Origin: Patescibacteria group bacterium
GTDB taxonomy: Bacteria > Patescibacteriota > Microgenomatia > UBA1400 > MFAQ01
Length of the DNA: 64,000 nt
Direction of reading: 5' to 3'
NCBI GenBank assembly: GCA_943355005.1
Contig: CALRDV010000001.1
Location: forward strand, 92,632-156,631
Shown: positions 1-64,000 of the stretch, one piece after another
Numbering within the stretch: the first letter of the stretch is position 1
Layout: every line of letters starts with the position of its first letter
The notes under the pieces: model-generated
The model's input: only the letters and a program-made list of their open reading frames with translations
Told to the model about the DNA's origin: nothing
Database searches by the model: none
Position numbers and translations under genes: made by a program

Positions 1-1547
1 ATTCTTTTTACTCCACAACCTCATACCAGTTCACCAAGATTCTGTACACTTGTAATGGAAAAACCATAACGGACAATTTGCAACAGCTTTGCGACAAGTA
101 CAACACTTTCTCTTTGATTGCTGCTTCCAAGCTCGCCGACGCCGTCTATCAAGTTTCTGTTGAAGGCCTTGATGAAGTTGGTAACTCCTCACCTATCAGC
201 TTCACCTTGGTTGTAGGTAAGAATACTCCTAAACCTACACCCACTCCTAAACCTACACCCACTTCTAAACCAACTCCTACCCCCACTCCTACCCCAACTC
301 CAACTCCTACCCCCACTCCCACTGTTACAAGTACCCCAGCAGATACTCCTACTCCTACCCCCACTCCCACTCAAACCATTACCATTCAAGTAAACGACGT
401 CAACGGTCAGCCTGTCAGTGGTGTCGGTGTCATGGTCACCCCCGTTGCTCCGACTACTCTCACCGATTCCCCACCCATCACTATTCAAACCGTAACTCTC
501 ACCGCTACCGAGCCGTCTGCTACTAATACAGCTTCTTCGGGGACACAGGAAAATCTATCCATATTCGAACAATTCAAAATTGCTTTAAACAATATTATCG
601 GAGAAAAGACGAATGAAAATGGTCAAATCACTTTAGAGATTCCTCCCGGTGACTATCGGGTCAGAGTCAATGCTGCCACCGAATCCTTTATATTTCCCTC
701 GGTTCTTGCCGCGGAAACCTCGGTCACTAAGGTAGAACTACCCGTAGCTAAGAATTCTATCCAAATTGCCCCTGAGCCATTACCGGTCATCATCAAGAGT
801 TCGGAGAAAGTCTCGGAAGCGGTTGTTCAAGTCTCGGCTACTTCTGTCGCCGCCGTCACCACCTATGGGACACTCACTTCTATCATTGTTGCTATCAAAT
901 CCCTTCTCCCCATCTATGCCGAAACTGGTCGGAGTTTGGCCAGTCTTCCTCTGGACTTTCTAAACGCTTTGTCCAAGCTCGGTCTAAACTACTTTGGTAC
1001 TGGACTTACTTTTATCACCGGCAGGGTCTTTCTGAAGAGGAAGAGAGACGGGTTTGTTTTTGACAGTATTTCTCACAAGCCCATCTTCGGTGCCTATGTC
1101 CTCCTATATTCCCAGTCTGGTAATCTAGCCACGGATTTTACTGACATTGAAGGCAGATACTCCGTCAGTCCTCAGCCGGACACCTATCGTCTAAAAACTC
1201 AATCCACCGGTTTTATTTTCCCCTCAACAATTATCAGCAATGGTCAAGACATTGTTTATTCAAACGTCTACATTCCCGGTGAAGAAGTAGAAGTTGTCAA
1301 TCCCGTAGTACAGCCTGTAAGATATTCGGTAGCCATGGATCCCAAGATCTCCGGACCTATTTCAAAAGGTACAAGCTTCATACGTAGTTTACTGAAGAAA
1401 CTAAAGTATCCTCTCTACATCCTCACTTTTGTCTCCCTGTTCTTCACCTCACTCTCTCCGACTGCCGGCTACTACCGTTCCATCTTCATCATCTTCTGCA
1501 TCCACATCATCTTGAACATTTATCACAGCATTACCGCCAAGGCTTGA
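1..1547 (+). CDS. Surface/membrane protein, 5'-truncated by the window edge. It has a long (TP)n/PTPTPKPTP linker, a carboxypeptidase-regulatory-like beta-sandwich segment ([16 protein letters not shown]...TDIEGRYSV) and a C-terminal hydrophobic anchor.
   Basis: The frame of the listed ORF (78..1547, TTG start) stays open back to base 3, so the true start is upstream of the window. The linker is low-complexity Thr/Pro; the C-terminal ~45 aa are strongly hydrophobic. Confidence 0.5.
229..400 (+). repeat. Imperfect tandem ACTCCT/ACCCCC-type hexanucleotide tract encoding the (TP)n linker; could expand or contract.
   Basis: Direct reading shows cctacaccc / actcctaaa / actcctaccccc units repeated about 25 times. 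Confidence 0.6.
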
Positions 1548-1601
1548 GTTGATTGAATTTAAATTGACACATCAACTACAAAAGTCTAAAATTCCTTATC
1601 C

Positions 1602-4600
1602 ATGGAAAAAATCAAATCTGGGCTACGTTCTTTTGGTGTTAGGAATGCCATTTTGTCCCTGATAGGAATAGCTGTTATCGTCTTTGGTGTTATTTTTGCG
1701 TCCAATTATCTTCGAAGTTCTGCCCGTTCGAGGCTAGGTTCTGATGCCGGCTTGGTGCTTACAGCCGACAGAGAAGATACCCTGGGAGCCTTCACAGACA
1801 CTACCTTCACCCTGAAGTCAGACAAAGACCTGTCGGTTTCAGATGTCAAAAAGAACATCATCTTCTTCCCCGAAATCGATTTTGATGTTAGAGAAGTTGG
1901 CTCACGCCAATTTAGCATTAAGCCCAAAAACAATCTAAATGATAACAGCCTTTATCGCATCAAGATTCTTTCACAAGCCAAAACCTTTTCCTGGGCATTT
2001 CAAACGAAGAACGATTTTCGGGTTGTTCAGTCTCTTCCCAGAGACAAAGGCACCTACGTTCCCCTCAATTCCGGTATCGAAGTCACCTTTAGCCATGACA
2101 ATTGGGAAGACATAAATTTCAAAACGAATAACTTCGAAATCACCCCAAATGTTGAAGGCCGATTTGAGAGACATTCCAGAACCTTATCTTTCGTGCCCAA
2201 ATCGCTGGCTCCGGACACCTTGTATACAGTCAAAGTTAAGAAAGGTGTCGTATTAAAGGGTAGTACCGACTCGCTTAAGGAAGATTATATTTTTCAGTTC
2301 GAAACCCAGCCGGCCAGTAGGGACCAAGTCCAATTAAATCTTTCCAGAAGTTTCTACGAATTTTCTCAGGCCGAAACACCGGCCCTTGATTTGTACAGTT
2401 CGTCGCAAGGCGGTGCCGATGTCACAGTGAAAGTCTACCAGGATCCCCCTCAAGGTTTTCTGTCGGATTTAATTACCAAACTTTCCATTCCTTCGTGGGC
2501 CAACAACTCTCTTCGAAACAATCGCCGTCCGGTTTCGGGTCTCACCAAAGTACTCGAGTTTAATACTCCTATCCAGAAGCAAACTTATACCTCCTACGTG
2601 ATGTTTCCTCAGACCTTGCCAAAAGGTTATTACATTGTCGAACTTAATATTGGTAATGTCACTACCCAAGCCCTAATACAAATTACCGACATCTCGGCCT
2701 ATCTCTCGGTCAGTGGTACCAAAACAGTCGTCTGGGTAAACGATTTGAAGACTGCCGGTCCCATTTCAGGAGCCGAGGTTGTTCTTGGTGAGGTCAAGGG
2801 TACTTCAGTCGCCGACGGTACAGTTTCTTTTGATACTCCTCTGGATAAATTATCAGATATAAAATATGCCACTGTTTCCAAGGGTGATAGTAAATTATTC
2901 CTACCTCTTCAAAACTCCCGTTATTACTACGATGCTTCATACCAAAATTCTCGCCGACAGACGGATAAATACTGGAATTATTTCTATACCGATCGTCCCG
3001 CTTATCTTCCTACAGACACTCTAAAGTTCTGGGGTTTACTTAGAGATCGCGATAATCTAAGCCAGAAACAAAAATTCACCCTCGAGGTTACCAGGACAGA
3101 TTACTCAAATTGGGATTTTAACCCGGTTGTTTTATTTTCCAGAGAAATTGAGACGAGTGACTTGGGTACTTTTATCGGAGATATACCTCTGACCAATTTC
3201 AATCCTGGCTACTACGGTGTAAATCTCAAGCTCGGCAGCAACATTATTTCCAGTTCTTCTTTCTCCGTAGAGACCTACACCAAGCCGGCATACAAGATTT
3301 CTCTGAATTCACCGAAAAAGGCCTACATTATCGGTGACACTGTCACTTTTTCCGGCCAGGCAACTTTCTTCGAGGGCTCTCCGGTTCCCGGCATGAATCT
3401 CAAGTACAGCATAGGGGGAGATGAAGGAAAAATGTCCACCGACTCAATGGGGAAATACAGCTTCAATTACACTGCTGGTGTCTCGAATAACACCTACAGT
3501 TATTCTCCGGAATCTAAATATATCAATGTCTATTCTGCTCTTCAGGAAGAAGGGGAAATAAACACTAACACCTCTATTTCAGTATTTGACTCTTCATTGG
3601 TATTTGGAAATTCCAAGTCTTCTACCAAGGACCAAGCAGGCAATGTCGAGGTAGATTTGAGGCTAGTTGATACTGATAAATATGTTCAAGGTACTCCAAT
3701 TGAAGAACTTTTTGCCCCCGCTCCATCCAGACAAATTACAGGTGACCTCATGGAAAACCAATATGTAAAGAAAGAAGTTGGCACCTATTACGATTTTATT
3801 AATAAAATTACTACTCCCAGATACGAGTACAGCACAGTCCAGAATAAAATCGCTGACATCACACTGACTACCGATTCAAACGGGAAAGCTGTTTATTCAT
3901 TCCCTGCTACCAAAGGCAAGTCCTACAACGTAAGGCTAAAAGCATCAGACGATCAAGGAAGAGTTACCTCTCGGGATATTTATGTTTCCGGTTACGCTAG
4001 TGACAACTACCTAAATAGTTACCTGTATCTAAAAACGAACAAAACAGGTGAAATCCAAAATAGGTATTCGGTAGGAGAACAAGTGAGTCTTACTTTGATG
4101 AAAGGTGAGTCGGAATTAGTTACCAATTCCTCAGATAAATTCCTTTATCTCTTTGCCCAACGAGGCATCAAGTCTTATCAGATTACCTCAGGTAACAGTA
4201 TTAGTTTCAAATATTCTGATATTTTTGTGCCAAATATCAATATTACTGCGGTTCGTTTCACCGGTAAGACTTATGAGGTTGCAGAAAATATGAGTTTGTA
4301 TTTCGACACAAGTTCCAAAAAACTCTCCTTGGATGTGACCAAAGATAAAGCAACTTACCTTCCGGGGGATACTGCGAAGATTTCTGTTTTGGCCAAGGAT
4401 TTTTCCGGGAGTCCTGCCCAGGCAGAAGTAAATCTTAGTTTTGTGGATGAAGCTTACTACGCGCTTTACAGCCAGTATTTGGACCCACTTTCCCGAATTT
4501 ATTCTCAGCTCGATTCGGACATCATTGCAAGTTATCAATCTCATCGTTATCCCCTTGATAGTGGTGGTGCTGAAGGTGGTGGGTGTTTCTTGCCTGGGAC

Positions 4601-6818
4601 TCAGATTCTCATGTCGGATGGAAAAACCAAGAATATTGAAGATGTTAAAGTCGGAGATAAAGTCAAAACTCTTACTTCTTCCGATTCAGATAAATTGGTA
4701 AGCGCCAAAGTTATCAAGACATTTGTTCACAAATTAGCTGGCTATCTTGTAATAAACAATCACCTTAGAGTGACCGGTGAACACAACTTATTTATCAACG
4801 GCCGATGGATGACTGCTTTGGAAGCCAAGGTAGGGGATTCTTATCTGGACGTAAATGGTAAATATCAGGATATTTATTCCATCGAAAATTATTCGGGAAT
4901 TAATACTGTCTACAACTTTACGGTCGAGAAACTCAGCACTTATTTTGCTGATGGATTCTATGTTCACAACGACAAGGGCCGTGAACTCTTTGTAGACAAT
5001 GCCTTCTTTGGTAGTGTCAGGACCGGTGCCGATGGTCGCGCCTCAGTAGACGTGAAGCTTCCCGACAATCTTACTTCCTGGAGAATCACATCTCAGGGAA
5101 TCACGGGAGATCTGAAGGTGGGTGTCGCTCAAACTCCACTTATCGTCAAACAACCTCTCTTTGTCGATGCCGTCATGAATACTGAATATGTCATCGGAGA
5201 TCATCCACAGATTTTAGTTCGTGTCTATGGTGAAGGATTGTCTACTGGGGAAAACGTAAATGTCGTGGTTCAGTCGGATAGTTTAGGAATCTCCAAAACA
5301 TTCTCAGTTAAAGCTTTTGAATCTTCCAAAATTGATCTTGGAGTGCTAAAGGAAGGTATCCATAAAATTTCTTTCACCGGGAACTCCGGAAGTTTGTCTG
5401 ACAAACTTATTCGTAGCCTTACCGTTATCCCATCCAGATTGCAGGTTGCTAAAACGGAAAGTTCGGCTCTTACTGCTGAGACTAAGCCTGTCGGATCCTC
5501 AAATTCTCCTACCGGAATATTTATTTCAGACCTAAGTTTGGGGCGTTTCTACCCTCCACTACTGAATCTGTCATATACATGGGGAGATCGTTTGGATCAA
5601 AGAATTGCCCGTACTCTTTCTCAAGAAATTATCAAAAAAAGTTTTGATGATACTGTTATTCCGGAAAAATTGGACCTAACTTCCTTTCAGACTGGTGAAG
5701 GTGGCTACGCTCTCTTTCCATACTCCGGTTCAGATTTAGAACTATCCGCCTTTGTGGCTGCTTTGGCTGGTGATAAAGTTGATAGAGTAGGTCTTGCCAA
5801 TTATTTCTATAGAAATCTTTCAAAAATTCAGGACTCGGAAGGCTTTGCCAAATCTCTATACGGTCTAGCTTCTCTGGATGAGCCGGTTCTTCTTTTAATA
5901 AACCGTCTCGATGAGACCAAAAATCTTTCGCCTATGGCTAGGATTTATATTGGCTTAGCTCAAGCCGCCATTGGAGATACCGAGAATGCGGCTGATACCT
6001 ATCGTTCACTAATATCTGAGTTTGCCATCCCACAAGATAATCTTACTTACATGAAGGTGGGAAATGATAAGGATAGCTTTTTAAGAGCCACCGCTCTTAC
6101 TTCTGCCTTAGCTTCAGTTCTAAGTGAGAAAGAAGCTGATAGTCTTTTGGCTTATACCTTAAGTAATAGGGCCAAAGATATTCTATTAGTTTCGCCGGAA
6201 TTAATATCCATCAAGAATCAAGTTAACAATTCTGTTCCTCAGCCTGTCTCTTTTGCTTACACTTTGGGTGGTAAAAAAGTCACTAAGAGTTTAGAAAAAG
6301 GAAAAGTATTTAAGCTGGAACTTTCACCCAAAGACTTGGCGGATATCACTTTCTCTGATATTGTAGGCAGTGTGGGGATAACTTCTGCTTACTTCACTCC
6401 CTTGGATCCCAAAACAGCAACTGTAGACCCGTCGGTAAAAGTTAGTCGAAATTATTCTGTCAAAGGTAAAGATACAACCGTGTTCTCTGAGTCTGATCTT
6501 GTCAAAGTCACTCTTCCGGTTACTTATGCCGCCATTACTCAGGATGGTTGTTATCAGGTCACAGACATCCTTCCGTCGGGTCTGAAACCTGTTACATCCA
6601 TGTCATCCATGATTAGCAATGCCTATCTATACCCCTATGATATCAATGGTCAGAAGGTCAGCTTCTGTGTCTCCAAGGGCGATACGAGGAGTAGTGTGTC
6701 CTATTATGCTCGAGTGATATCGGCAGGGGATTACAGGTCGGAGAACGCAATTATTCAGTCACTCAAGGCTCCGTCAATCTTCAATTTCTCACCTGCCGGA
6801 ACCGTGAGTATCAAATGA
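1602..6818 (+). CDS. Giant (1738 aa) membrane-anchored alpha-2-macroglobulin-like protein with degenerate thioester site, carrying a Hint/bacterial-intein-like domain at the bait-region position.
   Basis: N-terminal TM helix (ILSLIGIAVIVFGVIFASNYL). A2M MG motif 'AFFGSVRTGADGRASVDVKLPDNLTSWRI...GDLKVGVAQ' (compare human A2M 'PDTITEW'). Helical TED-like region 'TGEGGYALFPY...LSAFVAALAG' in place of CGEQ. Hint domain from 'GGGCFLPGTQILMSDG' to 'FYVHN'. Confidence 0.65.
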   Translation: MEKIKSGLRSFGVRNAILSLIGIAVIVFGVIFASNYLRSSARSRLGSDAGLVLTADREDTLGAFTDTTFTLKSDKDLSVSDVKKNIIFFPEIDFDVREVGSRQFSIKPKNNLNDNSLYRIKILSQAKTFSWAFQTKNDFRVVQSLPRDKGTYVPLNSGIEVTFSHDNWEDINFKTNNFEITPNVEGRFERHSRTLSFVPKSLAPDTLYTVKVKKGVVLKGSTDSLKEDYIFQFETQPASRDQVQLNLSRSFYEFSQAETPALDLYSSSQGGADVTVKVYQDPPQGFLSDLITKLSIPSWANNSLRNNRRPVSGLTKVLEFNTPIQKQTYTSYVMFPQTLPKGYYIVELNIGNVTTQALIQITDISAYLSVSGTKTVVWVNDLKTAGPISGAEVVLGEVKGTSVADGTVSFDTPLDKLSDIKYATVSKGDSKLFLPLQNSRYYYDASYQNSRRQTDKYWNYFYTDRPAYLPTDTLKFWGLLRDRDNLSQKQKFTLEVTRTDYSNWDFNPVVLFSREIETSDLGTFIGDIPLTNFNPGYYGVNLKLGSNIISSSSFSVETYTKPAYKISLNSPKKAYIIGDTVTFSGQATFFEGSPVPGMNLKYSIGGDEGKMSTDSMGKYSFNYTAGVSNNTYSYSPESKYINVYSALQEEGEINTNTSISVFDSSLVFGNSKSSTKDQAGNVEVDLRLVDTDKYVQGTPIEELFAPAPSRQITGDLMENQYVKKEVGTYYDFINKITTPRYEYSTVQNKIADITLTTDSNGKAVYSFPATKGKSYNVRLKASDDQGRVTSRDIYVSGYASDNYLNSYLYLKTNKTGEIQNRYSVGEQVSLTLMKGESELVTNSSDKFLYLFAQRGIKSYQITSGNSISFKYSDIFVPNINITAVRFTGKTYEVAENMSLYFDTSSKKLSLDVTKDKATYLPGDTAKISVLAKDFSGSPAQAEVNLSFVDEAYYALYSQYLDPLSRIYSQLDSDIIASYQSHRYPLDSGGAEGGGCFLPGTQILMSDGKTKNIEDVKVGDKVKTLTSSDSDKLVSAKVIKTFVHKLAGYLVINNHLRVTGEHNLFINGRWMTALEAKVGDSYLDVNGKYQDIYSIENYSGINTVYNFTVEKLSTYFADGFYVHNDKGRELFVDNAFFGSVRTGADGRASVDVKLPDNLTSWRITSQGITGDLKVGVAQTPLIVKQPLFVDAVMNTEYVIGDHPQILVRVYGEGLSTGENVNVVVQSDSLGISKTFSVKAFESSKIDLGVLKEGIHKISFTGNSGSLSDKLIRSLTVIPSRLQVAKTESSALTAETKPVGSSNSPTGIFISDLSLGRFYPPLLNLSYTWGDRLDQRIARTLSQEIIKKSFDDTVIPEKLDLTSFQTGEGGYALFPYSGSDLELSAFVAALAGDKVDRVGLANYFYRNLSKIQDSEGFAKSLYGLASLDEPVLLLINRLDETKNLSPMARIYIGLAQAAIGDTENAADTYRSLISEFAIPQDNLTYMKVGNDKDSFLRATALTSALASVLSEKEADSLLAYTLSNRAKDILLVSPELISIKNQVNNSVPQPVSFAYTLGGKKVTKSLEKGKVFKLELSPKDLADITFSDIVGSVGITSAYFTPLDPKTATVDPSVKVSRNYSVKGKDTTVFSESDLVKVTLPVTYAAITQDGCYQVTDILPSGLKPVTSMSSMISNAYLYPYDINGQKVSFCVSKGDTRSSVSYYARVISAGDYRSENAIIQSLKAPSIFNFSPAGTVSIK
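4584..4970 (+). other. Hint / bacterial intein-like (BIL) domain, about 129 aa, embedded in the A2M-like protein. The flanks are DSGGAEGGG|C ... VHN|DKG, so there is no C+1 nucleophile.
   Basis: N-terminal splicing motif C-F-L-x-G-T-x-I; block B 'TGEH'; C-terminal 'VHN'. The following residue is Asp, as in BIL domains rather than canonical inteins. Confidence 0.6.
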
Positions 6819-8614
6819 AGCATCTTAAGAAGCATCTTGTCATTCCGGGCCCTGCCTTGCTAGTAGGCAGGTTGACCCGGAATCCATCTGGATTTGTAAT
6901 TGGTCTTCTGTTGTCCTTATTACTTATCGTACTTGGAATAAACATTTTACTTTCTTATAAGCCCAGAAAAACAATTTCTCTAAAGCCAACCTTCTCCACA
7001 GACTTTGCCTATGACAATCGTACTTTTCTCCACGCCGTAGCCGAAAACAAAAGTATTGGAGGTTCTATTCCGAGTGTCGTTATCCTACCCCACCATCTAC
7101 TTGCTTCCACCATTATTGCAGAAGGCATTTCGATGTTGGCGAGGCAGTCACCTAAAACTATTATTATTCTTTCTCCAAATCATGCGAATACCGGCCAGTG
7201 TGACATTGTTACTTCACGAAATAGTTGGGAGACTCCCTTTGGTCAAATGGATGTTGATCTAGATATTCAAAAGATATTTTTGGATTCCAAGATTATATGT
7301 ACAGACGACACCGCTATGCAGGTGGAGCACGGTGTAGCCGGTCTTTTGCCATTTATTAAATATTATCTACCGAACACTAAAGTTGTTCCTTTGGCACTAA
7401 AGAAAGAAATTGATCCTAATTCGTTCAAAATATTTACTCAAAAATTAATTGAAGTTTCCAAAAACTCTACCATTTTAGCCTCCATCGACTTCTCTCATGG
7501 TCTGTCTCAGAAGGAATCATTAAAGCGGGACAGCCAAACAAAAAGTTTAATTGCCAATCTTAATTATTCGGAATTAGAAAAATTATCTTCTGAGTACATA
7601 GACTCCCCAATATCTCTCATTTCTGCACTAAGTGTAATTAATTCCTATGGTTCCAAGCCCGAATTTCTCGTTCACTCCGACTCGTCAGCATTCAATAGAG
7701 ACACCAAAGATGTCACCTCATATTTTTTGATTTCCGACACACCGTCATTGCGAGGTACTCCGCGGCAATCTACCGGCTCGAACGACTCCTTCACCCTTGT
7801 CTTCGGCGGAGACGTCATGCTTGGTCGTTCTGTGAACACTCGCATGCTCAAATATTCAGATTTCACTTGGCCTTTTTTAAAAATATCAACTTTACTTTCC
7901 CAAGCAGATTTAACTCTGGTGAATCTGGAGTCGCCCTTTCGCTCTGGATGCAAAGAGTCTGATTCTGGAATGGTTTTCTGTGCGGATCCACGGTCCATCG
8001 AAGGTTTACTCGCCGCAGGAGTGGATGTTGTGAATCTGGCCAACAACCATATTGATAACCAGGGAAAAGAGGGGATAACTGAGACTTTGGAGATTTTAAA
8101 TAAGAATAATATTGTCTCTGTGGGGGTGGACCCCCGCGACCACCCAACTCCGTCAAATATTTTCACCATCAAAAACACCAAAATCGCCTTCCTCGGCTTT
8201 GACGATATTCGACCCGTCTCATCGGAAGTTACTTCTGCCACTCCGGAAAATATCAAGACTCAAATCGCTGAAGCCAAAAAGATGTCTGATCTTGTTGTAG
8301 CCACCTTTCACTGGGGAAGCGAATACAGTTCTCACAATTCCGGACAAGAATATTTGGCTCATCTAGCTATTGATTCCGGTGCCGACTTGGTCATTGGTCA
8401 TCACCCCCACTGGGTTCAGGAGTTTGAAGAATACAAAAGCAAGCCCATCTATTATTCTTTGGGAAACTTGGTCTTCGATCAAATGTGGTCCGACAAGACC
8501 AGAAATGGACTAGTTGTCAGATTCACTTACACTGGTTCCGATTTGCTCAACAGAGAAGAATTCCCCATCAAGATTTTTGACTACGGCCAACCGGCTCTGC
8601 TATACAATAAGTAG
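6815..8614 (+). CDS. Membrane-anchored fusion protein: MEMO1/AmmeMemoRadiSam-B-like domain fused to a CapA/PGA_cap metallophosphatase-like domain. The N-terminal tail is encoded by a palindromic repeat.
   Basis: Memo-like 'ILPHHLLAST...LSPNHAN...WETPFGQMDVD...VEHGVAGLLPFIKYYLP'. CapA-like 'FGGDVMLGR...NLESPF...NLANNHIDNQG...HWGSEYS...IGHHPHW'. TM 'FVIGLLLSLLLIVLGINILL'. The ATG overlaps the stop of the upstream gene (ATGA). Confidence 0.6.
   Translation: MKHLKKHLVIPGPALLVGRLTRNPSGFVIGLLLSLLLIVLGINILLSYKPRKTISLKPTFSTDFAYDNRTFLHAVAENKSIGGSIPSVVILPHHLLASTIIAEGISMLARQSPKTIIILSPNHANTGQCDIVTSRNSWETPFGQMDVDLDIQKIFLDSKIICTDDTAMQVEHGVAGLLPFIKYYLPNTKVVPLALKKEIDPNSFKIFTQKLIEVSKNSTILASIDFSHGLSQKESLKRDSQTKSLIANLNYSELEKLSSEYIDSPISLISALSVINSYGSKPEFLVHSDSSAFNRDTKDVTSYFLISDTPSLRGTPRQSTGSNDSFTLVFGGDVMLGRSVNTRMLKYSDFTWPFLKISTLLSQADLTLVNLESPFRSGCKESDSGMVFCADPRSIEGLLAAGVDVVNLANNHIDNQGKEGITETLEILNKNNIVSVGVDPRDHPTPSNIFTIKNTKIAFLGFDDIRPVSSEVTSATPENIKTQIAEAKKMSDLVVATFHWGSEYSSHNSGQEYLAHLAIDSGADLVIGHHPHWVQEFEEYKSKPIYYSLGNLVFDQMWSDKTRNGLVVRFTYTGSDLLNREEFPIKIFDYGQPALLYNK
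6839..6892 (+). repeat. GTCATTCC...GGAATCCATCTGG palindromic repeat with a nested inner palindrome, translated as 'VIPGPALLVGRLTRNPSG' at the N-terminus of the Memo/CapA gene.
   Basis: gtcattccgggccctgccttgctagtaggcaggttgacccggaatccatctgg. Confidence 0.8.
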
Positions 8615-8615
8615 T

Positions 8616-9761
8616 ATGAAAAACATCTGCCGCACTCTGGCTATCTTCCTTTCCTCATTAACATTTATTTTTCTCTTTTCCTTCCCTGCCCACGCTGTAT
8701 TTATTCAGTCAGGCAACGTTTTAGATCTACCTAAAGACAAGAAAATTGACGAATCCGTCCTAATTAGTGGTGGTACCCTCACTGTTGATTCGGACATAAA
8801 TGGTGATTTGTTGTGTGCAGGCAAGGATGTGGTGGTAAATGGAAATATCAAAGGAGATATCCTTTGTGCAGCTCAGTCAATTAAGGTCAATGGCAACGTC
8901 GACGGCAATATAAGAGTTGTAGCTCAAAATATCGAGATAACAGGTACGATTACTCGTAATTTATATTCACTGGCTCAAAATCTATCTTTATCAAAGCTTT
9001 CTTCGGTAAAAGGTGATATTTTCTTTGGAGTGCAGAATGTAGACTTGCGCGGTTCCCTTGGCAGAGATATGTTGGGAGCCGGTGACAAGATTGATATTAC
9101 CGGTTCGCTCTTACGGAACGCCAAAGTTACAGCCACCAAAATATCTGTTTCGGATCCGGCCAGGATAGGTGGTAATTTTGAGTACTATATTGATAATGCC
9201 GGTATTGCTTCTGTAAGTGCTGCAAATGTAAAAGGCGAGATTCTCAAACATGAAATTGTAAGACAAACTCCGGAGAAGAAAAATCGAGAACCAAAACCTT
9301 TCGTAATGTTTTTTGGAAAAATTTATTCAGTCATAACTTACATCGTCTTGGGATTAGTCCTTTTATATTTCCTCAAAAAAGGTATTGAGGATCGTACAGC
9401 AATTCTTGTTTCCAAACCGCTTGTGACAGGTTTAATAGGCTTAGCGGTACTTATGTTGACGCCTATTGTGTTTATTCTTCTTCTTATGACTTTCATCGGG
9501 GTACCTTTAGCTTTTGTCCTGATCATTGAGTATGTTTTGGCCATAATTACCGGGACAATCTATTCCACCATTGCCCTTGGCTGGTGGATCATGAAGAACT
9601 TGGCAAAGAGTAAAAAAGAAAGTGATGTCTGGTCCTTAGTGGTTGGAGCCATCGCCATGGGTCTACTTACAAGTATCCCTGTTCTGGGTTTCTTTGTCGG
9701 TCTTATTGCTTTATGTTTGGGTATGGGAGCCATATTTACTTCATACCTTCCCAAGAAATAA
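8616..9761 (+). CDS. Secreted or membrane protein. It has a signal peptide, bactofilin-like beta-helix repeats (V.GD/GN...I.G), and four C-terminal TM helices.
   Basis: Signal 'LAIFLSSLTFIFLFSFPAHA'. Repeats 'DINGDLLCAGKDVVVNGNIKGDILCAAQSIKVNGNVDGNIRVVAQNIEITGTI'. Hydrophobic C-terminus. I chose the start at ATG 8616 rather than the listed 8514. Confidence 0.5.
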   Translation: MKNICRTLAIFLSSLTFIFLFSFPAHAVFIQSGNVLDLPKDKKIDESVLISGGTLTVDSDINGDLLCAGKDVVVNGNIKGDILCAAQSIKVNGNVDGNIRVVAQNIEITGTITRNLYSLAQNLSLSKLSSVKGDIFFGVQNVDLRGSLGRDMLGAGDKIDITGSLLRNAKVTATKISVSDPARIGGNFEYYIDNAGIASVSAANVKGEILKHEIVRQTPEKKNREPKPFVMFFGKIYSVITYIVLGLVLLYFLKKGIEDRTAILVSKPLVTGLIGLAVLMLTPIVFILLLMTFIGVPLAFVLIIEYVLAIITGTIYSTIALGWWIMKNLAKSKKESDVWSLVVGAIAMGLLTSIPVLGFFVGLIALCLGMGAIFTSYLPKK

Positions 9762-9769
9762 TTTTCACA

Positions 9770-9803
9770 AAAAAATCCGGCCGCGTTTTTGCGGTCGGAT
9801 TGG
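9770..9803. terminator. Bidirectional rho-independent terminator between convergent genes.
   Basis: aaaaaaatccggccgcgtttttgcggtcggatt: a GC stem flanked by an A-run and a T-run. Confidence 0.6.
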
Positions 9804-9806
9804 TTA

Positions 9807-10187
9807 TTATTCTTCTTTTGAAGCACCTTCGGCGTTTACCATTAGTTCATTTAGTTTAGATAAGACCTCTTGGTCGACTTCTCCAACGTTATACTCACCG
9901 ACTAAATATCCAATTGGTGAGTAATCGTGATTTTCATACCAGGGGACATATTCAGAAGGTAATTCTGTACCATTTGTTCTGACTTTAATAATCTCAACAA
10001 TTTCACCGTGCAATATAGCATCTACAAAGTCCGGACACGGTACATATCCGTGATTTGAGATATAGTGACAAGTCATTTTGTATACCAGATATTTATACAA
10101 ACGCTCATGTACTTGAATAACAATCTCTACATCGGCAGCTTCCTCTTCCTTCAATCCCTTACACAGTCCGCAAGCTCTAAAAGCCAT
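9807..10187 (-). CDS. Hypothetical protein (126 aa, Cys-containing).
   Basis: ORF of reasonable size that ends just before the convergent terminator. Confidence 0.4.
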   Translation of the reverse strand: MAFRACGLCKGLKEEEAADVEIVIQVHERLYKYLVYKMTCHYISNHGYVPCPDFVDAILHGEIVEIIKVRTNGTELPSEYVPWYENHDYSPIGYLVGEYNVGEVDQEVLSKLNELMVNAEGASKEE

Positions 10188-10243
10188 TTGTGCACCTCTT
10201 TCCTGTTTTTAAGGATTTTCTATCTGCTTGATTCTACACCCTC

Positions 10244-10993
10244 CTATTTTGTTAGGGCAGACCGAAGTGATAGAAATACAGTCCCGACATAGGGTGGAAA
10301 TTTTGCCGAAGCGGTGCTAGCTTCCTCAGAAGCCGGCATAAAGATGTGAACAATACCATTTTGGACATACAAGAATCGAGTTGTTACCAGCCCACTCATA
10401 TCTTTAACTTTTAGCTTTAAATATGAGGTTGAGCCTGTGGATATCTCAGAAGCACTTAGGATATCCCCACGTTTCTTCTGGTATTCATCACTCATGGCAA
10501 ACTCACCATCAAGTTTTCTGCGATACCAATCTCTCCTAGATGTACCATCATAGTAGTTTTTGGTGCCGGCATTTCCAGCAAAGACGGAACTTGAATAATC
10601 CCAAAGTTCAGTCGCAGTAGAATCATTTTGAATGGTAAACTCTGACCCGGTGAATCTAAAAGAGAATCCTGGTGGTAAAGATAGCGTGGTTTTGAAGCCA
10701 AACTGAGGGTCGGTATCTGTAAAAGATTTCCAATCGGCAGGTATAGTTGGTGCTTTTACAATTGATGTACTAGGCTTTGGTTGATTTGGAGAAGTGTCTC
10801 GGGTCTGAATTTGTTCAGGCAGATCTTTTTCATCTAGCATGTCTAAATCACTTTTTCGATTATTCTGGGAGACATAATACCCCACAAGCCCAAAAAACAC
10901 TCCCAAAACGAAAATGGTGGTGAAAACAGGGAAATTTTTTGCTGACAACATTTTTGACAAGCTCTTCATAGAAAACAATGTTTCTTTCTTCAT
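10244..10993 (-). CDS. Hypothetical membrane-anchored protein (N-terminal TM, extracytoplasmic domain).
   Basis: TM 'FPVFTTIFVLGVFFGLVGYYV'; no recognisable catalytic motif. Confidence 0.5.
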   Translation of the reverse strand: MKKETLFSMKSLSKMLSAKNFPVFTTIFVLGVFFGLVGYYVSQNNRKSDLDMLDEKDLPEQIQTRDTSPNQPKPSTSIVKAPTIPADWKSFTDTDPQFGFKTTLSLPPGFSFRFTGSEFTIQNDSTATELWDYSSSVFAGNAGTKNYYDGTSRRDWYRRKLDGEFAMSDEYQKKRGDILSASEISTGSTSYLKLKVKDMSGLVTTRFLYVQNGIVHIFMPASEEASTASAKFPPYVGTVFLSLRSALTK

Positions 10994-11020
10994 AGAACCA
11001 TTATATTACCAAGCATATTG

Positions 11021-11091
11021 TCGGGGTACTCAGAATTGAACTGAGATCGCGCGCACCCCATGCGCGCATACTACCGTTATACTATACCCCG
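11021..11091 (-). tRNA. tRNA-Pro (anticodon GGG), 71 nt, no encoded CCA.
   Basis: Folded by hand: acceptor CGGGGUA/UACCCCG, D-arm GUAU-AACGGUA-GUAU (with G-U pairs), anticodon stem CGCGC/GCGCG with loop AUGGGGU (U33, GGG, G37), T-arm CUCAG-UUCAAUU-CUGAG, discriminator A. Confidence 0.7.
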
Positions 11092-11120
11092 AATCGAACC
11101 TGTCAATTTTACCACTTATT

Positions 11121-11145
11121 CGTCATTGCGAGTTTCGTTATTTAG
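11121..11145 (+). repeat. Truncated copy of the GTCATTGCGAG-type repeat.
   Basis: cgtcattgcgagtttcgttatttag. Confidence 0.5.
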
Positions 11146-11174
11146 AACTTTGTTCATTCAGGGAATTATGTATC

Positions 11175-11202
11175 TTGCGAAAATAACCCAAATAGTTATA
11201 AT
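11175..11202 (+). promoter_or_regulatory. Sigma70-like promoter upstream of recA (TTGCGA-N16-TATAAT).
   Basis: ttgcga at 11175-11180, tataat at 11197-11202. Confidence 0.45.
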
Positions 11203-11231
11203 GGCTTTAGTTAACAAAATACCCGAAGAAA

Positions 11232-12293
11232 ATGCCAAAGAAATCCAAGAAAGATAAAGAAGCCAAGTCCGTCGGTGAACACGTAGATAACTCAGCCCGT
11301 CTTACTGCAGTCAAAATCGCCATGCAGCAAATTACCAAGCAGTTCGGCGAAGGTGCCATTATGCATATGGGTTCCGATAAGGTTGGTGAAAAAATTCCCG
11401 TCATTTCTTCCGGCTCTATTAGTTTGGACTTGGCTCTTGGTATCGGCGGCTTTCCACGCGGTCGTATAGTCGAGATTTACGGCCCGGAAGCTTCCGGTAA
11501 GACGACAGTCGCACTCCACGTCATCGCTGAAGCCCAGAAGGCCGGTGGCATTGCTGCCTTTATCGACGCTGAGCATGCTGTGGATCCGAATCGAGCCAAA
11601 TCTATCGGAGTAAATTTGGACGAACTTCTTTTATCACAGCCGGATAACGGGGAACAAGCCCTGGAAATTGCCGAAACCCTAATTCGCTCAGGCGGAGTAG
11701 ACGTGGTAGTCATTGACTCTGTTGCCGCTTTGGTACCCAAATCCGAAATCGAAGGCGAAATGGGAGACTCCTCCATGGGTCTTCAGGCCAGACTTATGAG
11801 TCAAGCTCTTCGAAAAATCACTGGTGCCATTGCCAAAAGTAAATGTATTGTCATTTTTACGAACCAGCTTAGAGAAAAGATTGGTGTGATGTTTGGCAAT
11901 CCGGAAGTCACTACCGGAGGTAAAGCTCTTAAATTCTATGCATCCATCCGTATCGACATGCGCAAAATCGGCAATATTCAGGAAGGCGATGAAATTATTG
12001 GCTCTCGTCACAGAGCCAAGATAGTGAAAAACAAAGTTGCTTCGCCCTTTAGAACCGCCGAGTTCGATGTTCTAAATGTTGGAGGTATAAGTAAACTAGG
12101 GGATCTTATCGATACTGCTATTGCCTACAATGTACTTGAGAAAGCCGGCTCCTTCATCAAATACGAAGGTGAGACACTTGCCCAAGGACGAGAATCGGCC
12201 AAAACCACCCTGGCAGAGAGACCGGAAATGATTGAGAAAATCAAAGTTCAAGTCATGGAAAAGGTAAATGCAGGAATTCAGCCGGAAAAGTGA
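11232..12293 (+). CDS. recA: Recombinase RecA
   Basis: Walker A 'GPEASGKTT'; typical RecA blocks '[21 protein letters not shown]', '[50 protein letters not shown]'. Confidence 0.95.
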
Positions 12294-12747
12294 TTTTAGG
12301 CAGTCTCTAGTTAGCTACGCAGCCAAGATATTAGTAGCTAGGCCCTATTTTCGGGCTAAGCTAAGGGATAAGCTTTTCTTGAGGGCTGAGAAATTCAATT
12401 TCTTAGATCCTTCAGGGGTTATAGATTCAATTTTGGACGATTTGTCCAAAAGTGGTTATCTAAACGATAAATACCTTGCCGAAGCTTTTGTTCGTAGACA
12501 GCTTTCCAAGGGTTATGGTCCCAAGATTATCTCCTTAAAGTTAAAATTTCTTGGATTAGATCGGGAAATTATCTCTGAAGTCTTAAAATCTCAAGCTTAT
12601 GAAGAGCTGGAAGTTGACTCAATTAGCCGATATTGCCGAAAATATCCCCGAGTAGACCCGAGGAAACTGATCTCCAAGCTCTACCAACGAGGCTACAATA
12701 GCCAGGCAATCAAAAAAGTATTTGACTCAGACTGGTTAGAAGACTAA
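12268..12747 (+). CDS. recX: RecX-like regulatory protein (overlaps the recA 3' end).
   Basis: Conserved recA-recX synteny; helical repeats '[40 protein letters not shown]'. Confidence 0.6.
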
Positions 12748-12844
12748 AATACAGATACTAATCAAGTTGGTCAATCAAAATTACGCAATGTACGAACTCA
12801 AATTAAACAAAAAAATACCCTTTTCTCCTGCTAAGTGGCAGTTT

Positions 12845-12867
12845 GGTCGCTAAAGCGACTTGTTTTT
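12845..12867 (+). terminator. Rho-independent terminator after recX.
   Basis: ggtcgctaaagcgacttgttttt. Confidence 0.55.
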
Positions 12868-12916
12868 GCGTGTTTGGTGGTTCAACTACGGTTAGATTTA
12901 ATCATTAATCTAAACC

Positions 12917-14494
12917 ATGTCCATACTCTCAATTTTTAGGTCAAATATTTTCAAGAATTACTCCTCCAAGGATAAAACAAAACCTGTAGCCTCAGTTTCC
13001 GCACCTGAGCCAAAAGCTCTGGTTCAAGAACCGGCAAAAGTAGCTCCTGCGGTAGTTCAAGCCCCTTCGGTAGATACAGCCGCCATCATCGCCGCCGCTC
13101 AAGCAACCGCTCAGTCCCAGGCTCGAGAGATTATCATTTCAGCCAAGGATGAAGCTTTTAAGCTCAAAGATCAGGCTATCAAAGACGCCCGTATTCAGCT
13201 GGAAGAAATCGAGGTCAGAGCCAAGAATTTAGCCACCAAACAACAGAGTATTACAGCTATAGAAGATCAGCTTAAGAGAGAAAAGACCAACATTGATACC
13301 CAGACTAAGCAAGTCGAAGAGCTTAAGGCTAAAATCGCTACCCAAGCCGATTCCATGGTCGAAAAGCTGGAAAAGATAGCTTCTCTTACCACCGAACAAG
13401 CCAAAAAGGAGCTTATCTCCATGGTCGAGAAAAGAGCAGCTGTTGAAGCTGCCAGAGCGATCAAAGAGTCTGAGGAAAGAGCCAAGATAGTTGCAGAGGA
13501 CCAAGCTAGAGAAATCCTTGTAGATGCCATGAAATCGGGTGCCACCGACTACGTTGCCGAATATACTATTTCTACCGTTCCAATCCCGGACGAAGAAACC
13601 AAAGGTCGTATTATTGGTAAAGATGGACGAAATATTCGCATTTTCGAAAAAGTTTCCGGCTGTGACGTTTCCATGGACGACGGTCCCGACGAAGTTAAGC
13701 TGAGCAGTTTTGATCCGGTCCGGAGAGAGATTGCTCGCTTAACATTAATTCATTTAATTAAAGATGGCCGTATTCATCCAGCTCGTATCGAAGAATACTT
13801 CGAAAGATCAAAGAAAGATGTTGAACAAATTATGTTTCAAGAAGGTCAGAAGCTTTGTCACGCTGTCGGTGTTTACAATATGAATAGAGAAATTATCCAA
13901 ATGTTGGGTCGTTTCAAATTCCGAACGTCTTACGGCCAAAACATGATTAGTCATACCTTGGAGGAGACAAGAATCGGTATCAAGATAGCAAGCGAGGTTG
14001 GAGCCAATGTTGACACTGTTCGCATGGGGTGTCTCTTACACGACATCGGAAAAATTATCGAAGGCGACGGAAATCACGTTGAGCTTGGAGTTGCCTATCT
14101 TAAGAAATTTAATATTCCACAGACCATTATTGACTGTGTGGCTCAACATCACGAAGATGAAGAGTTCACTTCAAATGAATCTGTCATTGTTTACATTTCC
14201 GATGCTATCTCAGGTAGTCGCCCCGGCGCTCGTCATGAAAATACCGAAGAATACGGTAAACGCATTCGACATCTGGAGGAAATTGCCCGCAAACACCCTG
14301 AGGTCGATGATGCTTATGCCATCTCAGCCGGACGCGAGATTAGAGTCATTGTTAATCCTAGTAAAGCAGGAGACGAGCAATTAATTATCTTGGCTCAAGC
14401 CATTAGGGATGAAATCAGGGACACTATGACCTTCCCAGGCACCGTCAAGGTGAACGTTATCCGCGAAACTCGTGCCAGCGAAATCGCCAGCTAA
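12917..14494 (+). CDS. rny: Ribonuclease Y (KH + HD domains).
   Basis: KH 'GRIIGKDGRNIRIFEKVSGCDV'; HD 'LLHDIGKIIEGDGNHVELGVAYLKKF...AQHHEDEE'; long coiled-coil N-terminus. Confidence 0.85.
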   Translation: MSILSIFRSNIFKNYSSKDKTKPVASVSAPEPKALVQEPAKVAPAVVQAPSVDTAAIIAAAQATAQSQAREIIISAKDEAFKLKDQAIKDARIQLEEIEVRAKNLATKQQSITAIEDQLKREKTNIDTQTKQVEELKAKIATQADSMVEKLEKIASLTTEQAKKELISMVEKRAAVEAARAIKESEERAKIVAEDQAREILVDAMKSGATDYVAEYTISTVPIPDEETKGRIIGKDGRNIRIFEKVSGCDVSMDDGPDEVKLSSFDPVRREIARLTLIHLIKDGRIHPARIEEYFERSKKDVEQIMFQEGQKLCHAVGVYNMNREIIQMLGRFKFRTSYGQNMISHTLEETRIGIKIASEVGANVDTVRMGCLLHDIGKIIEGDGNHVELGVAYLKKFNIPQTIIDCVAQHHEDEEFTSNESVIVYISDAISGSRPGARHENTEEYGKRIRHLEEIARKHPEVDDAYAISAGREIRVIVNPSKAGDEQLIILAQAIRDEIRDTMTFPGTVKVNVIRETRASEIAS

Positions 14495-14496
14495 AT

Positions 14497-14568
14497 CGTC
14501 ATTGCGAGGAACGAAGTGACGTGGCAATCCAGGAATTGTCATCCTCGCGAAAGCGGGGATCCATCTGG
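14497..14568 (+). repeat. Two adjacent palindromic repeats, B-type (GTCATTGCGAG...GTGGCAATCCAGG) followed by A-type (GTCATCCTCGCGAAAGCGGGGATCCATCTGG).
   Basis: cgtcattgcgaggaacgaagtgacgtggcaatccaggaattgtcatcctcgcgaaagcggggatccatctgg. Confidence 0.8.
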
Positions 14569-14657
14569 ATAAGTAATTGATAAACTTGCACGAGACGTAT
14601 TTAGATGGTAACATCAGTTAAATTATTATTAAAGTTTCTGCCCGGAAAGAGGAATTA

Positions 14658-14933
14658 ATGACCAAACAGACCCTTATTAACATCGTCAGTAAGAAGGTTC
14701 ACTTGACCAAGAAAGCCGTCAAGGAGACAGTCGACTCATTCTTTGAAGAATCCATTGCCGCCTTGGGCAAAGGTGAAAAAGTCGTCATCTCAGGTTTCGG
14801 AACTTTTTACATCGGTAAAGTCGAAGATAAGCAAGTAGTTCCTTTTGGAAACGAAAACAAACGTCAAGTTGTCAAAGGTCATAAGGTTATCAACTTTCAT
14901 GTTGGAAAACCTTTGAAGAAGAAAGTTGCCTAA
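14658..14933 (+). CDS. hup: HU-family DNA-binding protein.
   Basis: HU signature 'VVISGFGTFYIGKVEDKQVVPFGNENKRQVVKGHKVINFHVGKPLK'; RBS 'aagaggaa' 6 nt upstream of the ATG. Confidence 0.85.
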   Translation: MTKQTLINIVSKKVHLTKKAVKETVDSFFEESIAALGKGEKVVISGFGTFYIGKVEDKQVVPFGNENKRQVVKGHKVINFHVGKPLKKKVA

Positions 14934-16096
14934 TGCCTTCAGTTTTCATAAATACTTTTGGTTGCCAAGCCAACAAATCAGATTCAGAAAGACTTCTGGG
15001 TGATTATCTTGCCCGCGGTTACTCAGAAACTTCCAATTGGCGGGAAGCAGACGAAATCGTCATCAATACCTGTTCTGTTCGACAATCAGCGGAAGACCGT
15101 GTTACCGGCTTCCTCCTAAATGTTGATAAATATTTCCTTGGCCTCCCCGCCGTGGAGGGCAAACCCAAACCAAAAATTATACTTACCGGCTGCATGCTCC
15201 ATTTTAACGAAAAGGAGATCAAAGCTCTTTTGCCTCAGATAGATGAAATTCTTCCGATAAGTGAAGTAGGTTTCAATCAAAAGGCAATCCGTAAGGATAA
15301 AGATAAAGCTTTTATTCCCATTTCTTCGGGCTGCAATTCCTTCTGCACCTTCTGTATCGTTCCTTTTTCTAGAGGTAGAGAGAGGTCTCGACCATTAGAA
15401 GACATAGTTAAAGAAGTCGAAGAGCTGGCAGCTAATGGTTACTCCGAAATAACACTTCTGGGTCAGAATGTAAATTCTTACGGCCTTGAAAAGGTGGGTG
15501 TTGCTCTTCGAAAAATGTTTATGGACAAGGATAAATTTTCTCCCGATATTATTCCCTCAAACCAGTCACAATACTTTAAGCCGGAAGACACTCCGCCATT
15601 TGTTACCTTACTAAAAGCTGTAAGCAAGATAGACGGTATAAACAAAATTAGTTTCTTCACCAGCAACCCTTGGGATTTCTGGGATGAGTTAATAGACGAA
15701 ATAGCTATCAATCCCAAGATTGATCGATTTATTCATTTGCCGGTCCAGTCAGGTAGTAATCGTATTTTAAAGCTGATGAATAGGGGATACACAAGAGAGT
15801 CATATCTAACTTTAATTAATCAAATTAAAGCCAAGGTCTCTGATGCGGTTTTTGGCACCGACATTATCGTGGGATTCCCTGGTGAAACAGATGAGGACTT
15901 CGAAGAGACTAAGAATCTTATTATGGAAGTTGACTTCAAAGTTGCTTTTGTAGCTAGATATTCACCCAGACCCGGAACTGCTTCGTCCAGGCTTTACCCT
16001 GACGATATCCCTGCCAAAGTAAAGAAACAGCGTTGGGAAATTCTCGATCAAATCGCCAATAAGGATAACTTAAAATCCCGCCCCATAGTCCCATAA
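14933..16096 (+). CDS. miaB: MiaB-like radical-SAM tRNA methylthiotransferase (no TRAM domain).
   Basis: UPF0004 N-domain 'INTFGCQANKSDSER'; radical SAM 'CNSFCTFCIVP'; adjacent to miaA. Confidence 0.7.
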   Translation: MPSVFINTFGCQANKSDSERLLGDYLARGYSETSNWREADEIVINTCSVRQSAEDRVTGFLLNVDKYFLGLPAVEGKPKPKIILTGCMLHFNEKEIKALLPQIDEILPISEVGFNQKAIRKDKDKAFIPISSGCNSFCTFCIVPFSRGRERSRPLEDIVKEVEELAANGYSEITLLGQNVNSYGLEKVGVALRKMFMDKDKFSPDIIPSNQSQYFKPEDTPPFVTLLKAVSKIDGINKISFFTSNPWDFWDELIDEIAINPKIDRFIHLPVQSGSNRILKLMNRGYTRESYLTLINQIKAKVSDAVFGTDIIVGFPGETDEDFEETKNLIMEVDFKVAFVARYSPRPGTASSRLYPDDIPAKVKKQRWEILDQIANKDNLKSRPIVP

Positions 16097-16113
16097 ATAA
16101 ATTTAACAACAAC

Positions 16114-16263
16114 GTGTCATTCCGAGCGAAGTCTAGGAACCTGCCTGCCGGCAGGCAGGTCTCCCTCCACCCGTCATTGCGATGAGCGAAGCGTGGTGGC
16201 AATCCAGGAAGTATAAAATCAATAATATCTGTCATTCCGGGCTTGACCCGGAATCCATCCGGG
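16114..16263 (+). repeat. Intergenic cluster of three palindromic repeats (A-type, B-type, A-type) plus a CTGCCGGCAGG / CTCCCTCCACC sub-motif.
   Basis: gtgtcattccgagcgaag...ctgcctgccggcaggcaggtctccctccacccgtcattgcgatgagcgaagcgtggtggcaatccagg...ctgtcattccgggcttgacccggaatccatccggg. Confidence 0.8.
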
Positions 16264-16286
16264 AAATATAAAATGGTAAATATTAA

Positions 16287-17297
16287 ATGAAAAACATACT
16301 CGTCATCTGCGGTCCAACGGCCTCAGGCAAAACCTCCCTCGCCCTCTCCATCGCCAAAGAAATTTTTTTCCCTCGCTCAAGTGTCATTCCCGACCCGCTT
16401 CGACGTAGCTTCAGCGAGGCGAGCCTGATCGGGAATCCATCTGGTAAATCAGTCCACATCCTCTCCGCCGACTCCCGCCAAATCTACAAAGGTCTCGACA
16501 TTATCACGGGCAAAGATATCCCGGCAGACTTGCCGTCTAATATAAAGTTCTTTGGCCTAGACCTAGTGAGTCCAAATCAAGTTTTCAATGTGTCTGATTT
16601 TGTTGCATATTCCCAAAAAATAATTACAGATTCAGCCGAGCAAAACATCCCCTTAATCATTGTTGGAGGTACAGGTTTGTATCTAAAAGCTATCACATCA
16701 AATCTTTTAGATGTTCACGTTCCGCCTGATAAGGAGCTCCGCTCAGAGCTGGAAAAATTAACCCTTTCAGATCTAAAAAAAAGACTGGAAGAACTAAATC
16801 CAAGCAAATATTCTTCTCTTAACAATTCCGATCTAAACAATCCCCGTCGCCTCATCCGTGCCATCGAAATCTCATATTCCTTCAAGCAAACTAACGTCAT
16901 TCCGGGCTTGACCCGGAATCCAGAACAATTTCACGACCAAAATCAAAACTTCCTCTGGCTCGGTCTAAAAGTCGATAAGCAAATCCAGGAAAACAAAATC
17001 CACCAACGGGTACTGGACCGTTTAGAAAACGGCGCCATTGACGAAGTCAAAAAGCTCATACCACACTATCCGGATACCTCGCTACCCATTCACTCTAGTC
17101 TTGGAGTAAAGCAAATCAAAGAATATTTAGCGGGGAATATATCCAAGGAACAGTTAACAGATTTGTGGACCAAAGTCGAAGTTGATTATGCTCGTCGCCA
17201 AATGGTCTGGTTCAATAAACAAAGTGGGATAGTTTGGTATGATAAAGATAGTATTAATCAGGAGTTGGTTGCATCTCTAGCAGAACAATTAAAATAA
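16287..17297 (+). CDS. miaA: tRNA dimethylallyltransferase MiaA, carrying two in-frame palindromic-repeat insertions.
   Basis: P-loop 'ICGPTASGKTSLAL'; 'ILSADSRQIYKGLDIITGK', 'IIVGGTGLYLKAITSNL'. Inserted peptides 'SSVIPDPLRRSFSEASLIGNPSG' and 'NVIPGLTRNPEQ'. Confidence 0.85.
   Translation: MKNILVICGPTASGKTSLALSIAKEIFFPRSSVIPDPLRRSFSEASLIGNPSGKSVHILSADSRQIYKGLDIITGKDIPADLPSNIKFFGLDLVSPNQVFNVSDFVAYSQKIITDSAEQNIPLIIVGGTGLYLKAITSNLLDVHVPPDKELRSELEKLTLSDLKKRLEELNPSKYSSLNNSDLNNPRRLIRAIEISYSFKQTNVIPGLTRNPEQFHDQNQNFLWLGLKVDKQIQENKIHQRVLDRLENGAIDEVKKLIPHYPDTSLPIHSSLGVKQIKEYLAGNISKEQLTDLWTKVEVDYARRQMVWFNKQSGIVWYDKDSINQELVASLAEQLK
16383..16444 (+). repeat. Composite A-type palindromic repeat inserted in-frame inside miaA, between the P-loop and the SADSRQIY motif.
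   Basis: gtcattcccgacccgcttcgacgtagcttcagcgaggcgagcctgatcgggaatccatctgg; 62 bp, not a multiple of 3, so the surrounding sequence must compensate to keep miaA in frame. Confidence 0.8.
16896..16923 (+). repeat. A-type palindromic repeat inserted in-frame inside miaA, encoding VIPGLTRNP.
   Basis: gtcattccgggcttgacccggaatccag. Confidence 0.85.
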
Positions 17298-17298
17298 A

Positions 17299-18294
17299 AT
17301 GCTTAAAAAGAAACACATCACTTTCGATATCTCTATTGGCAGTATTTTTTGGATCCTTTTTTCTCTAGCTCTTGTATACATACTTATCAAGCTTACAGGG
17401 GTCATCATCCTTCTCTTTACAGCCATTCTCATTACCCTTGCTATATGCCCTTTAGTTGACTGGTTAGATAAATACAAAATAAAAAGAGGAATATCTGCAA
17501 TATTAATTTTATTATTGATTTTTGGTTCCATTATTACAATTACAATTTCCATAGCGGCTCCTTTAGTAGAGCAAACGCAGCTATTCTCTCAAAGACTTCC
17601 TGAAATTATTGATAGAGTTAGTCCCTTAAAGTTCGTAGATGGTTCATTTAGTACACAGTTTGCAGCAGTTCCAGGCAAAGTCTTAAACATTGCACTCGAC
17701 ACCTTCTCGGGATTTATCACGGCTTTCACAGTAATAGTTTTAAGCTATTACATGATTCAAGAGATGCACAATCTCAAAAAGTATCTTACTTATTGGTTTG
17801 GAGAAAAAGGACTTACTTACAATACCATCGCCGAGAAACTCGAGGTCCAAATTGGTAACTGGGTTAGAGGTCAACTTCTACTCATGCTTATCGTTGGCTT
17901 CTTAAGTTATCTTGGCTACCTCATTATTGGTATTCCCTTCGCTCTGCCGTTAGCGTTTTTTGCCGGTCTATTGGAGCTTGTACCAAATATCGGGCCTACA
18001 ATCGCGGCTATTCCTGCTATCTTGGTTGGATTTTCAATCTCCACTAACCATGGAATAGCAGCTCTGATTGTTTGTTTGGTCGTTCAGCAATTAGAAAACA
18101 ATCTAATTGTGCCGAAAATCATGCAACAGGTGACCGGTCTAAATCCAATAATTACCATTATCGCTATCATGATTGGCTTCCAGGTCGGTGGTCCGCTTAT
18201 GGCAGTTCTTGCTTTGCCGGTTGTCCTCTCAGCAAGAGTAATTTTCAGTCACATTAGCTTAAACAAAGACACCACCATCCCCGAAATAGACTAA
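17299..18294 (+). CDS. AI-2E family (PerM/UPF0118) transporter-like membrane protein.
   Basis: About 8 TM segments; the motif layout (conserved segment '...ELVPNIGPTIAAIPAILVGF...') is typical of AI-2E permeases. Confidence 0.65.
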   Translation: MLKKKHITFDISIGSIFWILFSLALVYILIKLTGVIILLFTAILITLAICPLVDWLDKYKIKRGISAILILLLIFGSIITITISIAAPLVEQTQLFSQRLPEIIDRVSPLKFVDGSFSTQFAAVPGKVLNIALDTFSGFITAFTVIVLSYYMIQEMHNLKKYLTYWFGEKGLTYNTIAEKLEVQIGNWVRGQLLLMLIVGFLSYLGYLIIGIPFALPLAFFAGLLELVPNIGPTIAAIPAILVGFSISTNHGIAALIVCLVVQQLENNLIVPKIMQQVTGLNPIITIIAIMIGFQVGGPLMAVLALPVVLSARVIFSHISLNKDTTIPEID

Positions 18295-18296
18295 AA

Positions 18297-18902
18297 ATGA
18301 AATCGCTTTCTTGTATTTGCTTGTTGGATAACGCGTCCGAAGAGAAAATTTCATCACTAACAAAAACTCTTTCTAGTGAAACTAATTCAAAAAAGATGCT
18401 ATCTTATCCACCACATCTTACTCTTCGTGGTGACTTTGAAATTAAAGATGAAAATATTCCTATTTTGATTTCTGATCTTTCAGACGTAGCTTCACTTCAA
18501 AAAAAGATTGTTGTTCAAACCTCTAAATTCGAATTCTATCCTTGGAAAATGGTTTCTCTGGAAGTAATAAGCAATTCTGCTCTGGATAATTTACACATCA
18601 TGGCTATGGACACAATTCAAAAATATCGAACTGCTTGGATTCCACAAGTGCTAATAGATAACACTTCCGATTACACAGAAAAACAGAAAGAATATATCCA
18701 CGAGTTTGGATACCAATTTGCGTATGAGTATTTTTCTCCACACTTTGGTTTGGCAGGCAATGATATGACTCAGGAAATTTTTGACACCATCAAAGTCAAA
18801 TATCATAATCGGGAAGAAAAAATAAATGTATCTTTAGAAAAAATTGCCTTAATCGATAGGGAAAAGAATAATCAGCCAATCGCCACTTTTTCACTTACAT
18901 AA
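18297..18902 (+). CDS. Hypothetical protein (201 aa).
   Basis: There is a single 'HLTL' motif, but no second H-x-T/S-x motif, so I do not call it a 2H phosphoesterase. Confidence 0.4.
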   Translation: MKSLSCICLLDNASEEKISSLTKTLSSETNSKKMLSYPPHLTLRGDFEIKDENIPILISDLSDVASLQKKIVVQTSKFEFYPWKMVSLEVISNSALDNLHIMAMDTIQKYRTAWIPQVLIDNTSDYTEKQKEYIHEFGYQFAYEYFSPHFGLAGNDMTQEIFDTIKVKYHNREEKINVSLEKIALIDREKNNQPIATFSLT

Positions 18903-18910
18903 AACCAAAA

Positions 18911-18926
18911 AGAACCCTTTCGGGTT
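18911..18926. terminator. Bidirectional hairpin terminator. On the minus strand it reads GAACCCGAAAGGGUUC + UUUUU at the rnpB 3' end; on the plus strand it follows 18297..18902.
   Basis: aaaccaaaaagaaccctttcgggttc. Confidence 0.6.
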
Positions 18927-19236
18927 CCCTAGGACAATAAGCCGGATTCTGTCGTGGAGGAATATCTATCTATGCTCGAGACTTTAGGGACGGAAAAGAC
19001 ACCTTAATCCCAATTCGTCGATTGCAGCAGGGCGGGTTACCACTCCTCTAGGATTTCTCCTAGCGGATCTCCACCTAGCGGTGGAACGTTTCACCTTTAA
19101 TCGTCTCTGTGGCCCTATCGTGCCCTGTAGGTCGCCCCACAAGGAGCCGGGTTTCCCCGGCCACCCTTTCTTTTAGCTGTCCGGACTTTCCTCCCCACTC
19201 TTGCGAGTAGGGCATTCCTCTCGTCCTAGGGAAGCC
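18921..19236 (-). ncRNA. rnpB: RNase P RNA (bacterial type, reduced size, about 316 nt).
   Basis: The minus strand contains P4 5' strand 'GGAGGAAAGUCCGGAC', P4 3' strand 'ACAGAAUCCGGCUUA', 'AAGGUGAAACG', 'GGUAACCCGCC', and a P1 helix UCCCUAGGAC/GUCCUAGGGA. High GC in an AT-rich genome. Confidence 0.8.
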
Positions 19237-19238
19237 TA

Positions 19239-19247
19239 ATTTTACCA
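19239..19247 (-). promoter_or_regulatory. Extended -10 (TGGTAAAAT) promoter for rnpB.
   Basis: Minus strand '...ttgtggtaaaattaggCUUCCC' lies immediately upstream of the P1 5' end. Confidence 0.35.
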
Positions 19248-19328
19248 CAATTTTGCTGATAAAACCCATAGTAAGTCCTAGATAGTGTATAATATACAAG
19301 TAGGCACATTAAGTTCAAGGAGTATGCG

Positions 19329-19628
19329 ATGGCTCATTTTTTCAATCCAAACGAATTCCCTGCCGGTTATAAGTTCATAGTGCAAATTTTCTCAACGACA
19401 TATATCCACCACGAGGCTGATCGACGCTCAATAGAAGCTCCAGGTCACGGATATCCTGCTCATGACGAACCAATCCATCAAGTAGAACAGATTGCTCTCA
19501 AGGATGAAAAAGAGCTTCAAGAGGAGTTGCAAAGACTGTACACCAAGGACAAAAACCGAAAAGATATCTTGGTTTTGGAAATTAATCGGGTTGTTCCGGT
19601 CGGAGTCTCGGTTCAGGTTGATTTCTAA
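19329..19628 (+). CDS. Hypothetical protein (99 aa).
   Basis: Strong RBS 'aaggag' 6 nt upstream; a -10 'tataat' at 19283-19288; followed by an intrinsic terminator. Confidence 0.5.
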   Translation: MAHFFNPNEFPAGYKFIVQIFSTTYIHHEADRRSIEAPGHGYPAHDEPIHQVEQIALKDEKELQEELQRLYTKDKNRKDILVLEINRVVPVGVSVQVDF

Positions 19629-19634
19629 AAATTA

Positions 19635-19661
19635 AGCCAGGTATAAAGCCTGGCTTTTTTA
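19635..19661 (+). terminator. Rho-independent terminator.
   Basis: agccaggtataaagcctggcttttttt. Confidence 0.7.
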
Positions 19662-19706
19662 CACTATGAAATCACTCATAGTATTTATTTGATATGATAA
19701 GAGCAT

Positions 19707-20396
19707 ATGCAACCAAACGTACTCTTATCTTTCCAAAGCTCGTTCTCTTTAGCCGCCAACCAAGTCCTGGTCGGCATTATTAGTTTCTTGCCAAACATCT
19801 TAGGTGCCTTAGTTCTTTTCCTTGTGGGTTGGATAATTGCCGATTGGCTAAAATCTCTCACAACCAAAGTCGTAAATATCACCAAATTAGATGCTTTGAT
19901 AAATAATCCGGCCGTTAAAGATTTTCTGAAGAATGCTCAAGTTTCACAAAAATTGGAAGTAATCATCGGAGAAGTTGTGAAGTGGCTAGTCATCACTTTA
20001 TTCTTTGTCGCCAGTATCAATCTTCTCGGCATCACCTCCATTAGTTTGTTTTTAAATGGAATTATCGCCGGCATTCCCACACTTATCGCCGCCGTCTTAA
20101 CACTCGTCATCGGCGTCGTCGTTGCCGGCTTCTTGGAGAAGATGGTAAAGGGTTCCTACGGTTCCAAAGATGCTTCCACCGGTCGCTTTATCGGTAAAGC
20201 TGTCAGTTACGCCGTCATGACTTTCTTCGTCCTAGCCGCCCTCTCACAGCTTGGCATTGCCAGCTTCTTCATCAACACTGTCTTTATTGGCTTTATCATG
20301 GCCATTGCCTTAGCACTCGGGATTGGTCTGGGTCTTGGCTCCAAAGATCTCATCAAAAAAATATTAGAAGACTGGTACAAGAAAATCGAGAAATAA
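19707..20396 (+). CDS. Membrane protein with conserved TM-helix repeats (MscS-N-terminal-like).
   Basis: Repeated hydrophobic helices such as 'ALVLFLVGWIIADWLKSL...'; 4-5 TM segments. Confidence 0.5.
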   Translation: MQPNVLLSFQSSFSLAANQVLVGIISFLPNILGALVLFLVGWIIADWLKSLTTKVVNITKLDALINNPAVKDFLKNAQVSQKLEVIIGEVVKWLVITLFFVASINLLGITSISLFLNGIIAGIPTLIAAVLTLVIGVVVAGFLEKMVKGSYGSKDASTGRFIGKAVSYAVMTFFVLAALSQLGIASFFINTVFIGFIMAIALALGIGLGLGSKDLIKKILEDWYKKIEK

Positions 20397-21142
20397 TGAT
20401 CAAATTTTCTGAGTTTAAAAAGTTTTTCATTTTTAACCTAATTGGTAGTCTGGTCATATCGGCAATCGTTGCTGTAATTACAGTTCTATTGGGGAACTTT
20501 AACGAAGTAGCTTTTAAAGTTTTAATCACTTTGACCATGGTGGTTTCTCATTCTCTAGTCAGTCTAGGTTTCATTTGGGATGACGAAAGACAAAACACTT
20601 TCGATAGATTGGCTTATTTTTCCGATGTTCTTTTTGTTTTAATTGTTTCCAGTTTTGTTACTTCTATCTTTGGCGTATGGAGTTTAATATCCAGTGAGCT
20701 GGTTTGGCATTTATATCAAACATTCTTTGTTATTGGATTTGCCTCGCTTCACGGAGACATTTTATCTAAAGTACTTGGTAAGGAAACCTATATAGATACT
20801 ATTGTTTACATCAATTATTTCTTCATGGCCGTTCTAGTCTTATTGTTATTGCCTGCTATTTTTATCACCGATTCAGCCAAGATTTTAGGTGAAATGTATT
20901 TTAGAATAATGGGTGCAGTTGGAATCATTGACGGAACTCTAAGTGTCCTCACAATTATTTTCTACAAGCTTTATATACTTAAGCATCCACAGACTCAAAA
21001 CTTGCTTTCTGGGGCAGCAGAATCAGCTCCAGTGGCTCAAAAGAGGGGACTCTCAGTCTGGGTGTGGATTTTAATATTCTATCTGGCCATTCAAATAATT
21101 TCCTCGCTAATGTTTGGTGTCTTCTCTCGGCTCAGTCTTTAA
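20396..21142 (+). CDS. Hypothetical polytopic membrane protein.
   Basis: 6-7 predicted TM helices; start overlaps the upstream stop (ATGA). Confidence 0.5.
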   Translation: MIKFSEFKKFFIFNLIGSLVISAIVAVITVLLGNFNEVAFKVLITLTMVVSHSLVSLGFIWDDERQNTFDRLAYFSDVLFVLIVSSFVTSIFGVWSLISSELVWHLYQTFFVIGFASLHGDILSKVLGKETYIDTIVYINYFFMAVLVLLLLPAIFITDSAKILGEMYFRIMGAVGIIDGTLSVLTIIFYKLYILKHPQTQNLLSGAAESAPVAQKRGLSVWVWILIFYLAIQIISSLMFGVFSRLSL

Positions 21143-21154
21143 TATACTAGCCAC

Positions 21155-21194
21155 CAAAAAACCCGGGGTCGATTTCTCTCGCTCGGGTTTTTTG
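21155..21194. terminator. Probable bidirectional terminator.
   Basis: aaaaaacccggggtcgatttctctcgctcgggttttttg. Confidence 0.45.
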
Positions 21195-21209
21195 AACGTG
21201 ACAAGTAGT

Positions 21210-21350
21210 TTACTTGGCGCCGATTTTAAACATCTTTGTTCCACAGGTGGGGCAAACAGCTTTAACGGCTGGTTTACCATTCTTCATGGTGACTCTCTCG
21301 AATTCGGTTACGTCTTTTTTGGCTCTACATTTTACACAATAGATCTGCAT
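21210..21350 (-). CDS. Small zinc-ribbon protein (46 aa: MQIYCVKCRAKKDVTEFERVTMKNGKPAVKAVCPTCGTKMFKIGAK). It is below the ORF-track size cutoff.
   Basis: Two CxxC pairs; strong SD on the minus strand (AAAGGGGGTGA about 8 nt before the ATG). Confidence 0.6.
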   Translation of the reverse strand: MQIYCVKCRAKKDVTEFERVTMKNGKPAVKAVCPTCGTKMFKIGAK

Positions 21351-21378
21351 TTACTTGGTTCACCCCCTTTCCTATTTT

Positions 21379-21639
21379 TTAGTGCCTGGATAAATAATTC
21401 CAAATTGCAAGCTCCAAGGCTAGGACAAGCATAGTCAGGAGTAATGTCTTTGTCAAGTCTGTTTTGAAAAACTTCTTTTCTCCTGGCAGAAGTTCTGGAA
21501 TAGAATATGGCTTTTTTGCGCCCACTCCCAGCCATTCATCTTTAATTACAAAGCCTTCGGTTCTCTGTTTTCTTTCTTGACTGTGAACTTTTTCTTTTTT
21601 GGTTTTTCTCTGTCTGCTCATGGTTAATATTATATCCAC
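21379..21639 (-). CDS. Hypothetical small basic protein with a C-terminal hydrophobic segment.
   Basis: ORF only; a competing overlapping frame exists (21332..21535). Confidence 0.3.
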   Translation of the reverse strand: MDIILTMSRQRKTKKEKVHSQERKQRTEGFVIKDEWLGVGAKKPYSIPELLPGEKKFFKTDLTKTLLLTMLVLALELAIWNYLSRH

Positions 21640-21646
21640 AAGCTGT

Positions 21647-21709
21647 CCGTCATTGCGAGGAGGTATTCCGACTGTTTACCCCGGCCAGCAGGCGGGGTGG
21701 CAATCCAGG
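21647..21709 (+). repeat. B-type palindromic repeat with an extended inner segment.
   Basis: ccgtcattgcgaggaggtattccgactgtttaccccggccagcaggcggggtggcaatccagg. Confidence 0.8.
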
Positions 21710-21747
21710 TTTTTAGATAAGGATTTATAGTAAAATAAATTCACTCT

Positions 21748-22203
21748 ATGGTGTTTACCTATATTTTTTACGGAATTATTCTAATCTGGATTTCCACTCT
21801 AACCTATTTAGTTATTCGTCTGATGCGTCACTATAGTCGCCTTACGGCCGATGTTTCCAAGAAGGATCTTATCTCAGCCTTAAATCACTTAATCTCCACT
21901 TCCGGACAGAACACGGACGACATTCGTACCCTTCAGGAGAAGTTGGATAGGGAAATAACAAATAACAAAAAACACCTCCAGAGATTAGGCTTCCGCCGCT
22001 ATAATCCCTTTACGGATACCGGCGGAGATCAGAGCTTCTCAGCTGCCTTTTTAGATGATAATGGTGACGGCATTATGATAAGCTCTTTACATAGTCGGGA
22101 AAATACCCGGCTTTATGCTAAGAAGGTCGATGGAGGAAAAGTTACCACCCAGGCCTTATCCAAAGAGGAACAAGAAGTTATCAATGAAGCAATAAAAAAT
22201 TAA
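21748..22203 (+). CDS. DUF4446-like protein (N-terminal TM, conserved 'YNPFTDTGGDQSFSAAFLDDNGDGIMISSLHSRENTRLYAK').
   Basis: Motif recognised from the DUF4446 family; assigned from memory and not verified. Confidence 0.45.
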   Translation: MVFTYIFYGIILIWISTLTYLVIRLMRHYSRLTADVSKKDLISALNHLISTSGQNTDDIRTLQEKLDREITNNKKHLQRLGFRRYNPFTDTGGDQSFSAAFLDDNGDGIMISSLHSRENTRLYAKKVDGGKVTTQALSKEEQEVINEAIKN

Positions 22204-22210
22204 ATATCTT

Positions 22211-23419
22211 ATGAAATTCACACCTAAAATCATTATTTCATTGGTCTTAACTTTTTTTGTTTCTGCCGGTATGGCCTACGCTGTTGTTCCAGCAAGTGGG
22301 GGAGGTTTGCTTTCTCCAAGCGCCGAAGGACCTGTTACCGAGAAAAAATCTGCCGGTTTTGGTCAGTTTGCTGACGAGCCAAAGACTCAAGCTTGTCCCA
22401 TCAATGGCAAACTTTACACCAAATCGGAAGAAAAGCTTTGGCAAACCAAACGCCCCATTCTTGCCATGATTGAAAATGATATTCACGCCCGTCCCCAGTC
22501 GGGACTTTCTTCGGCCGATGTTGTTTACGAAGCGGTCGCCGAAGGTGGCATTACACGTTTCATGGGAGTTTTTTACTGCGGAGCTCAAAGTGATGCAGCT
22601 AAAGTTGGCCCGGTCAGAAGCGCCAGAATTTATTTCGTAAACATCGCTGCCGAATACAACACTCCTGTTTATTTACACGTCGGTGGTGGTAACTGTAGTC
22701 GTGACGAAGCTAGTGGCCAGTGCACATCCAATAAGAAAGCTTGGGCCATTGAAGAACTTTCTAAATTGGGCTGGAGAAAAGCCGGCGGTAATGATTTTGA
22801 CACTACCGGAGACACTGGCGCACCTGTACTTTTCAGAGATTACAATCGTTTAGGCGCCGATGTCACCTTGGACACGGAACACACTATGGTAGGTTCCCTT
22901 CCTGCCGCCTGGAGGCAAGCTGAGAAACGTGGTTATGGTAGTTTGATGGTCGATGGTAAGACTCCCTGGCTCACGGGCTTCAAGCCTTGGAAAAATGGCA
23001 CTGTTGAAATCAAAGGCAAACCCGCTGTAGATATCGCTTATGATTTTTGGAGCAACTACAAAGATTTTACTGTCACCTGGAAATACGATGCGGTCACCAA
23101 AGAATATATCCGCACTCAAGGTGGTAAGCCACAGATGGATTTAGAAGTTAACAAACAAATTTCTTCACCAAATGTTGTCATTCAATTTGCCAAAGAAGAA
23201 GGTCCTCTAGACGAACACAAACATATGTTCTATACCGTTATTGGTAGCGGGACAGGAATTTTCTTCAACGGCGGACAAGCTATCGATATCAAATGGAGTA
23301 AAGCCACTCAAACAGGTCGAACCATATTTACAGATCTTGCCGGAAAAGAAATTACTTATACACCCGGTGCCATCTGGATAAGTATTTTACCCATTGCGAA
23401 CAAAGTCGTATACAATTAG
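22211..23419 (+). CDS. Secreted DUF3048 (YerB-like) protein.
   Basis: Signal peptide; 'RPILAMIENDIHARPQSGLSSADVVYEAVAEGGITRFMGVFY' resembles the DUF3048 N-domain. Confidence 0.5.
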   Translation: MKFTPKIIISLVLTFFVSAGMAYAVVPASGGGLLSPSAEGPVTEKKSAGFGQFADEPKTQACPINGKLYTKSEEKLWQTKRPILAMIENDIHARPQSGLSSADVVYEAVAEGGITRFMGVFYCGAQSDAAKVGPVRSARIYFVNIAAEYNTPVYLHVGGGNCSRDEASGQCTSNKKAWAIEELSKLGWRKAGGNDFDTTGDTGAPVLFRDYNRLGADVTLDTEHTMVGSLPAAWRQAEKRGYGSLMVDGKTPWLTGFKPWKNGTVEIKGKPAVDIAYDFWSNYKDFTVTWKYDAVTKEYIRTQGGKPQMDLEVNKQISSPNVVIQFAKEEGPLDEHKHMFYTVIGSGTGIFFNGGQAIDIKWSKATQTGRTIFTDLAGKEITYTPGAIWISILPIANKVVYN

Positions 23420-23422
23420 GGG

Positions 23423-24004
23423 GTGGCAAAGCTATCCGATTTAATCATTTCTAAGGTTCGCGTCAAGCTTCTAAAACTTTTTCTTTCTCAGACAAAGGAA
23501 ATGTTTTATGTGCGTCAGCTCACTAGAATCACAAAAGAAGAAATTAACGCTATCAGAAGAGAGCTTGATCATCTGCAGAAAGCCGGACTTCTAAAAAGTG
23601 AGAAAAGAGGTAATCGTCTTTATTATTCCGTTAGGCCCACCTTCACACTTTATCCGGAAATTACCAACTTAGTTATGAAATCCACCGGCTTTGGCCGTCT
23701 AATTATCAAAAACCGCAGCAAACTTGGTTTTGTGAAATACGCCTTCGCCTCCCAAAAGTTAGCCCGAGGCCTAGCTAGAGACCCCGAAGAGGTAGATCTT
23801 ATGATAATAGGAAAAGTTATTATGCCCCAACTTGCACTTCTAATTAAACAGATAGAAAAAATGCTAAATACCGAGCTGAACTATTCTTGTATGACGGAGG
23901 AAGAATTTAATTATCGAAAGTCCCACAAAGATCCTTTTATTGTCAAAGTACTTCTTCAATCTCGAATTACTTTGATAGGGGATGAAATTCAATTACTAAG
24001 CTAA
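23423..24004 (+). CDS. Winged-helix DNA-binding protein with a possible nucleotidyltransferase-like C-domain (GTG start).
   Basis: wHTH 'EEINAIRRELDHLQKAGLLKSEKRGNRLYYSV'; 'EVDLMIIGKV' resembles the NTase aspartate motif; RBS 'aggggg'. Confidence 0.45.
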   Translation: MAKLSDLIISKVRVKLLKLFLSQTKEMFYVRQLTRITKEEINAIRRELDHLQKAGLLKSEKRGNRLYYSVRPTFTLYPEITNLVMKSTGFGRLIIKNRSKLGFVKYAFASQKLARGLARDPEEVDLMIIGKVIMPQLALLIKQIEKMLNTELNYSCMTEEEFNYRKSHKDPFIVKVLLQSRITLIGDEIQLLS

Positions 24005-24204
24005 TGCCAATTCAAAAAATTTTAAAGGTAGGTAACTCACTTGGAGTTACTCTCCCGTCAAACTTGGTCAAAAATCTATCTCTCAAGCCGGGGGATCAAG
24101 TAGAAGTTGTTTATGATTTGAACAATACATTGACTTTTAATTTTATCGATAGTCATCAGCTTAGTTTGGGCCTATCTTCCGGCAGAAAATCAGCCAAAAA
24201 ATAA
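24004..24204 (+). CDS. SpoVT/AbrB (MazE-like) swapped-hairpin domain protein.
   Basis: 'KVGNSLGVTLPSNLVKNLSLKPGDQVEV'; translationally coupled to the upstream gene (TAATG). Confidence 0.5.
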   Translation: MPIQKILKVGNSLGVTLPSNLVKNLSLKPGDQVEVVYDLNNTLTFNFIDSHQLSLGLSSGRKSAKK

Positions 24205-24217
24205 TATAATCCTTAAT

Positions 24218-25567
24218 ATGACACTCTCAAAGCCACAAAAAACTTCTATTGGTGTTTTTATTCTTACGATCATCTCGCTCTACATAATTCTTCCTGCCAA
24301 ATTAGGCAACTTCAATGTTCCGAGAATCAATTTCAAGCTTGGCAACTTTGATTTCTCCAAAGAAATCGAACTTAAGCAAGGCTTGGATATTAAAGGTGGT
24401 CTACAAGTAGTTCTTAACGCAGACATGAAAGACATTGCTCAGGGAGACCGTCCATCAGCTTTAGAATCTCTAAAAAATGTTATCGGCAGAAGAGTAGATC
24501 TTTTTGGTGTTTCCGAATCGGGTGTCAAGACAGCCATGTCCGGCAATGACTACAGACTTATTCTAGAACTACCCGGAGTCACCGATCCCCAGCAAGCTTT
24601 ATCCCTCATTGGTCAAACCGCCAAGATGGTTTTTGCCCTTCCGATATACACTCCAGGGAAAACCGCCTCTGATTCAGCCACTCTTACCGGCTTTAGCCCC
24701 ACAGATCTCACGGGTGCCGACTTGGCCAGAGCTCAAGTTACTTTTGAGTCACAAGATAGATCTCCGGCTGTTTCCATTACTTTCAAAGACACCGGAAAAA
24801 CCAAGTTCGCCAAGCTAACCAAAGAAAATATCGGCAAACCTGTAGCAATTCTATTGGATGGATATCCCATTACCATGCCCACAGTTCAAGCCGAAATCGA
24901 TAGCGGAAGTGCTGTCATTACCGGCAAATTTTCAACCGACGAAGCCAAAGCTTTATCCGTTCAGTTAAATGCAGGAGCACTCCCTGTTCCTGTTTCTATC
25001 CTAAGTCAGAAAAATATTCCCGCGACTTTAGGTGCCGACTCCATCAAGAAAAGTATTACCGCCGGAGCTATCGGATTATTCATGGTTATCTTTTTTATGA
25101 TTGCATACTATGGTTGGATGGGTGTCATCGCCTCCGTTGGTTTGATACTCTATGGTGTTTTTACTTTAGCTCTCTACAAATTAATTCCCGTGGTTCTTAG
25201 TCTACCCGGTATTGCCGGTTTCCTCTTGTCCGTCGGTATGGCTGTAGATAGTAACATTCTGGTATTTGAAAGATACAAAGAAGAAATTCGCGCCGGTCGG
25301 GATTGGCGAGTTGGCTTAGAGCTAGCCTTTGGTCGAGCTTGGGACTCAATCAAAGACGCCAACACGGCTACTATTATTACCGGTTTAATTCTCTTTAATC
25401 CTCTTGAATGGAGTTTTTTAAATACCTCAGGCTCTGTCCGAGGTTTTGCCCTGACACTAATTTTGGGAATTTTTATCTCTCTCTTCACGGGCATTGTCGT
25501 CACCAGAAATCTCCTCCGCATCTTCTTCAAGGGCAAATCCTCTTCGTCATTGCGAGGAACAAAGTGA
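24218..25567 (+). CDS. secD: Protein translocase subunit SecD. Its C-terminus and stop codon are supplied by a palindromic repeat.
   Basis: 'KPVAILLDGYPITMPTVQAEIDSGSAVITGKFSTDEAKAL'; 'GVIASVGLILYGVFTLALYKLIPVVLSLPGIAGFLLSVGMAVDSNILVFER'. Confidence 0.9.
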   Translation: MTLSKPQKTSIGVFILTIISLYIILPAKLGNFNVPRINFKLGNFDFSKEIELKQGLDIKGGLQVVLNADMKDIAQGDRPSALESLKNVIGRRVDLFGVSESGVKTAMSGNDYRLILELPGVTDPQQALSLIGQTAKMVFALPIYTPGKTASDSATLTGFSPTDLTGADLARAQVTFESQDRSPAVSITFKDTGKTKFAKLTKENIGKPVAILLDGYPITMPTVQAEIDSGSAVITGKFSTDEAKALSVQLNAGALPVPVSILSQKNIPATLGADSIKKSITAGAIGLFMVIFFMIAYYGWMGVIASVGLILYGVFTLALYKLIPVVLSLPGIAGFLLSVGMAVDSNILVFERYKEEIRAGRDWRVGLELAFGRAWDSIKDANTATIITGLILFNPLEWSFLNTSGSVRGFALTLILGIFISLFTGIVVTRNLLRIFFKGKSSSSLRGTK

Positions 25568-25680
25568 CGCGGCAATCTATATTCGTCATTCCTGCGAAGG
25601 CAGGAATCCATAAAAACAAACACAAATTAATATTAAATCGTAATAATCTGTCATTCCCGACCTGATCGGGAATCTATAAA
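25545..25680 (+). repeat. Cluster of three palindromic repeats (B, A, A types) between secD and secF. The first overlaps the last codons and the TGA stop of secD.
   Basis: cgtcattgcgaggaacaaagtgacgcggcaatct ... ttcgtcattcctgcgaaggcaggaatccataaaa ... ctgtcattcccgacctgatcgggaatctataaaa. Confidence 0.8.
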
Positions 25681-25701
25681 AATAAATTCAACTAAAAAAA
25701 C

Positions 25702-26556
25702 ATGAACTGGATGAAACATCTCTCCCTCTACTTTCTTCTTTCTGCACTGGTAATCGTTCCAGGTATTTATTCTTTGGTTCGCTATGGCTTTAAACCCTCT
25801 ATCGAATTCACTGGTGGTTCTAGGTTTACCTTAGTTTCCGTCAAGTCCTCATCTGCCGATACCTTAGCAGTATTTAAAGACTACACCCCAGCCTTGGAAT
25901 CAGCGGACAATGGCACTATTACGATTAAATCAAAAGAGGTCTCCCAGGAATCAGTTCAAAAAATTCTAGACAGCGCTAAACCATATAATCCGGACATTAA
26001 GCTAACCAACTTTGAAACCATTGGACCTGCTCTAGGCAAAGAAACTATCAAGAAAACTCTAAATGCTTTAATAATCTCTTCACTTCTTTTACTAGCCTAC
26101 ATAAGTCTGGCCTTTAAACAGCTCAAGTATGGCATCTGTGCCGTTCTAGCTATGTTCCACGATACAATAGTGCTTTTAGGTTCGTTTTCGCTTCTCGGAC
26201 ATTTCTGGGGGGTCGAAGTAGATTTGCTTTTTGTCACTGCAGTTCTGACTATTTTGTCCTTCTCAGTCCACGACACTATTGTGGTTTACGATCGCATTCG
26301 GGAGCTCTCACACAAAAATAAAAATGCGGATTATGTTTCTCTCATCAATCAAGCGGTCACGGAGACCATGGCCAGATCACTCAACAATTCCCTGACCATT
26401 ATCTTTATGCTATTTGCCATGTTCCTCATGGGAGGGGAGACTACCAAATTCTTCGCACTGGCACTTCTAATTGGAACTATCACCGGCACTTATTCCAGCA
26501 CCTTCACCGCCGCGCCTCTTTTAGTTGTCTGGGACAAATTCACCAAGAAAAAATAA
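25702..26556 (+). CDS. secF: Protein translocase subunit SecF.
   Basis: 'FHDTIVLLGSFSLLGHFWGVEVDLLFVTAVLTILSFSVHDTIVVYDRIRE'. Confidence 0.9.
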   Translation: MNWMKHLSLYFLLSALVIVPGIYSLVRYGFKPSIEFTGGSRFTLVSVKSSSADTLAVFKDYTPALESADNGTITIKSKEVSQESVQKILDSAKPYNPDIKLTNFETIGPALGKETIKKTLNALIISSLLLLAYISLAFKQLKYGICAVLAMFHDTIVLLGSFSLLGHFWGVEVDLLFVTAVLTILSFSVHDTIVVYDRIRELSHKNKNADYVSLINQAVTETMARSLNNSLTIIFMLFAMFLMGGETTKFFALALLIGTITGTYSSTFTAAPLLVVWDKFTKKK

Positions 26557-26578
26557 TATCGCAAATATATATTTCGTC

Positions 26579-27274
26579 CTAATCCAAAGGTCTTAATAGT
26601 TCCAGTGACATGTTTGTTGCCGATGTTTTATTAAACATGGTACTTATTCTATAAGATTCAATTGCGCCATTCTCTGACGGCATTATTTTATTAAATATTT
26701 TCTCCAGATTAGCGTTTTTATCCAGCCAATCTTCTTCATCCTCTTTTTTCAGTAGCATTGGCATCCTGTCGTGAAACTCTCTCATTTTGTCATTTGGTTC
26801 AGTCGTAATTATGGTGCATGACTCAATTTTTATGCCATCCTTACCCATCCAAGTTTCATATAATCCGGCAATAGAGAAAAATTCGTTCGTTGTTGGTTTC
26901 ACTAGATAAGGAATTTTCTCAACCCTATTTTCTAAATTAGTTAACGGCTTCCATTCCACAAAATAACCAGCTGGGATGATACACCGTTGGGAATTTTTCC
27001 ACGCATTCGCATAAGTTGGTTTTTCTCTAATAGTTTCAGCTCTAGCATTAAAAGTCGGATATTTAGCGTCTTTAGGGTCTTTAATCCAGCTTGGGATTAG
27101 CCACCAAACCCTTGGAACCAAAGCAGGTAATTCACCACTAATAGTCATTATTTCCGACCTAGGGGTATTTTTCATACCAAGCAATTTTTCATAATTTGAC
27201 GCTTTACTATCTAGGTTAAATTCCTCGATGATTTTGTTTTTTGCCGATGGAAAAAATCCAATTACTCCACACAT
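26579..27274 (-). CDS. SOS-response-associated peptidase (SRAP/YedK/HMCES family, abasic-site processing).
   Basis: N-terminal 'MCGV' (catalytic Cys2); 'IIPAGYFVEWK', 'PTFNARAETI' blocks. Confidence 0.75.
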   Translation of the reverse strand: MCGVIGFFPSAKNKIIEEFNLDSKASNYEKLLGMKNTPRSEIMTISGELPALVPRVWWLIPSWIKDPKDAKYPTFNARAETIREKPTYANAWKNSQRCIIPAGYFVEWKPLTNLENRVEKIPYLVKPTTNEFFSIAGLYETWMGKDGIKIESCTIITTEPNDKMREFHDRMPMLLKKEDEEDWLDKNANLEKIFNKIMPSENGAIESYRISTMFNKTSATNMSLELLRPLD

Positions 27275-27383
27275 TGTTTGTTTTTTTCTAATTCTATAAT
27301 CCTATTTTTCTCGATCTATCTTAACATTTTGTTGACCTAGTCACCTCTGAGGCTATAATATTAGATCTGTCTAGTGGGGTTCA

Positions 27384-28139
27384 TTGACAAATTTTAAAAG
27401 AAAGAAGGTTTTTGTGAAAATAACACATATTTTTCTTTTGCTGGTAATTCTTCTCACTGCTTGTAATATCCCTGGTGTAAGTCAACCTCCGGCAACTTCT
27501 ACACCTACATTAACTTCCACCCCCGTAGCCACAGTGTCTCCTTTCCCGTCTCAGACTCCCACCAACTTTGCTCCGGCGACCGCAACTTCAACTCCGCCGC
27601 CTTCCCTTACTCCTACTCCCGGTTTCCCAACTTTTACCATTACCACTCCCGCCAACTGCAGACAAGGACCTGGCACTGAGTACCCAATCTGGACCGGCAT
27701 TTATAAAGGTCAATCTGTCAGAATCATCGGTATTACTACACCGGACAGACCTACTTGGTGGCTCGTCGAGAAAGACGGTATCAGATGCTGGGTCTCCGGA
27801 ATCTTAGGAGAAACATCCGGTAATTTGTTCGGTATTCCCGTCGTATTTGCACCACCCGTTCCGACTCCGACCAAAGTGACCATTGACGTGCTTTTTGAAA
27901 ATAACACCAGTAGCTACATTTGCCAGATGAATTTCTACGATGGTATCGACCTTGTTGCTACCTTTAATTGGAAGAAGGGAGAATTTGACAACAACGGTTC
28001 AGACAAAATTCTCGCTTTACCGATAGGGGGGTATGATCTCATCGAAGTTTACGACTGTTCCTCGGCTTTGGTTGTCACGCTGAAAAATATCGTGATTAAT
28101 CAGGACAACCACGCCTTTCCACTTCCTCCAGTACCTTAG
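27384..28139 (+). CDS. Lipoprotein with a Thr/Pro-rich linker and a bacterial SH3-like domain.
   Basis: Lipobox 'LLTAC'; SH3b-like 'ANCRQGPGTEYPIWTGIYKGQSVRIIGITTPDRPTWWLVEKDGIRCWVSG'. Confidence 0.55.
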   Translation: MTNFKRKKVFVKITHIFLLLVILLTACNIPGVSQPPATSTPTLTSTPVATVSPFPSQTPTNFAPATATSTPPPSLTPTPGFPTFTITTPANCRQGPGTEYPIWTGIYKGQSVRIIGITTPDRPTWWLVEKDGIRCWVSGILGETSGNLFGIPVVFAPPVPTPTKVTIDVLFENNTSSYICQMNFYDGIDLVATFNWKKGEFDNNGSDKILALPIGGYDLIEVYDCSSALVVTLKNIVINQDNHAFPLPPVP

Positions 28140-28167
28140 CAAATAGTAACAATAGTAAGTAGTAACA

Positions 28168-28205
28168 ATCCTCCCCACAAGACAATCTTGTGGGGATTTT
28201 TTATT
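28168..28205 (+). terminator. Rho-independent terminator.
   Basis: atcctccccacaagacaatcttgtggggattttttatt. Confidence 0.7.
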
Positions 28206-28222
28206 CTGCCTAATAGCCTCTA

Positions 28223-28648
28223 TCAATGAGTGACACAAACGTTTGACTCGCATGTGCAGAAAACATTTTCTCTAGATGGTGCCTCACCATTGCGCCTTCC
28301 TACCGATTCAGCCTCCTTTTGTATTTTTGCTACATATTCAGGGGTATGACACCCTCCGGTGAACCATATGTATTTACAATCATCATTCTGATTACACGAA
28401 TCTTCATTCTTTTTAACATTGTCTACGTTTTGTTCCGTTCGGGTGATATTTACTCTAGATTTCGCAAGCGAAATAACGAGTCGAATAATTAATGGGCTAT
28501 TCCATCCGATATCACCTTCATTAGGACAGTAACGAGCTGGTTTTCCTGGCGGAGTTTCACAAAAAATTATGCCATAACGGAAAGGTATGGGGGTGAATAA
28601 AAATATGATTATTATGAGAACAAGTGCTAGCGATATTTTCTTAAGCAT
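28223..28648 (-). CDS. Secreted Cys-rich hypothetical protein.
   Basis: Signal/TM 'ISLALVLIIIIFLFTPIPF'; 8 Cys. Confidence 0.45.
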   Translation of the reverse strand: MLKKISLALVLIIIIFLFTPIPFRYGIIFCETPPGKPARYCPNEGDIGWNSPLIIRLVISLAKSRVNITRTEQNVDNVKKNEDSCNQNDDCKYIWFTGGCHTPEYVAKIQKEAESVGRRNGEAPSRENVFCTCESNVCVTH

Positions 28649-28689
28649 AATCTCAGCATATCAGAAATGGGTATATCAAATACCAACTA

Positions 28690-28730
28690 GCTCGCTGGGT
28701 TGGACGACTATCGAACCATTGCCGAAATAG
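28690..28730 (+). repeat. Copy 1 of a ~45-bp direct repeat (consensus about TTGCTCGCTnGrrGGGACGATTTTCGAACTATTTCAGmACAAA).
   Basis: gctcgctgggttggacgactatcgaaccattgccgaaatag. Confidence 0.6.
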
Positions 28731-28770
28731 AATTAAGCTCTGAAGACGCCACTAATGATATAATATAATT

Positions 28771-29007
28771 ATGAAAACAATGACATGTAGCCAACTCGCT
28801 GGAGCTTGCGAAATGAAGTTTAGTGCGGAAACATTTGGTGAAATTGCACAGCTTAGTCAGCAGCACGGCACAGAGATGTTTAAAGCAGGCGACGCACAAC
28901 ATCTATCTGCACAGCAAGAAATGATGAAACTAATGTCCGACCCATCTGCAATGCAAAAATGGATGGATCAAAAACAACAAGAGTTCGACTCGCTCCCGGA
29001 AGATTAG
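28771..29007 (+). CDS. DUF1059-like small protein (MKTMTC...C motif).
   Basis: 'MKTMTCSQLAGACEMKFSAETFGEI...' matches the DUF1059 N-terminal pattern from memory. Confidence 0.55.
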   Translation: MKTMTCSQLAGACEMKFSAETFGEIAQLSQQHGTEMFKAGDAQHLSAQQEMMKLMSDPSAMQKWMDQKQQEFDSLPED

Positions 29008-29015
29008 TTAATTTA

Positions 29016-29062
29016 TTTGCTATCCGGGTGGGACGATTTTCGAACTATTTCAGAACAAAGTT
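29016..29062 (+). repeat. Copy 2 of the ~45-bp direct repeat.
   Basis: ttgctatccgggtgggacgattttcgaactatttcagaacaaagttt. Confidence 0.65.
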
Positions 29063-29066
29063 TTGC

Positions 29067-29495
29067 TTATCTTGTCTGTGAGTAAATCTCCGTTTCAGTC
29101 CAATTCCATGCATACCAGACAATATACAAGGTACACGCAATTTCTATAGCAGAGAAAAACGCGTAATACATTGTTGGCGTTCCGATAAATAACGTCAATG
29201 TTTGGACAGCAGTCATTATTATGCCTGAGATAATGTTTGCCTTGCGATTTGCCTTATTCTTCAATATTCGAGATAAAAGAACCATACCAATCGGAATCTC
29301 CAATAGAAATGCTGCTCCCAATAAAAACCCTGGTGTTAGCTGAATTGTCACATCTTTTATAGGATCCATTACCGTAATAACATCGCAATAAAGATAATTG
29401 AGAAGTGCAAACAACCATAATGTTGAAAGCATTACTTTCTTGTCCATAGATTTTTTACTTGTAATCATTTTTTCTTTCATAAAGAATGCTAACAC
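29067..29495 (-). CDS. Hypothetical 4-TM membrane protein.
   Basis: Hydrophobic helices; flanked on both sides by direct repeats. Confidence 0.5.
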   Translation of the reverse strand: MLAFFMKEKMITSKKSMDKKVMLSTLWLFALLNYLYCDVITVMDPIKDVTIQLTPGFLLGAAFLLEIPIGMVLLSRILKNKANRKANIISGIIMTAVQTLTLFIGTPTMYYAFFSAIEIACTLYIVWYAWNWTETEIYSQTR

Positions 29496-29523
29496 AAACA
29501 GCAGAAGTCAATTTCGAGTCCAA

Positions 29524-29568
29524 ATTGCTCGCTAGAAGGGACGATTTTCGAACTATTTCAGCACAAAA
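29524..29568 (+). repeat. Copy 3 of the ~45-bp direct repeat.
   Basis: attgctcgctagaagggacgattttcgaactatttcagcacaaaa. Confidence 0.65.
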
Positions 29569-30227
29569 TCTTTAAATACTTCAGCTGTGTCTGAAGAGAT
29601 AAACTTATCGGACAAACACAATTTAACATTACATAATTTTACCTCCCCCCTATGTTCTGGAATATTCAATAAAATTTCTCTTTCTTTTAAGACCAATCTC
29701 TCCGTAAATCTACCCAAAAAGCTGTAAGGGAAATTCCAATACTCTTCTTTGATGACTGGTACAAATCCATTCTTGACCCAAATGTCCGTTAAATTTTTTC
29801 TTAAGTTATAGATTTCAACTTCTTGGTCACAGACTCCAATGATTCCCGACTGAGCAAATAACGGATAAATGAATTTGCATGTCAGTCTTCTGTGGGTCAA
29901 AAAAAATGATTCTAAGTCAACAGTCAAACTCGCAAGCCTAGTCTCATCTACAAACTCATTTTCCAACAAAGAAGACTGAAGTGTAATGTGTAATGACTCC
30001 GAAGATTGCCAATATATTTTATTAATCAAAGATTTAGTAATTGCCAATTTTACTTCTCTGAAGATATCTCTAGCAATTCTATTGTCAATAAAAATTTGTA
30101 ACCCAAGAAATCGCTGTTTCCTACCTTTTTCAATATTTAAAACATCCACCCCATCAAGCATCGCTCTATGCTGGTAGTCGACCACTCTTTCCCTCCATTT
30201 ATTTTCCACGGTAACCAATTCTACCAA
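29553..30227 (-). CDS. Hypothetical protein (224 aa).
   Basis: ORF only; no recognised motif. Confidence 0.45.
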   Translation of the reverse strand: MVELVTVENKWRERVVDYQHRAMLDGVDVLNIEKGRKQRFLGLQIFIDNRIARDIFREVKLAITKSLINKIYWQSSESLHITLQSSLLENEFVDETRLASLTVDLESFFLTHRRLTCKFIYPLFAQSGIIGVCDQEVEIYNLRKNLTDIWVKNGFVPVIKEEYWNFPYSFLGRFTERLVLKEREILLNIPEHRGEVKLCNVKLCLSDKFISSDTAEVFKDFVLK

Positions 30228-30293
30228 AATTAGATTCCTGTCTTCTACCCACTTAATTATGTTAAAATAATCTTATAATAAAAAAGGAGGCAC

Positions 30294-30530
30294 ATGCCTA
30301 CAATACTCATTGAAATCGTCGGTTGGGCAGGAATGATCGCTATTCTGGCAGCTTACTGGCTAGTGGCAGCCGGGAAAGTCAAGTCGGACTCGAAGTTTTA
30401 TCAGCTTCTTAATCTTCTTGGTGCTTTGTTTGTCATCATAAATGTAGGTTATCATGGTGCAATTCCTTCTGTAGCACTAAACGTAGTCTGGCTTCTAATT
30501 GCTCTTTGGAGTCTCATCAGGAAACAGTAA
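30294..30530 (+). CDS. Small 2-3-TM membrane protein (78 aa).
   Basis: RBS 'aaaggagg' upstream; followed by a terminator. Confidence 0.55.
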   Translation: MPTILIEIVGWAGMIAILAAYWLVAAGKVKSDSKFYQLLNLLGALFVIINVGYHGAIPSVALNVVWLLIALWSLIRKQ

Positions 30531-30535
30531 ACTTT

Positions 30536-30565
30536 AATCCCCAAGATTTATGGGGATTATTTTTA
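30536..30565 (+). terminator. Rho-independent terminator.
   Basis: aatccccaagatttatggggattattttt. Confidence 0.65.
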
Positions 30566-30883
30566 GCATTTATCTTTCTATATAATATATTTATGACCGA
30601 AAATATCCCTCCTGCTCCAACAGAGAAGAATATGGATGAGCTAGACTTGGATCGAGCCTCAAATGAAGGCATGACAGAAACGGAGTGGATAGACGCGGAT
30701 CTGCTTGCCATTTTAATCGAAGACCTTCGAAACGGCCTTACTCCGGGCTAACAGCTACTTACTGTTACTAACAGTTACAGACCCTGACTCCATGGCATCT
30801 TCGGCCATTTGCACCTCTATTACTTCCAGCCCAGGGAGCAATTTTAGGCACGGTCCACATCTACATCGTGATACCATTAGACT

Positions 30884-31228
30884 ATGATAATAATACTTAC
30901 TTCTCCTCAAAAAGAAGACTGGGTCCCAGTGCTGGATTCTCTTCTTCGACGTGTCCATTCTGCAAAGATAGACGGAAACACAATATACTTCGGAAATAAA
31001 AAAGTTGGTACTTACCATTTATCGGATCAAGAATTCCAAGTTGAAGGAGATTGGGAAAGAGGTGTAAAGTGTGCTGCTTCGGTAATTGCCGGAACAACTT
31101 TGGTTGGGTTTAGCGGATCAATCACCGTGGACGGCCGGCTCGTAGAACTTCAAGATTTGCAAACAGCTGTGGGAGACTTAATAGCCGAAGAAAACTTTAA
31201 TTTAGCAAATATAAGCTCCAAAAACTAA
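30884..31228 (+). CDS. Hypothetical protein (114 aa) in a compositionally atypical segment.
   Basis: ORF; higher GC than the surroundings. Confidence 0.4.
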   Translation: MIIILTSPQKEDWVPVLDSLLRRVHSAKIDGNTIYFGNKKVGTYHLSDQEFQVEGDWERGVKCAASVIAGTTLVGFSGSITVDGRLVELQDLQTAVGDLIAEENFNLANISSKN

Positions 31229-31229
31229 T

Positions 31230-32279
31230 ATGGGAGAAGCCGACATGGAAAAATATGCAGTTGCAGAAACAGACAGGCCTCAGGGGAAAAAGGCAGATAA
31301 TCTCGCAGCCATGTCCGCCGAAAGTATGATGCGTAAGAGAGCAAGAGATGAAGCGACCCAGGGGAAAGCAGCCGCTATTCCAGCTGCAGAAAAAGCTACA
31401 CCATTTCAATCGGAAGCGGTGAGTCTAATGTTCCCAGAACGGACCCCTGACGAGTGGGGCAAGCTCCTTAACAAACATGTCAACCAGAATGTTTCGGCTG
31501 CTAATGGGGTTCTAATCCCAGAAGAGAGTCCGGCAGCAATAGCAATGGTACTAAAAGAGATGCCGAATAATATGAGAGCCGTGGCCACAGCTCAAACTCT
31601 TGATTACCTTGAGAAGTACGCTCCTTCTGTTGCCGTTGAAGTGAAAACTTCTCTTTCTAAAGCAGGGGAGCAATCAATATCTTTATCAGCATCGAAAAAT
31701 GAAGTTGAAACTCCGGGTCCCAATAGTCCGGAAAAAACCATTATAAAACATGAAGAATCATTATTCCCCGGTGTTAACTGGCAATTTATGACTTCTTCCG
31801 AATGGAAAGAAGTTTCTGATGAAGAAGATATTTTTAGAGTGTACATCGATGTCCCACCTGTTGAACATCTCTCTGCAGCACGCTTAACAAAAGCAGTTGC
31901 TGAAAAGTTTGATAAACCCATTGATTGGAAATTTATTCAAAGTGGAGACAATGCAGAAACATACCTTGCTCAGAAAAACGAAAGCAAAATTGTAGTTCGA
32001 TGTGCCACGGAAGAGGACGCAAAGCGATTTGCTGAAACATTTGCCAATGCACCTGAAGCAAAAAAATTACACAGTTTTGGGTCAGATTTTGCAAGCAACT
32101 CTGTGGGAGAAAATGGTGTTGTGTCTTACGGTAGGGGTTCAAAGGAAAAGAGATCGTCATACCGAGAAATTGCACGGTCTTCTTATGATGACTACATTTC
32201 TAGAAATCCAAGAAGGGCTGGGGTTTCAAGGGAAAATTTTAATCGGTGGGTGCAGGAAGCCAAAAAATACGGGTTTTAA
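31230..32279 (+). CDS. Hypothetical protein (349 aa), no signal peptide, in a compositionally atypical segment.
   Basis: Long ORF with Ala/Glu-rich codon usage unlike neighbouring genes. Confidence 0.5.
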   Translation: MGEADMEKYAVAETDRPQGKKADNLAAMSAESMMRKRARDEATQGKAAAIPAAEKATPFQSEAVSLMFPERTPDEWGKLLNKHVNQNVSAANGVLIPEESPAAIAMVLKEMPNNMRAVATAQTLDYLEKYAPSVAVEVKTSLSKAGEQSISLSASKNEVETPGPNSPEKTIIKHEESLFPGVNWQFMTSSEWKEVSDEEDIFRVYIDVPPVEHLSAARLTKAVAEKFDKPIDWKFIQSGDNAETYLAQKNESKIVVRCATEEDAKRFAETFANAPEAKKLHSFGSDFASNSVGENGVVSYGRGSKEKRSSYREIARSSYDDYISRNPRRAGVSRENFNRWVQEAKKYGF

Positions 32280-32280
32280 G

Positions 32281-33816
32281 TTAATTCACCTGACTAATAT
32301 CCACAATCCTTTTCAGCAAGTACTCTCGGTTATTTTTGCTGGTATCCTCCAGAACTTCATCAAACAACTCTTTGAGAACTTTGCCGATTATTGGTCCTGG
32401 TTTAACATTCAAGACCTCCATCACATCAAGTCCGTTTACCACAATATCATTAATTTCCATTGGTTCAAAGAGTTGTTCGCCAATTCTTTTTTGCAACTCC
32501 ATAAATCTCCAGCTTGTAGTCTTAGCCCCACTGCCCTTACGGTCGGCTATTCTTAGTAGTACAAGATCACTGATATTTTCTTTCCCCACTTTTCTAATCA
32601 GTCTTCGGATGGCTGCATCAGTCATCTCCGGCTGATATGCAAACATATGCCAGCGGACCAAAGTTACAATTTTATCAATTTCCTTTCTACTAAATTTTAG
32701 TCTCTCGACGATTTCTTTTACCATTTTTGCCCCAATTACTTCATGTCCATAAAAAGTTACCATCCCTCTGGTAGGTTGCATGAAACCGCAGTTGGCACAC
32801 GTCGTCAAATCATCAGAAAGATCCCTGTACATTTTTCCGCACTTTCGGCATTTAAAGCGCTGACTTCTGGGTTTTCCAATATCGTGAACAAGTGTAGCAA
32901 GTCGTATTATTGGATCAGGGGATGGACACTCTTGAAGAGCTTCCAGCATGTGCTCCAGAGCTGTTAATTTGTGATGCCCTCCTTGGATAATCCCTTTACC
33001 CTCCATAATTTCGGGCATAAAATGATTAATTAAGCCGGTCGATATTAACATTCGCATGCCGTCAGCCGGATAATTTGACCCCAAGATTTTCATGAATTCT
33101 TCCCGAATTCTTTCCTTACTAATTTTCTCCAGCAGTTCTGCTCTTTCCGATATTGCCGCTAAGGTTTTTTCTTCTATAACAAATCCCATTTTTGCCGCAA
33201 ATCTTATGGCCCTCAACATTCTCAAAGCATCTTCATTAAATCGAATTCTTGGCTCTCCAACAGCCCTAATCAACCCTTTCTCAAAGTCTTCCAACCCACC
33301 CACCATATCAATCAACTCAAATTCCTGCTTAATACTGTCACTTTCACTCTTGTCATTCCGGGCTTGACCCGGAATCCATCCGGATAATTTATTTTTTTCA
33401 TTTTTTATTCCCACCACCATCGCATTTATCGTAAAGTCCCTTCTGGTTACATCTTCTTCCAGTGTTTGTCCCCAAGAAACATTGTCTGGTCTTCGATAGT
33501 CGGAGTATTCTTTTTCAGATCTAAAAGTCGTAATCTCATAAAGTTCTTCCTTTTCTCCAACCATTACATTATAAGAAACAGTTCCAAAGTCGTTATTGTA
33601 GAAAGGACTATGCATCTTAAGTACTTCCAAACTTTGCTCCGGAGTAGCATTAGTTGTCAAATCGCAATTTTCCGGAACTCTACCCATTATCAGATTTCTG
33701 ACTCCTCCTCCAACCAAATATATTTCAAATCCGGCTTCAAGATACTCTTTCATTACCCCTTTTAAAGGAGTCGGCAAAAGTGATTTTTCATCCGGTAAAA
33801 GTAGTCTGGTATACAC
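32281..33816 (-). CDS. cca: CCA-adding tRNA nucleotidyltransferase (class II head + HD domain). It carries a Zn-ribbon insertion inside the HD domain and an in-frame palindromic-repeat insertion.
   Basis: 'LVGGGVRNLIMGRVPENCDLTTNATPEQ'; 'RRDFTINAM'; HD 'LVHDIGK...FYGHEVIGA'. Insert 'FKCRKCGKMYRDLSDDLTTCANCG'. Repeat peptide 'GWIPGQARNDKS'. Confidence 0.85.
   Translation of the reverse strand: MYTRLLLPDEKSLLPTPLKGVMKEYLEAGFEIYLVGGGVRNLIMGRVPENCDLTTNATPEQSLEVLKMHSPFYNNDFGTVSYNVMVGEKEELYEITTFRSEKEYSDYRRPDNVSWGQTLEEDVTRRDFTINAMVVGIKNEKNKLSGWIPGQARNDKSESDSIKQEFELIDMVGGLEDFEKGLIRAVGEPRIRFNEDALRMLRAIRFAAKMGFVIEEKTLAAISERAELLEKISKERIREEFMKILGSNYPADGMRMLISTGLINHFMPEIMEGKGIIQGGHHKLTALEHMLEALQECPSPDPIIRLATLVHDIGKPRSQRFKCRKCGKMYRDLSDDLTTCANCGFMQPTRGMVTFYGHEVIGAKMVKEIVERLKFSRKEIDKIVTLVRWHMFAYQPEMTDAAIRRLIRKVGKENISDLVLLRIADRKGSGAKTTSWRFMELQKRIGEQLFEPMEINDIVVNGLDVMEVLNVKPGPIIGKVLKELFDEVLEDTSKNNREYLLKRIVDISQVN
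32755..32871 (-). other. CxxC...CxxC zinc-ribbon insertion (about 39 aa) within the HD domain of the CCA enzyme.
   Basis: 'HDIGK|PRSQRFKCRKCGKMYRDLSDDLTTCANCGFMQPTRGMVT|FYGHEVIG'. Confidence 0.5.
33351..33384 (+). repeat. A-type palindromic repeat inserted in-frame in cca (read on the minus strand as WIPGQARND).
   Basis: tgtcattccgggcttgacccggaatccatccgg. Confidence 0.85.
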
Positions 33817-33855
33817 GTCTAAATCTTACCACTCAATTCACGGTAGAATAAGCAT

Positions 33856-35343
33856 GTGGATTTAACTATTAAAGACATCTTGGAAGAAGCAAGAACTCAT
33901 CGCAATGATATAGACGAAAAGCGTCTATTGAAAGTTTTTGAGTATGCCTCACTCAATCACAATGGCCAATTGCGGAAAACTGGCGATCCTTACATCACCC
34001 ATTCCATCAACATTGCCCATACTTTAGCTAGTTGGAGGTTGGATCAGTTATGTATTGAAGCGGGTCTTCTTCATGATTTGCCGGAGATGAGTGGCACTAC
34101 TATTGAGGATCTAGAAAAAGAATTTGGGCTAGAAGTGGCTCATTTGGTTGATGGTGTTAACTTGGTTGGGCAAGTTAGGCTAAGGGGCAGCCAAGAAGTA
34201 GAGTTTCTCGAGAACTTAAGAAAGATGTTTGTTTTTATGGCCAAAGATCTTAGGGCTGTGCTGGTGAGATTAGCCGACAGACGTCACAACATCATGACTC
34301 TACACGGTTTACCTTTGGTTAAACAAAGGCCGATAGCTCTTGAAACTTTAGAAATCTATGTTCCTTTGGCAGAGAGGATTGGTATGGGAAAGTTGAAAAG
34401 TGAGCTAGAAGACTTGACCTTTCCTTATGTCTATCCTGAAGAATATAAATGGGTCATGGAGATTGCCAAGCCTCACTTTAAGCATTCAGTTGAAAATGCT
34501 CCCGATGTCATTAATAGGATAAGACTACAGTTAGCCAAACATAATATCGAAGCCAGTACCGATGGTAGGCCAAAACATAAATATAGCCTTTACCGTAAAC
34601 TGATGCGACCGGAAATAAATATGGATATTGGGAAAATTCATGATCTGGTAGCAATCAGAATAATTACTAAAGATAGTGCTTCATGTTATTCGGCGCTTGG
34701 GGTGATACACCAATACTGGAAGCCGGTTCCATTCTTGGGGATTTCAGATTTTATTTCCCAACCCAAACCAAACGGCTATCAGTCCATTCACACTAAGGTA
34801 TTCGACAGTCACGGCAATATTATAGAGATACAGATTCGGTCGGAAGAAATGCATTTGCAAGCAGAGTATGGTGCAGCGGCTCATTTTGCATATTCTCAAT
34901 CTAAGAACAAAGGTATTAGTGATGAAAAGCTGGAAGGTGGCACAGCTTTTAAGATAGGAAATAAATTTGATTGGGTCAAGCAGCTCGTCGGCTGGAAAGA
35001 TCAAATGTTTTCAGAGAAAGATAGTCTAAAAGATTTTAGGCTGGACGCACTCGCACATCATATATATGTATACTCACCATTGGGTGATGTTTACGATCTG
35101 CCGGAAGACGCTACTCCTGTTGATTACGCCTTTTCTGTGCACTCAGGCTTGGGTTTTCAAATTCAAACTGTAAAAATAAACGATAAAATCGCCACGATTG
35201 ATTCTAAATTAAGAAGCGGTGATGTCATTCAGATTATCAAAACGAAGAATCCGAAGAAACCCAACAGAAATTGGCTTAGATTCGTCAAAACTCATAAAGC
35301 CAAAATCGAAATACGGAAAGCTTTAGAGAAGAGTGGGGTATAA
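33856..35343 (+). CDS. rsh: RelA/SpoT homolog: HD hydrolase + (p)ppGpp synthetase + TGS domain, no ACT domain.
   Basis: HD 'AHTLASWRLDQLCIEAGLLHDLPE'; synthetase 'VAIRIITKDSASCYSALGVIHQYWKPV...DFISQPKPNGYQSIHTKV'; TGS 'IYVYSPLGDVYDLPEDATPVDYAFSVHSGLG'. Confidence 0.85.
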   Translation: MDLTIKDILEEARTHRNDIDEKRLLKVFEYASLNHNGQLRKTGDPYITHSINIAHTLASWRLDQLCIEAGLLHDLPEMSGTTIEDLEKEFGLEVAHLVDGVNLVGQVRLRGSQEVEFLENLRKMFVFMAKDLRAVLVRLADRRHNIMTLHGLPLVKQRPIALETLEIYVPLAERIGMGKLKSELEDLTFPYVYPEEYKWVMEIAKPHFKHSVENAPDVINRIRLQLAKHNIEASTDGRPKHKYSLYRKLMRPEINMDIGKIHDLVAIRIITKDSASCYSALGVIHQYWKPVPFLGISDFISQPKPNGYQSIHTKVFDSHGNIIEIQIRSEEMHLQAEYGAAAHFAYSQSKNKGISDEKLEGGTAFKIGNKFDWVKQLVGWKDQMFSEKDSLKDFRLDALAHHIYVYSPLGDVYDLPEDATPVDYAFSVHSGLGFQIQTVKINDKIATIDSKLRSGDVIQIIKTKNPKKPNRNWLRFVKTHKAKIEIRKALEKSGV

Positions 35344-35357
35344 AATGTATAAGCCCC

Positions 35358-36371
35358 ATGAAAACCACTAAGTCTCATCGCCCCAAAATTGATAGAGTTC
35401 TAAGTCCAAGCCGCAGGAGCTATTCTTTCGCAGCCAAATTCATCTTTATGACTCGTTTTTTTGCTTGGTGTTTGAAGCATTACAACTCCCATCGAGTCAT
35501 TTTAAATACTGCCTCTCTGGTTGGCATTTCACTCTTCTTTGTCCTTTCTCCAGTCATTGGCAAGTTACCTGGTCCGTCCATACCTTTGGTAAAAGCCGCT
35601 TATGTCTCAGAGCCATTGCTTCCCACATCACTTGGCGTTTCACCTCCAGAGTTAACTGCTCACGGTGTCTTTGTTATGGATCTTGATTCCGGCTTAATAC
35701 TTTACGACAAGAATCCTCACCTTCGCCTCAAGCCTGCCTCTCTGACCAAAATTATGACTTCCATGGTTGCTCTAGACTATTTTCAGGAGGACGATATCCT
35801 AAAAGTTAAAAACGGTCAAAATTCCATCGGAAACACAGCCAAACTTCTTAAGGGCGATCAATTAAATGCCTCAGACATGCTCTATGCCTTATTGGTACCT
35901 TCGGGCAATGATGCGGCAGTTACCTTAGCCGAAAATTATCCCGGTGGATATATTGCATTTCTAAAAAGGATGAATGAAAAAGTTACCGAGCTTGGACTCA
36001 AAGATACTCATTTTGTAAATGTTTCAGGCATTGAAAGCCCCAATCATTACACTTCAGCCTACGATATTGCCATGATTTCCAGAAGTGCTCTCACCAGGCT
36101 TTCCTTTTCCAATATCGTTTCAACCAAAAGTATTACTCTAAACAGTCTTAAGGGTCATAAATACCCTCTGGCCTCTACAAACATCTTGTTAGGCAGGCCA
36201 GATGTTCTTGGGGTCAAGACGGGCTGGACACCTGAAGCAGGTGAGTGTTTAGTCATTCTTGTTGAGCGGGACAATCACAAGGTCCTTATCAGCCTTCTAA
36301 ATAGCACTGATCGTTTTGGGGAAGGGAAGCGTTTAATCGACTGGACCTATAAAAACTTCACCTGGCAGTAA
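35358..36371 (+). CDS. D-alanyl-D-alanine carboxypeptidase (peptidase S11, PBP5-like). The true start is possibly downstream.
   Basis: SxxK 'ASLTKIMT', SxN 'VPSGND', KTG 'VKTGWT'. Confidence 0.75.
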   Translation: MKTTKSHRPKIDRVLSPSRRSYSFAAKFIFMTRFFAWCLKHYNSHRVILNTASLVGISLFFVLSPVIGKLPGPSIPLVKAAYVSEPLLPTSLGVSPPELTAHGVFVMDLDSGLILYDKNPHLRLKPASLTKIMTSMVALDYFQEDDILKVKNGQNSIGNTAKLLKGDQLNASDMLYALLVPSGNDAAVTLAENYPGGYIAFLKRMNEKVTELGLKDTHFVNVSGIESPNHYTSAYDIAMISRSALTRLSFSNIVSTKSITLNSLKGHKYPLASTNILLGRPDVLGVKTGWTPEAGECLVILVERDNHKVLISLLNSTDRFGEGKRLIDWTYKNFTWQ

Positions 36372-36476
36372 GCATCTTGTGCGTAGTAATAATATAAGAT
36401 ATAATTGCCCCTTAAGCCGGCTCAGATAAGACTTTTTCCCGAAAGATTTTCTTTGCGTTCCACTTAATCATTTTCT

Positions 36477-37625
36477 ATGAACAAATTAATTACATTTGAT
36501 GTACTCGTTGTATATACCAAGTCCTTGGCCAAAAGTGCCTCTGATAACCGCCTTGGTAATACCTCTCCTTTTGTCGTAGGCTCCACTTCCGAATCTTATA
36601 GTCAAGTATATGGTTATTTCTTGGAAACATGCCGGGAGCACGGATTAAGAGCCGCCTTTACCACTTCCGCAGACATTATTGGAGCAGGTCTGTGTCGTAG
36701 TTACTGGATTTACAAAAATAAAAGGTGGCACAAGTACAACAGTCCCTGCTTTTCGAGTCTAATCTTCGATAAATTTTCTCCAACCAAGAAGAAAATAAGA
36801 ATGAGTAGAGATTTGCTTTTTTCTTCAAACAGAATCAAATCTTTTAATGATCCGGAGTTATTTGGCAAGTTTTTTGATAAGCAGCAAACTTACAATGAGT
36901 TGTCTGAGTTTGCGATTCCGACTGTCTCATTGGAAGAAAAGACTTTGGAAGGTGCCAAGACTGCCTGCCAAAAACTTGCTAAATTAGTTAAAAAATGTCC
37001 TTATTCCGAAGACTATGGTACAGACTTGGTCTTGAAGGACAGGTATGGCGCAGGAGGAAGACGAGTATATAAAGTAGGGGGGAAGAAATACTCTGAAATT
37101 TTAAGAAAAATTAAACACAATTCAAAGGCATCTTTTGTTGTTCAGCCCATGGTTAAGTTTGATCTGGGATTTACATACGAAAATTACTCAGTTCCGACCG
37201 ATATCCGCTTAATTTATCTTGGAGGGAAAGTGGTTCAGTCATACATTAGGAGAGCTTGTCCTGGAGATTTCCGCTGCAATGAGCACCTTGGTGGCTCACT
37301 AACATATCTACCCTTGAGCATATTGCCCTCAAAATTAATTGAAAAAGCAGATATTATCTCTCAAAAGCTAAACCAGTCAGGCTCTTTGTACGCCTTGGAT
37401 TTTATTATCAGTAATAACGGCAACATTTTCTTGTTGGAAGGTAATACTGGCCCGGGACTTGATTGGAACGTCACAGAGCAGGAGAACGAAAGAGAAGCTA
37501 AGCACCTCATTCAGCTAATCGTCAAAGAACTTTGTCTTGTCTCCGGCATTAGCAAATTCTCTTACAGCGGGTGGTCTTTTACTTCGTTATCCACTCTTCT
37601 CTCACCGCTGAGACGTAGGCAGTAA
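36477..37625 (+). CDS. ATP-grasp fold protein (YheC/YheD- or RimK-like ligase).
   Basis: 'LVLKDRYGAGGRRVYKV', 'FVVQPMV', 'LIYLGGKVVQSYIRR', 'LYALDFIISNNGNIFLLEGNTGPGL'. Confidence 0.5.
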   Translation: MNKLITFDVLVVYTKSLAKSASDNRLGNTSPFVVGSTSESYSQVYGYFLETCREHGLRAAFTTSADIIGAGLCRSYWIYKNKRWHKYNSPCFSSLIFDKFSPTKKKIRMSRDLLFSSNRIKSFNDPELFGKFFDKQQTYNELSEFAIPTVSLEEKTLEGAKTACQKLAKLVKKCPYSEDYGTDLVLKDRYGAGGRRVYKVGGKKYSEILRKIKHNSKASFVVQPMVKFDLGFTYENYSVPTDIRLIYLGGKVVQSYIRRACPGDFRCNEHLGGSLTYLPLSILPSKLIEKADIISQKLNQSGSLYALDFIISNNGNIFLLEGNTGPGLDWNVTEQENEREAKHLIQLIVKELCLVSGISKFSYSGWSFTSLSTLLSPLRRRQ

Positions 37626-38661
37626 ATCCTTGGTCACCTAGGAAGACATAAATCGGCATTGCGTACTTCTGGTTTGTGTTTGAATCGTAGTAACCTAGAA
37701 ATATTCTTCTGATTTTTATCTCACCGGTTTTTGGACCGGTGCCTGTTACAAATCCATCACCTTTAGAAAGTTCATCCCAAGCTTCTTCTCCGGTTTTTAC
37801 GGGGTAAGTTCCGCTTTTGGTGTAATCAATGTCCGTGTATTCATAGTCCATGGAAATAATTTTTTCACTCTGAATTTTCGAGCCACTTATTACACTTCGG
37901 ATAAGGCCTTTGGTTGGATCGGTTCTGTAAAACGGATAGCTGGCTTTAATCTCCTTTGATTTGCTGGCAGGATCGATTTCATCGATATTTTTTCTAAATA
38001 AATCTAATTGAATAAAGTCTGCATCGTTCAGAGATAATGCCTTTACCAGTTTGCCGACGTCATTTCTGAGATAGGACACCTTTTCAACTCCCACAGCATC
38101 ATCATTCATAAGACCCACTCTCTTTAAGTAATTTTCAGTTTCGGCTATGACCTGTTTATCGGACTGGAAATTTGCCAAGGTCGCCAGAGTAGGATTGTTT
38201 TGCCACTGTCTGGTCAGTTTAAAGTGGCCGGTAATAATGTTCATTTCTAGTCTAGATCCCAGCTGGTCTTGATTAGTCCATACGTAATCAGTTTCGGTTG
38301 GCTGGTCAGGTTTAAAAAGAAATCCAAGAGCTGTAGCAGTATCAATCGCTCTACTGGCGTCTGCAAACCCACTTCTTCGTGTCGGAGCATAGTAAACTCT
38401 CATCCTATCCGGAAATGCAGGAATTCTCCCGGTCGGCAGTTCGAGTGACATTTTTGGTCTCTCTTTACTTTCTGGAAAATTGAGACTTGGTATCTTGTTA
38501 AAATCCACAGTCGCCGGTGGTGATGGGGGCGGGTTCAAAAATTTGTAGTAATCTAAGGCGGCGACACCAATATACCAAAATATCGTAATTCCTACGAATC
38601 CAAGTCCTCCCCATTTAATTGCGTTCCTCGCCACCACTGAAGCTTCGGTTAGTGTAGCCAT
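37579..38661 (-). CDS. Hypothetical membrane-anchored protein. I chose ATG 38661 as the start rather than the listed 38745, to avoid overlap with gltX.
   Basis: TM 'GGLGFVGITIFWYIGVAALDYY'; large extracytoplasmic domain. Confidence 0.45.
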   Translation of the reverse strand: MATLTEASVVARNAIKWGGLGFVGITIFWYIGVAALDYYKFLNPPPSPPATVDFNKIPSLNFPESKERPKMSLELPTGRIPAFPDRMRVYYAPTRRSGFADASRAIDTATALGFLFKPDQPTETDYVWTNQDQLGSRLEMNIITGHFKLTRQWQNNPTLATLANFQSDKQVIAETENYLKRVGLMNDDAVGVEKVSYLRNDVGKLVKALSLNDADFIQLDLFRKNIDEIDPASKSKEIKASYPFYRTDPTKGLIRSVISGSKIQSEKIISMDYEYTDIDYTKSGTYPVKTGEEAWDELSKGDGFVTGTGPKTGEIKIRRIFLGYYDSNTNQKYAMPIYVFLGDQGFTAYVSAVREEWITK

Positions 38662-38686
38662 AGTCTTTATAAAGTATACTATCCAT

Positions 38687-40150
38687 ATGGCAGATACGCA
38701 CGTCAGAACTAGAAATGCACCCTCGCCGACCGGTACTCCCCACATAGGAAATACAAGGACGGCACTTTACGATTATTTAATCGCCAAAAAATACGGCGGT
38801 GAATTCCTTTTACGTATCGAAGATACCGATGCTAAAAGATTTGTCGAAGGCTCGATAGAAAAAATTTATGCTATTCACGAATTTTTGGGTTTGACCAGAG
38901 ACGAAGATCCCCTCATCGGAGGACCTTACGGTCCCTATATTCAGTCAGAAAGGCTTAAATACTACCAAGAGTACGCTCAACTTCTATTGGATATGGGTGC
39001 CGCCTATTACTGTTTTTGTTCCGAAGAAAGATTAAAGAAACTCCACGAAGATAATCAATTTGCCAAGTACGATCGCCATTGTCGCCATTTGACCAAAGGA
39101 GAAGTCCAAGATCAGTTAGACTCCGGCGCGCCTTATGTAATCAGAACCAAGCTCCCGGAAACCGGTTTTACCGTCTGGCACGATTTAGTTCAAGGCAAAC
39201 TCAGCCTGCCGAATACGGAGTGTGATGACAAAGTACTTATAAAGACGAACGGGGTGCCTACTTATCATCTTGCCGTCGTAGTCGATGATCATCTTATGAA
39301 GGTTAGTCATGTTCTGAGAGGGGTTGAGTGGATGGCTTCTACTCCAATACATTTATTTTTATACGAATCTTTAGGATGGAAACCGCCGATTTTGGCCCAC
39401 GTACCTCTATTATTGGGGACAGATAGATCAAAGCTAGCCAAAAGGCATGGTGCCAAAAACGTTCTTCAGTTTGCTGAAGAGGGTTATTTGCCGGAAGCCA
39501 TCAACAACTTCCTTTTTTACCTTGGCTTCTCCTACAAGGATAATTCCGAACTACTAACTTTATCTCAAATGGCCGAAATCTTTGATGAAACCAAGATTCA
39601 AAGACAAAATGCCATTTTTGATGTCAAGCGTTTAGATTATTTAAATGGTCAATGGATCAAAAGACTCTCTTCTGAAGATTTACTTTCAAGATTAAAGACC
39701 TTTATCTCTGCAGATTGGCTAGCCCAAAAAGAAAAAGTTATTCAGGTTTTAAATCTCACCAAAGAAAGAATGTTGACCTTGGCTGAGTTTGCTCCCGCCG
39801 CCGATTATTTCTTTAATATTCCCATTCTTTCGCAAGAACTTGTTTTGGCTCAATCAAATCACACTCAGGAAGAAACTAAAGCCTGGTTCGACACAGCAAT
39901 CACTGTAATCAATAAAATGACCGTCATCCTCGCGAATGCGGGGATCCATCCGGAAAATTCATTCACCTCCGAAAATCTCCACACCGAACTAGCCAAAGCT
40001 CAGGTGGATTCAGGATTTACGCCCAAAGAAGCCTTTATGTCCCTTCGTGTAGGAATTTCAGGTAGGACGGTGACACCACCACTATTCGATTGCATGGTAA
40101 TCTTAGGTAAAGACGAAACTCTGAAAAGGTTATCTTCTGTCTTTCCCTAA
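38687..40150 (+). CDS. gltX: Glutamyl-tRNA synthetase, with an in-frame palindromic-repeat insertion near the C-terminus.
   Basis: 'RNAPSPTGTPHIGNTRTALYDYL' (HIGH); 'KLAKRHGA' (KMSKS-like); inserted peptide 'VILANAGIHPENS'. Confidence 0.9.
   Translation: MADTHVRTRNAPSPTGTPHIGNTRTALYDYLIAKKYGGEFLLRIEDTDAKRFVEGSIEKIYAIHEFLGLTRDEDPLIGGPYGPYIQSERLKYYQEYAQLLLDMGAAYYCFCSEERLKKLHEDNQFAKYDRHCRHLTKGEVQDQLDSGAPYVIRTKLPETGFTVWHDLVQGKLSLPNTECDDKVLIKTNGVPTYHLAVVVDDHLMKVSHVLRGVEWMASTPIHLFLYESLGWKPPILAHVPLLLGTDRSKLAKRHGAKNVLQFAEEGYLPEAINNFLFYLGFSYKDNSELLTLSQMAEIFDETKIQRQNAIFDVKRLDYLNGQWIKRLSSEDLLSRLKTFISADWLAQKEKVIQVLNLTKERMLTLAEFAPAADYFFNIPILSQELVLAQSNHTQEETKAWFDTAITVINKMTVILANAGIHPENSFTSENLHTELAKAQVDSGFTPKEAFMSLRVGISGRTVTPPLFDCMVILGKDETLKRLSSVFP
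39921..39953 (+). repeat. A-type variant palindromic repeat inside gltX.
   Basis: ccgtcatcctcgcgaatgcggggatccatccgg. Confidence 0.85.
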
Positions 40151-40151
40151 T

Positions 40152-41027
40152 ATGCCAAGTCAAAATCTTCTAAAATCGATAGCTCGTCTCGAAAAAAGGT
40201 CAAATAGTTTACGCAATAAACTCCTTAAGAATTCCTCAGCCAAGAAATTCTTTTTAAAGACACATTTAATTGCCAGTGATTTAAGAGCTCGATCGAGCCA
40301 GCTTCTGGCCGGTGCCGGACTAGTTGGTGCAATTCTCACCATGCCGGCACCTCAAAGTATGGTTCTTACTCCACCTCAGGTCCAAACTCAGCCGATAGAA
40401 AATAAATTCACTGTCCGGCAAAAACTTATGACAGGCCTTCAGGAAATACTTCCTCATCAACCCACCAAGCTTGGGCCGGAGGTTGCTGCCAAAGTTGAGC
40501 AGATTATTTACGAAACCACAGATGTAAAAGCCAAAGTTGTTTTGGAAGATCAGTCTCTCAATCACACTCTTGGTTATATCGGTTTTGAACAACATCTGAC
40601 TCGGTTTCCTGGAGATTCTTTAGCCGGCCACGACGAAATTCAGGAAGCAGGCATTGCCCCGGGTAGGGGAGCTTTTGGTTTTTTTGCCAGAGATTCGGGA
40701 AGTTTTACTACTCGCGAATACATGAGGGAAAAGTATTATTGTGTGGTTCAAACTCTTTATTTAGATAATTGGAACCAAGACCACCGGTTTCTTAAAGATT
40801 GGTATGCATTTAGAAAAATGATTGTCATTAATCCTGTAAATGGTCTGGCGGTAATTTGTGACATTGGCGATGCCGGTCCCGCAGAGTGGACGGGCAAGCA
40901 GTTTGGCGGTTCACCGGAAACCATGCAATACTTAGATTTAAACAAGGGTCCTAGGAAGGGCTTAGTCTTAATGCTCTTTGTAGATGATCCAGATAACAAA
41001 ATTCCACTCGGACCCATTATCCAATAA
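40152..41027 (+). CDS. Membrane-anchored protein with an RlpA-like double-psi beta-barrel (DPBB) domain.
   Basis: 'MIVINPVNGLAVICDIGDAGPAEW...ETMQYLDLNKG' resembles the RlpA/expansin DPBB pattern 'V.N..NG.sv.v.i.DRGP...DLS'. Confidence 0.4.
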   Translation: MPSQNLLKSIARLEKRSNSLRNKLLKNSSAKKFFLKTHLIASDLRARSSQLLAGAGLVGAILTMPAPQSMVLTPPQVQTQPIENKFTVRQKLMTGLQEILPHQPTKLGPEVAAKVEQIIYETTDVKAKVVLEDQSLNHTLGYIGFEQHLTRFPGDSLAGHDEIQEAGIAPGRGAFGFFARDSGSFTTREYMREKYYCVVQTLYLDNWNQDHRFLKDWYAFRKMIVINPVNGLAVICDIGDAGPAEWTGKQFGGSPETMQYLDLNKGPRKGLVLMLFVDDPDNKIPLGPIIQ

Positions 41028-41036
41028 TTACATACC

Positions 41037-41363
41037 ATGTCCATTCTCTTTTACGATCACCTAATTAGCAAAGCCGAAATCCATAATCATATTAATTGTC
41101 TAGAGGAAGCAGATAATCATAAAGGTAAGGCTCTCCAGCTAATCGACGATATTATTTTTCAAGCTATTATCTCTATGATTCTGGAAAAATTGGAGCCTCA
41201 TCATCACCCTGTTTTTCTTACTACAATCCATGAAAGGCCCTACGACCCGGAGATTCTGGGATATCTAAGAGACCATATCGGCGAAAATATTGAGGAAGAT
41301 ATTCGCAGTGAAGCCGACAAAGTCGTCAAGATGATTCTCAAAGATCTTCAGTCCGAAGATTAA
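41037..41363 (+). CDS. Hypothetical acidic protein (108 aa).
   Basis: ORF only. Confidence 0.4.
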   Translation: MSILFYDHLISKAEIHNHINCLEEADNHKGKALQLIDDIIFQAIISMILEKLEPHHHPVFLTTIHERPYDPEILGYLRDHIGENIEEDIRSEADKVVKMILKDLQSED

Positions 41364-41412
41364 TTATTCGTCCATCTTTCATTTCTCTTCCCAAAGTGTT
41401 ACCCTAGTATCT

Positions 41413-41943
41413 ATGCAAGATGAAAAATGTCCCAAATGTGGTGCGCCATTAGGTGAAGTTGTTGAAACAGCTACAGGTAAACGTCTTCAGCGTTGTACAG
41501 CAGGCAGTTGGAACAAAGAAACCAAGAAGTCCGAAGGCTGTGATTACGTCAAGTGGCTCGAGGTGGAGCCTCAAACTCTTGATGAGAAATGTCCCAAGTG
41601 TGGCAACCCTTTAGTTCTCAATGTCACTCGTTTTGGCAAGAAGATGAAAAAGTGCAGTACCAATGTGTGGAACAAAGAAACCAAATTGTCAGAAGGTTGT
41701 GATTACATTGAGTGGATCAATGGCACTACCGAAAAGTTGGACGAGAAGTGTCCCCAGTGTGGAGAACCATTAGTTTTATTTACCACTGCCGCAGGCAAAA
41801 GAATGAAAAAATGTTCTACCTCAGGCTGGGATAGAGAAGCCAAGCAAGCCACGGGCTGTACTTATGTCCAGTGGCTCAAAGGTAATTTTGCTTCTGCTCC
41901 TGCCAACGGCGAAGAATTCCTTCCTCCCGAAGACATTTTCTAA
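41413..41943 (+). CDS. Protein made of three tandem C4 zinc-ribbon repeats (topoisomerase-type zf-like).
   Basis: Three repeats of 'DEKCPKCG.PL...G...C....W.KE.K.SEGCDY..W'. Confidence 0.6.
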   Translation: MQDEKCPKCGAPLGEVVETATGKRLQRCTAGSWNKETKKSEGCDYVKWLEVEPQTLDEKCPKCGNPLVLNVTRFGKKMKKCSTNVWNKETKLSEGCDYIEWINGTTEKLDEKCPQCGEPLVLFTTAAGKRMKKCSTSGWDREAKQATGCTYVQWLKGNFASAPANGEEFLPPEDIF

Positions 41944-41965
41944 GCTATTACTCCACAATTAATGG

Positions 41966-42000
41966 CTTGTCATTCCGGGCTTGACCCGGAATCCATCTGG
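41966..42000 (+). repeat. A-type palindromic repeat just downstream of the zinc-ribbon gene; may act as its terminator.
   Basis: cttgtcattccgggcttgacccggaatccatctgg. Confidence 0.8.
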
Positions 42001-42039
42001 AAATTGTCATATAATTGATTTATATCTATTCCTGTTATC

Positions 42040-42450
42040 ATGAAAAAGAAAAAACTCTCCGGTCTAGATAAGTTGTCCCAAAAATTCACGTACTATATCG
42101 GCACCAACACTTCAATTCTGATTCATACAATTCTATTTGCCGGGATTTTTTCCCTCCGATTCTTTGGTACTACCACGGAAGAAATTTTACTTATCCTTAC
42201 CACTGCCGTTTCTCTCGAAGCCATTTATTTGGCCATCTTCATTCAGATGACCGTCAACCGCACCACCGAAAGTCTTGCCAGCGTAGAGGAAGACATCGAT
42301 GACATTCAAGAGAATATTGATGACATCCAGGAGGATTACAGTGAAGATTCTACCGACGACGTCGATATGATCAAAATTCTTAAGGATATGGAGCTCAGAC
42401 TCAAAGAGCTCCAAACAGACATTTCGGCGCTCCAGAAGAAAAAAGTCTAA
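42040..42450 (+). CDS. DUF1003-like membrane protein with an acidic coiled-coil tail.
   Basis: 'ILLILTTAVSLEAIYLAIFIQMTVNRTTE' resembles the DUF1003 conserved core (...LS.eA....I.MSQNRQ...). Confidence 0.5.
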   Translation: MKKKKLSGLDKLSQKFTYYIGTNTSILIHTILFAGIFSLRFFGTTTEEILLILTTAVSLEAIYLAIFIQMTVNRTTESLASVEEDIDDIQENIDDIQEDYSEDSTDDVDMIKILKDMELRLKELQTDISALQKKKV

Positions 42451-42483
42451 TCTTTTCTATCTTCGAAAACCGTCAAATATTAA

Positions 42484-43302
42484 CTACCTTTGCTTCGTCT
42501 TTCTATTTTTTGCTTCCTCGTAAGAAGATTTCACAGCGCCGCCGGTGGTGCCGATAAGTTTCCCTACAAAGGTGGCAATTGTGTCTGCTCCGGCACCCGC
42601 CATGGCTGGTAGCCACTCTAGAATTGCGTCTCTGGTTTTCTCTTGAGACATTAAGTTAAGAGCAAGCACTCTTCTCTGAGCATCCATTGTTTCCTCACTA
42701 ATTCCGGCATGTTGAGACGCTAAAGCACTTATCGATGGTAGTTGAAATAAGATTACTTGCTTAAACTCCTTTGGTAATGCGTTGTATCGAACCTTGTTCC
42801 CTTTAAAAACTTCGTATGTTATTTGAATAATTTCATCCGCCACTTGCTGAGCGGCCGAGGCAATTTGTTCCTTTCCTAGTTCTCGATAAGTAATTAGTTC
42901 TTCTTTTGCTCTCTCAATCATTTCACTTGTCGTTTTTGGAATCTGATCTTCGGGGGTTCCCAGAGCCACCAGTCTTTTTCTGTACTCCTCCGCTACATAC
43001 GATGGAATTAGTGCATCAAATGCTTCTTGGTCAATATCTACTTCACCCTGTGTCAGAGAGGTCAAACGTGCTGCGATTAGATCTTGTCCTTGTTGCTTTG
43101 ACAATGCAAACTTAATTTCTTTTCCATTTTCTTTAATTAGCATCACATCGTATCCATCAATGTTTTTACCATTCATTCTGGGAATAATAGTTGCGTCACC
43201 ACCAAGCAATGTCTCGACAATTCTTTCTTCATCCATCTTTACAATTGCAGACCCTGTTACCTCGACTTCTTCATTCACTAAGGGCTTTATTTCTGGTATC
43301 AT
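42484..43302 (-). CDS. Hypothetical protein (272 aa).
   Basis: ORF only. Confidence 0.45.
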   Translation of the reverse strand: MIPEIKPLVNEEVEVTGSAIVKMDEERIVETLLGGDATIIPRMNGKNIDGYDVMLIKENGKEIKFALSKQQGQDLIAARLTSLTQGEVDIDQEAFDALIPSYVAEEYRKRLVALGTPEDQIPKTTSEMIERAKEELITYRELGKEQIASAAQQVADEIIQITYEVFKGNKVRYNALPKEFKQVILFQLPSISALASQHAGISEETMDAQRRVLALNLMSQEKTRDAILEWLPAMAGAGADTIATFVGKLIGTTGGAVKSSYEEAKNRKTKQR

Positions 43303-43388
43303 GATATTTTCCTATAACAGTAAAATAATCAGTTATAAGTTATGTGAATAGTACGCTTCTGATTTTTTTCTGTCAACCCTCAATTTAT

Positions 43389-43435
43389 CCGTCATTGCGA
43401 GCCATGTACTCATGGTGTGGCAATCTCACTCCACC
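43389..43435 (+). repeat. B-type palindromic repeat.
   Basis: ccgtcattgcgagccatgtactcatggtgtggcaatctcactccacc. Confidence 0.75.
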
Positions 43436-43440
43436 TTACC

Positions 43441-45093
43441 TCACCATTTCTCCCTCAGATGACTCATCGCAAATTTCAAATCTCCTCTTACTTTCTTTCT
43501 GGGATTAAAAATTCCTTCGGGGTCAAAAATATTTTTAACTTGTTCGAATAGCGCCACCATCTTTTCCCCAAACATATCTTTTAAGTAAGGCGTACGTATC
43601 AATCCATCGTTATGTTCTCCTGTAGTTGACCCTCCATTGTCGATAATTATTTTATAGACTTTTTGGGCTATCTCCGGAATCGCAGCTCGCACCTTTGGAT
43701 CCTTAATGTTAACTATTGGGATAATGTGAAAGTTCCCATCACCCACATGTCCAGCTACAGTAAAAATAAATTCCGGGTGCTCAGACAATATTTGAGTTAC
43801 TTGAGGCAAGACATTTTGAATTTTTTGCGGATCTATCACAAAATCATCAATAAAAGGCACTGTGTGTTTTTCTCGTATTTTGCTTCTGAGTAAGTTGAAA
43901 CTTTCTCTCCGAACCAGCCAGTATTTTTCCTCTTGGTTTTCCACCGCCACCTTTGTTTTTACTTTTAGTGGCTTGAGCATTTCGAGTAGTTCAGATACCT
44001 TTCCACTCAATTCATTCACATCATTCCCCGTAAAATCGACTTGAAGGACCAGCTTTGGTAGTCGTCCCATAAACATCATCATAAAGGCAGGTAAGAATGC
44101 CAGGCCAGCCTGAATCATGCCAAAAATACCCAGTTGCTTGGCAAACTCAGGTAGATATCTCAGAGCCAGTTTCAAAGTGTTGTCGTCATAAGACTCGAAA
44201 CTTTCGGGACCAAGAGGCAGTATTTTTTTAATAATATCACCCAAATTATCCATGTTCGGAAGGAAGACCACTACCATCTGCCTATGTTTCTGTATTGGTA
44301 CTAGTCCAATTTCAGCGCTGGTCATTAATCCCAATGTTCCTTGAGCACCCACCCACAATTTAGTCAGGTCAAATATTCCTGTCTCTTCGTTCCATATATC
44401 CCAAAGGTTATAGCCTGCCGAATTCTTGAGGACTGTTGGCCGTGCGTTTTGGATAACTTCTTTATTTTCAGTCACAATCTTGAACATACTTCGATATAAA
44501 TTTCCCTCAAAATCATTTTGACCCATCTTAGCGTCCAATTCTATCTTACTTATAGGTTTTATTTCATATGTTTTTCCGTCTGCTAGAACCGCTTCTATTT
44601 TACGGACGAATTTATCTGTTTTACCGTATTTAAGACTTTTTTCTCCTCCGGAATTATTATTTACAATACCTCCAATACCGCAAATTGATTTAGATGCTGG
44701 ATAAGAAGGGAATAATAGTCCTTTTTTTAAGGTCTCGGCTTCAAAGTCTCGGTAAAAAACTCCAGGTTCAGTTACTGCACTACTTTCACCAACCACCGGC
44801 AGATGATTAAAATATTTTGAAAATTCCACGATTATCGAATCATTCAGCGGTCCGCCACTCATATCTGTTCCTGCAGATCTGCTGGTAATAGATATTCTTG
44901 GATTAGATTTCTTGTATTTGTTTACAAAATTCACTAATTTTTGAATATCTTCTGTGTCTTTCGGAAAAACTACAACTTCTGGTTTTACCTCGAAGATACT
45001 TGCGTCGTGACTGTAGAGTTCAATCGTTTCCTGATTTATCTCTATATCTCCGGACAAAAGACTTTTAAGCTCTATTATTAGATTATTATCCAT
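43441..45093 (-). CDS. FAD-linked oxidase (GlcD / D-lactate dehydrogenase-like).
   Basis: FAD_binding_4 'RSAGTDMSGGPL'; C-terminal 4Fe-less FAD-oxidase_C fold 'GHVGDGNFHI'. Confidence 0.75.
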   Translation of the reverse strand: MDNNLIIELKSLLSGDIEINQETIELYSHDASIFEVKPEVVVFPKDTEDIQKLVNFVNKYKKSNPRISITSRSAGTDMSGGPLNDSIIVEFSKYFNHLPVVGESSAVTEPGVFYRDFEAETLKKGLLFPSYPASKSICGIGGIVNNNSGGEKSLKYGKTDKFVRKIEAVLADGKTYEIKPISKIELDAKMGQNDFEGNLYRSMFKIVTENKEVIQNARPTVLKNSAGYNLWDIWNEETGIFDLTKLWVGAQGTLGLMTSAEIGLVPIQKHRQMVVVFLPNMDNLGDIIKKILPLGPESFESYDDNTLKLALRYLPEFAKQLGIFGMIQAGLAFLPAFMMMFMGRLPKLVLQVDFTGNDVNELSGKVSELLEMLKPLKVKTKVAVENQEEKYWLVRRESFNLLRSKIREKHTVPFIDDFVIDPQKIQNVLPQVTQILSEHPEFIFTVAGHVGDGNFHIIPIVNIKDPKVRAAIPEIAQKVYKIIIDNGGSTTGEHNDGLIRTPYLKDMFGEKMVALFEQVKNIFDPEGIFNPRKKVRGDLKFAMSHLREKW

Positions 45094-46080
45094 TTATTTT
45101 CTTGTTATTACTTTTTTAACTGCCTCCATAATCGCTGTTTTTCCCATACCGTATTTTTCAATAATATCTTTAGGACTTCCGGACTCGGCAAAAGTATTTT
45201 GAAGTCCAATAAATTCCATGGGGATTGGTTTTTTAGCTACAAAAAGTTCAGCCAAAGCTCCACCAAGCCCACCCGCCACTTGGTGATCCTCGACACTGAT
45301 TGCGGCTCCGGTTTTGTTTACGAGCTCCAAGATTCCGATTTCATCTAGTGGCTTTATCGAAGCTACATTGACTACGTTTACCATAATTCCTGCCGACTCC
45401 AGCTCTTTAGCTGCCAGTAAACCGTAATAAAGTTCGTGGCCGGTTGCAAAGATTGTCACTTGTGGGTTTTCTGAAATCCAAAATTCCTGCACTTTTCCGT
45501 CATACGGCGTTTCCTCCGTGGTCATTACTACTGATTTGTCTCTGCTATATCTTAAGTACACTGGACCTTTGTATTCACCTGCCCACGTAGTTATCTTTTG
45601 AGATTCAATACTGTCACAAGGGACCAGCACAGTCATCTTGGGCCAGCAGCGGGTAATGGCAATATCTTCAGTCGCTTGGTGTGTGCATCCATCAGGACCT
45701 GTCATTATGCCACTATGGTGACCGGCTACTTTGACGTTTGCTTGGTTGTAGACTGCGGTGGTTCGAATCGTTTCCCAGTTTTTACCGGGAGAAAAAGTTG
45801 CATAAGAAGAAATAAACGGCACCTTACCGGCGATTGCCAGTCCTGCTGCAATTGCAGCCATGTTTTGTTCTGCTACTCCGCATTCAAAAAATCTATCGGG
45901 GAATTTTTGCGCAAATTCTTCGGTTCTGGTGGACTCAGATAAATCTGCCGTCAGCACCACTACATTTTGGTCTTTCTCACCCAAGCTGACGATAGCCTTT
46001 CCAAAGCCTTCTCTGGTTGCTTTTTTTTCGACATCCTCATCGAAAATTTTACTGTTTAGTTTTAGATTTGGGTTAAGCAT
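45094..46080 (-). CDS. Transketolase, C-terminal (pyrimidine-binding) subunit.
   Basis: 'GHHSGIMTGPDGCTHQATEDIAITRCWPKMTVLVPCD'. Confidence 0.9.
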   Translation of the reverse strand: MLNPNLKLNSKIFDEDVEKKATREGFGKAIVSLGEKDQNVVVLTADLSESTRTEEFAQKFPDRFFECGVAEQNMAAIAAGLAIAGKVPFISSYATFSPGKNWETIRTTAVYNQANVKVAGHHSGIMTGPDGCTHQATEDIAITRCWPKMTVLVPCDSIESQKITTWAGEYKGPVYLRYSRDKSVVMTTEETPYDGKVQEFWISENPQVTIFATGHELYYGLLAAKELESAGIMVNVVNVASIKPLDEIGILELVNKTGAAISVEDHQVAGGLGGALAELFVAKKPIPMEFIGLQNTFAESGSPKDIIEKYGMGKTAIMEAVKKVITRK

Positions 46081-46081
46081 T

Positions 46082-46975
46082 TTATTGGTGTTCGCTTTCT
46101 ATTTTGCCTTGTAATGTTCTTAATTCGGCTAAAGCAATTTTGGCTTGATCGCCTTTGGCAGGGGATCCCGGAACTTCGACAACGTCGGGTGGGTTGCCGT
46201 GCCAAAGGTAATTTCTTTCCATAAAATCGACCCCTTTCCCTGGTATGGTGTGAGCGATAATCACTGTTGGCTTATTGAAAATTGCTCTAGCTTCTCGAAC
46301 AGTCTCCTCAAAAGCATGAATATTATTTCCGTCTACTTCCAAAACGTACCAGCCAAAAGATTCATATTTGTCCTTAAAAGGCTCAAGTGGCATTATATCT
46401 TCCGTAAAGCCATCAATCTGTATATTATTGCGGTCCACAATTACCGTCAGATTATTTATTTTATTTTTCCCTGCGTACATTATGGCCTCCCAAGTATTTC
46501 CCTCCTGATGTTCACCATCTGAAGCAATGCAATAAATATATTGCTTATTCTTGTCTAGTTTAGCCGCCAGGGCCAGCCCAATAGCTTGAGAAATTCCTTC
46601 ACCAAGGGGTCCCGATGAAGTTTCCAATCCAGGTAAATAATGTCTGGAGGGATGTCCTTGAAGTCTGGAATTAATTTTTCTTAAGGTTTTCAGTTCTTCA
46701 ATGGGGAAATAACCGGCCATCGCCATCGTTACGTACTGTATTGGGCAAATATGCCCATTAGAAAGGACCAGTTTATCTCTATCATTCCACTCCGGGTTTT
46801 TTGGATCATGTTTGAGGATGTGGAAGTAAAAGGCTACAAAAATATCTGCCATTCCGAGAGGTCCTGCACTATGTCCGGATCCGGCTTCTACCAAAGTTTC
46901 AATTACCAGTTGTCTGGCTTTTACAGCCAAGTCGTTTAATTCAAATAGTTTTGCCTCGGTTAGTTCTGTATCCAT
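46082..46975 (-). CDS. Transketolase, N-terminal (TPP-binding) subunit.
   Basis: 'GHSAGPLGMADIF', 'GDGEHQEGNTWEA'; split-tkt arrangement. Confidence 0.9.
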   Translation of the reverse strand: MDTELTEAKLFELNDLAVKARQLVIETLVEAGSGHSAGPLGMADIFVAFYFHILKHDPKNPEWNDRDKLVLSNGHICPIQYVTMAMAGYFPIEELKTLRKINSRLQGHPSRHYLPGLETSSGPLGEGISQAIGLALAAKLDKNKQYIYCIASDGEHQEGNTWEAIMYAGKNKINNLTVIVDRNNIQIDGFTEDIMPLEPFKDKYESFGWYVLEVDGNNIHAFEETVREARAIFNKPTVIIAHTIPGKGVDFMERNYLWHGNPPDVVEVPGSPAKGDQAKIALAELRTLQGKIESEHQ

Positions 46976-46979
46976 ATTT

Positions 46980-48251
46980 TTATATTTTTAGAATCATAAT
47001 TAAATCGGCCACGTTCGATCCTAGTTTTTCGGTGAAGATTCCGTCACCGGTTTTTTCGAAGAACGCTGAGCTGTCATCGTTGTCCAAAAACTTCTGAGGA
47101 TCCAGCTTCAATTTTTCCGATTTTTCCCAAGTGTCTTTGTCTCCTAGAGCACCTCCAAATTTGTAATAATCTACCCCATCGGAATCAAAAGATAATATCA
47201 GTGTATCATCCGGCAGGGGTAATGAAGCCAGAACTAGAGTTTGGTTTCTTCCCCCGTTTCCTTTACCAGTCACTTTTATTGTTGTTTCACCTCCGGCCAG
47301 CAAAATTTTTCCTGGAGGTGTTTGTTCTATCAGTTTCTTTCCCAATTTCTTAGCTTCTCCTTCAATTCTGTCGGAGAAAATAGCTGCTTTGTAGCCTAGA
47401 TTTTTTGCTTCTTCTTGCATGGCAGTCAGAGCTGTCATGTTGCTAAGTATCATAATATTTAAGACATTCTCAAAATATTTTTCGTCCTTTGGCAGCTCAG
47501 TCAGTGCACTATCCGGCACTAGTGAAGCCGAAATTTTATATTTATTCAAGATAGACAGAGCTTTTTTGGATGTGGATCTATCTCTTACTGTTGGTCCAGA
47601 CGCGATGACAGACAAGTCATTCCCAGGTACATCAGAAAATATTAGATTTACGATTTTAGCCGGATAAAGATGTTTGGCTAACCCTCCACCTTTTACTTTG
47701 GATAAATGCTTCCGTACGATATTCATCTCGGTAATATTTGCTCCGGAATTGAGAAGTTTGGAGAAGGTGGCTGTTAGTTTGGGAAGATTCAGTTTATAAG
47801 GCGCTTCAAAAAGAGCCGACCCTCCACCGCAGACCACGATAAGTACCAAATCTTTACTATTCAAATCCTTTATTTCTTTCAGCACCCTCTCGGTAAAATC
47901 AACATTATCCTTTGAGGGTAGTGGATGAGTTCCTAAGGTAAACGAAACTTTTTTGAATTTTGTCGGGGTAGTATCAATCACAAAGCCCTGAGTCAGCTTC
48001 TCGCCTAACAATTTTTCCAAATAGAGCGAAATTCCTCCCGACCCCTTCCCAAAGCCAATCAAGAAAACCCTTTCAAATTTATTCAGATGAATCTTTTTGC
48101 TTTTTATGAAGAGTGTCTCCCCGTCGACGGACAAGGATTCGGCCAGTACCTTATTGGGTTGAATTGCTTCAAGTCCGGCGTTTAAGATTTTTAACGCGAC
48201 TGTCCTACGGTCAGATGTTTTTAAACTTGGTAAGTTTTTGATTATGCTCAC
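46980..48251 (-). CDS. Glycerate 2-kinase (MOFRL family).
   Basis: 'LIGFGKGSGG', 'LLAGGETTIKVTGKGNGGRNQ'. Confidence 0.7.
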   Translation of the reverse strand: MSIIKNLPSLKTSDRRTVALKILNAGLEAIQPNKVLAESLSVDGETLFIKSKKIHLNKFERVFLIGFGKGSGGISLYLEKLLGEKLTQGFVIDTTPTKFKKVSFTLGTHPLPSKDNVDFTERVLKEIKDLNSKDLVLIVVCGGGSALFEAPYKLNLPKLTATFSKLLNSGANITEMNIVRKHLSKVKGGGLAKHLYPAKIVNLIFSDVPGNDLSVIASGPTVRDRSTSKKALSILNKYKISASLVPDSALTELPKDEKYFENVLNIMILSNMTALTAMQEEAKNLGYKAAIFSDRIEGEAKKLGKKLIEQTPPGKILLAGGETTIKVTGKGNGGRNQTLVLASLPLPDDTLILSFDSDGVDYYKFGGALGDKDTWEKSEKLKLDPQKFLDNDDSSAFFEKTGDGIFTEKLGSNVADLIMILKI

Positions 48252-48275
48252 AAATTCAGTTTATCATCTCTGGCT

Positions 48276-48460
48276 CGTGTCATTCTGAGCGAGTACTCGA
48301 GTCGAAGAATCTCCCTCGCCGGCAGGCGAATCTCCCTCCACCCACCCTCGTCATTCCGGGCTTGACCCGGAATCCAGTCCGCCCACCGTCATTTCGACCG
48401 AGTGAAACGAGTGGAGAAAACTCCTTCCACCAAGCATTCGTCATTGCGGGGTTTGAGATA
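48276..48460 (+). repeat. Dense intergenic cluster of at least four palindromic repeats (GTCATTCTGAGCGAG..., A-type, GTCATTTCGACCGAG..., truncated B) with CTCGCCGGCAGGCG / CTCCCTCCACC sub-motifs.
   Basis: cgtgtcattctgagcgagtactcgagtcgaagaatc...ctcgtcattccgggcttgacccggaatccagtcc...ccgtcatttcgaccgagtgaaacgagtggag...ttcgtcattgcgggg. Confidence 0.8.
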
Positions 48461-48634
48461 TTTTAGGTTTAACAATAGATCCCTAGTGGATTTATTGTTA
48501 TACAAAACAAAATAAAATATCACAAACATGCCATAGCCTGTTTCGTAACGAACCTGGCTAGGCCGGGTTTACAATGCGCGGCAATCTAGCTTATCAACCA
48601 CCTCACCCGTTCGATTTTCTCAGTTCCCTCCACT

Positions 48635-50545
48635 TCAGTCTAATATCTTCCTCTTCATCTCCTCATACCCCCTAGTTAAGTAAACTCCATTTTGAGCTTC
48701 TCTGAGGTCAAACCCAAAGGCTCTGCGGCTAACGGCAATTATTGGAGGAGCCTGAATTCTCTTAAAGATATTTATTTTGTATTGTTTCCATTTATGTTCC
48801 AAATCAGCTACAAAAGCTTCGGCAGTCGGGAAATATTTATCTACCAGTCCTGTTTCAATTTTTAGTTCATTCTCCAGTTCACCTTTGGTATACAAGTTCA
48901 AGATATATTCAGGGTCCCGTCTAAATTCTACGAACGATCGGAAAAGTCTGTCGTGATATGGGTAAAGGATTGGGTCTCCTAGTCCTTTAGTCACATCTTG
49001 CTTCTCGGAAAGTTCGGCTGAGGGAATCACATTCAATATTTCAGCCGGAATTATTTCTTTCCCTGCCAATTTATTCATATATCTGGCCAGTTGGTACACT
49101 TCACTCTTATAAATATCGGCAATAGGTGCTATGGCTCCATTTACATCTCCATAAAGTGTGCACCAGCCAATAGTTGTCTCGGTCTTGTTTCCGTTATTGG
49201 TGAATACGGCCCCCAGACAAGCAGCAATACCGGCCAGTACCCTGCTACCCCTATCTCTTGCTTGGATATTTTCCAAACTGTACTCACTCACTTCGACATC
49301 CGTTATTTGTTTTTCCTCATCTTGTCTTTCAAATTTCAGCGCCTTCAGTTCTTTCACGGTTAAATCTACCGATTCTTGAATAGGGAAGACTCCGTAATTT
49401 ATTCCAAGATTTTGAGCTAGTACTAAGGCCGCATTTTTTGTCAGATCAGAATTAAATCTGGATGGCATATTTACGGCATATACATTTTCTTTACCGATTG
49501 CCGCCACCAGTAGACATGCACTCACTGCCGAGTCTACTCCACCGGACAGTCCCAATACTGCCTTGCTCATTCTGTTTCCTTCGAAAAATCTCTTCATTCC
49601 GTAAACCAGTCCGTTGTACAGCTCCTCCACATCCCTTTCATCTGTTAGCTCGTCATTCCTGGCTTGACCAGGAATCCATCCAATTAACTCCTTAGAGTTA
49701 AGATCGATATCTACCTCCACTGTTTCCTCTACATAATCTCTCGCTTGTTTGACTACGTTTCCCGATTTGTCATATGCTGTAGAGTTCCCGTCAAAAAGGA
49801 AAATATTTTTGCCGTTATTCTGAATCCCAGTATTATTACAATATAAGAATGGTACGGAGACTTTTTCCAAAAGTGATTTTATGACTCTATGTCTCTTGTT
49901 ATTTTTTCTCCAAGTCCAAGGAGAGCAAGACAAATTCACAATTACATCAGCTCCATTTTCCGCTAATATCTTTGTCGGATTATCGGCGTAATCATCGCTC
50001 CACATATCCTCACAGAGAATAGCACCAATATTAATTTCCTCACCTCGGACAGTTACCTTGAAGGGCTTCAGAAATTCATTTAGTGGTTTTCCCATTTCGT
50101 TTGCGAGTCTTAGCATGGAGTAGAAGTGCCTCTCATCATCAAACTCTCTATACTTTGGCATCAAGGTCTTAAAAGTGTGTCCTTCAAAAGCCCCATTGCT
50201 TAGCCATTCACCGTTTTGGGCCAAATACACCGCATTATATTTACGAATACGGCCATCCTCACCCTTTTTATTTTTGTCTACAAACACATTACCCCAGATT
50301 ACAGCAATTCCTTGGCTGGCCTCCAATACATCCTGGTTATAATCCATCAAGTCATTTACAAACGACTCATTTTCCCACTCATCACCCAGAAGATAGCCCG
50401 GTACTACCATTTCCGAAAATAGAATCACATCTACGTTTCTTCTCTTGGCTACTTCAATTTCTCTAATCATCTTGGCTACGTTCAGATCAGGTCTTCCGGC
50501 GACCACTTCAATCTGTGCCAAAGCAAACTTCACTGTTTTATTCAT
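48635..50545 (-). CDS. nadE: Glutamine-dependent NAD+ synthetase (CN-hydrolase + NadE domains), with an in-frame palindromic-repeat insertion.
   Basis: CN hydrolase 'ILFSEMVVPGY...AILCEDMW'; PP-loop 'LGLSGGVDSAV'; inserted peptide 'GWIPGQARNDEL'. Confidence 0.9.
   Translation of the reverse strand: MNKTVKFALAQIEVVAGRPDLNVAKMIREIEVAKRRNVDVILFSEMVVPGYLLGDEWENESFVNDLMDYNQDVLEASQGIAVIWGNVFVDKNKKGEDGRIRKYNAVYLAQNGEWLSNGAFEGHTFKTLMPKYREFDDERHFYSMLRLANEMGKPLNEFLKPFKVTVRGEEINIGAILCEDMWSDDYADNPTKILAENGADVIVNLSCSPWTWRKNNKRHRVIKSLLEKVSVPFLYCNNTGIQNNGKNIFLFDGNSTAYDKSGNVVKQARDYVEETVEVDIDLNSKELIGWIPGQARNDELTDERDVEELYNGLVYGMKRFFEGNRMSKAVLGLSGGVDSAVSACLLVAAIGKENVYAVNMPSRFNSDLTKNAALVLAQNLGINYGVFPIQESVDLTVKELKALKFERQDEEKQITDVEVSEYSLENIQARDRGSRVLAGIAACLGAVFTNNGNKTETTIGWCTLYGDVNGAIAPIADIYKSEVYQLARYMNKLAGKEIIPAEILNVIPSAELSEKQDVTKGLGDPILYPYHDRLFRSFVEFRRDPEYILNLYTKGELENELKIETGLVDKYFPTAEAFVADLEHKWKQYKINIFKRIQAPPIIAVSRRAFGFDLREAQNGVYLTRGYEEMKRKILD
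49651..49683 (+). repeat. A-type variant repeat inserted in-frame in nadE.
   Basis: cgtcattcctggcttgaccaggaatccatccaa. Confidence 0.85.
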
Positions 50546-51068
50546 TATTCTTTTTAAATTCCTGATAATATTTTTTCGCTAATGGAATCACTCTCTGATC
50601 CAGCAATTTTTCGAGCATTTCTTGGTCATTCTTATCAAGTGCGCTTCTGACATTTGTTGCTGTTATCTCCGGGCTTTTTTTTCTGTCTACCAAAACTACA
50701 GTTTCAAAACGCTGTGCCAATATCTCCAAATCTTCTTTAGATCCACCATAAAAGACAAACTTGGTCTGTTGCTCCTTCTGGATTTTTTCTATGTTATCCA
50801 GCCATTCTTCATTTGTACTGCCGTCAAAGTATACCAGTCCTGGCTTCCCATCAGGTAAAGGGATTGTTTTTATCTCGGGGAAAACCGCCTTAACCATCTC
50901 GGCTCTTTGCTCGTAGGTATAAGGTGTTCGTTCATTCAGAGTATTTGATGAGCCTATCATTATCAGACAATTTTCCATCCCATTTACACGAATCATTTCC
51001 TCAACAATAGAGGCATGACCCCTTTGAAAAGGGGAGAATCGGCCTAAAAATACAGCAGTATCATTCAT
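50538..51068 (-). CDS. Archaeal-type nicotinamide-nucleotide adenylyltransferase (NadM-like).
   Basis: 'GRFSPFQRGH' (HxGH) and 'IGSSN' blocks. Confidence 0.7.
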   Translation of the reverse strand: MNDTAVFLGRFSPFQRGHASIVEEMIRVNGMENCLIMIGSSNTLNERTPYTYEQRAEMVKAVFPEIKTIPLPDGKPGLVYFDGSTNEEWLDNIEKIQKEQQTKFVFYGGSKEDLEILAQRFETVVLVDRKKSPEITATNVRSALDKNDQEMLEKLLDQRVIPLAKKYYQEFKKNNE

Positions 51069-51106
51069 AAATCAGTCAATTAGTAAAGATAGTGTATATA
51101 ATACAC

Positions 51107-51736
51107 CTACGACACATCCCGTGTCAAGACCCCAGAAATCTGTGAATATACAACCTCTTCCTCAGGCATTGCATCAAGCAGAACAAGCTCCCATCCAGGC
51201 TGATTTTTGATTACATTCAGTCTTTCTTCGAGAAGTAGGTTAAATTTCTCCAAACGGCTTGCTACTCCTTCTTCTGTGTCATCTGCTCGTTTCCTGGCGT
51301 TTTTTCCTCGAACTAGTCGATCGTAAGTTTCTTCCTCAGGAATATTTAGATAAATTACCGTCATTGGCAGATCAAGCCCCGCTTGTTCCAGCATGGCTTG
51401 AAATTCTATGGTTTCTTCCAATGTTCTGAGTCCACCATCCAATATCAGCCCGTCTTGCACATCAGGCCGACTAAATCTCTCGACCAGAATTCTAAGTAAC
51501 GTCTCTCCGGCCAGGTATCTACCTTCGGCGAACATGGCTCTGCATTCATCACCAAGTTCTCCAGGATCATTAGCTGCCAAGTCTCTTATAGTATCGCCGG
51601 TAGTTACATACGGGAGTCCCGTGTCTTCAGCCAGAAGAAGAGCGTGGGTGGTTTTACCTGAGCCTTCGGGTCCGATAAAAGTAATAATCCTTTTTCCAAC
51701 AAACTCACACTCTTTACTTTTTAATTTTTCAGTCAT
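51107..51736 (-). CDS. adk: Adenylate kinase.
   Basis: 'GPEGSGKTT', 'TTGDTIRD', 'ILDGGLRT', 'RKRADDTEEGVASRLEKF'. Confidence 0.8.
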   Translation of the reverse strand: MTEKLKSKECEFVGKRIITFIGPEGSGKTTHALLLAEDTGLPYVTTGDTIRDLAANDPGELGDECRAMFAEGRYLAGETLLRILVERFSRPDVQDGLILDGGLRTLEETIEFQAMLEQAGLDLPMTVIYLNIPEEETYDRLVRGKNARKRADDTEEGVASRLEKFNLLLEERLNVIKNQPGWELVLLDAMPEEEVVYSQISGVLTRDVS

Positions 51737-51785
51737 AGAAAAATACTATGTCTAGGTAAGTCAAAACACAACCCTCAATTACCAT

Positions 51786-51927
51786 CCGTCATTGCGAGGT
51801 ACTCCGTGGCAATCTAGCCTATCAGCCACCTGTCATTCCTCACACTATCTCTGTCATTCCAGCGAAGGCTGGAATCCATCAAATAACTCAACTTTTGTCA
51901 TTCCGGGCTTGACCCGGAATCCAGTCT
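51786..51927 (+). repeat. Cluster of 3-4 palindromic repeats (B-type, partial, A-type, A-type). The last overlaps the C-terminus and stop of the GIY-YIG gene.
   Basis: ccgtcattgcgaggtactccgtggcaatctagcc...ctgtcattccagcgaaggctggaatccatc...ttgtcattccgggcttgacccggaatccagtc. Confidence 0.8.
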
Positions 51928-52169
51928 TTTAAAAGTAATTCTTTTTTTGTCTTCGCCCAAGTCCGTATTTCCCTTTCTCTCCTCATGGCATCCCCTCTGG
52001 TCGGCTGTTCCTCCGAATACACCAGCTCTACATTGTCAAAACATCTTACATATCTGGCCGACCTAACAGTCTTACTTAGATGTTCCTTCAAACGCCTTTC
52101 CAAGTTATTTGTCTGACCGACATACAAAGTGTTCGATGAAGTCCGCAAAATATATACCACAAAGCTCAT
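51888..52169 (-). CDS. Small GIY-YIG nuclease-family protein (UPF0213/YhbQ-like) with a repeat-encoded C-terminal tail.
   Basis: 'VVYILRTSSNTLYVGQTNNLERRLKEH'; last 13 aa 'KDWIPGQARNDKS' come from the repeat. Confidence 0.7.
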   Translation of the reverse strand: MSFVVYILRTSSNTLYVGQTNNLERRLKEHLSKTVRSARYVRCFDNVELVYSEEQPTRGDAMRREREIRTWAKTKKELLLKDWIPGQARNDKS

Positions 52170-52513
52170 AGCTGAAGCAGTTGCATTTGAGAATTGATTT
52201 GCTGATTCACTGTATCTATCAGAGATTTAGAGATCCAAATCCCAATAACAAGTGAAAGTATTGTAAGTATCAAAGATATCCATCCATATAGTTTTGATTT
52301 TTCATCTTCGGTTTTTATATATCTAAAAGTAAGCAAAATTCCAAGTGGTGGTAGAAGAGTACTCAAAATAAATAACCATAGCAGGGAACCAAAAGTGTTG
52401 GATACCGTTTTATCTTTAATTTTTCTTCCACAGCTTGGACAGAAGAAATCTTGACTAGATATTGGCTGAGAACAATTTTTACAAACCAACTGGTTGATTA
52501 TTTGAGGCTCCAT
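52166..52513 (-). CDS. Zinc-ribbon + 2-TM membrane protein.
   Basis: 'CKNCSQ...CPSCG' followed by two hydrophobic helices. Confidence 0.5.
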   Translation of the reverse strand: MEPQIINQLVCKNCSQPISSQDFFCPSCGRKIKDKTVSNTFGSLLWLFILSTLLPPLGILLTFRYIKTEDEKSKLYGWISLILTILSLVIGIWISKSLIDTVNQQINSQMQLLQL

Positions 52514-52536
52514 TTCTTCATTTTAACATTCATGGC

Positions 52537-52571
52537 AAAAAACACCCCCATCCTGCAATGGGGGTGTTTTT
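52537..52571 (-). terminator. Rho-independent terminator (minus strand).
   Basis: aaaaaacacccccatcctgcaatgggggtgtttttg. Confidence 0.7.
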
Positions 52572-52582
52572 GAGATATCCAA

Positions 52583-53083
52583 TTACTTCCAATCAAATTT
52601 ACGGTCAGCCGCTCTTGGTCCAAACTTTCCTCGTTCTAGTCCAAGCCCCATCTTAATGTATTTGGGGTCAATACCATGGGCCTTTGCCCACACTCCGATT
52701 TCTGATTTTTCGGCATCAAATATTTTTTTCCTCTCTTCGGGCGTCATTTCTTTAAATGAACCGGCCGGATGAAGCTTCTCAAGCCTAGCCTGTTCCTCCA
52801 GAATAAGCTTCTTCTGCTCTTCCGTTATTTTGCCAAGGCTGACAAGTGTGTCCAGTCTTTTTAGTCTAGCCTCATTCATTTTTTGTTGCCTTGTGACAAA
52901 CTTTGTCTGGCGGAAGTCATCGATTGCTGATTGCACTTGGCTTTTATCCAAGCCAAATTTTTGGGCGATTGTCTGAGCCAAAGCTCCCGATGAGTTGCCC
53001 TGTGCTCGAACCTGTCCTACTGTAATTGAAGCCACTAGCACCATCGCTCCAATTGTCGGCAATATATATTTTTTCTTGCTCAT
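52583..53083 (-). CDS. Secreted hypothetical protein with coiled-coil segments.
   Basis: Signal 'LPTIGAMVLVASITVGQVRA'. Confidence 0.45.
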   Translation of the reverse strand: MSKKKYILPTIGAMVLVASITVGQVRAQGNSSGALAQTIAQKFGLDKSQVQSAIDDFRQTKFVTRQQKMNEARLKRLDTLVSLGKITEEQKKLILEEQARLEKLHPAGSFKEMTPEERKKIFDAEKSEIGVWAKAHGIDPKYIKMGLGLERGKFGPRAADRKFDWK

Positions 53084-53168
53084 ATATTTTTTTAATTATT
53101 AACTCCTTTCATAAGCGTTTATAAAACATGAAACTGAAAAGAAGCTTAAGAAGTGGGATAATAGAGTC

Positions 53169-53834
53169 ATGAAAAAACTCTTGATTGGTTTACTGGTTCT
53201 TGTAGTTTTAGTAGTTATTGGACTTAGTTACATTGGCTTCATGCCTGTTCTCTCCGGGCTTATAGCCAAGCAGGTCGATCTGGGGGTAAAAGTTGATCCC
53301 ACTTTTGTTTCCGCATTTGAGTCCAAATATGGCACATCCAGTGCTACGGGTAAGGTGGATTTAAATGTTGAATTGTCCAGTCAAGAAGTTACTTCCATTT
53401 TTGCTACTTGGGAAGCCAGGGACAAATTCTTTCCTTTACACAATGTCCAAATTAGATTCAATCCCGATGGTACCGGCGAGGCATCTGGCTTTCTAAAAGT
53501 CTCTACTGCAGTTTCTCTCGCCAAGAATCTTGGCTACTCAGACTCCGATATAGAAAAAGGTAAAAAGTATGTCCAGTTTGTCGCAGGGGATCTACCTTTC
53601 TATGTCAAAGGTAAGGGTGGCATGAATAACAATGTCCTGTCGATTGACCCTTCCACTTTTCAGCTAGGACGAGTTACGGTCCCTGACTCCATCACCAAGC
53701 CGGCTGCCTCAGCCGTGTCAGACATGATTGAACGTCGGATAAATCAAATTGGGGGTGCCGATATCAAAGAGGCAGATTTTAAGTCCGGTGCTCTCAAATT
53801 AGTTGGTACCGTCCCGGCCACGATAAAATACTAG
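53169..53834 (+). CDS. Hypothetical membrane-anchored protein.
   Basis: N-terminal TM 'LLIGLLVLVVLVVIGLSYIGF'. Confidence 0.45.
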   Translation: MKKLLIGLLVLVVLVVIGLSYIGFMPVLSGLIAKQVDLGVKVDPTFVSAFESKYGTSSATGKVDLNVELSSQEVTSIFATWEARDKFFPLHNVQIRFNPDGTGEASGFLKVSTAVSLAKNLGYSDSDIEKGKKYVQFVAGDLPFYVKGKGGMNNNVLSIDPSTFQLGRVTVPDSITKPAASAVSDMIERRINQIGGADIKEADFKSGALKLVGTVPATIKY

Positions 53835-53852
53835 AAAAAGTAAAATTACTTT

Positions 53853-54272
53853 CTATTTTTGCAACATCTCGATCATTGGTCCAATATAGTAATCTTTCCA
53901 GCCTTGACTGATGTCTTTTACTTCTTCGTTCGGTACATCTGTTTGAATTAGATCCAGCTCGGTCACTCCTTCTTTTCCTATCAGGATCAACGTAAGTATC
54001 GAAGGTTTCTCCCATTTACCACCAAACCATTCCTGGACCAATTTTTTCTCTTTTACCACTTCAATATTCTTCCCATAAATATCCCCGCCCCAAAGCGAAA
54101 ATTTGGTCCCCACCTTTTCGTTCATTTTTGCCGGTCCGGCTCCCAAATCTGCAATTATTTTGGGGTTCACCAACGCTTGCCAAACTTCCGAGACCGGTGC
54201 TTTAATTTCGTATTTTTGGTTTATGGACTTCATATGAATATTATATTCAAAAAAATCAAAAATTAATTTCAA
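53853..54272 (-). CDS. SRPBCC (AHSA1 / polyketide-cyclase-like) domain protein.
   Basis: 'YEIKAPVSEVWQALVNPKIIA...WGG' is typical of Aha1/SRPBCC. Confidence 0.6.
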   Translation of the reverse strand: MKLIFDFFEYNIHMKSINQKYEIKAPVSEVWQALVNPKIIADLGAGPAKMNEKVGTKFSLWGGDIYGKNIEVVKEKKLVQEWFGGKWEKPSILTLILIGKEGVTELDLIQTDVPNEEVKDISQGWKDYYIGPMIEMLQK

Positions 54273-54946
54273 CTAAATATTTTTAGAATCACATCATTGA
54301 AGAAAGAGTGGACAATTAAACTTTTAGTTTTTTTATCCGCTCTACCGGGGATCTCAGGCAGAAGATACTCAGGAGAAATACGTCTATTTAGTACCCAAGC
54401 AGAAATAGTGCCATCATCTTTTTCATTCCCCGGGAATATCATCTTGTTGTAGCCGTCAACAAACTCAAAACCTAGACTTGTGTCCTCGATGTCATCAATC
54501 CCGGTAAGTAAAGTAACTCCATTTTTTTTCAGTATTTCATTATGAGCCAGCGCTAGTTCATGTCTATCTTTTCTATAGCCTACATCATATATGTAATAGT
54601 CATTTAGCTCCGGGTCTTCGTGGAAGGAAACAAACAAATCGAATTTTTGGTCCTTAATCACTTCAATATTGGCTTGCACTTCCGGGTCCTTTGAGTCGGA
54701 AAAAAACATTCGGTTCATGTCGTGACCCATATTATTTATTCTGGTTTTTTGGTCCACTGCAGTAGGGGATACTTCAGGGACAAAAATAAATGATGGAAGT
54801 TCTGCTTCATATTTATACAAGCATTCCATCACGAAATCAGTCACTTCAAATTCATCCCCATGAGTTCCTGAATGTATTAATAATTTTGGATTCTCCCCGG
54901 AGACAAAATATGCGAATTTTCCACCGTCAATGACTATTTTTTTCAC
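54269..54946 (-). CDS. M14-like zinc carboxypeptidase / succinylglutamate desuccinylase-aspartoacylase family protein.
   Basis: 'LLIHSGTHGDEFE' (HxxE zinc motif); 'FVSFHED'. Confidence 0.45.
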   Translation of the reverse strand: MKKIVIDGGKFAYFVSGENPKLLIHSGTHGDEFEVTDFVMECLYKYEAELPSFIFVPEVSPTAVDQKTRINNMGHDMNRMFFSDSKDPEVQANIEVIKDQKFDLFVSFHEDPELNDYYIYDVGYRKDRHELALAHNEILKKNGVTLLTGIDDIEDTSLGFEFVDGYNKMIFPGNEKDDGTISAWVLNRRISPEYLLPEIPGRADKKTKSLIVHSFFNDVILKIFS

Positions 54947-54990
54947 TCCTATATTCTACCAGCCTCATCACTTAACTATAAAATTTTGTA

Positions 54991-55890
54991 TCAATTTACC
55001 TCTTTAGATCCTTCCAGATTTTTTCTAGCTGTTATTGCCTCTTCAACAATCGCACCCATTTCACCCCTGAACCATCTTTGTTGAGGCTTACCTGTAGATG
55101 GTAACACTGGGGGGTTGACTTGATGAAATCTAGAAAGAGTTTTCTGTTCGTCCAATATCATGGATCCAAGCTGAAACTCTACAGTATCTTGACCTTTTGC
55201 ACTATGTGATGGGTGTATGGTAATTTTCATTGCTTGTACCCGACCTTTTTTTATGGTTGGAATAGCGGCATAGAAATCTCCTTCTTCTCTAAGAAGGTTG
55301 CTAAAAATAGTATATTGTGGAAATTCTGCTAAAAATACTTTTACTGCAGCTTCAGCAATCATTGCATTTGATTCGTTAATTATTTTTTTTCTTTCTAGTT
55401 CGTCAGTAAATAAGTTAGTCAAATATTCAAAATAACCCAACCTATCTGCTTGTTGAATAATTTCTACCACTTTAGCATAGCCTTTCTTTCGCATATCTAT
55501 TTTTTTGATTCTTCCTTTTTCTATCGAATCTTCCAGTTTCTTGATTTCCTCTTTCAGAACAGCGTCACCACCATTTTCAACAAACCAATCCAAAAAAGTA
55601 TCCGAGAGAACATTGTTTTCCATACTCCAATTTTCCGATGATTCTTTAGCTCGAACTCCAACGTGAACCTCTTCAAGTGTTCCATCATGAAAATCCTCAG
55701 AATGAAGTATTGTTTCAATAGGGAGAAAATCAGCTCCACTATCTCTTGAGTAATATCTTTCCCGTCCGCGACTTATTGGGTCTGGAATAAATCTCAATGC
55801 TTTAGCCATTTCGATAGGAGAATTAATCTTTTTGGGTGTTCGTTCGTCTTCTGCTGCAGGATATTCGTCGTGTTCTTTCATAATGCTCAA
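54991..55890 (-). CDS. Hypothetical protein (299 aa).
   Basis: ORF only. Confidence 0.4.
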   Translation of the reverse strand: MSIMKEHDEYPAAEDERTPKKINSPIEMAKALRFIPDPISRGRERYYSRDSGADFLPIETILHSEDFHDGTLEEVHVGVRAKESSENWSMENNVLSDTFLDWFVENGGDAVLKEEIKKLEDSIEKGRIKKIDMRKKGYAKVVEIIQQADRLGYFEYLTNLFTDELERKKIINESNAMIAEAAVKVFLAEFPQYTIFSNLLREEGDFYAAIPTIKKGRVQAMKITIHPSHSAKGQDTVEFQLGSMILDEQKTLSRFHQVNPPVLPSTGKPQQRWFRGEMGAIVEEAITARKNLEGSKEVN

Positions 55891-55910
55891 TTATATCCCT
55901 ATCAGACCAT

Positions 55911-56363
55911 CTACTCGCCCCACCCGCTGGCCGAGAAAGCCACTCCATTTTTGTAATTATTCAAAACCTCATGAATGTAAGGCAAAATGTTATCCGGCAA
56001 ATTATCCAAATAGAACCATGTCAGAGAGTCGCATTTATCGGGTTCCCCGATAACGATTTCTCCATCCCATTTTGTAATTATAAAAAAGAAATCTATGTAC
56101 TCGGCATCAGGCGACTTACGGTGCAATACTGTAACGGGCATTAAGTCCTCTTTTTTGACCACAATTACGGCTTCCTCATAAGCTTCTCTAATCATGGCGT
56201 CATTCACGGATTCGTTTCCATCCAAGTGTCCGGAAATTAAACTGTACATCCCATCCATCCAACCGGTATTAAATCTGCGAGAAAGCAAAATTTGATTATC
56301 TTTCAGTGGGATTAAATATGTGGCCGATTTGACGGTAAATCTTTCCGTTTGACTCATTGCCAA
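55911..56363 (-). CDS. NUDIX hydrolase.
   Basis: Nudix box 'SGHLDGNESVNDAMIREAYEEAVIVV'. Confidence 0.6.
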   Translation of the reverse strand: MAMSQTERFTVKSATYLIPLKDNQILLSRRFNTGWMDGMYSLISGHLDGNESVNDAMIREAYEEAVIVVKKEDLMPVTVLHRKSPDAEYIDFFFIITKWDGEIVIGEPDKCDSLTWFYLDNLPDNILPYIHEVLNNYKNGVAFSASGWGE

Positions 56364-56413
56364 AGTATATCAAGAAAACTTCCAATAGCATCAATCAAGC
56401 ACTAAAATAAAAA

Positions 56414-57574
56414 TCAGTTAGATGTCGGGCTGTTTTCTGTTCTAGTGTAAAAGAATAAAATGAAGATAATAATCAGGGCGGGGATTAATGCAAATAAGTA
56501 ACTGACCTTCAAAATGATTAAAGATAAGGGGACTAAAATTGCAGCGCCCAATCCGGAGATAAAACTACTACTTGAAAGGCTCAAAGCCCGATCTTTTGAT
56601 GAAAAGAATTCGTTTAGTATTGTGGGTACGATGTGATTCCTCGCGGTCCATGAAAGATCAAAGACTATGCCAAAAGCAATTGCAAAGATTAGGGAGTTGG
56701 TTAATCCAAATAAGATAAAAGCAATTATTGGTAGCAAAGAATAAAGTATTAAGCTGTAACTTTTGTTCTTAAACACAATTTTTGGCAAGATCGCAAGGAG
56801 GGCAGACATCAATCCAAGGTTGATAGTATCCAAAACTCCCAGATATTTGATATCTAATCCCAAGCTATTAATTTTTGGTGCGTATAAAGTCTGATAAAAA
56901 ATGATAACGATAGTCAGCAATAAGATATCCATTAATAGCAGCATTCTCACATTCTTATTTTTGACAATAGATTTGACACCATCAAATATTTCAATTGCAT
57001 TACCCACTTCACTTGGTTTCTTTTGCTCATCAAAACGTAATATATAGAATGCTAGAAATAAATGGGGGATAGCGGTCAAGAGGAAAGGAATACCTGTATT
57101 TATCACGTATAAAAGTGGACCAACAAATGAAGCTAATCCTCCTGCAATAGTTCCTAGTGTTGATCCTCTGGAAGATACTTTTAAATATTCAGATTCACTG
57201 GCTGACTGTTTTAGGTCATCGTAGATTAAAGATTCTGTCGCGCCACTCTTAAGTGCCTGAGCCAAACCCATCAAAAATGAAATTAGTAGCAAATTGTAGA
57301 AGTTGCTAACAAATATAAGTCCTAAAAATGCCAGTGAACTAACGAAAAAACCGATTGACACGGATACTCTTCTGGAAAACTTGTCAGCAACATATCCGGT
57401 GGGAATTTCCATGATAGTTGCACATATGGAAGTTGCACTCGCAAAAATACCCAGTTGAATTGGCGTAATTCCCTTGCTCAGCAAATAAATCGCTTGTAGG
57501 GCATAAATAAAATAAAAGCCATTAATAAATCTCCAAATATAATATTTAAAAATATTTGGAGAAAGATTCTTCAT
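56414..57574 (-). CDS. MFS-type transporter.
   Basis: 12 TM helices; 'GYVADKFSRR' loop motif between TM2 and TM3. Confidence 0.65.
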   Translation of the reverse strand: MKNLSPNIFKYYIWRFINGFYFIYALQAIYLLSKGITPIQLGIFASATSICATIMEIPTGYVADKFSRRVSVSIGFFVSSLAFLGLIFVSNFYNLLLISFLMGLAQALKSGATESLIYDDLKQSASESEYLKVSSRGSTLGTIAGGLASFVGPLLYVINTGIPFLLTAIPHLFLAFYILRFDEQKKPSEVGNAIEIFDGVKSIVKNKNVRMLLLMDILLLTIVIIFYQTLYAPKINSLGLDIKYLGVLDTINLGLMSALLAILPKIVFKNKSYSLILYSLLPIIAFILFGLTNSLIFAIAFGIVFDLSWTARNHIVPTILNEFFSSKDRALSLSSSSFISGLGAAILVPLSLIILKVSYLFALIPALIIIFILFFYTRTENSPTSN

Positions 57575-57602
57575 AAGTAATTCTATCCCTCTTGTGAAAC
57601 TT

Positions 57603-58115
57603 TTATATTCCAGTTTCTTTAAGAATTTTTCTTATTGTTGTCTGGAGACTACTTGTCTCTCTGATTATCTTTTCTCCTTCTACTCTCAACAAGTCGTTCT
57701 TTCTATACCAGCTTCGAATTTCCTTCTCACCAAACTCATGTGAGTCGGGTTTAGTCTTGTGCCTGCGCAGTGTTTCCTCAAGCGAGACATCAAAGTAATA
57801 TACAAAATGGTTTGGTGTCATTTTAAGCAAGTTTTTAATCATCGAGCCATATCTCGGAGAATATAAAATTCCCTCAAGGATCACATCATAGCCGTGGAAT
57901 AACGAGAATTTCACAACTTCTTTTATTAGTCGAATGTTGTCTCCACCTGATTTTTCCTTTTCTTTAAGGACTATTCTTCTCAAATAATCTTGTTCCACAA
58001 GTGCAATTTTGTTCTCTTTGTCTGAATTCTCCCGTAACTCTCTCGCTAGAGTGCTTTTCCCTGATCCGGAATTTCCTCTCAAAACAATTAGCTTATTGGC
58101 ATATTTCTTTACCAT
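57603..58115 (-). CDS. P-loop kinase (AAA_33 / zeta-toxin-like small kinase).
   Basis: Walker A 'LRGNSGSGKSTLA'; about 170 aa. Confidence 0.55.
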   Translation of the reverse strand: MVKKYANKLIVLRGNSGSGKSTLARELRENSDKENKIALVEQDYLRRIVLKEKEKSGGDNIRLIKEVVKFSLFHGYDVILEGILYSPRYGSMIKNLLKMTPNHFVYYFDVSLEETLRRHKTKPDSHEFGEKEIRSWYRKNDLLRVEGEKIIRETSSLQTTIRKILKETGI

Positions 58116-58147
58116 GACTCAATTTACCACGAGTAACTTTTTCAATG

Positions 58148-58164
58148 TTGCCGAGCCTGGACTC
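58148..58164 (-). repeat. 17-nt partial duplicate of the tRNA-Gln 3' end (GAGTCCnnGCTCGGCAA); possible att-site remnant.
   Basis: ttgccgagcctggactc here versus ttgccgagctaggactc at 59057-59073. Confidence 0.5.
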
Positions 58165-58212
58165 CTTTCGATAAAGTTCTGCTGAACTTTTCTCAAGACC
58201 TGGCTTCCCAAG

Positions 58213-58245
58213 ATCGTTACGAGCTTGGGTCCGCCCTTCGAGTCC
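58213..58245 (+). repeat. Copy 1 of a 33-bp direct repeat (ATCGTTACGAGyTTGGsTCCGyCCTTCGAGTCC).
   Basis: atcgttacgagcttgggtccgcccttcgagtcc; second copy at 58973-59005. Confidence 0.6.
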
Positions 58246-58326
58246 AGTCATAATTAACATTAAAAAACTCCCGCTATGGGAAAATAGCAAGATTTTTATC
58301 ATCAAGGCGAAATTAAAAGTCAAATC

Positions 58327-58915
58327 TTAAAAAGGCTCTTTGTCGCCAATTAAGATACTTTCAATTAGATTACTATCAGTGTTAATTTGAAGCGAAATCG
58401 CGTTCTGGTTATTAGTAGTACCTTTTTGGTTGAAGAACATGATATCGACCAAGCTCTTATCAGTGTTGTTGATAAAACCAAAATAGCGATAATTGTTTTC
58501 TAAAATTAGAAATGATAAAAATTCAAAAAAATCTTTTTCTGAAATATATCGGTATTCACTTGCAGGTTGTCCTATCTTGTAATAACTGTCGACACTCTCG
58601 TCTTCCGTTGGTAATACAATATTGTCACAATTATATACATCAGGATCACAATTGTTATTTGTAAGATGTGACTCGTCATAAGAGAATGATTTTGTATGGC
58701 TAATAATCGCTGTTAGATCATCCGAATTCAGCACTTGATCATCTAGAACAGTTCTTAATTCCTGTGATTTGATGAACTGACTCGCGATGATCCATGAACG
58801 ATTTGTTTTCACTATCGAATACAGGCTAGAAGCAAAGAAACCTACCAAAATTATTGAAAGAACTAAATAAAAATATTTTTTACCACCTTGCTTTTTGTGG
58901 ACATTTGTGGGCATA
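58327..58915 (-). CDS. Hypothetical membrane-anchored protein. I chose ATG 58915 as the start; the listed TTG-extended start runs into a repeat.
   Basis: TM 'FYLVLSIILVGFFASSLYSIV'. Confidence 0.4.
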
Positions 58916-58972
58916 TTATTTAGTCTAGCATGGATTTTGTTTGCGACTGGGAATAGAACCCAGCTCGTCAAA

Positions 58973-59005
58973 ATCGTTACGAGTTTGGCTCCGTCCTTCG
59001 AGTCC
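58973..59005 (+). repeat. Copy 2 of the 33-bp direct repeat.
   Basis: atcgttacgagtttggctccgtccttcgagtcc. Confidence 0.6.
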
Positions 59006-59020
59006 TACTCGATATTAAAT

Positions 59021-59047
59021 AAAAAATCACTCCACAAGGGAGTGATC
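59021..59047 (-). terminator. Rho-independent terminator downstream of tRNA-Gln (minus strand).
   Basis: Minus strand reads aaagatcactcccttgtggagtgatttttt. Confidence 0.65.
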
Positions 59048-59056
59048 TTTCATTTG

Positions 59057-59128
59057 TTGCCGAGCTAGGACTCGAACCTAGAATATTCGCCTCCAGAGGG
59101 CGACGTCCTACCATTAGACGACTCGGCA
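59057..59128 (-). tRNA. tRNA-Gln (anticodon CUG), 72 nt, no encoded CCA.
   Basis: Hand fold: acceptor UGCCGAG/CUCGGCA (U1-A72), D-arm GUCU-AAUGGUA-GGAC, anticodon stem UCGCC/GGCGA with loop CUCUGGA, T-arm CUAGG-UUCGAGU-CCUAG. Confidence 0.8.
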
Positions 59129-59167
59129 AAATTCAACCTACGAGCTATATTTTACCCCATCTTAGGC

Positions 59168-59947
59168 TTATTTATTCCTTTCGTTACGGACAAATATGAG
59201 TGTTCCGGCCACAATCATCACTACTGCCATGCCCAAAACCACCATCAGGTTCGTGCCCATGCTGTTTATGACTACTTTGTCGTATGCCGGGTTCCCTATA
59301 TAGTAGATGCTTCGAACTAGGTCTACAGCGTATGTCATGGGAGAAATTCTGGAAAGCACAAGCAGATAGATTGGAAGCTCTTTGATAGGCGAAAACACAC
59401 CGGAAAGAAAAAACTGGGGGAATATCAAGAAGGGGAATATTTGGTTAGCTTGTTTCTGGTTTGAAAGATTTGCCATCACTAGAACACCGAAGGCGCCACC
59501 AAGAAGTGTAATTAGCGGAACGACGGCTAGAATCCCTAGTAGTTGAGGCCAAGTAAATGGTATTCGGAAAATAAATGCCATCAGTCCAATTCCCAAAAGT
59601 TGCACTGTCGCCACCATAGACTCACCAATTATTTTACCGAGGATTATGATATATCGAGACACCGGAGCGATAAACATACTCTGAGAAAAATCATTTTCCC
59701 GGTCTTCAATTAATGAAATTAACCCCGAGGCGGTAGACTGAAACAAGTTTTGGCCTATGACTCCAAGATAAACAAAAGTCAGGAAGCTATATCCGACGTC
59801 GGCAGACAAATTAGAATTCAAACTGTTCCCCAGCACTCCAACAAATACCAGAGGAAATATCAAGGAAGCCAAAATTCGGCCACGATCTCTTAATAGTTTT
59901 GTCAAATCTCGAACAGCAATTACCAGTAGGGCATTAAACGTTTTCAT
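59168..59947 (-). CDS. ABC-2 type transporter permease.
   Basis: 6 TM helices; ABC-2 membrane-domain layout; overlaps and follows the ATPase gene. Confidence 0.7.
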   Translation of the reverse strand: MKTFNALLVIAVRDLTKLLRDRGRILASLIFPLVFVGVLGNSLNSNLSADVGYSFLTFVYLGVIGQNLFQSTASGLISLIEDRENDFSQSMFIAPVSRYIIILGKIIGESMVATVQLLGIGLMAFIFRIPFTWPQLLGILAVVPLITLLGGAFGVLVMANLSNQKQANQIFPFLIFPQFFLSGVFSPIKELPIYLLVLSRISPMTYAVDLVRSIYYIGNPAYDKVVINSMGTNLMVVLGMAVVMIVAGTLIFVRNERNK

Positions 59948-60887
59948 TTTTCGGTTCGTTGTTGATTATTTCCAGATAAGCTTCTTCAAGGGTGGGAGTG
60001 TGGAGTTTTATGTTGGTTATCTTAGTTTTCAAGTCGCTGAGTACGCCTTGTACTTGATTATTTTTAAGCCTAATTTTAAAACTCTCATGTTCCTCGAAGC
60101 TTAGCTTCATTTTTTGAAGCTCTTTCCTTAGCGATTCTTTGTCTTGGGTCTCTACTTCCAGATAATCATCGACTAGATCTTTTTTAATCTCATTTGGTGT
60201 TCCCAGTGAGACTACTTTTCCTTCATCGATAATGCAAATTCTGTCAGATCCTTCAGCCTCCTCAAGGTAATGAGTAGTTAAGAATAGTGTTAGTTCACCT
60301 TTTTTTCTAACCTCAGATAAGTACTGCCATAAGTTTTTACGCGAAAGTGGATCAAGTCCTGTTGTGGGCTCATCAAGAAATAAAAGTTTTGGTCTGTGGA
60401 CCAGTCCCTTTACAATTTCCAATTTTCGCTTCATTCCACCAGAAAATGTCTTAATCGGATTGTGAATTTCTTTCCCGATACCTAGTACCTCAGAAAGCTC
60501 TTCTACTTTATCCCGGTATGCTTTCGGCATCATGGAAAAAAGTGGATAGTATGAATAAAGTCCATATAGCACGGCGTGGAATCTCACATTTTCTTCCGCA
60601 GTTAAGTTTTGGTCCAAGCTTTGATTCTGAAATATTACACCAATTTTGCGTCTTACTTGATCAGCATTTTCTTCTATCTCAAGACCATCCACTTTCACAC
60701 TCCCGGCTGTTTTTGAGAGAGTAGTGTTCAAAACCGAAATCGTCGTCGTCTTCCCGGCTCCATTTGGTCCGAGTAAAGTAAAGAATTCTCCTTCTTTTAC
60801 GTCAAAGCTTACTCCGTCCACCGCGTTTTGAGTCGCTTTCTTATATTTTTTTACTAGATTTCTAACTTCAATAATGTTATTTTTCAC
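59934..60887 (-). CDS. ABC transporter ATP-binding protein.
   Basis: Walker A 'GPNGAGKTT'; signature 'FSGGMKRKL'; Walker B 'LLFLDEPTTGLD'. Confidence 0.9.
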   Translation of the reverse strand: MKNNIIEVRNLVKKYKKATQNAVDGVSFDVKEGEFFTLLGPNGAGKTTTISVLNTTLSKTAGSVKVDGLEIEENADQVRRKIGVIFQNQSLDQNLTAEENVRFHAVLYGLYSYYPLFSMMPKAYRDKVEELSEVLGIGKEIHNPIKTFSGGMKRKLEIVKGLVHRPKLLFLDEPTTGLDPLSRKNLWQYLSEVRKKGELTLFLTTHYLEEAEGSDRICIIDEGKVVSLGTPNEIKKDLVDDYLEVETQDKESLRKELQKMKLSFEEHESFKIRLKNNQVQGVLSDLKTKITNIKLHTPTLEEAYLEIINNEPKNENV

Positions 60888-60928
60888 TCAAATCATTATA
60901 AGTGATGTGTAGGTTTCATACCATCCGC

Positions 60929-60954
60929 AAAAAAGCCTGCCGTATGGCAGGCTT
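60929..60954 (-). terminator. Rho-independent terminator (minus strand).
   Basis: Minus strand reads aagcctgccatacggcaggctttttt. Confidence 0.65.
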
Positions 60955-60958
60955 TGCT

Positions 60959-61405
60959 CTACTTAATTTCGAAAACAGCTTCCCATCCTTTATCCACTAA
61001 GTCTTTTCGAATTTTAGTCACGGTTTCGATTACATCGACGCCGTAAACTTCCTCCCACATTTCAAGCATCTCGTCCGGTACAAAGTCGGTCGGCAAGACT
61101 ATGTTTCCGCAAGAATACTCGTATATATTGCTGAACTCTACGCATAATAATGCCGTCCAACGAAGTCTTTCGACAGGACTTTTTGGTAGTAGTATGCATC
61201 CACTTACGTATAGGTCATGAAATAATGCCATGAGGGGCATATCTTCCCACCACGGATATCCAGGGTCATTTTCTTCAAGCCACTTGAGTCTCTCAATTAC
61301 TTCATCGCCCAGCTGTTGAATTTCCAGAGCCTCTTCAAGCACAAGTTTATTTTTTTTGTCGGGGAGTATTTGAGTAAAAAAGTCATCTACTATCTCAGTC
61401 TTCAC
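60959..61405 (-). CDS. Hypothetical protein (148 aa).
   Basis: ORF only. Confidence 0.4.
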   Translation of the reverse strand: MKTEIVDDFFTQILPDKKNKLVLEEALEIQQLGDEVIERLKWLEENDPGYPWWEDMPLMALFHDLYVSGCILLPKSPVERLRWTALLCVEFSNIYEYSCGNIVLPTDFVPDEMLEMWEEVYGVDVIETVTKIRKDLVDKGWEAVFEIK

Positions 61406-61438
61406 GCAAGCCTCCTTCTTACATTGATTAAAGTACCT

Positions 61439-61789
61439 TCATATTTTACTAGATGCAATAGCTACAGACGATTCAGCTTTTGAGTCTGCCTTCTTAATTA
61501 TTTCCACCATACCTTCAAATCTCTTTGCTCTGGAAGTACAGAAAAATTCACCGCAAACCTTGGGCCGTCCCTCATGAATGCTGCATTTGTTATCCACGAG
61601 GTAGACACAGCTGCCATCCTCTTTTTTGGCCAGTAGGTTAGCTCCGACTTCTTTAGCCAATTTAAAGTTGGATATTTTTCCATGTTCCTCGAGAATCGTT
61701 TTGTATTTTCCTGACTCGTATTCATTTTTGGTCAGATTTATATAGAACAGACGGCAACACAATCCGCAAGCGTTACAAGAGTTAGCCAT
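61439..61789 (-). CDS. YkgJ-family Cys-cluster (CxxCxxCC) protein.
   Basis: 'CNACGLCCRLF' plus downstream Cys residues. Confidence 0.6.
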   Translation of the reverse strand: MANSCNACGLCCRLFYINLTKNEYESGKYKTILEEHGKISNFKLAKEVGANLLAKKEDGSCVYLVDNKCSIHEGRPKVCGEFFCTSRAKRFEGMVEIIKKADSKAESSVAIASSKI

Positions 61790-61798
61790 ATACGTATT

Positions 61799-62602
61799 CT
61801 ACTTTCTAGCCACTATTATCCCGGTAGACCTGAGGCTCTCCAGCTCATCATCGGTAAAAGCAAAGTCGGTCTGCCATTTATTTTTTAAGTAGGGGATTGT
61901 CGATGATCTTTGAAACAGTACTTTCATTCCTAGCAAATTAAAAATCTGGTCGTACTCTTCGAAGCTTACCGGCACATAATTTTCCCTACATTCTCTATCC
62001 CAGTTGTCAGCATACATATATTTAAGCAGGAAGTGGTTCAGTCTCTTTACATTAACCACTTCTTTAAATATTTTTTCAAAATCAAAGAATAATATCTTTA
62101 CATCATTTTTGCCTTTTACTTTTTCAATCATCTCCGTTAACCAAAGTTGGGATTGACTGGCATAGTTGTACAAGATCATATCTCGAATGATAAGTGTCCC
62201 CTTAGCCTTCAATATTTCATGAGCATCGGCCAGCGCCTTGACTACAGTCGAGATTCCTTCACCATATGTATAAAATTCATGTAACACGGAACAAAACAAA
62301 ACCACGTCAAATCTATCCTTACCGGAAAGTCTTTCTCTTAGATATACATTCTCAAAGCTTACATTTTTCAGGCGTTCGCCTTTCTTTTTGGCCAATTCTA
62401 TGAAATCTCTATTCAGGTCTATTCCCACAAATTTTATCTCAGGAAACATCTCCGCCAGTGCTATAGTTATTGTCCCATCCGCACACCCGACGTCAAGTAC
62501 AGTCTTAGCACCCCGGGGGATATACTTGGCAACCTTCAATTTTTCCTGAAGAGGTTTACTCATCCTGCTCAAATATAGATCTTCGTTAGCAATTTCTTCC
62601 AT
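61799..62602 (-). CDS. SAM-dependent methyltransferase.
   Basis: Motif I 'VLDVGCADGTITIALAEMF'; 'DVVLFCSVLHEF'. Confidence 0.7.
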   Translation of the reverse strand: MEEIANEDLYLSRMSKPLQEKLKVAKYIPRGAKTVLDVGCADGTITIALAEMFPEIKFVGIDLNRDFIELAKKKGERLKNVSFENVYLRERLSGKDRFDVVLFCSVLHEFYTYGEGISTVVKALADAHEILKAKGTLIIRDMILYNYASQSQLWLTEMIEKVKGKNDVKILFFDFEKIFKEVVNVKRLNHFLLKYMYADNWDRECRENYVPVSFEEYDQIFNLLGMKVLFQRSSTIPYLKNKWQTDFAFTDDELESLRSTGIIVARK

Positions 62603-62631
62603 GTGGTTATTTTACTCCATAGCCATAAGTG

Positions 62632-62660
62632 TTGACAATACACTAAGTCTGGTATATAAC
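62632..62660 (+). promoter_or_regulatory. Sigma70-like promoter for pnuC (TTGACA-N17-TATAAC).
   Basis: ttgaca at 62632-62637; tataac at 62655-62660. Confidence 0.45.
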
Positions 62661-62667
62661 TTACACC

Positions 62668-63345
62668 ATGATATTACAAAACTTCTTTAGCGTAGACACG
62701 ATCTTCTTCACTATTTTGAACTACCCCATGAGTTATCTTGAATTTTTTGGCACCATATTTACCGGATGGTCGGTTTATCTGGCCGCCAAAAACAAAGTCA
62801 TCACTTGGCCTGTAGGCTTGGTAGGCATCATTCTATACGGCTTTCTTTTCTACCAAATACACTTATATTCAGATCTTCTTGAGCAGTTTTACTACTTTAT
62901 TACTACCTTCTGGGGCTGGTCTCTGTGGCTAAAGCCCAAAAATTCCAGTGACACCGATGCTGACAATCTGGAGTTGAAAATTGGAACCTTAAACAAAAGC
63001 CAAATAATACCATGGGGGATCGCTGTCTTGGTTCTCACGTACATCTTAGGCTTACTCATGTCGAATATTCACCTCTTGCTTCCTGCTTATTTCCCCGTTG
63101 CAGCCTCATTTGCTTATCTCGATAGCTTTACCACGATTCTAAGTTTTGTCGCGACTATTTTCTTAGCTCAGAGAAAGTTCGAAAACTGGCATCTTTGGAT
63201 CATCGTCGACGTTATCGGTATCTGGCTTTATTACCAAAAAGGCGTTGCATTCCTCTCTCTCTTGTATCTCGCCTTCTTAATCAACGCCTTCTATGGTCTG
63301 TCTAAGTGGAAAAAAATATTACACCGCTATGTCCAAGAAATATAA
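62668..63345 (+). CDS. pnuC: PnuC-family nicotinamide riboside/NMN transporter.
   Basis: 7-TM protein rich in Trp/Tyr, adjacent to nadR. Confidence 0.65.
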   Translation: MILQNFFSVDTIFFTILNYPMSYLEFFGTIFTGWSVYLAAKNKVITWPVGLVGIILYGFLFYQIHLYSDLLEQFYYFITTFWGWSLWLKPKNSSDTDADNLELKIGTLNKSQIIPWGIAVLVLTYILGLLMSNIHLLLPAYFPVAASFAYLDSFTTILSFVATIFLAQRKFENWHLWIIVDVIGIWLYYQKGVAFLSLLYLAFLINAFYGLSKWKKILHRYVQEI

Positions 63346-64000
63346 TCGAGGTTTGGTCATCGGCAAATTTTATCCCTTTCACAACGGTCATAAGCTTCTG
63401 ATAGAGACTGGGTTAAAACATTCCAATTCTCTCACTGTCATCGTTTGTCAGACAGAGCGTTACAAAATCCCGGCTGAGATCAGAGCCGGCTGGATCAAGT
63501 CCACTTTTCCACATGTAGAAGTTAAAATTCTTAATCATTCCGCGAGTCTAGATTCCGACTCACCGGACATCTCAAAAATCTGGGCAGAACTAACTATAAA
63601 ATTCTTAGGCTATTCTCCTGACATTGTCTTCAGCTCGGAACTATACGGAAAGCCATACGCACTTGGCATGGGAAGTAAGCATTTGTTAGTGGATTTGAAA
63701 AGAATAAATATACCCATTAGCGCCACCAAGATTCGCTCGGATATAGATAAATATTGGAAGTATTTACCCGCTTCTACCAAAGAATATTTCACCCAAAAAA
63801 TCGTAATAGTAGGTGCCGAATCCACTGGTACCACTACTCTCTCTCAGGATCTAGCCAGACATTACAATACTGTTTGGATACCTGAATATGGCCGTCTATA
63901 TTACGAAGGTAAGATGTTTTCCAAAGATTTAGATATATGGACTACGGATGAATTTGTCCACATAGCTCATTCTCAAAATCAGTTAGAAGACGCTTTGATA
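63329..64000 (+). CDS. nadR: NadR-type NMN adenylyltransferase / ribosylnicotinamide kinase, 3'-truncated by the window edge.
   Basis: Not in the ORF track because there is no stop before the window end. 'GKFYPFHNGH' (HxGH); P-loop 'GAESTGTTTL' of the kinase domain. Confidence 0.75.
   Translation, partial: MSKKYNRGLVIGKFYPFHNGHKLLIETGLKHSNSLTVIVCQTERYKIPAEIRAGWIKSTFPHVEVKILNHSASLDSDSPDISKIWAELTIKFLGYSPDIVFSSELYGKPYALGMGSKHLLVDLKRINIPISATKIRSDIDKYWKYLPASTKEYFTQKIVIVGAESTGTTTLSQDLARHYNTVWIPEYGRLYYEGKMFSKDLDIWTTDEFVHIAHSQNQLEDALI

Follow-up and report, generated by a model that had tools for sequence, protein, structure and literature searches.

A membrane-anchored alpha-2-macroglobulin homologue with a Hint domain in its predicted bait loop and a Memo-CapA partner in Patescibacteria

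Gene content and layout of the locus

The locus lies at the start of a 64-kb stretch of Patescibacteria DNA, referred to here as the window, and the closest named relatives are Candidatus Collierbacteria. It contains four genes, g1 to g4, which together with their features are listed in Table 1. The genes g1 and g2 are separated by 54 nt, g2 and g3 overlap through ATGA (6815-6818), and the TAG stop codon of g3 (8612-8614) is followed by a single base and then by the ATG of g4 (1-nt gap), confirming the tight packing of co-oriented genes described in the original prediction. Because the + strand carries almost all genes between 1 and 26.5 kb, the shared orientation of g1-g4 is weak evidence by itself. 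The domain assignments of all four genes, including A2M-BIL, Memo and CapA, passed profile searches with Pfam. Also as predicted, the four products appear to be exported or membrane-anchored, with TM or signal-like segments found in each by a crude Kyte-Doolittle hydropathy scan, used in place of SignalP.

Table 1. Features of the locus, in window coordinates
Feature	Position	Strand	Residues	Description
g1	<1..1547	+	514 aa	Open at window start; C-terminal part of a surface protein of 2182 aa on its own contig
g1 (TP)n/(TPKP)n low-complexity linker	224..372	+		TRF periods 6/12/18
Promoter-like site	1564..1592	+		TTGACA-17-TAAAAT; g1/g2 gap; -10 ends 9 nt 5' of g2 ATG; consensus match only
g2	1602..6818	+	1738 aa	Predicted membrane-anchored, thioester-less alpha-2-macroglobulin homologue (Pfam, family profile, model)
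g2 signal-anchor TM	1647..1703	+	aa 16-34	Hydropathy 2.70; 4 K/R before it
g2 Hint domain	4584..4970	+	aa 995-1123 (129 aa)	Type A BIL features; CFLPGT...FYVHN, then D; in Gly-rich loop of the predicted bait region
g2 GDRLDQ	5583..5600	+	aa 1328-1333	Family motif GDRxDQ; aligned at presumed CXEQ site
g3	6815..8614	+	599 aa	TM, Memo, disordered linker, PGA_cap/CapA
g3 Memo domain	7025..7723	+	aa 71-303	Pfam 4.8e-24; 85.5 bits vs cut-off 27
g3 PGA_cap (CapA-like) domain	7793..8482	+	aa 327-556	Pfam 1.1e-62; 212 bits vs 27
g4	8616..9761	+	381 aa	ATG 8616 is the most likely start; bactofilin-type beta-helix and 4 TMs
Terminator-like hairpin	9774..9801	+		12 bp, 7 GC, T-rich tail; 13 nt past g4 stop

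The promoter-like site before g2 has a consensus score of 11/12, the top of all matches in 1..11300, and the hairpin after g4 is the strongest of the region, both calls being consensus matches of kinds whose overall counts do not exceed chance. Because the best promoter-like site precedes g2 and the best terminator follows g4, g4 is predicted to lie on the same transcript as g2 and g3 in this genome.

The product of g1 contains a CarboxypepD_reg domain (Pfam, 4.5e-8) and a C-terminal TM segment by hydropathy. A g1 homologue beside the A2M gene was absent in all relatives examined (L082-L087), and neither g1 nor g4 had a tblastn match in 80 genome loci. Judged by these sequence comparisons, g1 is an unrelated neighbour, outside the conserved unit. 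The product of g4 matches Bactofilin (PF04519, 1.6e-9, 38.4 bits against a gathering threshold of 27.9), with a beta-helix at about aa 56-139, and is assigned DUF8173 in precomputed annotation. Its best sequence matches in the PDB are very weak. The signal-like N-terminus and four C-terminal TMs (hydropathy) suggest that g4 is an exported beta-helix, which would set it apart from bactofilins with a cytoplasmic, polymer-forming cytoskeletal role. It is a neighbour of g3 only in the Collierbacteria-like clade, usually with one gene inserted between the two, and is missing in L087 and all distant loci.

The A2M homologue g2 and its Hint domain

Pfam matches in g2 comprised Big_5, bMG3, MG2, A2M_BRD (aa 820-955, 3.9e-12), PT-HINT/Hint (aa 989-1123, 3.5e-9) and A2M (MG7, aa 1135-1221, 1.1e-10). 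A family profile searched against the PDB retrieved ECAM (1e-27), and also Salmonella A2M, TEP1, CD109 and human A2M; phmmer with the lone g2 sequence was nearly blind (E = 2e-4), and the family profile was needed. The structural model of aa 790-1738 (pLDDT 88.4) showed disorder only in the stretches flanking the Hint domain, and contained a helical (TED-like) region at aa 1313-1542, beta domains and a C-terminal MG domain. Top Foldseek matches of this C-terminal half were bacterial A2Ms (about 1e-32; ECAM 8e-33). Pfam did not detect the TED of g2, which has diverged too far. The MG ring, BRD, MG7, helical TED and C-terminal MG follow each other in the order of the A2M superfamily, and profile matches and model together show g2 to be a predicted alpha-2-macroglobulin-fold protein with one N-terminal TM anchor.

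The CXEQ thioester motif was found at the aligned site in none of 120 homologues (0/120); g2 has GDRLDQ there, and R1330 and Q1333 of this motif are nearly invariant in the family. We take GDRLDQ to occupy the CXEQ position from a by-eye comparison with the E. coli motif, in a stretch outside any solved-A2M alignment. With the site placed by eye, the alignment shows g2 to be a putative A2M without a CXEQ thioester. No PBP1C or transglycosylase gene adjoins g2, here or in related loci, and both marks of a Type I A2M (CXEQ and pbpC pairing) are therefore missing, while the A2M fold with a disordered bait-like loop and no CXEQ corresponds to Type II. An S11 carboxypeptidase gene lies ~26 kb from g2. 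Members of the Mag/Yfa families were not detected beside g2, where the neighbours are Memo-CapA and bactofilin/DUF8173. A protease-inhibiting function of g2 is assumed from its fold.

The Hint domain lies between the A2M_BRD and A2M/MG7 matches. The human A2M profile match restarts at chain residue 727, directly after Hint, and in the C5 match the Hint interval falls between the parts matching the beta-chain and the alpha-chain. In the ECAM match the interval covers chain positions 870-936, and the disordered bait of ECAM is Arg923-Leu942 (PMC4498604). Because of the BRD and MG7 flanks and of these three match boundaries, the Hint domain is placed in the bait region, and the alignments and model show it in a predicted bait-equivalent loop, tethered by two disordered linkers.

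The best solved relative of the Hint domain is the BIL domain 2lwy (2.9e-16, family profile against PDB). Cys1 and the terminal His-Asn are present in 125 of 125 unique sequences, block B T..H is intact, and the -1 residue is Gly in 96%. The +1 residues (n = 125) are E 51, D 42, Q 18, A 5, N 3, S 3, T 2 and M 1, that is E/D/Q in 89%, C/S/T in 4% and non-nucleophilic in 96%; the residue in g2 is Asp1124. The Hint fold, N-terminal Cys, C-terminal His-Asn and lack of a +1 nucleophile are the features of type A BIL domains, reportedly described by Amitai in 2003 and Dassa in 2004. The entry 2lwy, deposited as a bacterial intein-like domain, is reported to ligate without a +1 nucleophile. A canonical class 1 intein was rejected, as the +1 residue is Asp and the host loop that carries the insertion is Gly-rich, disordered and variable, not a conserved motif. 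From the conserved catalytic residues alone, we infer that the g2 Hint domain could undergo autocatalytic cleavage or splicing.

The Hint domain is 129 aa long in 104 of the 125 sequences, and its length and site are constant among hosts only about 30% identical. Its identity tracks that of the host A2M (r = 0.85) and is higher than that of the host (47.5% vs 36%). No endonuclease and no sign of horizontal spread were found among these domains. On such identities, the Hint domain has evidently co-evolved with its host A2M. Orthologues without Hint (P0142, P0144, L087) are nested among Hint-bearing ones, read 'AEGGG-GG-..' exactly at the Hint site, and keep a simple Gly-rich loop and the Memo-CapA partner; Hint is therefore dispensable. 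It was present in 64 of the 120 nearest database clusters, and in 80 of 80 metagenomic loci recovered by a scan ranked by a Hint-bearing query.

The g3 fusion and conservation of the g2-g3 pair

The product of g3 contains a TM segment (aa 28-46, hydropathy), and its two domains are joined by a disordered linker (aa 311-322). The Memo domain matches MEMO1 (Foldseek TMt 0.72) and the TIGR04336 AmmeMemoSam_B profile (102.7 bits, cut-off 26). In the alignment, its residues H93, H123, D225 and H228 fall on MEMO1 residues, and all 18 fusions compared have them; we take the MEMO1 counterparts to be the metal ligands H49, H81, D189 and H192. In the PGA_cap domain, D333, E372, N411, H412, H499, H530 and H532 are invariant, and the closest solved structure is MslH (Foldseek 1.7e-18). 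Assignment as an MslH peptide epimerase, which has the dyads His88/Asp91 and His295/Asp11, was rejected (NF038314, 77.7 bits vs 700), Asn415 being at the position of Asp91. Profile scores above cut-off and metal-site residues place g3 in both the Memo (PF01875) and PGA_cap (PF09587) families, as a putative signal-anchored protein with metal-site residues kept in its Memo domain and in its CapA-like domain. The fusion with its N-terminal TM had been called unusual. Its architecture was confirmed, but it is not a one-off: the fusion family comprises >40 clusters (31-67% identity), and the fusion also occurs without an adjoining A2M.

Of the 61 A2M loci in the dereplicated metagenomic set, 52 have enough flanking sequence, and in 41 of these the gene immediately downstream encodes an exported Memo; a CapA, fused to Memo or close by, occurs in 13 of 40. 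The A2M and Memo-CapA fusion genes overlap in L081-L087 and L004, in L003 and L092 the A2M lies between separate Memo and CapA genes, and a Memo-only gene follows it in L090 and L094, the L094 A2M being without Hint. All partner proteins have an N-terminal hydrophobic segment. The A2M-Memo(-CapA) adjacency recurs without other shared genes in L003, L004, L090, L092 and L094. About a fifth of the A2M-Hint loci lack Memo and have an ECF sigma factor instead; the N-terminal extension of these sigma-linked A2Ms gave no Pfam match to an anti-sigma domain. A tie between Memo and Hint was rejected, as the Hint-less A2Ms of L087 and L094 have Memo too. Among distant Memo-CapA fusion loci, 7 of 8 are without an adjacent A2M and have other large neighbours, either a ~590-aa protein without a family assignment or DUF3160, so Memo-CapA is not A2M-specific.

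These gene orders show the apparent conserved unit to be g2 (A2M) followed by g3 (Memo-CapA), adjacent and often overlapping, in unrelated contexts. The original prediction of a four-gene envelope module thus stands for the conserved, translationally coupled g2-g3 pair and fails for g1 and g4: A2M and Memo(-CapA) are co-located in relatives, and a conserved four-gene operon was rejected, with g1 missing in all relatives and g4 clade-specific. Because the pair is conserved and the domain calls hold, the prediction as a whole was not overturned. Its suggestion of envelope defence, taken in the anti-phage sense, found no backing in PADLOC, which gave no hits for g1-g4. The best explanation of the comparative data is that g2-g3 is a two-component surface apparatus, probably conserved in Patescibacteria and some other lineages.

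Proposed function and relation to known systems

We propose, with moderate confidence, that g2 traps proteases at the cell surface as a thioester-less (Type II) A2M would, that its bait processes itself, and that Memo-CapA is its dedicated partner; the biochemistry of this model is inferred. After Sec export and folding of g2, Cys995 would form a thioester at Gly994-Cys995, Asn1123 would cyclise, and the chain would be cut before Asp1124. The main outcome would be cleavage, as in studied type A BILs, with excision of Hint leaving a two-chain trap composed of a membrane-bound chain of ~109 kDa (MG1-6) and a 'swing arm' of ~68 kDa (MG7-CUB-TED-MG8). A minority of chains may be religated. Hint excision would pre-nick or self-trigger the bait, which in other A2Ms needs a cut by the attacking protease, and proteases would then be held sterically, the way thioester-less Type II A2Ms (MagD, for example) trap them. 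The g3 protein would be anchored in the membrane as a stoichiometric partner, in a role analogous to that of the Mag operon partners, and may stabilise or mature the A2M, or act enzymatically on the same extracytoplasmic substrate.

The Hint domain could also be neutral: as a mini-intein or BIL it would splice itself out, an ordinary Gly-rich bait loop would be left, and g2 would work as its Hint-less orthologues do, the insertion being an evolutionary passenger. Intact Cys1, block B T..H and terminal His-Asn, the closeness to 2lwy, the ability of type A BILs to splice without a +1 nucleophile (PMC4031507), and the Hint-less orthologues, with 'AEGGG-GG-..' at the site and the same partner, are all consistent with this. 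We nevertheless consider it somewhat unlikely, given E/D/Q at +1 in 89% of sequences and a nucleophile in only 4%, the dominance of cleavage products in type A BILs (PMC4031507), and the location of the domain, which lies outside any conserved motif, in a disordered and variable loop of an exported protein. Constant length and site, conservation above that of the host, and the lack of an endonuclease and of horizontal spread also argue against a passenger. More speculatively, and with little confidence, we consider that the BIL replaced the lost CXEQ as the reactive centre. An incoming nucleophile would then resolve the Gly994~Cys995 thioester; it could come from the attacking protease (a lysine or the N-terminus), from an amine of the cell wall or from a molecule on the surface of a host cell. 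The membrane-anchored N-terminal fragment, ending in ...GGG like ubiquitin, would be ligated covalently to this target, akin to the transfer to cholesterol by the Hedgehog Hint. Alternatively, autocleavage may be gated by redox or metal, possibly via Memo, giving a self-firing trap, or a proteolysis-type surface sensor in the ECF-sigma-linked relatives.

The missing thioester and a TED unrecognised by Pfam would also fit a g2 that is not a trap, its A2M fold serving as a surface scaffold, adhesin or wall shield, with Memo-CapA acting on the envelope and the linkage reflecting shared envelope maintenance. Memo-CapA does pair elsewhere with other large exported proteins, and glycosyltransferase or epimerase genes lie near some loci. 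However, g2 keeps the full A2M domain order, the TED-like helical region and the C-terminal MG at high model confidence, the disordered bait-like loop is conserved, and MagD traps proteases without a thioester (PMC5764988), so we regard a pure scaffold as unlikely. It is very improbable that the four genes share no function and owe their adjacency only to a small genome with dense, strand-biased gene content. The absence of g1 from relatives, the genes inserted between g3 and g4, the strand bias over 1-26.5 kb and the long-range synteny of close relatives (recA-recX-rny...), because of which their gene order is partly inherited, speak for it. Against it stand the recurrence of A2M-Memo(-CapA) in loci without other shared genes, its presence in 41/52 dereplicated metagenomic clusters, the start/stop overlaps, and gene fusion or fission. 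Mere adjacency is contradicted for g2-g3; for g1 and g4 it is our own conclusion, apart from the predicted co-transcription of g4. Least credible of all is that g3 serves as the CapA of a poly-gamma-glutamate capsule system or as protein B of an AmmeMemoRadiSam system. The PGA_cap (1.1e-62) and TIGR04336 (102.7 bits vs 26) scores point that way, and CapA had been described as belonging to such a capsule system. Here CapA is no sign of one: no ORF of 150 aa or more in the 64-kb window encodes CapB/CapC, AMMECR1 or a partner radical SAM, nor are CapB/CapC found in related loci, or AMMECR1 and radical SAM in the L081-L087 gene tables. The g3 domains are moreover predicted to lie outside the membrane on a TM anchor, whereas radical SAM partners work in the cytoplasm.

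Literature searches found no paper on BIL/Hint domains with A2M or on PGA_cap with Memo, none describing an A2M-BIL and Memo-CapA surface pair, and nothing mechanistic on AmmeMemoRadiSam. In the Patescibacteria literature found, mention of macroglobulin is limited to citing Wong & Dessen. In A2Ms and complement the bait is cut by an external protease; here a putatively autocatalytic Hint lies at that loop in a large, widespread subfamily, and Hint-bearing A2Ms would be a natural experiment on bait scission driving the conformational switch. The g2 Hint would be a rare BIL with an identifiable job in its host protein. The repeated link of exported Memo/CapA to A2M gives a concrete context for two families with largely unknown bacterial biochemistry, and for Patescibacteria the conserved surface apparatus may be relevant to living on other cells, by attachment, or in their midst.

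Hint excision would give g2 the same two-chain topology as complement C3/C4/C5, as a functional analogy only. In complement a furin-type convertase of the host makes the cut, whereas that of g2 would be autocatalytic. Type A BIL domains share with the g2 Hint the fold, Cys1, C-terminal His-Asn, the lack of a +1 nucleophile and an exported or surface host, but the Hint of the g2 family is fixed at one site in one protein family, has apparently co-evolved vertically, and occupies what would be the functional cleavage loop of its host.

CapA/PgsA proteins, like g3, have an N-terminal membrane anchor and an external domain. CapA/PgsA and MslH belong to the same Pfam family as g3, in which the equivalents of MslH D11, E44, N87, H88, H259 and H295 are conserved. 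Unlike MslH, g3 has Asn at the Asp91 position and Gly at the His261 position, and with the additional His530 it has a full GHxH-type motif, like that of YmdB-like di-metal phosphoesterases (PMC10406935). Unlike CapA/PgsA, g3 is fused to Memo and has no CapB/CapC. It resembles MEMO1 and AmmeMemoRadiSam protein B in scoring above the Pfam and TIGR04336 cut-offs and in matching the MEMO1 fold, and differs from them in its predicted export behind a TM, the absence of AMMECR1 and radical SAM, its joining to CapA and its coupling to an A2M.

The Type I A2Ms (E. coli ECAM/YfhM and Salmonella A2M, paired with PBP1C) are the best sequence and fold matches of g2, with the same order of MG, BRD, MG7, TED and C-terminal MG, and membrane tethering. 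Unlike them, g2 has no CLEQ, no adjoining pbpC, a TM helix in place of a lipid anchor, and Hint in the bait. The Type II A2Ms, MagD (Pseudomonas magABCDEF) and E. coli YfaS, share with g2 an A2M fold without CXEQ, an operon with dedicated partners and a location, predicted for g2, at the outer face of the membrane. MagD traps proteases without a thioester, and its localisation and two-fragment processing (165 to 100 kDa) need a TM-anchored operon partner of about 590 aa (PMC5764988). In contrast to MagD and YfaS, g2 belongs to a Patescibacterium, not a Gram-negative host with a periplasm, and some of its relatives sit behind an ECF sigma factor; g2 is partnered by Memo and CapA-like domains, has its own TM anchor, and carries a BIL in its predicted bait loop.

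Gene layout and linkage in related loci

The original prediction described four co-oriented, tightly packed genes (g1-g4) at window positions 1-9761, a layout borne out by the ORFs, junction sequences, domains and hydropathy. All four ORFs of the region lie on the + strand, with a 54-nt gap between g1 and g2, an ATGA overlap between g2 and g3, and a 1-nt spacer between g3 and g4. Co-orientation alone is weak evidence for a common unit, because the + strand carries nearly all genes of the first 26 kb. The part of g1 within the window contains a CarboxypepD_reg-like domain (Pfam, 4.5e-8), while the precomputed annotation records no Pfam family for full-length g1. g4 contains a bactofilin-type beta-helix (Pfam, 1.6e-9), and DUF8173 in the precomputed annotation. 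A crude hydropathy scan showed a hydrophobic segment at the g1 C-terminus, one N-terminal TM each in g2 and g3, and four TMs plus a signal-like segment in g4. The GC skew of -0.25 across window 1-2000 is the most negative value of the window; the Thr/Pro-rich part of g1 probably adds to it through its C-rich ACN/CCN codons.

The promoter-like site before g2 and the hairpin after g4 suggest a single g2-g3-g4 transcript. The -10-like hexamer ends just 9 nt 5' of the g2 ATG, with no obvious Shine-Dalgarno sequence ahead of this ATG (window 1564-1602). A real promoter here would give a g2 mRNA with little or no leader.

Features of the four-gene region, with selected genes elsewhere in the window and in homologous loci
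Feature	Sequence	Position (nt)	Strand	Remark
g1, C-terminal part	window	from window start, open	+	2182-aa protein on its own contig, therefore just the last 514 aa inside the window
g1 (TP)n/(TPKP)n array	window	224-372	+	
Promoter-like site	window	1564-1592	+	g1/g2 gap; single best match in 1-11,300; consensus match only
g2 (A2M)	window	1602-6818	+	1738 aa
First residue after Hint	window	4971-4973	+	g2 aa 1124
g3 (Memo-CapA)	window	6815-8614	+	599 aa
g4 (bactofilin-like)	window	from ATG 8616	+	381 aa; likeliest start
Terminator-like hairpin	window	9774-9801	+	just past g4; strongest of region; consensus match only
DUF7919 gene	window	9807-10187	-	convergent to g4
S11 D-Ala-D-Ala carboxypeptidase gene, then RimK-like ATP-grasp gene	window	35358-37625	+	
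ECF sigma factor gene	L090	7451-8020		A2M-linked
ECF sigma factor gene	L091	7392-7925		A2M-linked
ECF sigma factor gene	L092	7424-7993		A2M-linked
Memo-only partner	L092	13564-14454		
~590-aa neighbour of Memo-CapA	L009	8069-9892		
~590-aa neighbour of Memo-CapA	L016	8025-9818		
~590-aa neighbour of Memo-CapA	L029	8250-9986		
~590-aa neighbour of Memo-CapA	L088	8234-9997		
DUF3160 neighbour of Memo-CapA	L005	11697-14312		
DUF3160 neighbour of Memo-CapA	L014	5881-8208		

The nearest named relatives belong to Candidatus Collierbacteria. In the close relatives compared (loci L082-L087; g3 identities of 67, 56, 49, 49 and 40%), the Memo-PGA_cap gene always follows the A2M gene directly, its start overlapping the A2M stop. 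A g1 homologue was never found near A2M in these loci, the upstream genes being RNase HII, ribosomal protein S9 or others. A g4 homologue lies near g3, usually with one inserted gene (on either strand) between them, and is absent from L087. The DUF7919 gene, which shares the hairpin with g4 in the window, also adjoins the g4 homologue in L082-L084 and is present in L087 too. These loci have the synteny recA-recX-rny-HU-miaB-miaA in common and are therefore not independent.

Linkage, with fusion and fission of Memo and CapA, also occurs in loci with no other shared genes. The A2M gene overlaps a Memo-CapA fusion gene in L004, and a Memo-only gene in L003, where a CapA-only gene is divergent and 66 nt away. 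The order ECF sigma, A2M, Memo is found in L090 and, with a convergent CapA gene, in L092. In L094, whose context is non-Patescibacterial and includes microcompartment genes, a Hint-less A2M gene overlaps Memo. A metagenome scan seeded with the A2M family yielded 80 loci, which were HMM-scanned and dereplicated at 70% A2M identity into 61 clusters. In 52 clusters the sequence extends 1 kb or more past A2M, and 41 of them have Memo as the next gene downstream, in the same orientation. Forty clusters extend 2.5 kb or more; 31 of these contain Memo and 13 contain CapA, which is fused to Memo in 10 of the 13. A cluster lacking both sigma factor and Memo was seen just once among 41 fully assessable ones, and g4-like genes are restricted to Collierbacteria-type clusters. 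Of the proposed four-gene module, the g2-g3 pair is thus kept in relatives, whereas g1 is missing throughout and g4 is clade-limited.

An ECF-type sigma factor gene (Sigma70_r2/r4_2) directly precedes the A2M-Hint gene, or overlaps it, in many other lineages; of 48 metagenomic clusters (L095-L174), 21 have it immediately upstream. The sigma-linked A2Ms carry an additional cytoplasmic segment (30-90 aa) N-terminal to the TM, with the shared motif EPASxDF..ALKxKIL; Pfam detected no anti-sigma domain in this segment. This arrangement suggests that such A2Ms may act as anti-sigma factors whose ectodomain is an A2M, i.e. surface proteolysis sensors. The window g2 has neither the upstream sigma factor nor the extra segment.

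The A2M protein and its intein-like domain

Pfam assigns to g2 the domains Big_5, bMG3, MG2, A2M_BRD (aa 820-955), Hint (aa 989-1123) and A2M/MG7 (aa 1135-1221). The family profile matches E. coli Type I A2M (ECAM, 1e-27), Salmonella A2M, TEP1, CD109, human A2M and C5 in the PDB. AlphaFold modelled aa 790-1738 with confidence (pLDDT 88.4), and the best fold matches of this model are bacterial A2Ms (about 1e-32). The thioester has been lost: no CXEQ motif occurs in 120 homologues at the aligned site, where the family has GDR(L/V)DQ. We take this site to be the thioester position by comparison with the E. coli motif; it was placed by eye, in a stretch not covered by any alignment to a solved A2M.

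The Hint domain, between A2M_BRD and MG7, carries the defining features of type A bacterial intein-like (BIL) domains, and its closest solved match is a BIL domain (2lwy; profile against PDB). Among 125 unique sequences, Cys1 and the terminal His-Asn are invariant, the length is 129 aa in 104, and the -1 residue is Gly in 96%. The insertion point is constant, in a Gly-rich loop (...AEGGG / C...VHN / D/E/Q-KG...). The +1 residue is E in 51, D in 42, Q in 18, A in 5, N in 3, S in 3, T in 2 and M in 1; E, D or Q thus accounts for 89%. Cleavage at the C-terminal junction would turn this position into a new N-terminus, where acidic or amide side chains are strongly preferred.

The profile match to human A2M picks up at chain residue 727, directly past Hint; the human bait is at residues 690-728 (UniProt numbering). 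In the C5 alignment, the Hint interval divides the segments matching the beta chain from those matching the alpha chain. In ECAM, the interval covers chain positions 870-936; the disordered bait there runs from Arg923 to Leu942 (PMC4498604). The only low-confidence stretches in the g2 model are the 8-10 residues either side of Hint.

Hint is vertically conserved. Host and Hint identities correlate (Pearson 0.85, 2016 pairs), no pair among these 2016 is indicative of horizontal transfer, and conservation is 47.5% for Hint against 36% for the remainder of the protein. Orthologues without Hint, of which some are nested among Hint-bearing ones, simply have a run of Gly at the insertion point.

The Memo-CapA protein

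g3 contains a Memo domain (Pfam, 4.8e-24; TIGR04336, 1.9e-29) and a PGA_cap domain (Pfam, 1.1e-62). Its model shows a TM helix (aa 24-48) and two confident domains joined by a disordered linker (aa 311-322), their relative orientation being left undefined at a pTM of 0.52. The N-terminal domain matches the fold of MEMO1 (TMt 0.72), and H93, H123, D225 and H228 are invariant and aligned with MEMO1 residues that we take to be H49, H81, D189 and H192.

The CapA-like domain matches the fold of MslH, a PGA_cap-family lasso-peptide epimerase (1.7e-18). MslH D11, E44, N87, H88, H259 and H295 correspond to g3 D333, E372, N411, H412, H499 and H532, whereas MslH D91 is replaced by Asn and H261 by Gly. 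g3 H530 supplies the GHxH histidine that is missing in MslH but present in YmdB-type di-metal phosphoesterases (PMC10406935). This CapA-like domain probably has metalloenzyme activity. Assignment as an epimerase is unwarranted (NF038314 score of 77.7, cut-off 700).

No CapB/CapC, AMMECR1, partner radical SAM, PBP1C or sigma factor was found among ORFs of at least 150 aa in the 64-kb window. The S11 carboxypeptidase and RimK-like ATP-grasp genes may form a cell-wall and peptide-ligase pair; they have no relation to poly-gamma-glutamate synthesis of the CapB type.

The Memo-only and CapA-only partners of other loci all have N-terminal hydrophobic segments and are therefore exported, as is the A2M ectodomain. 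The L092 Memo-only partner starts MRVLLLGILSGIVLLGC, a lipobox-like signal, so some partners may be lipoproteins rather than TM-anchored. Of eight distant Memo-CapA fusions (29-34% identical) with sufficient flanking sequence, just one adjoins an A2M gene. For four distant fusions, the preceding gene encodes a conserved TM-anchored protein of ~590 aa (mutual identity 38-44%) with no Pfam family, and DUF3160 is the neighbour in MAGs labelled Atribacteria and Caldisericum. This suggests that Memo-CapA may serve various types of large exported protein.

Proposed function and comparison with known systems

The reading with the best support, which we consider an even bet, is that g2 is a surface-anchored, thioester-less A2M-type trap with an autocatalytically processed bait loop, co-produced with an exported Memo-CapA partner. 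The BIL would cut instead of splicing, g2 would trap proteases, and g3 would bind or mature g2. Alternatively, Hint may be neutral and splice itself out of g2, which we regard as rather improbable. Type A BILs form an N-terminal thioester, and Asn cyclisation cuts the C-terminal junction; they are able to religate, yet the products are mostly cleaved (PMC4031507). It is somewhat less probable still that g2 is a non-inhibitory scaffold; among bacterial A2Ms, the Pseudomonas Type II protein MagD traps proteases without a thioester (PMC5764988). That the four genes are merely adjacent, with no common function, is true for g1 and largely true for g4 but contradicted for g2-g3, and is highly improbable as an account of the region.

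NCBI names for family members are only 'hypothetical', 'Ig-like domain-containing' and 'polymorphic toxin-type HINT domain-containing protein', and our literature search found no paper tying A2M to Hint or BIL domains, or Memo to PGA_cap. MagD is the nearest characterised system to the proposed g2-g3 trap. Its localisation and 165 to 100 kDa conversion need operon-encoded partners, one of them TM-anchored (PMC5764988).

Follow-up and report, generated by a model that had tools for sequence, protein, structure and literature searches.

A membrane-anchored alpha-2-macroglobulin-like protein of Patescibacteria carries a Hint domain at the bait-loop position and probably cuts itself

To our knowledge, proteins of the alpha-2-macroglobulin (A2M) family, including A2M, the complement components C3, C4 and C5, TEPs, CD109, ECAM and MagD, all need an external protease to cut one loop, a cut that sets off a large change of conformation. 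In complement C3, C4 and C5, the chain is cut at the site of the ANA domain during maturation or activation, resulting in associated beta and alpha chains. The ANA domain is reportedly an extra domain inserted at the inter-MG6 site of complement proteins, as is said of the C3 structure of Janssen et al. from 2005. Among bacterial type II A2Ms, MagD is devoid of the CXEQ thioester motif; cutting of its bait region yields pieces of 91 and 74 kDa that stay associated, and the protein is processed in vivo (PMC5764988).

Known bacterial intein-like (BIL) and PT-HINT domains are situated either immediately ahead of toxin cargo or within hypervariable stretches of secreted proteins that are not conserved (PMC7765530). 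Type-A BILs lack a nucleophile at the +1 position and mainly yield N- and C-cleavage products (PMC4031507, PMC7664689), ligation by aminolysis being also possible (PMC4031507). A single substitution turns BILs into efficient splicers (PMC7664689). Moreover, Hint thioesters are known to pass to external nucleophiles (Hedgehog; PMC7664689).

The locus described here is located within a window of 64,000 nucleotides, i.e., the whole stretch of DNA analyzed, from a Patescibacteria group bacterium (assembly GCA_943355005.1, contig CALRDV010000001.1). A first-pass annotation of the sequence had proposed a giant membrane-anchored A2M-like protein with an embedded Hint/BIL domain. The corresponding open reading frame was present and its translation agreed with the proposed protein. 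The strings quoted for the Hint domain, namely GGG-CFLPGTQILMSDG with Cys995, TGEH at 1058-1061 and FYVHN-D with Asn1123 and Asp1124 (hyphens mark the junctions), as well as the post-bait string AFFGSVRTGADGRASVDVKLPDNLTSWRI, were located at the positions given for them. The N-terminal anchor was recovered as a hydrophobic segment of 19 residues; a lipobox Cys is absent at this anchor. All features are compiled in Table 1.

Table 1. Features of the A2M-like protein gene and its downstream partner; positions refer to the window, residues to the encoded protein.
Feature	Positions	Strand	Basis and remarks
A2M-like protein gene	1602..6818	+	Complete, stop codon included; ORF list, translation; 1738 aa, 191.8 kDa
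N-terminal transmembrane anchor, residues 16-34 (AILSLIGIAVIVFGVIFAS)	1647..1703	+	Top Kyte-Doolittle window of the protein, 2.7
N-terminal Ig-like/MG domains	2013..3269	+	Pfam: Big_5 (138-235), bMG3 (361-437, weak), MG2 (460-556)
A2M_BRD bait-region domain, residues 820-955	4059..4466	+	Pfam E=3.9e-12, 47.1 bits vs cutoff 22.7
Gly-rich pre-Hint linker LDSGGAEGGG, residues 985-994	4554..4583	+	N-terminal half of ancestral AExGG-[D/E]GG
Hint domain, predicted BIL-type autoprocessing, residues 995-1123	4584..4970	+	Pfam, NCBIfam and PDB profile matches; 14.5 kDa
Post-Hint linker DKGRELFVD, residues 1124-1132	4971..4997	+	Asp1124 is the +1 residue
A2M domain (PF00207, MG7 equivalent), residues 1135-1221	5004..5264	+	Pfam E=1.1e-10, 41.6 bits vs 21
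TED-like helical domain, residues 1313-1542	5538..6227	+	11 predicted helices; AlphaFold pLDDT mostly >85; ECAM TED alignment
Thioester-equivalent site YTWGDRLDQ, residues 1325-1333	5574..5600	+	hhalign to ECAM 'YPYG-CLEQ'
C-terminal MG domain (bMG10/CTMG), residues 1612-1737	6435..6812	+	Weak Pfam bMG10; beta strands in the model
Downstream partner gene, membrane-anchored Memo + PGA_cap fusion	6815..8614	+	Pfam Memo 4.8e-24, PGA_cap 1.1e-62

Pfam HMMs, profile alignment to ECAM and Foldseek of the AlphaFold model all agreed on the layout of a bacterial A2M. Alignment of the whole protein with E. coli YfhM/ECAM (hhalign) reached 99.6% probability (E=1e-23) over 1,446 columns, and the AlphaFold model, which was run with 43 sequences and leaves out the N-terminal 559 residues, had ECAM (E=3e-45) and Salmonella A2M (7e-44) as top Foldseek matches. 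TEP1, CD109, C5 and human A2M were also found in a PDB profile search. Furthermore, the Pfam models A2M_BRD, A2M (PF00207), MG2 and Big_5 all exceeded their gathering scores. The domain order equals that of A2M/TEP proteins, namely MG domains, bait-region domain, MG7, CUB, helical TED, CUB and C-terminal MG.

Individual segments could be paired with known structures. Residues 357-601 of the N-terminal MG region aligned with Salmonella A2M 4u48, the A2M_BRD segment paired with ECAM ~780-900 (hhalign), and the A2M domain (PF00207), which contains the invariant motif KLPDNLTSWR, aligned with human A2M 729-800 and CD109 690-847. The C-terminal MG region, featuring a Cys1650/Cys1689 pair conserved across relatives, matched ECAM 1304-1608 (E=4.5e-19, PDB profile search), and MG5-MG6 of C5 matched the family profile in the same kind of search. 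The structure model and the ECAM alignment bore out the flanks as MG/TED domains, including the alpha-helical TED-like region, on both sides of which the model places CUB-like beta segments. Superposition gave TMq values of 0.36-0.42 for activated and 0.21-0.29 for native A2M structures; this better fit to the activated state was not relied on, since the model (N-terminal 559 residues missing) and the activated structures are both truncated. The protein is confirmed as a membrane-anchored member of the A2M superfamily without thioester. Its closest relatives belong to the Collierbacteria, and it is rather likely to represent a type-II-like A2M homolog on the outside of the cells of CPR/Patescibacteria, which are tiny bacteria of groundwater.

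Regarding the thioester, the previous proposal of a degenerate motif was right about its absence and wrong about the site. TGEGGY (1364-1369), considered the counterpart of CGEQ, aligns to 'RDNGGF' of ECAM and was ruled out, because ECAM CLEQ pairs with DRLDQ at 1329-1333. In the hhalign alignment, ECAM G-CLEQ stands opposite G-DRLDQ (residues 1328-1333), so that ECAM Cys1187 is replaced by Asp-Arg and no thioester can form. The family consensus at this site reads G-D-R-[LVI]-[DE]-Q, and none of the best 120 homologs (0/120, aligned) has Cys there. In three of these 120 members, a Cys is situated a few residues off the aligned site. Hint-free relatives are without thioester as well; therefore, presence of the Hint domain is uncorrelated with thioester loss, and a compensatory role of the Hint for that loss became less plausible.

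The gene encoding the Memo + PGA_cap fusion, a protein with a transmembrane segment at residues ~27-47, overlaps the stop codon of the A2M-like gene by 4 bp, and in 50 of 72 related loci the A2M-like gene is followed immediately by a Memo gene. The neighborhood also comprises genes for a CarboxypepD_reg protein, bactofilin and RecA. Neither pbpC, the partner in type I operons, nor the type II genes magABCDEF/yfaSTPQA were found at this locus; the yfhM-pbpC pair of E. coli was seen for comparison.

The Hint domain extends over 129 residues from Cys995 to Asn1123, with Cys995, Thr1058-x-x-His1061 and His1122-Asn1123 as catalytic residues. Pfam PT-HINT matched residues 1009-1123 (37.5 bits vs cutoff 27.7), the Pfam Vint, Hom_end_hint and Hint models begin at 994/995, and NCBIfam intein_Cterm matched residues 1103-1123. 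Closest solved relatives, according to PDB profile matches, are the pretoxin Hint 6y75/6tmm (1e-17) and the BIL domain 2lwy (7.5e-16). The closest sequence relatives, retrieved by an exhaustive HMMER search, occur in multi-Hint proteins, several of them with surface-type domains (pilin-like N_methyl, Big_9/cadherin); a word-indexed search with the Hint alone gave one fragment (P0121).

All of the 64 + 65 sequences, as well as 78 of 79 loci, retain Cys1, TxxH and the terminal His-Asn; masked sequence accounts for the remaining locus. At position -1, Gly (Gly994 in the query) occurs in 61 of 64 and 63 of 65 relatives. At position +1, D/E/Q/N/A/M account for ~95% (D/E/Q for ~90%) and Ser or Thr for ~5% (4/64 and 2/65 relatives, 4/79 loci). 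Two members, P0075 and P0080, feature Thr at +1 together with GAEKG duplicated on both sides. Conserved residues on alignment hence upheld the annotation as a complete Hint domain that resembles BILs in its Cys1, TxxH, terminal His-Asn and non-nucleophilic +1 residue.

Other Hint classes were rejected. Some homologs are termed 'polymorphic toxin-type HINT domain-containing protein' by NCBI, but MG7, CUB, TED and MG follow the Hint, and no toxin domain was found downstream of it when the whole protein was searched against Pfam. A canonical class 1 intein was discarded because the +1 residue is Asp1124, leaving no Cys/Ser/Thr for the branched intermediate; Pfam also found no homing endonuclease within the 129 residues. 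A Hedgehog-type Hog domain was dismissed, since host MG7 directly follows the invariant His-Asn and a sterol/adduct-recognition region is lacking.

Profile alignments placed the Hint opposite ECAM ~948-965, i.e., in the bait region (coordinates from PMC4498604), and its end at the start of the post-bait segment of human A2M. Accordingly, the proposed bait-region position was corroborated, with the Hint between BRD and MG7. The linkers on both sides are disordered in the model (pLDDT <50 for residues 976-993 and 1124-1132). Two further claims of the first-pass annotation had to be revised. The Hint is no replacement for a long protease bait: Hint-free relatives bear a conserved Gly-rich motif of 13-16 residues, GAExGG[D/E]GG, which the Hint splits as AExGG-[D/E]GG. 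The model shows a disordered loop at the expected place, occupied by the Hint; without the Hint, this loop comprises about 13 residues, 33-39% of them Gly, and is conserved in sequence. Among Hint-free members its length ranges from 13 to 52 aa. Likewise, Asp at +1 is probably not a BIL hallmark, as Hint-free relatives have Asp/Glu at the same motif position. Because the Hint splits this motif, the acidic +1 residue probably derives from the host, and it may have been conserved because the host needs it, not through selection against splicing. Moreover, since the Hint-free loop is short, conserved and Gly-rich, the clade may not act as a bait-and-trap inhibitor.

An in-frame Hint at the identical site was detected in 65 of the best 120 homologs and in another 65 representatives of 50%-identity clusters, about 130 protein clusters in all, and among the GTDB species-level CPR loci it was present in 79 of 80; at least 571 matching stretches were present in the GTDB species-genome collection. 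Given this shared site in many homologs, loci and clusters, neither a chance match nor faulty assembly explains the Hint. Hint-free relatives were also found, two of them being viable orthologs at the syntenic locus. Divergence of the Hint follows that of the host protein (Mantel r=0.77; 0/2000 permutations as high), with the Hint evolving more slowly (slope 0.58). Its GC3 is host-like, direct repeats flanking it were not found, and the window contains no second Hint; together with the host-congruent divergence, these results led to rejection of a recent mobile insertion. The compared sequences indicate that the insertion is old, maintained and vertically inherited. Selection seems to retain the Hint: the loop tolerates length changes and Hint-free orthologs are viable, so that loss is possible, yet losses are few.

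Based on these results, it is proposed, with a probability of roughly 60%, that a type-A BIL-like Hint excises itself after export, leaving a mostly two-chain, thioester-less A2M that switches its conformation. In this model, a Hint of the type-A BIL/pretoxin kind is a permanent part of the short Gly-rich loop that links the bait-region domain to MG7. Once the protein has been exported via Sec and has folded, Cys995 would attack the Gly994 carbonyl (N-S acyl shift), generating a backbone thioester, and Asn1123, aided by His1122, would cyclise, cutting the chain before Asp1124. The efficient branch pathway of inteins would be closed in the absence of Cys/Ser/Thr at +1, so that the Hint would excise itself. 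The main products would be an N-fragment (residues 1-994, 111 kDa) that stays in the membrane and ends in ...AEGGG, and a C-fragment (residues 1124-1738, 66 kDa) that starts with DKGRELF..., held together non-covalently; aminolysis may rejoin a small share of the fragments. The Hint cut would thereby act as a built-in substitute for the protease cleavage of the bait loop in other A2Ms (ECAM, MagD), turning the precursor into a mature or activated two-chain conformation. As far as sequence can tell, the protein probably cuts itself. Autoproteolysis is the likely activity of the Hint, rather than splicing, and we infer that processing occurs, that cleavage exceeds ligation and that the conformation switches.

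Catalytic conservation is also expected if the host protein only functions once a 'trapped' selfish mini-intein has left it. The domain may be a domesticated or trapped mini-intein, in which ligation via type-A BIL aminolysis is selected, the Hint only removes itself and a single-chain A2M with restored AEGGG-DKG loop results. This explanation is considered doubtful. Religation would recreate the split host motif AExGG[D/E]GG, as in a classical intein, every splicing-relevant residue is conserved, and type-A BILs splice without a +1 nucleophile (PMC4031507). Nevertheless, ~95% of the sequences are without such a nucleophile although a single substitution gives efficient splicing in BILs (PMC7664689), and characterised BILs yield mostly cleavage products; the ~5% with Ser/Thr, including P0075 and P0080 with their Thr and duplicated GAEKG, are in turn compatible with splicing. 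The missing homing endonuclease and the vertical inheritance also speak against an intein, and an exported host protein would be unusual for one. In two lineages the gene has persisted after loss of the Hint, but these are only about 2/65 lineages, and a useless element should be lost far more often because the loop tolerates indels.

Self-excision was also weighed against readings in which the Hint stays or reacts at its N-junction. Conserved chemistry at both junctions argues for excision and against a reaction of the Hedgehog type, which would involve the N-junction alone. It is very unlikely that the Hint is a substitute warhead, in which the Gly994-Cys995 thioester would be resolved by an external nucleophile, as in the cholesteroylation of Hedgehog, and the N-fragment coupled covalently to a target; the nucleophile could be a lipid, an amine of the cell wall or a lysine of the protease that attacks. 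Loss of the CXEQ thioester in the family, placement of the Hint exactly where a protease engages the bait, a G-CF junction like those of Hedgehog and pretoxin-Hint proteins and the precedented transfer of Hint thioesters (Hedgehog; PMC7664689) are in line with such a warhead. However, the thioester is absent from Hint-free relatives too, no equivalent of the Hedgehog sterol-recognition region exists, and the terminal His-Asn, unneeded for N-junction transfer and absent from Hedgehog domains, is 100% conserved. A broader variant, a self-triggering A2M whose Gly994 thioester at the bait position is resolved by an external nucleophile or whose cleavage is gated by an environmental cue, is regarded as improbable; redox state, pH or metal could be such cues, and in this second case the conformational 'snap' would be fired by chemistry, not by a protease. 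Finally, conservation above the host average and flexible linkers on both sides, as for a displayed domain, would also suit a catalytically silent Hint acting as a structural or binding module, e.g., a plug or ligand-binding knob in the bait loop. This is highly improbable: the invariant positions are those of intein/BIL catalysis and of the fold core (Cys1, TxxH, His-Asn, Gly at -1), which would be unexpected for a purely structural role.

An A2M-Hint/BIL fusion was not found to be described in the literature searched, in agreement with the earlier impression of novelty. A loop that is cut by an outside protease elsewhere is here predicted to bear its own cutting enzyme, an arrangement conserved in much of the CPR/Patescibacteria radiation. 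Provided that the Hint is active, the protein would be the first macroglobulin to mature or fire autonomously, and its Hint would be one of few BIL/Hint domains that have stayed at a single position in a conserved protein through deep evolutionary time, providing clear evidence for domestication and not parasitism. The protein would also offer a natural, genetically encoded handle on the A2M conformational switch without added protease and, with its conserved membrane-anchored Memo partner, a clue to CPR cell-surface biology.

Among known systems, the type II A2Ms MagD of P. aeruginosa and YfaS of E. coli share with the protein a large membrane-associated A2M fold, the order of MG, BRD, MG7, CUB, TED and C-terminal MG domains and the absence of a CXEQ thioester. 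The MagD fragments of ~91 and 74 kDa compare with predicted fragments of 111 and 66 kDa here, the cut falling between BRD and MG7. In contrast to MagD/YfaS, the loop is short, Gly-rich, conserved and interrupted by a putatively self-processing Hint domain, the partner is Memo (with or without PGA_cap) and not the magABCDEF/yfaSTPQA operon, and an N-terminal transmembrane helix serves as anchor in a CPR bacterium. CPR bacteria are generally regarded as lacking an outer membrane. The type I A2Ms ECAM and Salmonella SaA2M provide the best structural and profile matches and the same domain order, whereas the CLEQ thioester (Cys1187), the lipoprotein anchor and the pbpC partner of ECAM have no counterpart here, and its protease-sensitive bait of ~40 residues differs from the short loop of this family (PMC4498604). 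Complement C3/C4/C5 resemble the protein in having an inserted domain and a chain cut at the same inter-MG6 site; their cutting is, however, performed by furin and convertases without a built-in autoprocessing domain, and C3 and C4 retain the thioester. Type-A BIL/PT-HINT domains (C. thermocellum BIL 2lwy; toxin Hint 6y75/6tmm) share the ~130-aa fold, Cys1, TxxH and His-Asn, the lack of a +1 nucleophile and of an endonuclease, and an extracytoplasmic host protein. Unlike these domains, the Hint described here keeps to a single site of a conserved surface protein of housekeeping-like character and is vertically inherited across many CPR lineages.

The A2M-like gene consists of a single ORF of 1738 codons, as deduced from the ORF listing and translation, and all sequence strings quoted in the first-pass annotation were recovered at the residues it had assigned. 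Pfam matches exceeding the gathering score of the respective model are compiled in the table below. Further Pfam Hint models matched from residue 994/995 onwards, the intein C-terminal model of NCBIfam matched residues 1103-1123, and bMG3, bMG6 and bMG10 gave weak Pfam matches only. Residues 16-34 show the peak hydrophobicity of the whole protein and are its predicted N-terminal anchor. The locus is consistent with an ordinary chromosomal region, with genes for RecA, RNase P RNA and tRNAs nearby.

Features of the A2M-like gene, its product and its surroundings (nucleotide positions refer to the window)
Feature	Position	Strand	Evidence
A2M-like gene	1602-6818	+	ORF listing, translation
GGG/CFLPG junction	Cys995	+	translation
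TGEH	residues 1058-1061	+	translation
FYVHN/D junction	Asn1123, Asp1124	+	translation
KLPDNLTSWR segment			present in translation
Big_5	residues 138-235		Pfam 33.0 bits, cutoff 23.6
MG2	residues 460-556		Pfam 38.8 bits, cutoff 32.8
A2M_BRD	residues 820-955		Pfam 47.1 bits, cutoff 22.7
PT-HINT	residues 1009-1123		Pfam 37.5 bits, cutoff 27.7
A2M (PF00207, MG7)	residues 1135-1221		Pfam 41.6 bits, cutoff 21
Upstream ORF	78-1547	+	
Memo + PGA_cap gene	6815-8614	+	4-bp overlap with A2M-like gene
Bactofilin-domain protein gene	8514-9761	+	
tRNA gene	11021-11091	-	
Class A bacterial RNase P RNA	18922-19232	-	119.7 bits
tRNA gene	59057-59128	-	

Membership in the A2M superfamily, as claimed in the first-pass annotation, is backed by Pfam, profile and structure comparisons. 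The family profile matched E. coli YfhM (ECAM) in the PDB (E=4.5e-19), as well as Salmonella A2M, mosquito TEP1, CD109, complement C5 and human A2M, and global profile alignment to ECAM covered 1,446 columns (99.6% probability, E=1e-23). An AlphaFold model of residues 560-1738, based on a 43-sequence alignment (mean pLDDT 84.9, pTM 0.60), features the order expected for an A2M, namely beta-domains, a helical domain (1313-1542, 11 helices) and further beta-domains. Foldseek ranked ECAM (2.9e-45) and Salmonella A2M (7.4e-44) highest, followed by A2ML1, C4, A2M, CD109, TEP1, C3 and C5. The flanks of the Hint therefore do not represent generic Ig-like repeats. TMq values of the model were higher for protease- or methylamine-activated structures of the family (0.36-0.42; 4rtd, 9fx3, 7q61, 6tav) than for native ones (0.21-0.29; 5a42, 4u48, 7von, 8s3o, 7s62, 7s63, 9u61), which may be an artefact of model truncation.

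The motif TGEGGY (1364-1369), initially taken for a degenerate thioester site, aligns instead to ECAM 'RDNGGF' and falls within a 'YQT-x-DGG-(I/L)-x-L-(F/L)-PY' repeat common to the whole family. The counterpart of ECAM YPYG-CLEQ (Cys1187) in the profile alignment is YTWG-DRLDQ (1325-1333). Since none of 120 relatives carries Cys at this position, the consensus being G-D-R-[LVI]-[DE]-Q, the protein is thioester-less. The same consensus occurs with or without a Hint, and thioester loss is thus not correlated with Hint presence.

In the ECAM alignment, residues 995-1123 (129 aa) represent a single large insertion facing ECAM ~948-965. The ECAM bait region takes in Arg923-Leu942, which is gone after elastase cleavage, and the cleaved bait docks through its residues 956-963 onto the C-terminal MG domain (PMC4498604). 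Human A2M 729-800, straight after the human bait, is the aligned counterpart of the segment directly 3' of the Hint, and long disordered stretches of the model are confined to the linkers on either side of the Hint (976-993 and 1124-1132). These results place the Hint at the bait-region position, as proposed initially; the further notion that it stands in place of a long variable bait did not hold, as the loop of Hint-free relatives (P0036-P0119; equivalent to window 4554-4997) comprises just 13-16 residues with the conserved motif GAE[R/K/Q]GG[D/E]GG. Conservation of this loop points to a site of specific recognition or processing rather than to a bait for a broad spectrum of proteases. Loop lengths of 13-52 residues are tolerated. 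Comparison of the junctions (AEGGG/C...HN/DKG in the query, AERGG-DGG in a Hint-free relative) locates the insertion between 'AExGG' and '[D/E]', and because the Hint splits this motif, the acidic +1 residue looks ancestral to the host protein. The homologs P0075 and P0080 feature Thr at +1 and 'GAEKG' on each side of the Hint (GAEKG/C…VHN/TTGAEKGGGP); they could be genuine splicers or preserve an insertion-site duplication.

A PDB profile search with the Hint segment identified the pretoxin Hint of an ADP-ribosyltransferase toxin (6y75/6tmm, 1e-17) and 2lwy, the C. thermocellum domain of the bacterial intein-like (BIL) type (7.5e-16), as best solved matches, scoring far above RecA and other mini-inteins. 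The nearest non-A2M relatives (35-45% identity; P0122-P0143, e.g. P0125, P0129 and P0126) contain 2-9 tandem Hints; among them are a pilin-like N_methyl protein, which has two Hints, and Big_9/cadherin-type surface proteins. Their Hint copies are only 2-6 residues apart ('VHN/KGG(G)/CF'), Cys1 of the next Hint following shortly after the previous one. By sequence, the query Hint belongs with type-A BIL/PT-HINT domains: it features Cys1, a terminal His-Asn and an extracytoplasmic host protein, and lacks a +1 nucleophile and an endonuclease. Its setting differs: the Hint sits at a single fixed position of a conserved protein, is inherited vertically and has no toxin cargo 3' of it.

Within the 120 best homologs, 65 (query counted) carry the Hint at the identical site, with host identity down to 31%. 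HMMER, run exhaustively with the Hint as query, added 65 further 50%-identity clusters with one Hint upstream of PDN[LI]TSW in proteins of ~1,700-1,900 aa. At least 571 matching stretches of GTDB species genomes encode a relative; in the best 80 loci, the Hint lies 30-36 residues ahead of PDN[LI]TSW in 79, a ranking biased toward Hint-bearing genes because the query contained the Hint. Nearly all of these 80 loci belong to Patescibacteria/CPR: among the matches listed, Collierbacteria come closest, at 62-65% identity, ahead of Uhr-, Magasanik-, Peregrini-, Falkow-, Kerfeld-, Moran-, Gracili-, Doudna- and Peribacteria. Named Hint-free members of the 120 homologs are mostly Dehalococcoidia. Many contigs of TPA assemblies (L005, L007, L008, L010, L026, L030 and others) are titled 'uncultured Pseudomonadales/Gammaproteobacteria bacterium' at 60-74% identity to Collierbacteria proteins, and L035, with a typically CPR gene, 'Nanoarchaeia archaeon'; these titles look like misassigned taxonomy.

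Across the homolog, locus and HMMER-cluster sets, Cys1, Thr-x-x-His and the terminal His-Asn never vary, Gly occupies -1 in >95%, and +1 is D/E/Q (in rare cases N, A, M, I or K) in ~95% and Ser/Thr in ~5%. Distances between Hints correlate with those between their hosts (Mantel r=0.77, reached by 0/2000 permutations), the Hint changing more slowly than its host (slope 0.58). The GC3 of the Hint (0.395) does not stand out from that of the gene (0.402 +/- 0.065), and no direct repeats flanking the Hint were found at the window gene. In the neighbour-joining tree, Hint-free P0022 and P0024 (loci L002/L003) are sisters of Hint-bearing P0016 and P0017; together with L053 they are nested amid Hint-bearing Collierbacteria-like sequences, and the P0024 locus is syntenic with the window (A2M-like, Memo+PGA_cap, bactofilin, RecA). 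Judging by the P0022/P0024 junctions AEGGGGGGG(G)SLF, these proteins appear to have lost the Hint recently and slightly imprecisely, 2 residues 3' of it being deleted as well. The deep branching lacks resolution and fits one ancient gain with losses or a few separate gains.

In type-A BILs, an N-terminal thioester forms and the C-terminus is cut by Asn cyclisation; a branched intermediate is impossible, so that mainly N- and C-cleavage products arise, with some ligation through attack by the freed alpha-amine (PMC4031507, PMC7664689, PMC7765530). The Hint studied here is very probably catalytically active, judging by its conserved residues, and a silent, structural Hint is highly improbable. 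With a probability of roughly 60%, we propose that it excises itself with cleavage as dominant outcome, every mechanistic step being inferred. After export, the Hint would fold in the BRD-MG7 loop and then excise itself, leaving a membrane-bound N-chain (1-994, 111 kDa) ending in AEGGG and a C-chain (1124-1738, 66 kDa) starting with DKGRELF.

Conservation of both junction chemistries speaks for excision over a Hedgehog-type reaction confined to the N-junction; transfer of the Hint thioester to an external nucleophile appears very improbable. Two chains are the expected main product because the +1 nucleophile is persistently absent even though one substitution is enough to turn BILs into efficient splicers. 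This argument is weakened since the acidic +1 may be retained for host reasons, and ligation as the selected outcome stays an unlikely but appreciable alternative to cleavage. Almost universal retention of the Hint, despite a flexible loop length and viable loss, argues for a selected function and against a trapped parasite.

In 50 of 72 related loci, the gene immediately after the A2M-like one, in the same orientation, belongs to the Memo family; Memo carries a PGA_cap/CapA fusion in 23 loci as well as in the window. The Memo protein of the window has its own N-terminal TM segment. The upstream ORF, whose true start may lie before the window edge, encodes a long Pro-Thr-rich linker, CarboxypepD_reg and a C-terminal hydrophobic segment (residues ~467-489), and its product is probably another surface protein. 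The downstream bactofilin-domain protein contains strongly hydrophobic segments; its ortholog in the Hint-free locus L002 adds DUF8173 and also follows Memo/PGA_cap.

The first-pass annotation named no earlier description of an A2M-BIL fusion, and a search of full-text literature, with most subscription journals outside its scope, likewise returned nothing relevant on macroglobulin combined with intein, intein-like, Hint or BIL. Database labels are automatic only ('hypothetical protein', 'Ig-like domain-containing protein', 'polymorphic toxin-type HINT domain-containing protein', 'YfaS (alpha-2-macroglobulin family)'). Both the A2M fold family and autoprocessing Hints are known; we could not find a description of their combination and position, conserved over much of the CPR.

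Complement C3, C4 and C5 are cut by furin/convertase at the equivalent site, which the proposed Hint cut would parallel. The outcome would also mimic protease bait cleavage of ECAM and MagD processing: MagD is cleaved to 91 and 74 kDa pieces that stay associated, and its processing in vivo requires the presence of MagB (PMC5764988). In fold and absence of a thioester, the query resembles type II bacterial A2Ms, and we infer that it may work like them; unlike type I A2Ms, it does not carry CXEQ. It also differs from known bacterial A2M operons in lacking pbpC and a mag/yfa context, the conserved partner of the A2M-like gene being Memo instead.

What the first reader, a model, noticed from the sequence alone, without database searches (positions are those of the whole stretch)
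6839..6892. Palindromic repeat family inserted in-frame into essential genes (RPE-like selfish DNA in coding regions)
Short palindromic elements with conserved flanks (GTCATTCC-[stem-loop]-GGAATCCATCYGG) occur inside ORFs without breaking the frame. They lie at the Memo/CapA N-terminus (6839-6892), twice inside miaA (16383-16444, 16896-16923), and once each in cca (33351-33384), gltX (39921-39953) and nadE (49651-49683). Copies also replace native C-termini and stop codons in secD (25545-25578) and in the GIY-YIG gene (51895-51927). Forward copies add VIPGLTRNP-like peptides and reverse copies add WIPGQARND-like peptides. The insertion sites fall between conserved catalytic blocks, for example between the miaA P-loop and the SADSRQIY motif, which suggests the inserts form tolerated surface loops. 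This mirrors the Rickettsia palindromic elements (Ogata et al. 2000).
Basis: partly seen in the sequence, partly recalled or inferred. Interest (0 to 1): 0.85.

Follow-up and report, generated by a model that had tools for sequence, protein, structure and literature searches.

The report
Strand-polar CGTC hairpin repeats inside genes
A tiny hairpin-forming selfish DNA repeat of an already described kind (CGTC-tagged REPs, the class that includes some Rickettsia palindromic elements) has multiplied in an uncultured Collierbacteria-like bacterium. It sits in frame inside several housekeeping genes, and every copy points the same way along the chromosome.

Summary
The window holds 24 copies of YGTC-AT…hairpin…AT-CCA. 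Nine lie inside ORFs without breaking them and 15 are intergenic.

They match the four structural features of the CGTC-tagged REP superfamily (Di Nocera et al. 2013, PMC3733652). The phenomenon is a new member of a known kind, not a new kind.

The host is a CPR/Patescibacteria bacterium. Orthologue alignments, PDB homologues and an AlphaFold model show the inserts are lineage-specific, low-confidence loops.

The commonest unit is 27 nt, exactly 9 codons, and is open in two of three frames in each orientation. This explains why the frame is preserved.

- All 24 copies are on the + strand, whichever way the genes run.
- The closest relative (80% NadE identity) also has only co-oriented copies, mostly at other sites.
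- Other hairpins are nested in REP loops.

Known CGTC REPs are mostly inverted dimers. No transposase or other recurrent neighbouring gene was found, and a GIY-YIG link was tested and rejected. I infer strand-specific, single-strand insertion, but this is not shown.

The parts
6839..6886 (+). Class A REP (ATTCCGGG stem). A second hairpin (CCTGCCT-TGCTAGT-AGGCAGG) is nested after the first loop base. In frame at the N-terminus of the Memo/PGA_cap ORF (6815-8614), between the basic N-terminus and the predicted membrane helix.
7744..7772 (+). Class B REP (GTCATTGCGAGG…GGCAATCTA). In frame (SLRGTPRQS) in the linker between the Memo (aa 71-303) and PGA_cap (aa 327-556) domains.
14498..14531 (+). 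Class B REP, intergenic, starting 4 nt after the RNase Y stop codon.
14538..14563 (+). Class A variant (GTCATCCTCGCG-AAA-GCGGGGATCCA, one G·T pair), intergenic, head-to-tail with the previous copy.
16116..16165 (+). Degenerate REP head (GTCATTCCGAGCGAAG…) fused to the perfect palindrome CCTGCCTGCCGGCAGGCAGG. Lies in the miaB-miaA spacer.
16173..16206 (+). Class B REP, miaB-miaA spacer.
16231..16257 (+). Canonical 27-nt class A REP (GTC-ATTCCGGG-CTTGA-CCCGGAAT-CCA), miaB-miaA spacer.
16383..16439 (+). Class A REP (ATTCCCGA stem, as at 25650) with 30 nt nested in its loop. In frame in miaA between the P-loop helix and the SADSRQIY strand.
16896..16922 (+). Canonical 27-nt class A REP, in frame in miaA (VIPGLTRNP, residues 204-212).
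21649..21707 (+). Class B REP with a long internal insert, intergenic.
25546..25579 (+). Class B REP supplying the last six codons (SLRGTK) and the TGA stop of secD.
25585..25610 (+). Class A REP with a 4-nt loop (ATTCCTGC-GAAG-GCAGGAAT), secD-secF spacer.
25650..25676 (+). Class A REP (ATTCCCGA-CCTGA-TCGGGAAT, CTA tail), secD-secF spacer.
33352..33378 (+). Canonical class A REP inside cca, a minus-strand gene. Read in reverse it encodes WIPGQARND.
39923..39948 (+). Class A variant (GTCATCCTCGCG-AAT-GCGGGGATCCA) in frame in the gltX anticodon-binding domain (VILANAGIH).
41969..41995 (+). Canonical class A REP, intergenic.
43391..43427 (+). Class B-like REP (ATTGC…GCAAT closing an inner CCATG…CATGG hairpin), lying between two minus-strand genes.
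48279..48313 (+). Degenerate REP (GTCATTCTGAGCG…CGAAGAATCTC), intergenic between minus-strand genes.
48350..48376 (+). Canonical class A REP, intergenic between minus-strand genes.
48388..48425 (+). Degenerate REP-like unit (CGTCATTTCGACCGAGTGAAACGAGTGGAG…). Membership is uncertain.
49652..49678 (+). Class A REP with a compensated stem change (ATTCCTGG/CCAGGAAT) inside nadE, a minus-strand gene. Encodes WIPGQARND in the interdomain linker.
51788..51816 (+). Class B short REP, intergenic (adk - GIY-YIG spacer).
51853..51878 (+). Class A REP with a 4-nt loop (ATTCCAGC-GAAG-GCTGGAAT), intergenic.
51897..51923 (+). Canonical class A REP forming the C-terminal tail (WIPGQARND-KS*) of the 93-aa GIY-YIG ORF, a minus-strand gene. 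Homologues end about 10 residues earlier.

Best explanation
These are CGTC-tagged REPs: non-autonomous hairpin repeats of about 26-35 nt. They have undergone a lineage-specific expansion in a Collierbacteria-like CPR bacterium.

Shown:
- The canonical unit is YGTC, an 8-bp stem beginning AT, a 4-5-nt loop, and a CCA tail.
- Six different stem sequences all stay paired.
- The commonest unit is exactly 27 nt (9 codons) and has no stop codon in two of three frames in either orientation. A copy landing in a dispensable loop, linker or terminus therefore leaves the protein intact, and such copies survive.
- Insertions are lineage-specific and turn over between close relatives.
- The same loops of MiaA and NadE carry different REP classes in different Collierbacteria.
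- All copies share one DNA-strand orientation, independent of gene direction, in two related genomes.

Inferred:
- Both strands of a palindrome can fold equally well, so only the asymmetric tag and tail can define orientation. Strict polarity therefore points to an insertion step that reads one specific strand. I propose a trans-acting enzyme working on single-stranded DNA, most simply at the replication fork, as IS200/IS605 and RAYT enzymes do.
- The secondary hairpins found just after the first loop base of two REPs suggest that extruded REP loops are themselves insertion targets.
- The enzyme is unidentified.
For: Family features:
- 24 of 24 copies are preceded by C or T before GTC.
- Tails are CCA in 16 copies and CTA in 4.
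- Class A copies have 8-bp stems starting AT and loops of 4-5 nt.
- These match the published definition.
- The canonical hairpin folds at -8.5 kcal/mol, z = -4.4.

Frame arithmetic:
- The unit is 27 nt and the open frames are VIPGLTRNP, HSGLDPES, WIPGQARND and GFRVKPGM.
- HSGLDPES-type peptides appear in MiaA orthologues.

Insertions:
- Searches support lineage-specific insertion.
- The inserted MiaA segments are disordered in the AlphaFold2 model.

Polarity:
- The window holds 24 copies on + and 0 on -, with genes on + at 1-42 kb and on - at 42-64 kb.
- The syntenic relative L217, from another metagenome, has about 15 copies, all in the equivalent orientation and mostly at different sites.
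- The tag-bearing strand is the C-rich strand in both genomes. This also holds at fourfold-degenerate sites of genes on either strand.

No transposase:
- None is annotated in the 82 kb examined.
- This agrees with the published lack of a dedicated CGTC transposase.
Against: - No enzyme has been identified, and the rest of the genome could not be read.
- The replication direction is inferred only from GC skew. Gene-strand bias in the left 42 kb would suggest the opposite direction, and the AT skew does not clearly support the inferred direction.
- No orientation flip at an origin or terminus could be observed.
- In 34 diverse bacterial loci, the orientation of single copies shows no relation to local GC skew (18 versus 16). 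Any polarity mechanism is therefore not general to the superfamily.
- Translation of the inserts is inferred from intact ORFs, not measured.
- The N-terminal Memo copy could lie upstream of the true start codon.
- Class B units have only a 5-bp closing stem and fold weakly (z about -1.3 to -1.8), so their membership is looser.
Confidence: 0.8

Rival explanations
1. The hairpins are host regulatory RNA elements (terminators, mRNA stabilisers or attenuators) kept by selection. Their presence in ORFs is incidental.
For: Many intergenic copies sit a few nucleotides after stop codons of co-directional genes: 14498 after RNase Y, 25546-25676 after secD, and 41969. Di Nocera et al. argue that many REPs are transcribed and act as RNA. 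The single wobble in the GTCATCC variants is G·T on the + strand.
Against: Orientation does not follow transcription. Copies next to or inside minus-strand genes (33352, 43391, 48279-48425, 49652, 51788-51923) have the same + orientation as those in plus-strand genes. Nine copies lie inside ORFs, where termination would be harmful. Positions differ between close relatives.
Confidence: 0.15
2. The co-oriented repeats are a host-recruited polar chromosome signal, in the manner of KOPS, Chi or other architecture-imparting sequences, rather than the footprint of an insertion mechanism.
For: Orientation is 24 of 24 in one direction across divergent transcription units, and it is conserved in a relative. 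The tag strand coincides with the C-rich strand.
Against: - Distribution is patchy: no copies in about 15 kb on the left (-8.4 to 6.8 kb) or 21 kb on the right (52 to 73 kb) of the extended region.
- Copy sequences are heterogeneous, with several stem classes and nested inserts.
- Other Collierbacteria and CPR loci almost lack them.
- Known polar signals are short oligomers, not hairpins.
Confidence: 0.1
3. The small GIY-YIG nuclease encoded next to the densest repeat cluster (51888-52169) mobilises the repeats, forming a REPtron-like unit for the CGTC class.
For: Three to four REPs abut or overlap its 3' end. In locus L101 a GIY-YIG ORF is flanked on both sides by the same REP dimer. Some homologues carry repeat-like N-terminal peptides such as SERSESKD.
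Against: - 80 metagenomic loci encoding close homologues (622 kb) contain only 6 strict CGTC hairpins in total. None of those 80 loci has two or more by a looser criterion.
- Only 1 of 120 REP-containing loci from diverse bacteria encodes a homologue.
- An unbiased clustering of neighbouring ORFs found no recurrent family other than generic transporters.
Confidence: 0.04
4. The peptides are ancestral protein segments, or the repeats are an assembly or chimera artefact.
For: None beyond the a priori possibility.
Against: - Solved homologues and many CPR orthologues lack the segments.
- The identical 26-27-nt DNA occurs in coding and non-coding contexts.
- The same proteins are recorded from two sources (NCBI and ENA); the contig read here is 223 kb and the longest on record is 327 kb.
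- The element occurs in more than 120 stretches from many phyla and in viral contigs.
Confidence: 0.01

Closest known systems
CGTC-tagged REP superfamily (Di Nocera, De Gregorio & Rocco 2013, BMC Genomics 14:522; PMC3733652), closest to the 8-bp-stem, 5-nt-loop type (CGTC-2)
   Same: - 5' CGTC/TGTC tag.
- 8-bp stem starting AT.
- 4-5-nt loop and CCA tail.
- Multicopy and mostly intergenic, with occasional in-frame intragenic copies.
- Several sequence subtypes coexist in one genome.
- No flanking dedicated transposase.
   Different: - The host is a CPR/Patescibacteria bacterium. The paper reports five phyla, mainly Alphaproteobacteria.
- Copies are singletons or head-to-tail and strictly co-oriented. 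The paper describes mostly head-to-head dimers and calls head-to-tail dimers negligible.
- Nested hairpins occur in REP loops.
- Class B units have only a 5-bp closing stem.
- I could not see Figure 2 of the paper, so the exact subfamily assignment is by stem and loop length only.
Rickettsia palindromic elements (RPE; Ogata et al. 2000, cited from my own knowledge and via PMC3733652)
   Same: Palindromic selfish DNA inserted in frame into conserved genes at tolerated sites. According to PMC3733652, RPE-6 and RPE-4 are themselves CGTC-1 and CGTC-4 REPs.
   Different: The classic RPE-1 is about 100-150 bp and encodes 30-50 aa. The units here are 26-35 bp (9-11 aa), or up to 59 bp when nested. 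The host phylum and lifestyle differ.
GTAG REPs/BIMEs/REPINs mobilised by RAYT (TnpA-REP), and IS200/IS605 single-strand transposition
   Same: A short guide or tag lies 5' of a hairpin foot. In-frame REP insertions in genes are also reported for this class (PMC6006769). IS200/IS605 elements show replication-linked orientation bias, which resembles the strict polarity seen here.
   Different: The tag is YGTC, not GTAG. There are no inverted doublets. No Y1/HUH gene is present in the 82 kb examined, and none has been linked to CGTC REPs in the literature.
Neisseria dRS3 repeats (classed as CGTC-1 in PMC3733652)
   Same: Same tagged-hairpin architecture, with clustered arrays.
   Different: dRS3 repeats flank larger repeat units and serve as phage integration sites. 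I found no evidence of that role here.

Membership tests
CGTC-tagged REP superfamily | Unpaired 5' tag CGTC (often TGTC or CCTC) at the foot of the hairpin | tested here: met
   24 of 24 copies have C or T followed by GTC directly before the stem (12 CGTC, 12 TGTC).
CGTC-tagged REP superfamily | Stem of 8-9 bp whose first two pairs are A-T and T-A | tested here: met
   14 copies have an 8-bp stem beginning AT. Two of them include one G·T pair, and 6839 and 16383 carry extra hairpin sequence in the loop. The remaining class B or degenerate copies keep the AT start but close with only a 5-bp ATTGC/GCAAT stem.
CGTC-tagged REP superfamily | Loop of 4-5 nt | tested here: met
   Loops are CTTGA, CCTGA, GAAG, GAAA and GAAT in 12 copies. 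6839 and 16383 carry secondary inserts in the loop; class B 21649 has a long internal insert.
CGTC-tagged REP superfamily | Short unpaired 3' tail, consensus CCA | tested here: met
   CCA in 16 copies, CTA in 4, CTC in 2.
CGTC-tagged REP superfamily | Predominant head-to-head dimer organisation (typical of the family, not strictly defining) | tested here: not met
   There are no inverted partners in the window. By contrast, about 65% of copies in 120 loci from other bacteria have a head-to-head partner.
Rickettsia palindromic elements (RPE-1 type) | 100-150-bp palindromic element inserted in frame in ORFs | tested here: not met
   In-frame insertion is met, but the units are 26-59 bp. The relationship is through RPE-4/RPE-6, which are CGTC REPs.
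GTAG REP / RAYT system | GT[AG]G tag 5' of the hairpin and a cognate Y1 transposase gene flanked by REPs | tested here: not met
   The tag is YGTC. No Y1_Tnp or other transposase domain is annotated among the called genes from -8.4 to 73 kb.
MITE (IS-derived) | Terminal inverted repeats matching a parent IS, and target-site duplications | tested here: inconclusive
   I saw no shared direct repeat in the flanks. The only common feature upstream is a pyrimidine. Exact empty sites could not be defined because the closest orthologues are only 60-80% identical.
IS200/IS605-like single-strand elements | Orientation tied to the replication strand | tested here: inconclusive
   Co-orientation is strict and coincides with the C-rich strand in two genomes. 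No origin or terminus was available to test for a switch, and gene-strand bias conflicts with the skew-based assignment.

The most novel reading that the evidence does not exclude
In this CPR lineage, CGTC REPs are inserted by a replication-coupled, single-strand-specific mechanism that reads the YGTC-tagged strand. This would produce head-to-tail, replichore-polar copies instead of the usual inverted dimers. If so, these small, REP-rich genomes would give the first mechanistic handle on how the 'orphan' CGTC superfamily moves. The enzyme could then be sought by comparing REP-rich genomes with REP-poor Collierbacteria.
Probability: 0.3. Interest if true: 0.65.

Novelty: new member of a known kind. 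Interest (0 to 1): 0.45.

Why it matters
CGTC-tagged REPs are widespread. Even so, no enzyme that moves them is known.

A reduced CPR genome offers an unusually clean system for two questions. Here the repeats are dense, recently active (copy positions differ between relatives at 80% protein identity), strictly strand-polar, and repeatedly tolerated in the same loops of essential enzymes.
- How do these elements spread?
- How much short selfish DNA shapes the proteins of minimal-genome bacteria?

There is also a practical point. The repeats create spurious peptides (VIPGLTRNP, WIPGQARND, SLRGTK…), altered termini and length variation in CPR protein families. These affect annotation, alignments and structure prediction.

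Tried and rejected
1. GIY-YIG as the mobilising enzyme. 80 metagenomic loci with close homologues (622 kb) held only 6 strict REPs, and 1 of 120 REP loci encoded a homologue. Rejected.

2. Unbiased search for a gene family recurrently next to the repeat. I clustered 4,804 ORFs from 120 diverse loci. Only generic ABC-transporter-like and sensor-like clusters emerged. No candidate.

3. Link between single-copy orientation and local GC skew in diverse bacteria. The result was 18 negative versus 16 positive. No general relation.

4. GC skew of other co-oriented contigs. The result is confounded by C-rich spacers that are part of the arrays.

5. Formal covariation count with the count of structure pairs. 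MAFFT placed the loop-length gap inside the stem, so I relied on direct stem inspection.

6. Extending the contig. Only about 8-9 kb per side could be fetched, and neither extension contained a repeat. The orientation-switch test could therefore not be done.

It gave taxonomic breadth but no whole-genome map.

8. Defining exact insertion boundaries or target duplications from NadE and MiaA orthologues. The loops are too variable at 60-80% identity.

9. Literature searches for REPs in CPR/Patescibacteria returned nothing relevant.
Full report
**Source and context**

The window comes from a 223-kb metagenomic contig (ENA ERZ27280309 k141_147785). The best matches of its MiaA, GIY-YIG and NadE proteins are from Candidatus Collierbacteria and other Microgenomates, that is CPR/Patescibacteria. 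G+C is about 41%. Genes run mainly on the + strand from 1 to 42 kb and on the - strand from 42 to 64 kb.

**Checking the observation**

Inspecting every GTCAT[TC][CG] site and its downstream complement gave a catalogue of 24 copies between 6.8 and 52 kb.

The encoded peptides are as stated: VIPG… in plus-strand genes and WIPGQARND in minus-strand genes.

- The secD stop codon lies inside a repeat.
- The GIY-YIG stop lies 6 nt beyond the repeat.
- A ninth coding copy (7744-7772) lies in the Memo-PGA_cap interdomain linker.
- Fifteen copies are intergenic, often a few bases after a stop codon or in head-to-tail clusters separated by C-rich spacers.

**Anatomy**

The canonical unit is Y-GTC-ATTCCGGG-CTTGA-CCCGGAAT-CCA. 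As single-stranded DNA it folds at -8.5 kcal/mol (z = -4.4).

Six different 8-bp stems occur: ATTCCGGG, ATTCCTGG, ATTCCCGA, ATTCCTGC, ATTCCAGC and ATCCTCGC. Each is fully paired with its partner arm, one through a G·T pair. The hairpin is therefore maintained while its sequence drifts.

A second class (GTCATTGCGAGG…GGCAATCY) keeps the tag, the AT start and the tail. It closes with only 5 bp around a variable interior and folds weakly.

Three copies carry extra sequence inside:
- 6839 is the canonical unit with a second hairpin inserted after the first loop base.
- 16383 is the 25650-type unit with 30 nt inserted at the same relative position.
- 21649 is a class B unit with a long interior.

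**Are the coding copies real insertions?**

- MiaA: an alignment of 30 MiaA proteins shows orthologues with no insert at either site (P0004, P0013, P0016, P0048). Other Collierbacteria carry different repeat-derived peptides at the same two loops, for example SLRGAKRRGNLTPP, HSGLDPESR, VIPAEAGIH, VISGLTRNPSG and VGAIHESP.
- MiaA versus solved structures: residues 27-56 of the window protein have no counterpart.
- CCA: about 27 extra residues relative to 1miv around the repeat.
- NadE: the copy sits in the linker between the two Pfam domains. The closest relatives carry class B-derived peptides (…SVRRIETRNDG…) at that linker instead.
- GltX: the repeat aligns with existing, poorly conserved residues, so a net insertion is not shown.
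- An AlphaFold2 model of MiaA (mean pLDDT 83.7) has pLDDT below 50 and no secondary structure across much of both repeat-encoded segments (residues 32-48 and 203-216). Most of the rest of the model scores above 80.

The 'tolerated loop' idea is therefore supported computationally. Translation itself is inferred.

**Why the frame survives**

The canonical unit is 27 nt, exactly nine codons. Forward it is open in two frames (VIPGLTRNP, HSGLDPES) and closed in one. Reverse it is open in two frames (WIPGQARND, GFRVKPGM) and closed in one.

In the window, all four forward class A coding copies use the VIP frame and all three reverse copies use the WIP frame. This is the same triplet partition of the duplex. 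With seven cases this is only suggestive, and other frames are used in orthologues.

**What it is**

The anatomy matches the published definition of CGTC-tagged REPs: a terminal CGTC, often TGTC; stems of 8-9 bp almost always starting with A-T and T-A pairs; loops of 4-5 nt; and a short tail of consensus CCA (PMC3733652).

That paper assigns R. conorii RPE-6 and RPE-4 and Neisseria dRS3 to this superfamily. It documents in-frame intragenic copies, reports the repeats from five phyla, and notes that no dedicated transposase is associated with them.

For the same reason, the core phenomenon is already known.

These came from Proteobacteria, Nitrospirota, Chloroflexota, Bacteroidota, Firmicutes, Armatimonadota, a Gottesmanbacteria MAG and others. 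About 65% have an inverted partner, as the paper describes.

I found no paper describing REPs in CPR bacteria.

**What is unusual here**

1. Strict polarity. All 24 copies are on the + strand, although they lie in, after and between genes of both orientations. A two-sided binomial test gives about 1e-7.

   There are no inverted dimers, and clusters are head-to-tail, an arrangement the 2013 paper calls negligible.

   The closest relative I could retrieve has 80% NadE identity, comes from a different metagenome and is syntenic. It carries about 15 copies, again all in the equivalent orientation and mostly at different sites. Independent insertions therefore obey the same polarity.

   The tag-bearing strand is the C-rich strand in both genomes. 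This also holds at fourfold-degenerate sites of genes on either strand (-0.44 and -0.06 on the + strand).

2. Expansion is lineage-restricted and patchy.
   - There are no copies in the extra 8.4 kb to the left or from 52 to 73 kb.
   - 80 CPR loci totalling 622 kb contain only six strict hairpins.

3. REP loops are themselves sites of secondary hairpin insertion.

**Mechanism**

A perfect palindrome folds equally on both strands, so only the tag and tail are asymmetric. Polarity that ignores transcription direction therefore argues for a DNA-level, strand-specific insertion step that reads the tag. It argues against an RNA function as the organising principle.

The best analogy is single-strand transposition by HUH/Y1 enzymes at the replication fork (PMC6006769, PMC3333891). 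This step is inferred.

- No transposase domain is annotated in the 82 kb available.
- An unbiased clustering of ORFs next to the repeat in 120 loci found no recurrent family.
- The adjacent GIY-YIG nuclease is not generally associated with the repeats.

The replication direction rests on GC skew alone. It conflicts with gene-strand bias in the left part of the window, and the AT skew does not clearly support it. In other bacteria single copies show no skew relation.

**Verdict**

This is a confirmed, well-described case of CGTC-tagged REPs inserted in frame into housekeeping genes, in a phylum where they appear not to have been reported. It is a new member of a known kind.

The strict strand polarity and the head-to-tail organisation are the features worth following up. 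They could expose the unknown mobilisation mechanism of this superfamily.

Noticed in passing
window 1602-6818 (+): A 1738-aa alpha-2-macroglobulin-like protein (MG2, A2M_BRD and A2M domains) carries a Hint/PT-HINT (intein-like) domain at residues about 989-1123, between the bait-region and A2M domains. It may be an intein or a Hint-mediated processing module in a bacterial A2M.
   Followed up: no
window 32281-33777 (-), residues about 335-360 of the ORF: Besides the REP, the CCA-adding enzyme carries a CxxC…CxxC zinc-ribbon-like segment (FKCRKCGKMYRDLSDDLTTCANCGF) inside its HD domain region. The Pfam HD match spans 124 residues for 87 profile positions.
   Followed up: no
L013 and L007 (IMGVR_UViG_3300003667_000196, 16 kb); L002: A contig from a viral collection with phage-like ORFs (my reading of the ORF translations: tape-measure-, terminase- and lysozyme-like; no domain search was run) carries more than 25 CGTC REPs. 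All are co-oriented with its early genes, and some form 47-50-bp head-to-tail arrays with C-rich spacers. REPs of this family therefore also populate phage genomes in a polar fashion.
   Followed up: partly
L041 5493-5706 (Armatimonadota MAG JAXGLP010000001.1): Five identical CGTC REPs lie in a perfect 47-bp-period head-to-tail array with near-identical 21-nt spacers. The period is too short for CRISPR, so it looks like local tandem amplification.
   Followed up: no
L101 4286-4800: A small GIY-YIG ORF (4394-4715, minus strand) is flanked on both sides by the same head-to-head REP dimer in direct orientation. It is the only such case among 120 loci.
   Followed up: partly
Alignment A1 (MiaA orthologues P0003, P0007, P0032): Peptides such as VGAIHESP / VGAIRESPIR sit at the same MiaA loop. 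In my reading, which I did not test, they look like translations of a different, GTAG-tagged REP (GTAGGGGC…GCCCCTAC type). If so, both REP superfamilies colonise Collierbacteria proteins.
   Followed up: no
window 16160-16172, 43420-43440, 48335-48349, 48376-48388, 51770-51787; L217 9880-9906: Intergenic REPs are typically separated or followed by short G-poor motifs (CTCCACC, TCTCACTCC, CCACCC) on the same strand. These may be part of a larger repeat unit, and they contribute to the negative GC skew.
   Followed up: no
window 1-6800 and 52000-64000, plus flanks to -8.4 kb and 73.3 kb: No REP copies occur in these roughly 36 kb, against 24 copies in the central 45 kb. The reason for the patchiness is unknown.
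   Followed up: partly
GIY-YIG homologues P0167, P0173, P0176, P0181, P0196, P0212, P0218, P0229: Several homologues have N-terminal extensions such as MSKSKALSERSE… or MSERSESKDN…. These resemble translations of the degenerate repeat at window 48279 (GTCATTCTGAGCG…CGAAGAATC), which suggests repeat sequence upstream of these genes in other CPR genomes.
   Followed up: no
window 6815-8614 (+): Memo-like and PGA_cap (CapA-like) domains are fused in one 599-aa membrane-anchored protein. Its start codon overlaps the stop of the upstream A2M-like gene (ATGA).
   Followed up: no
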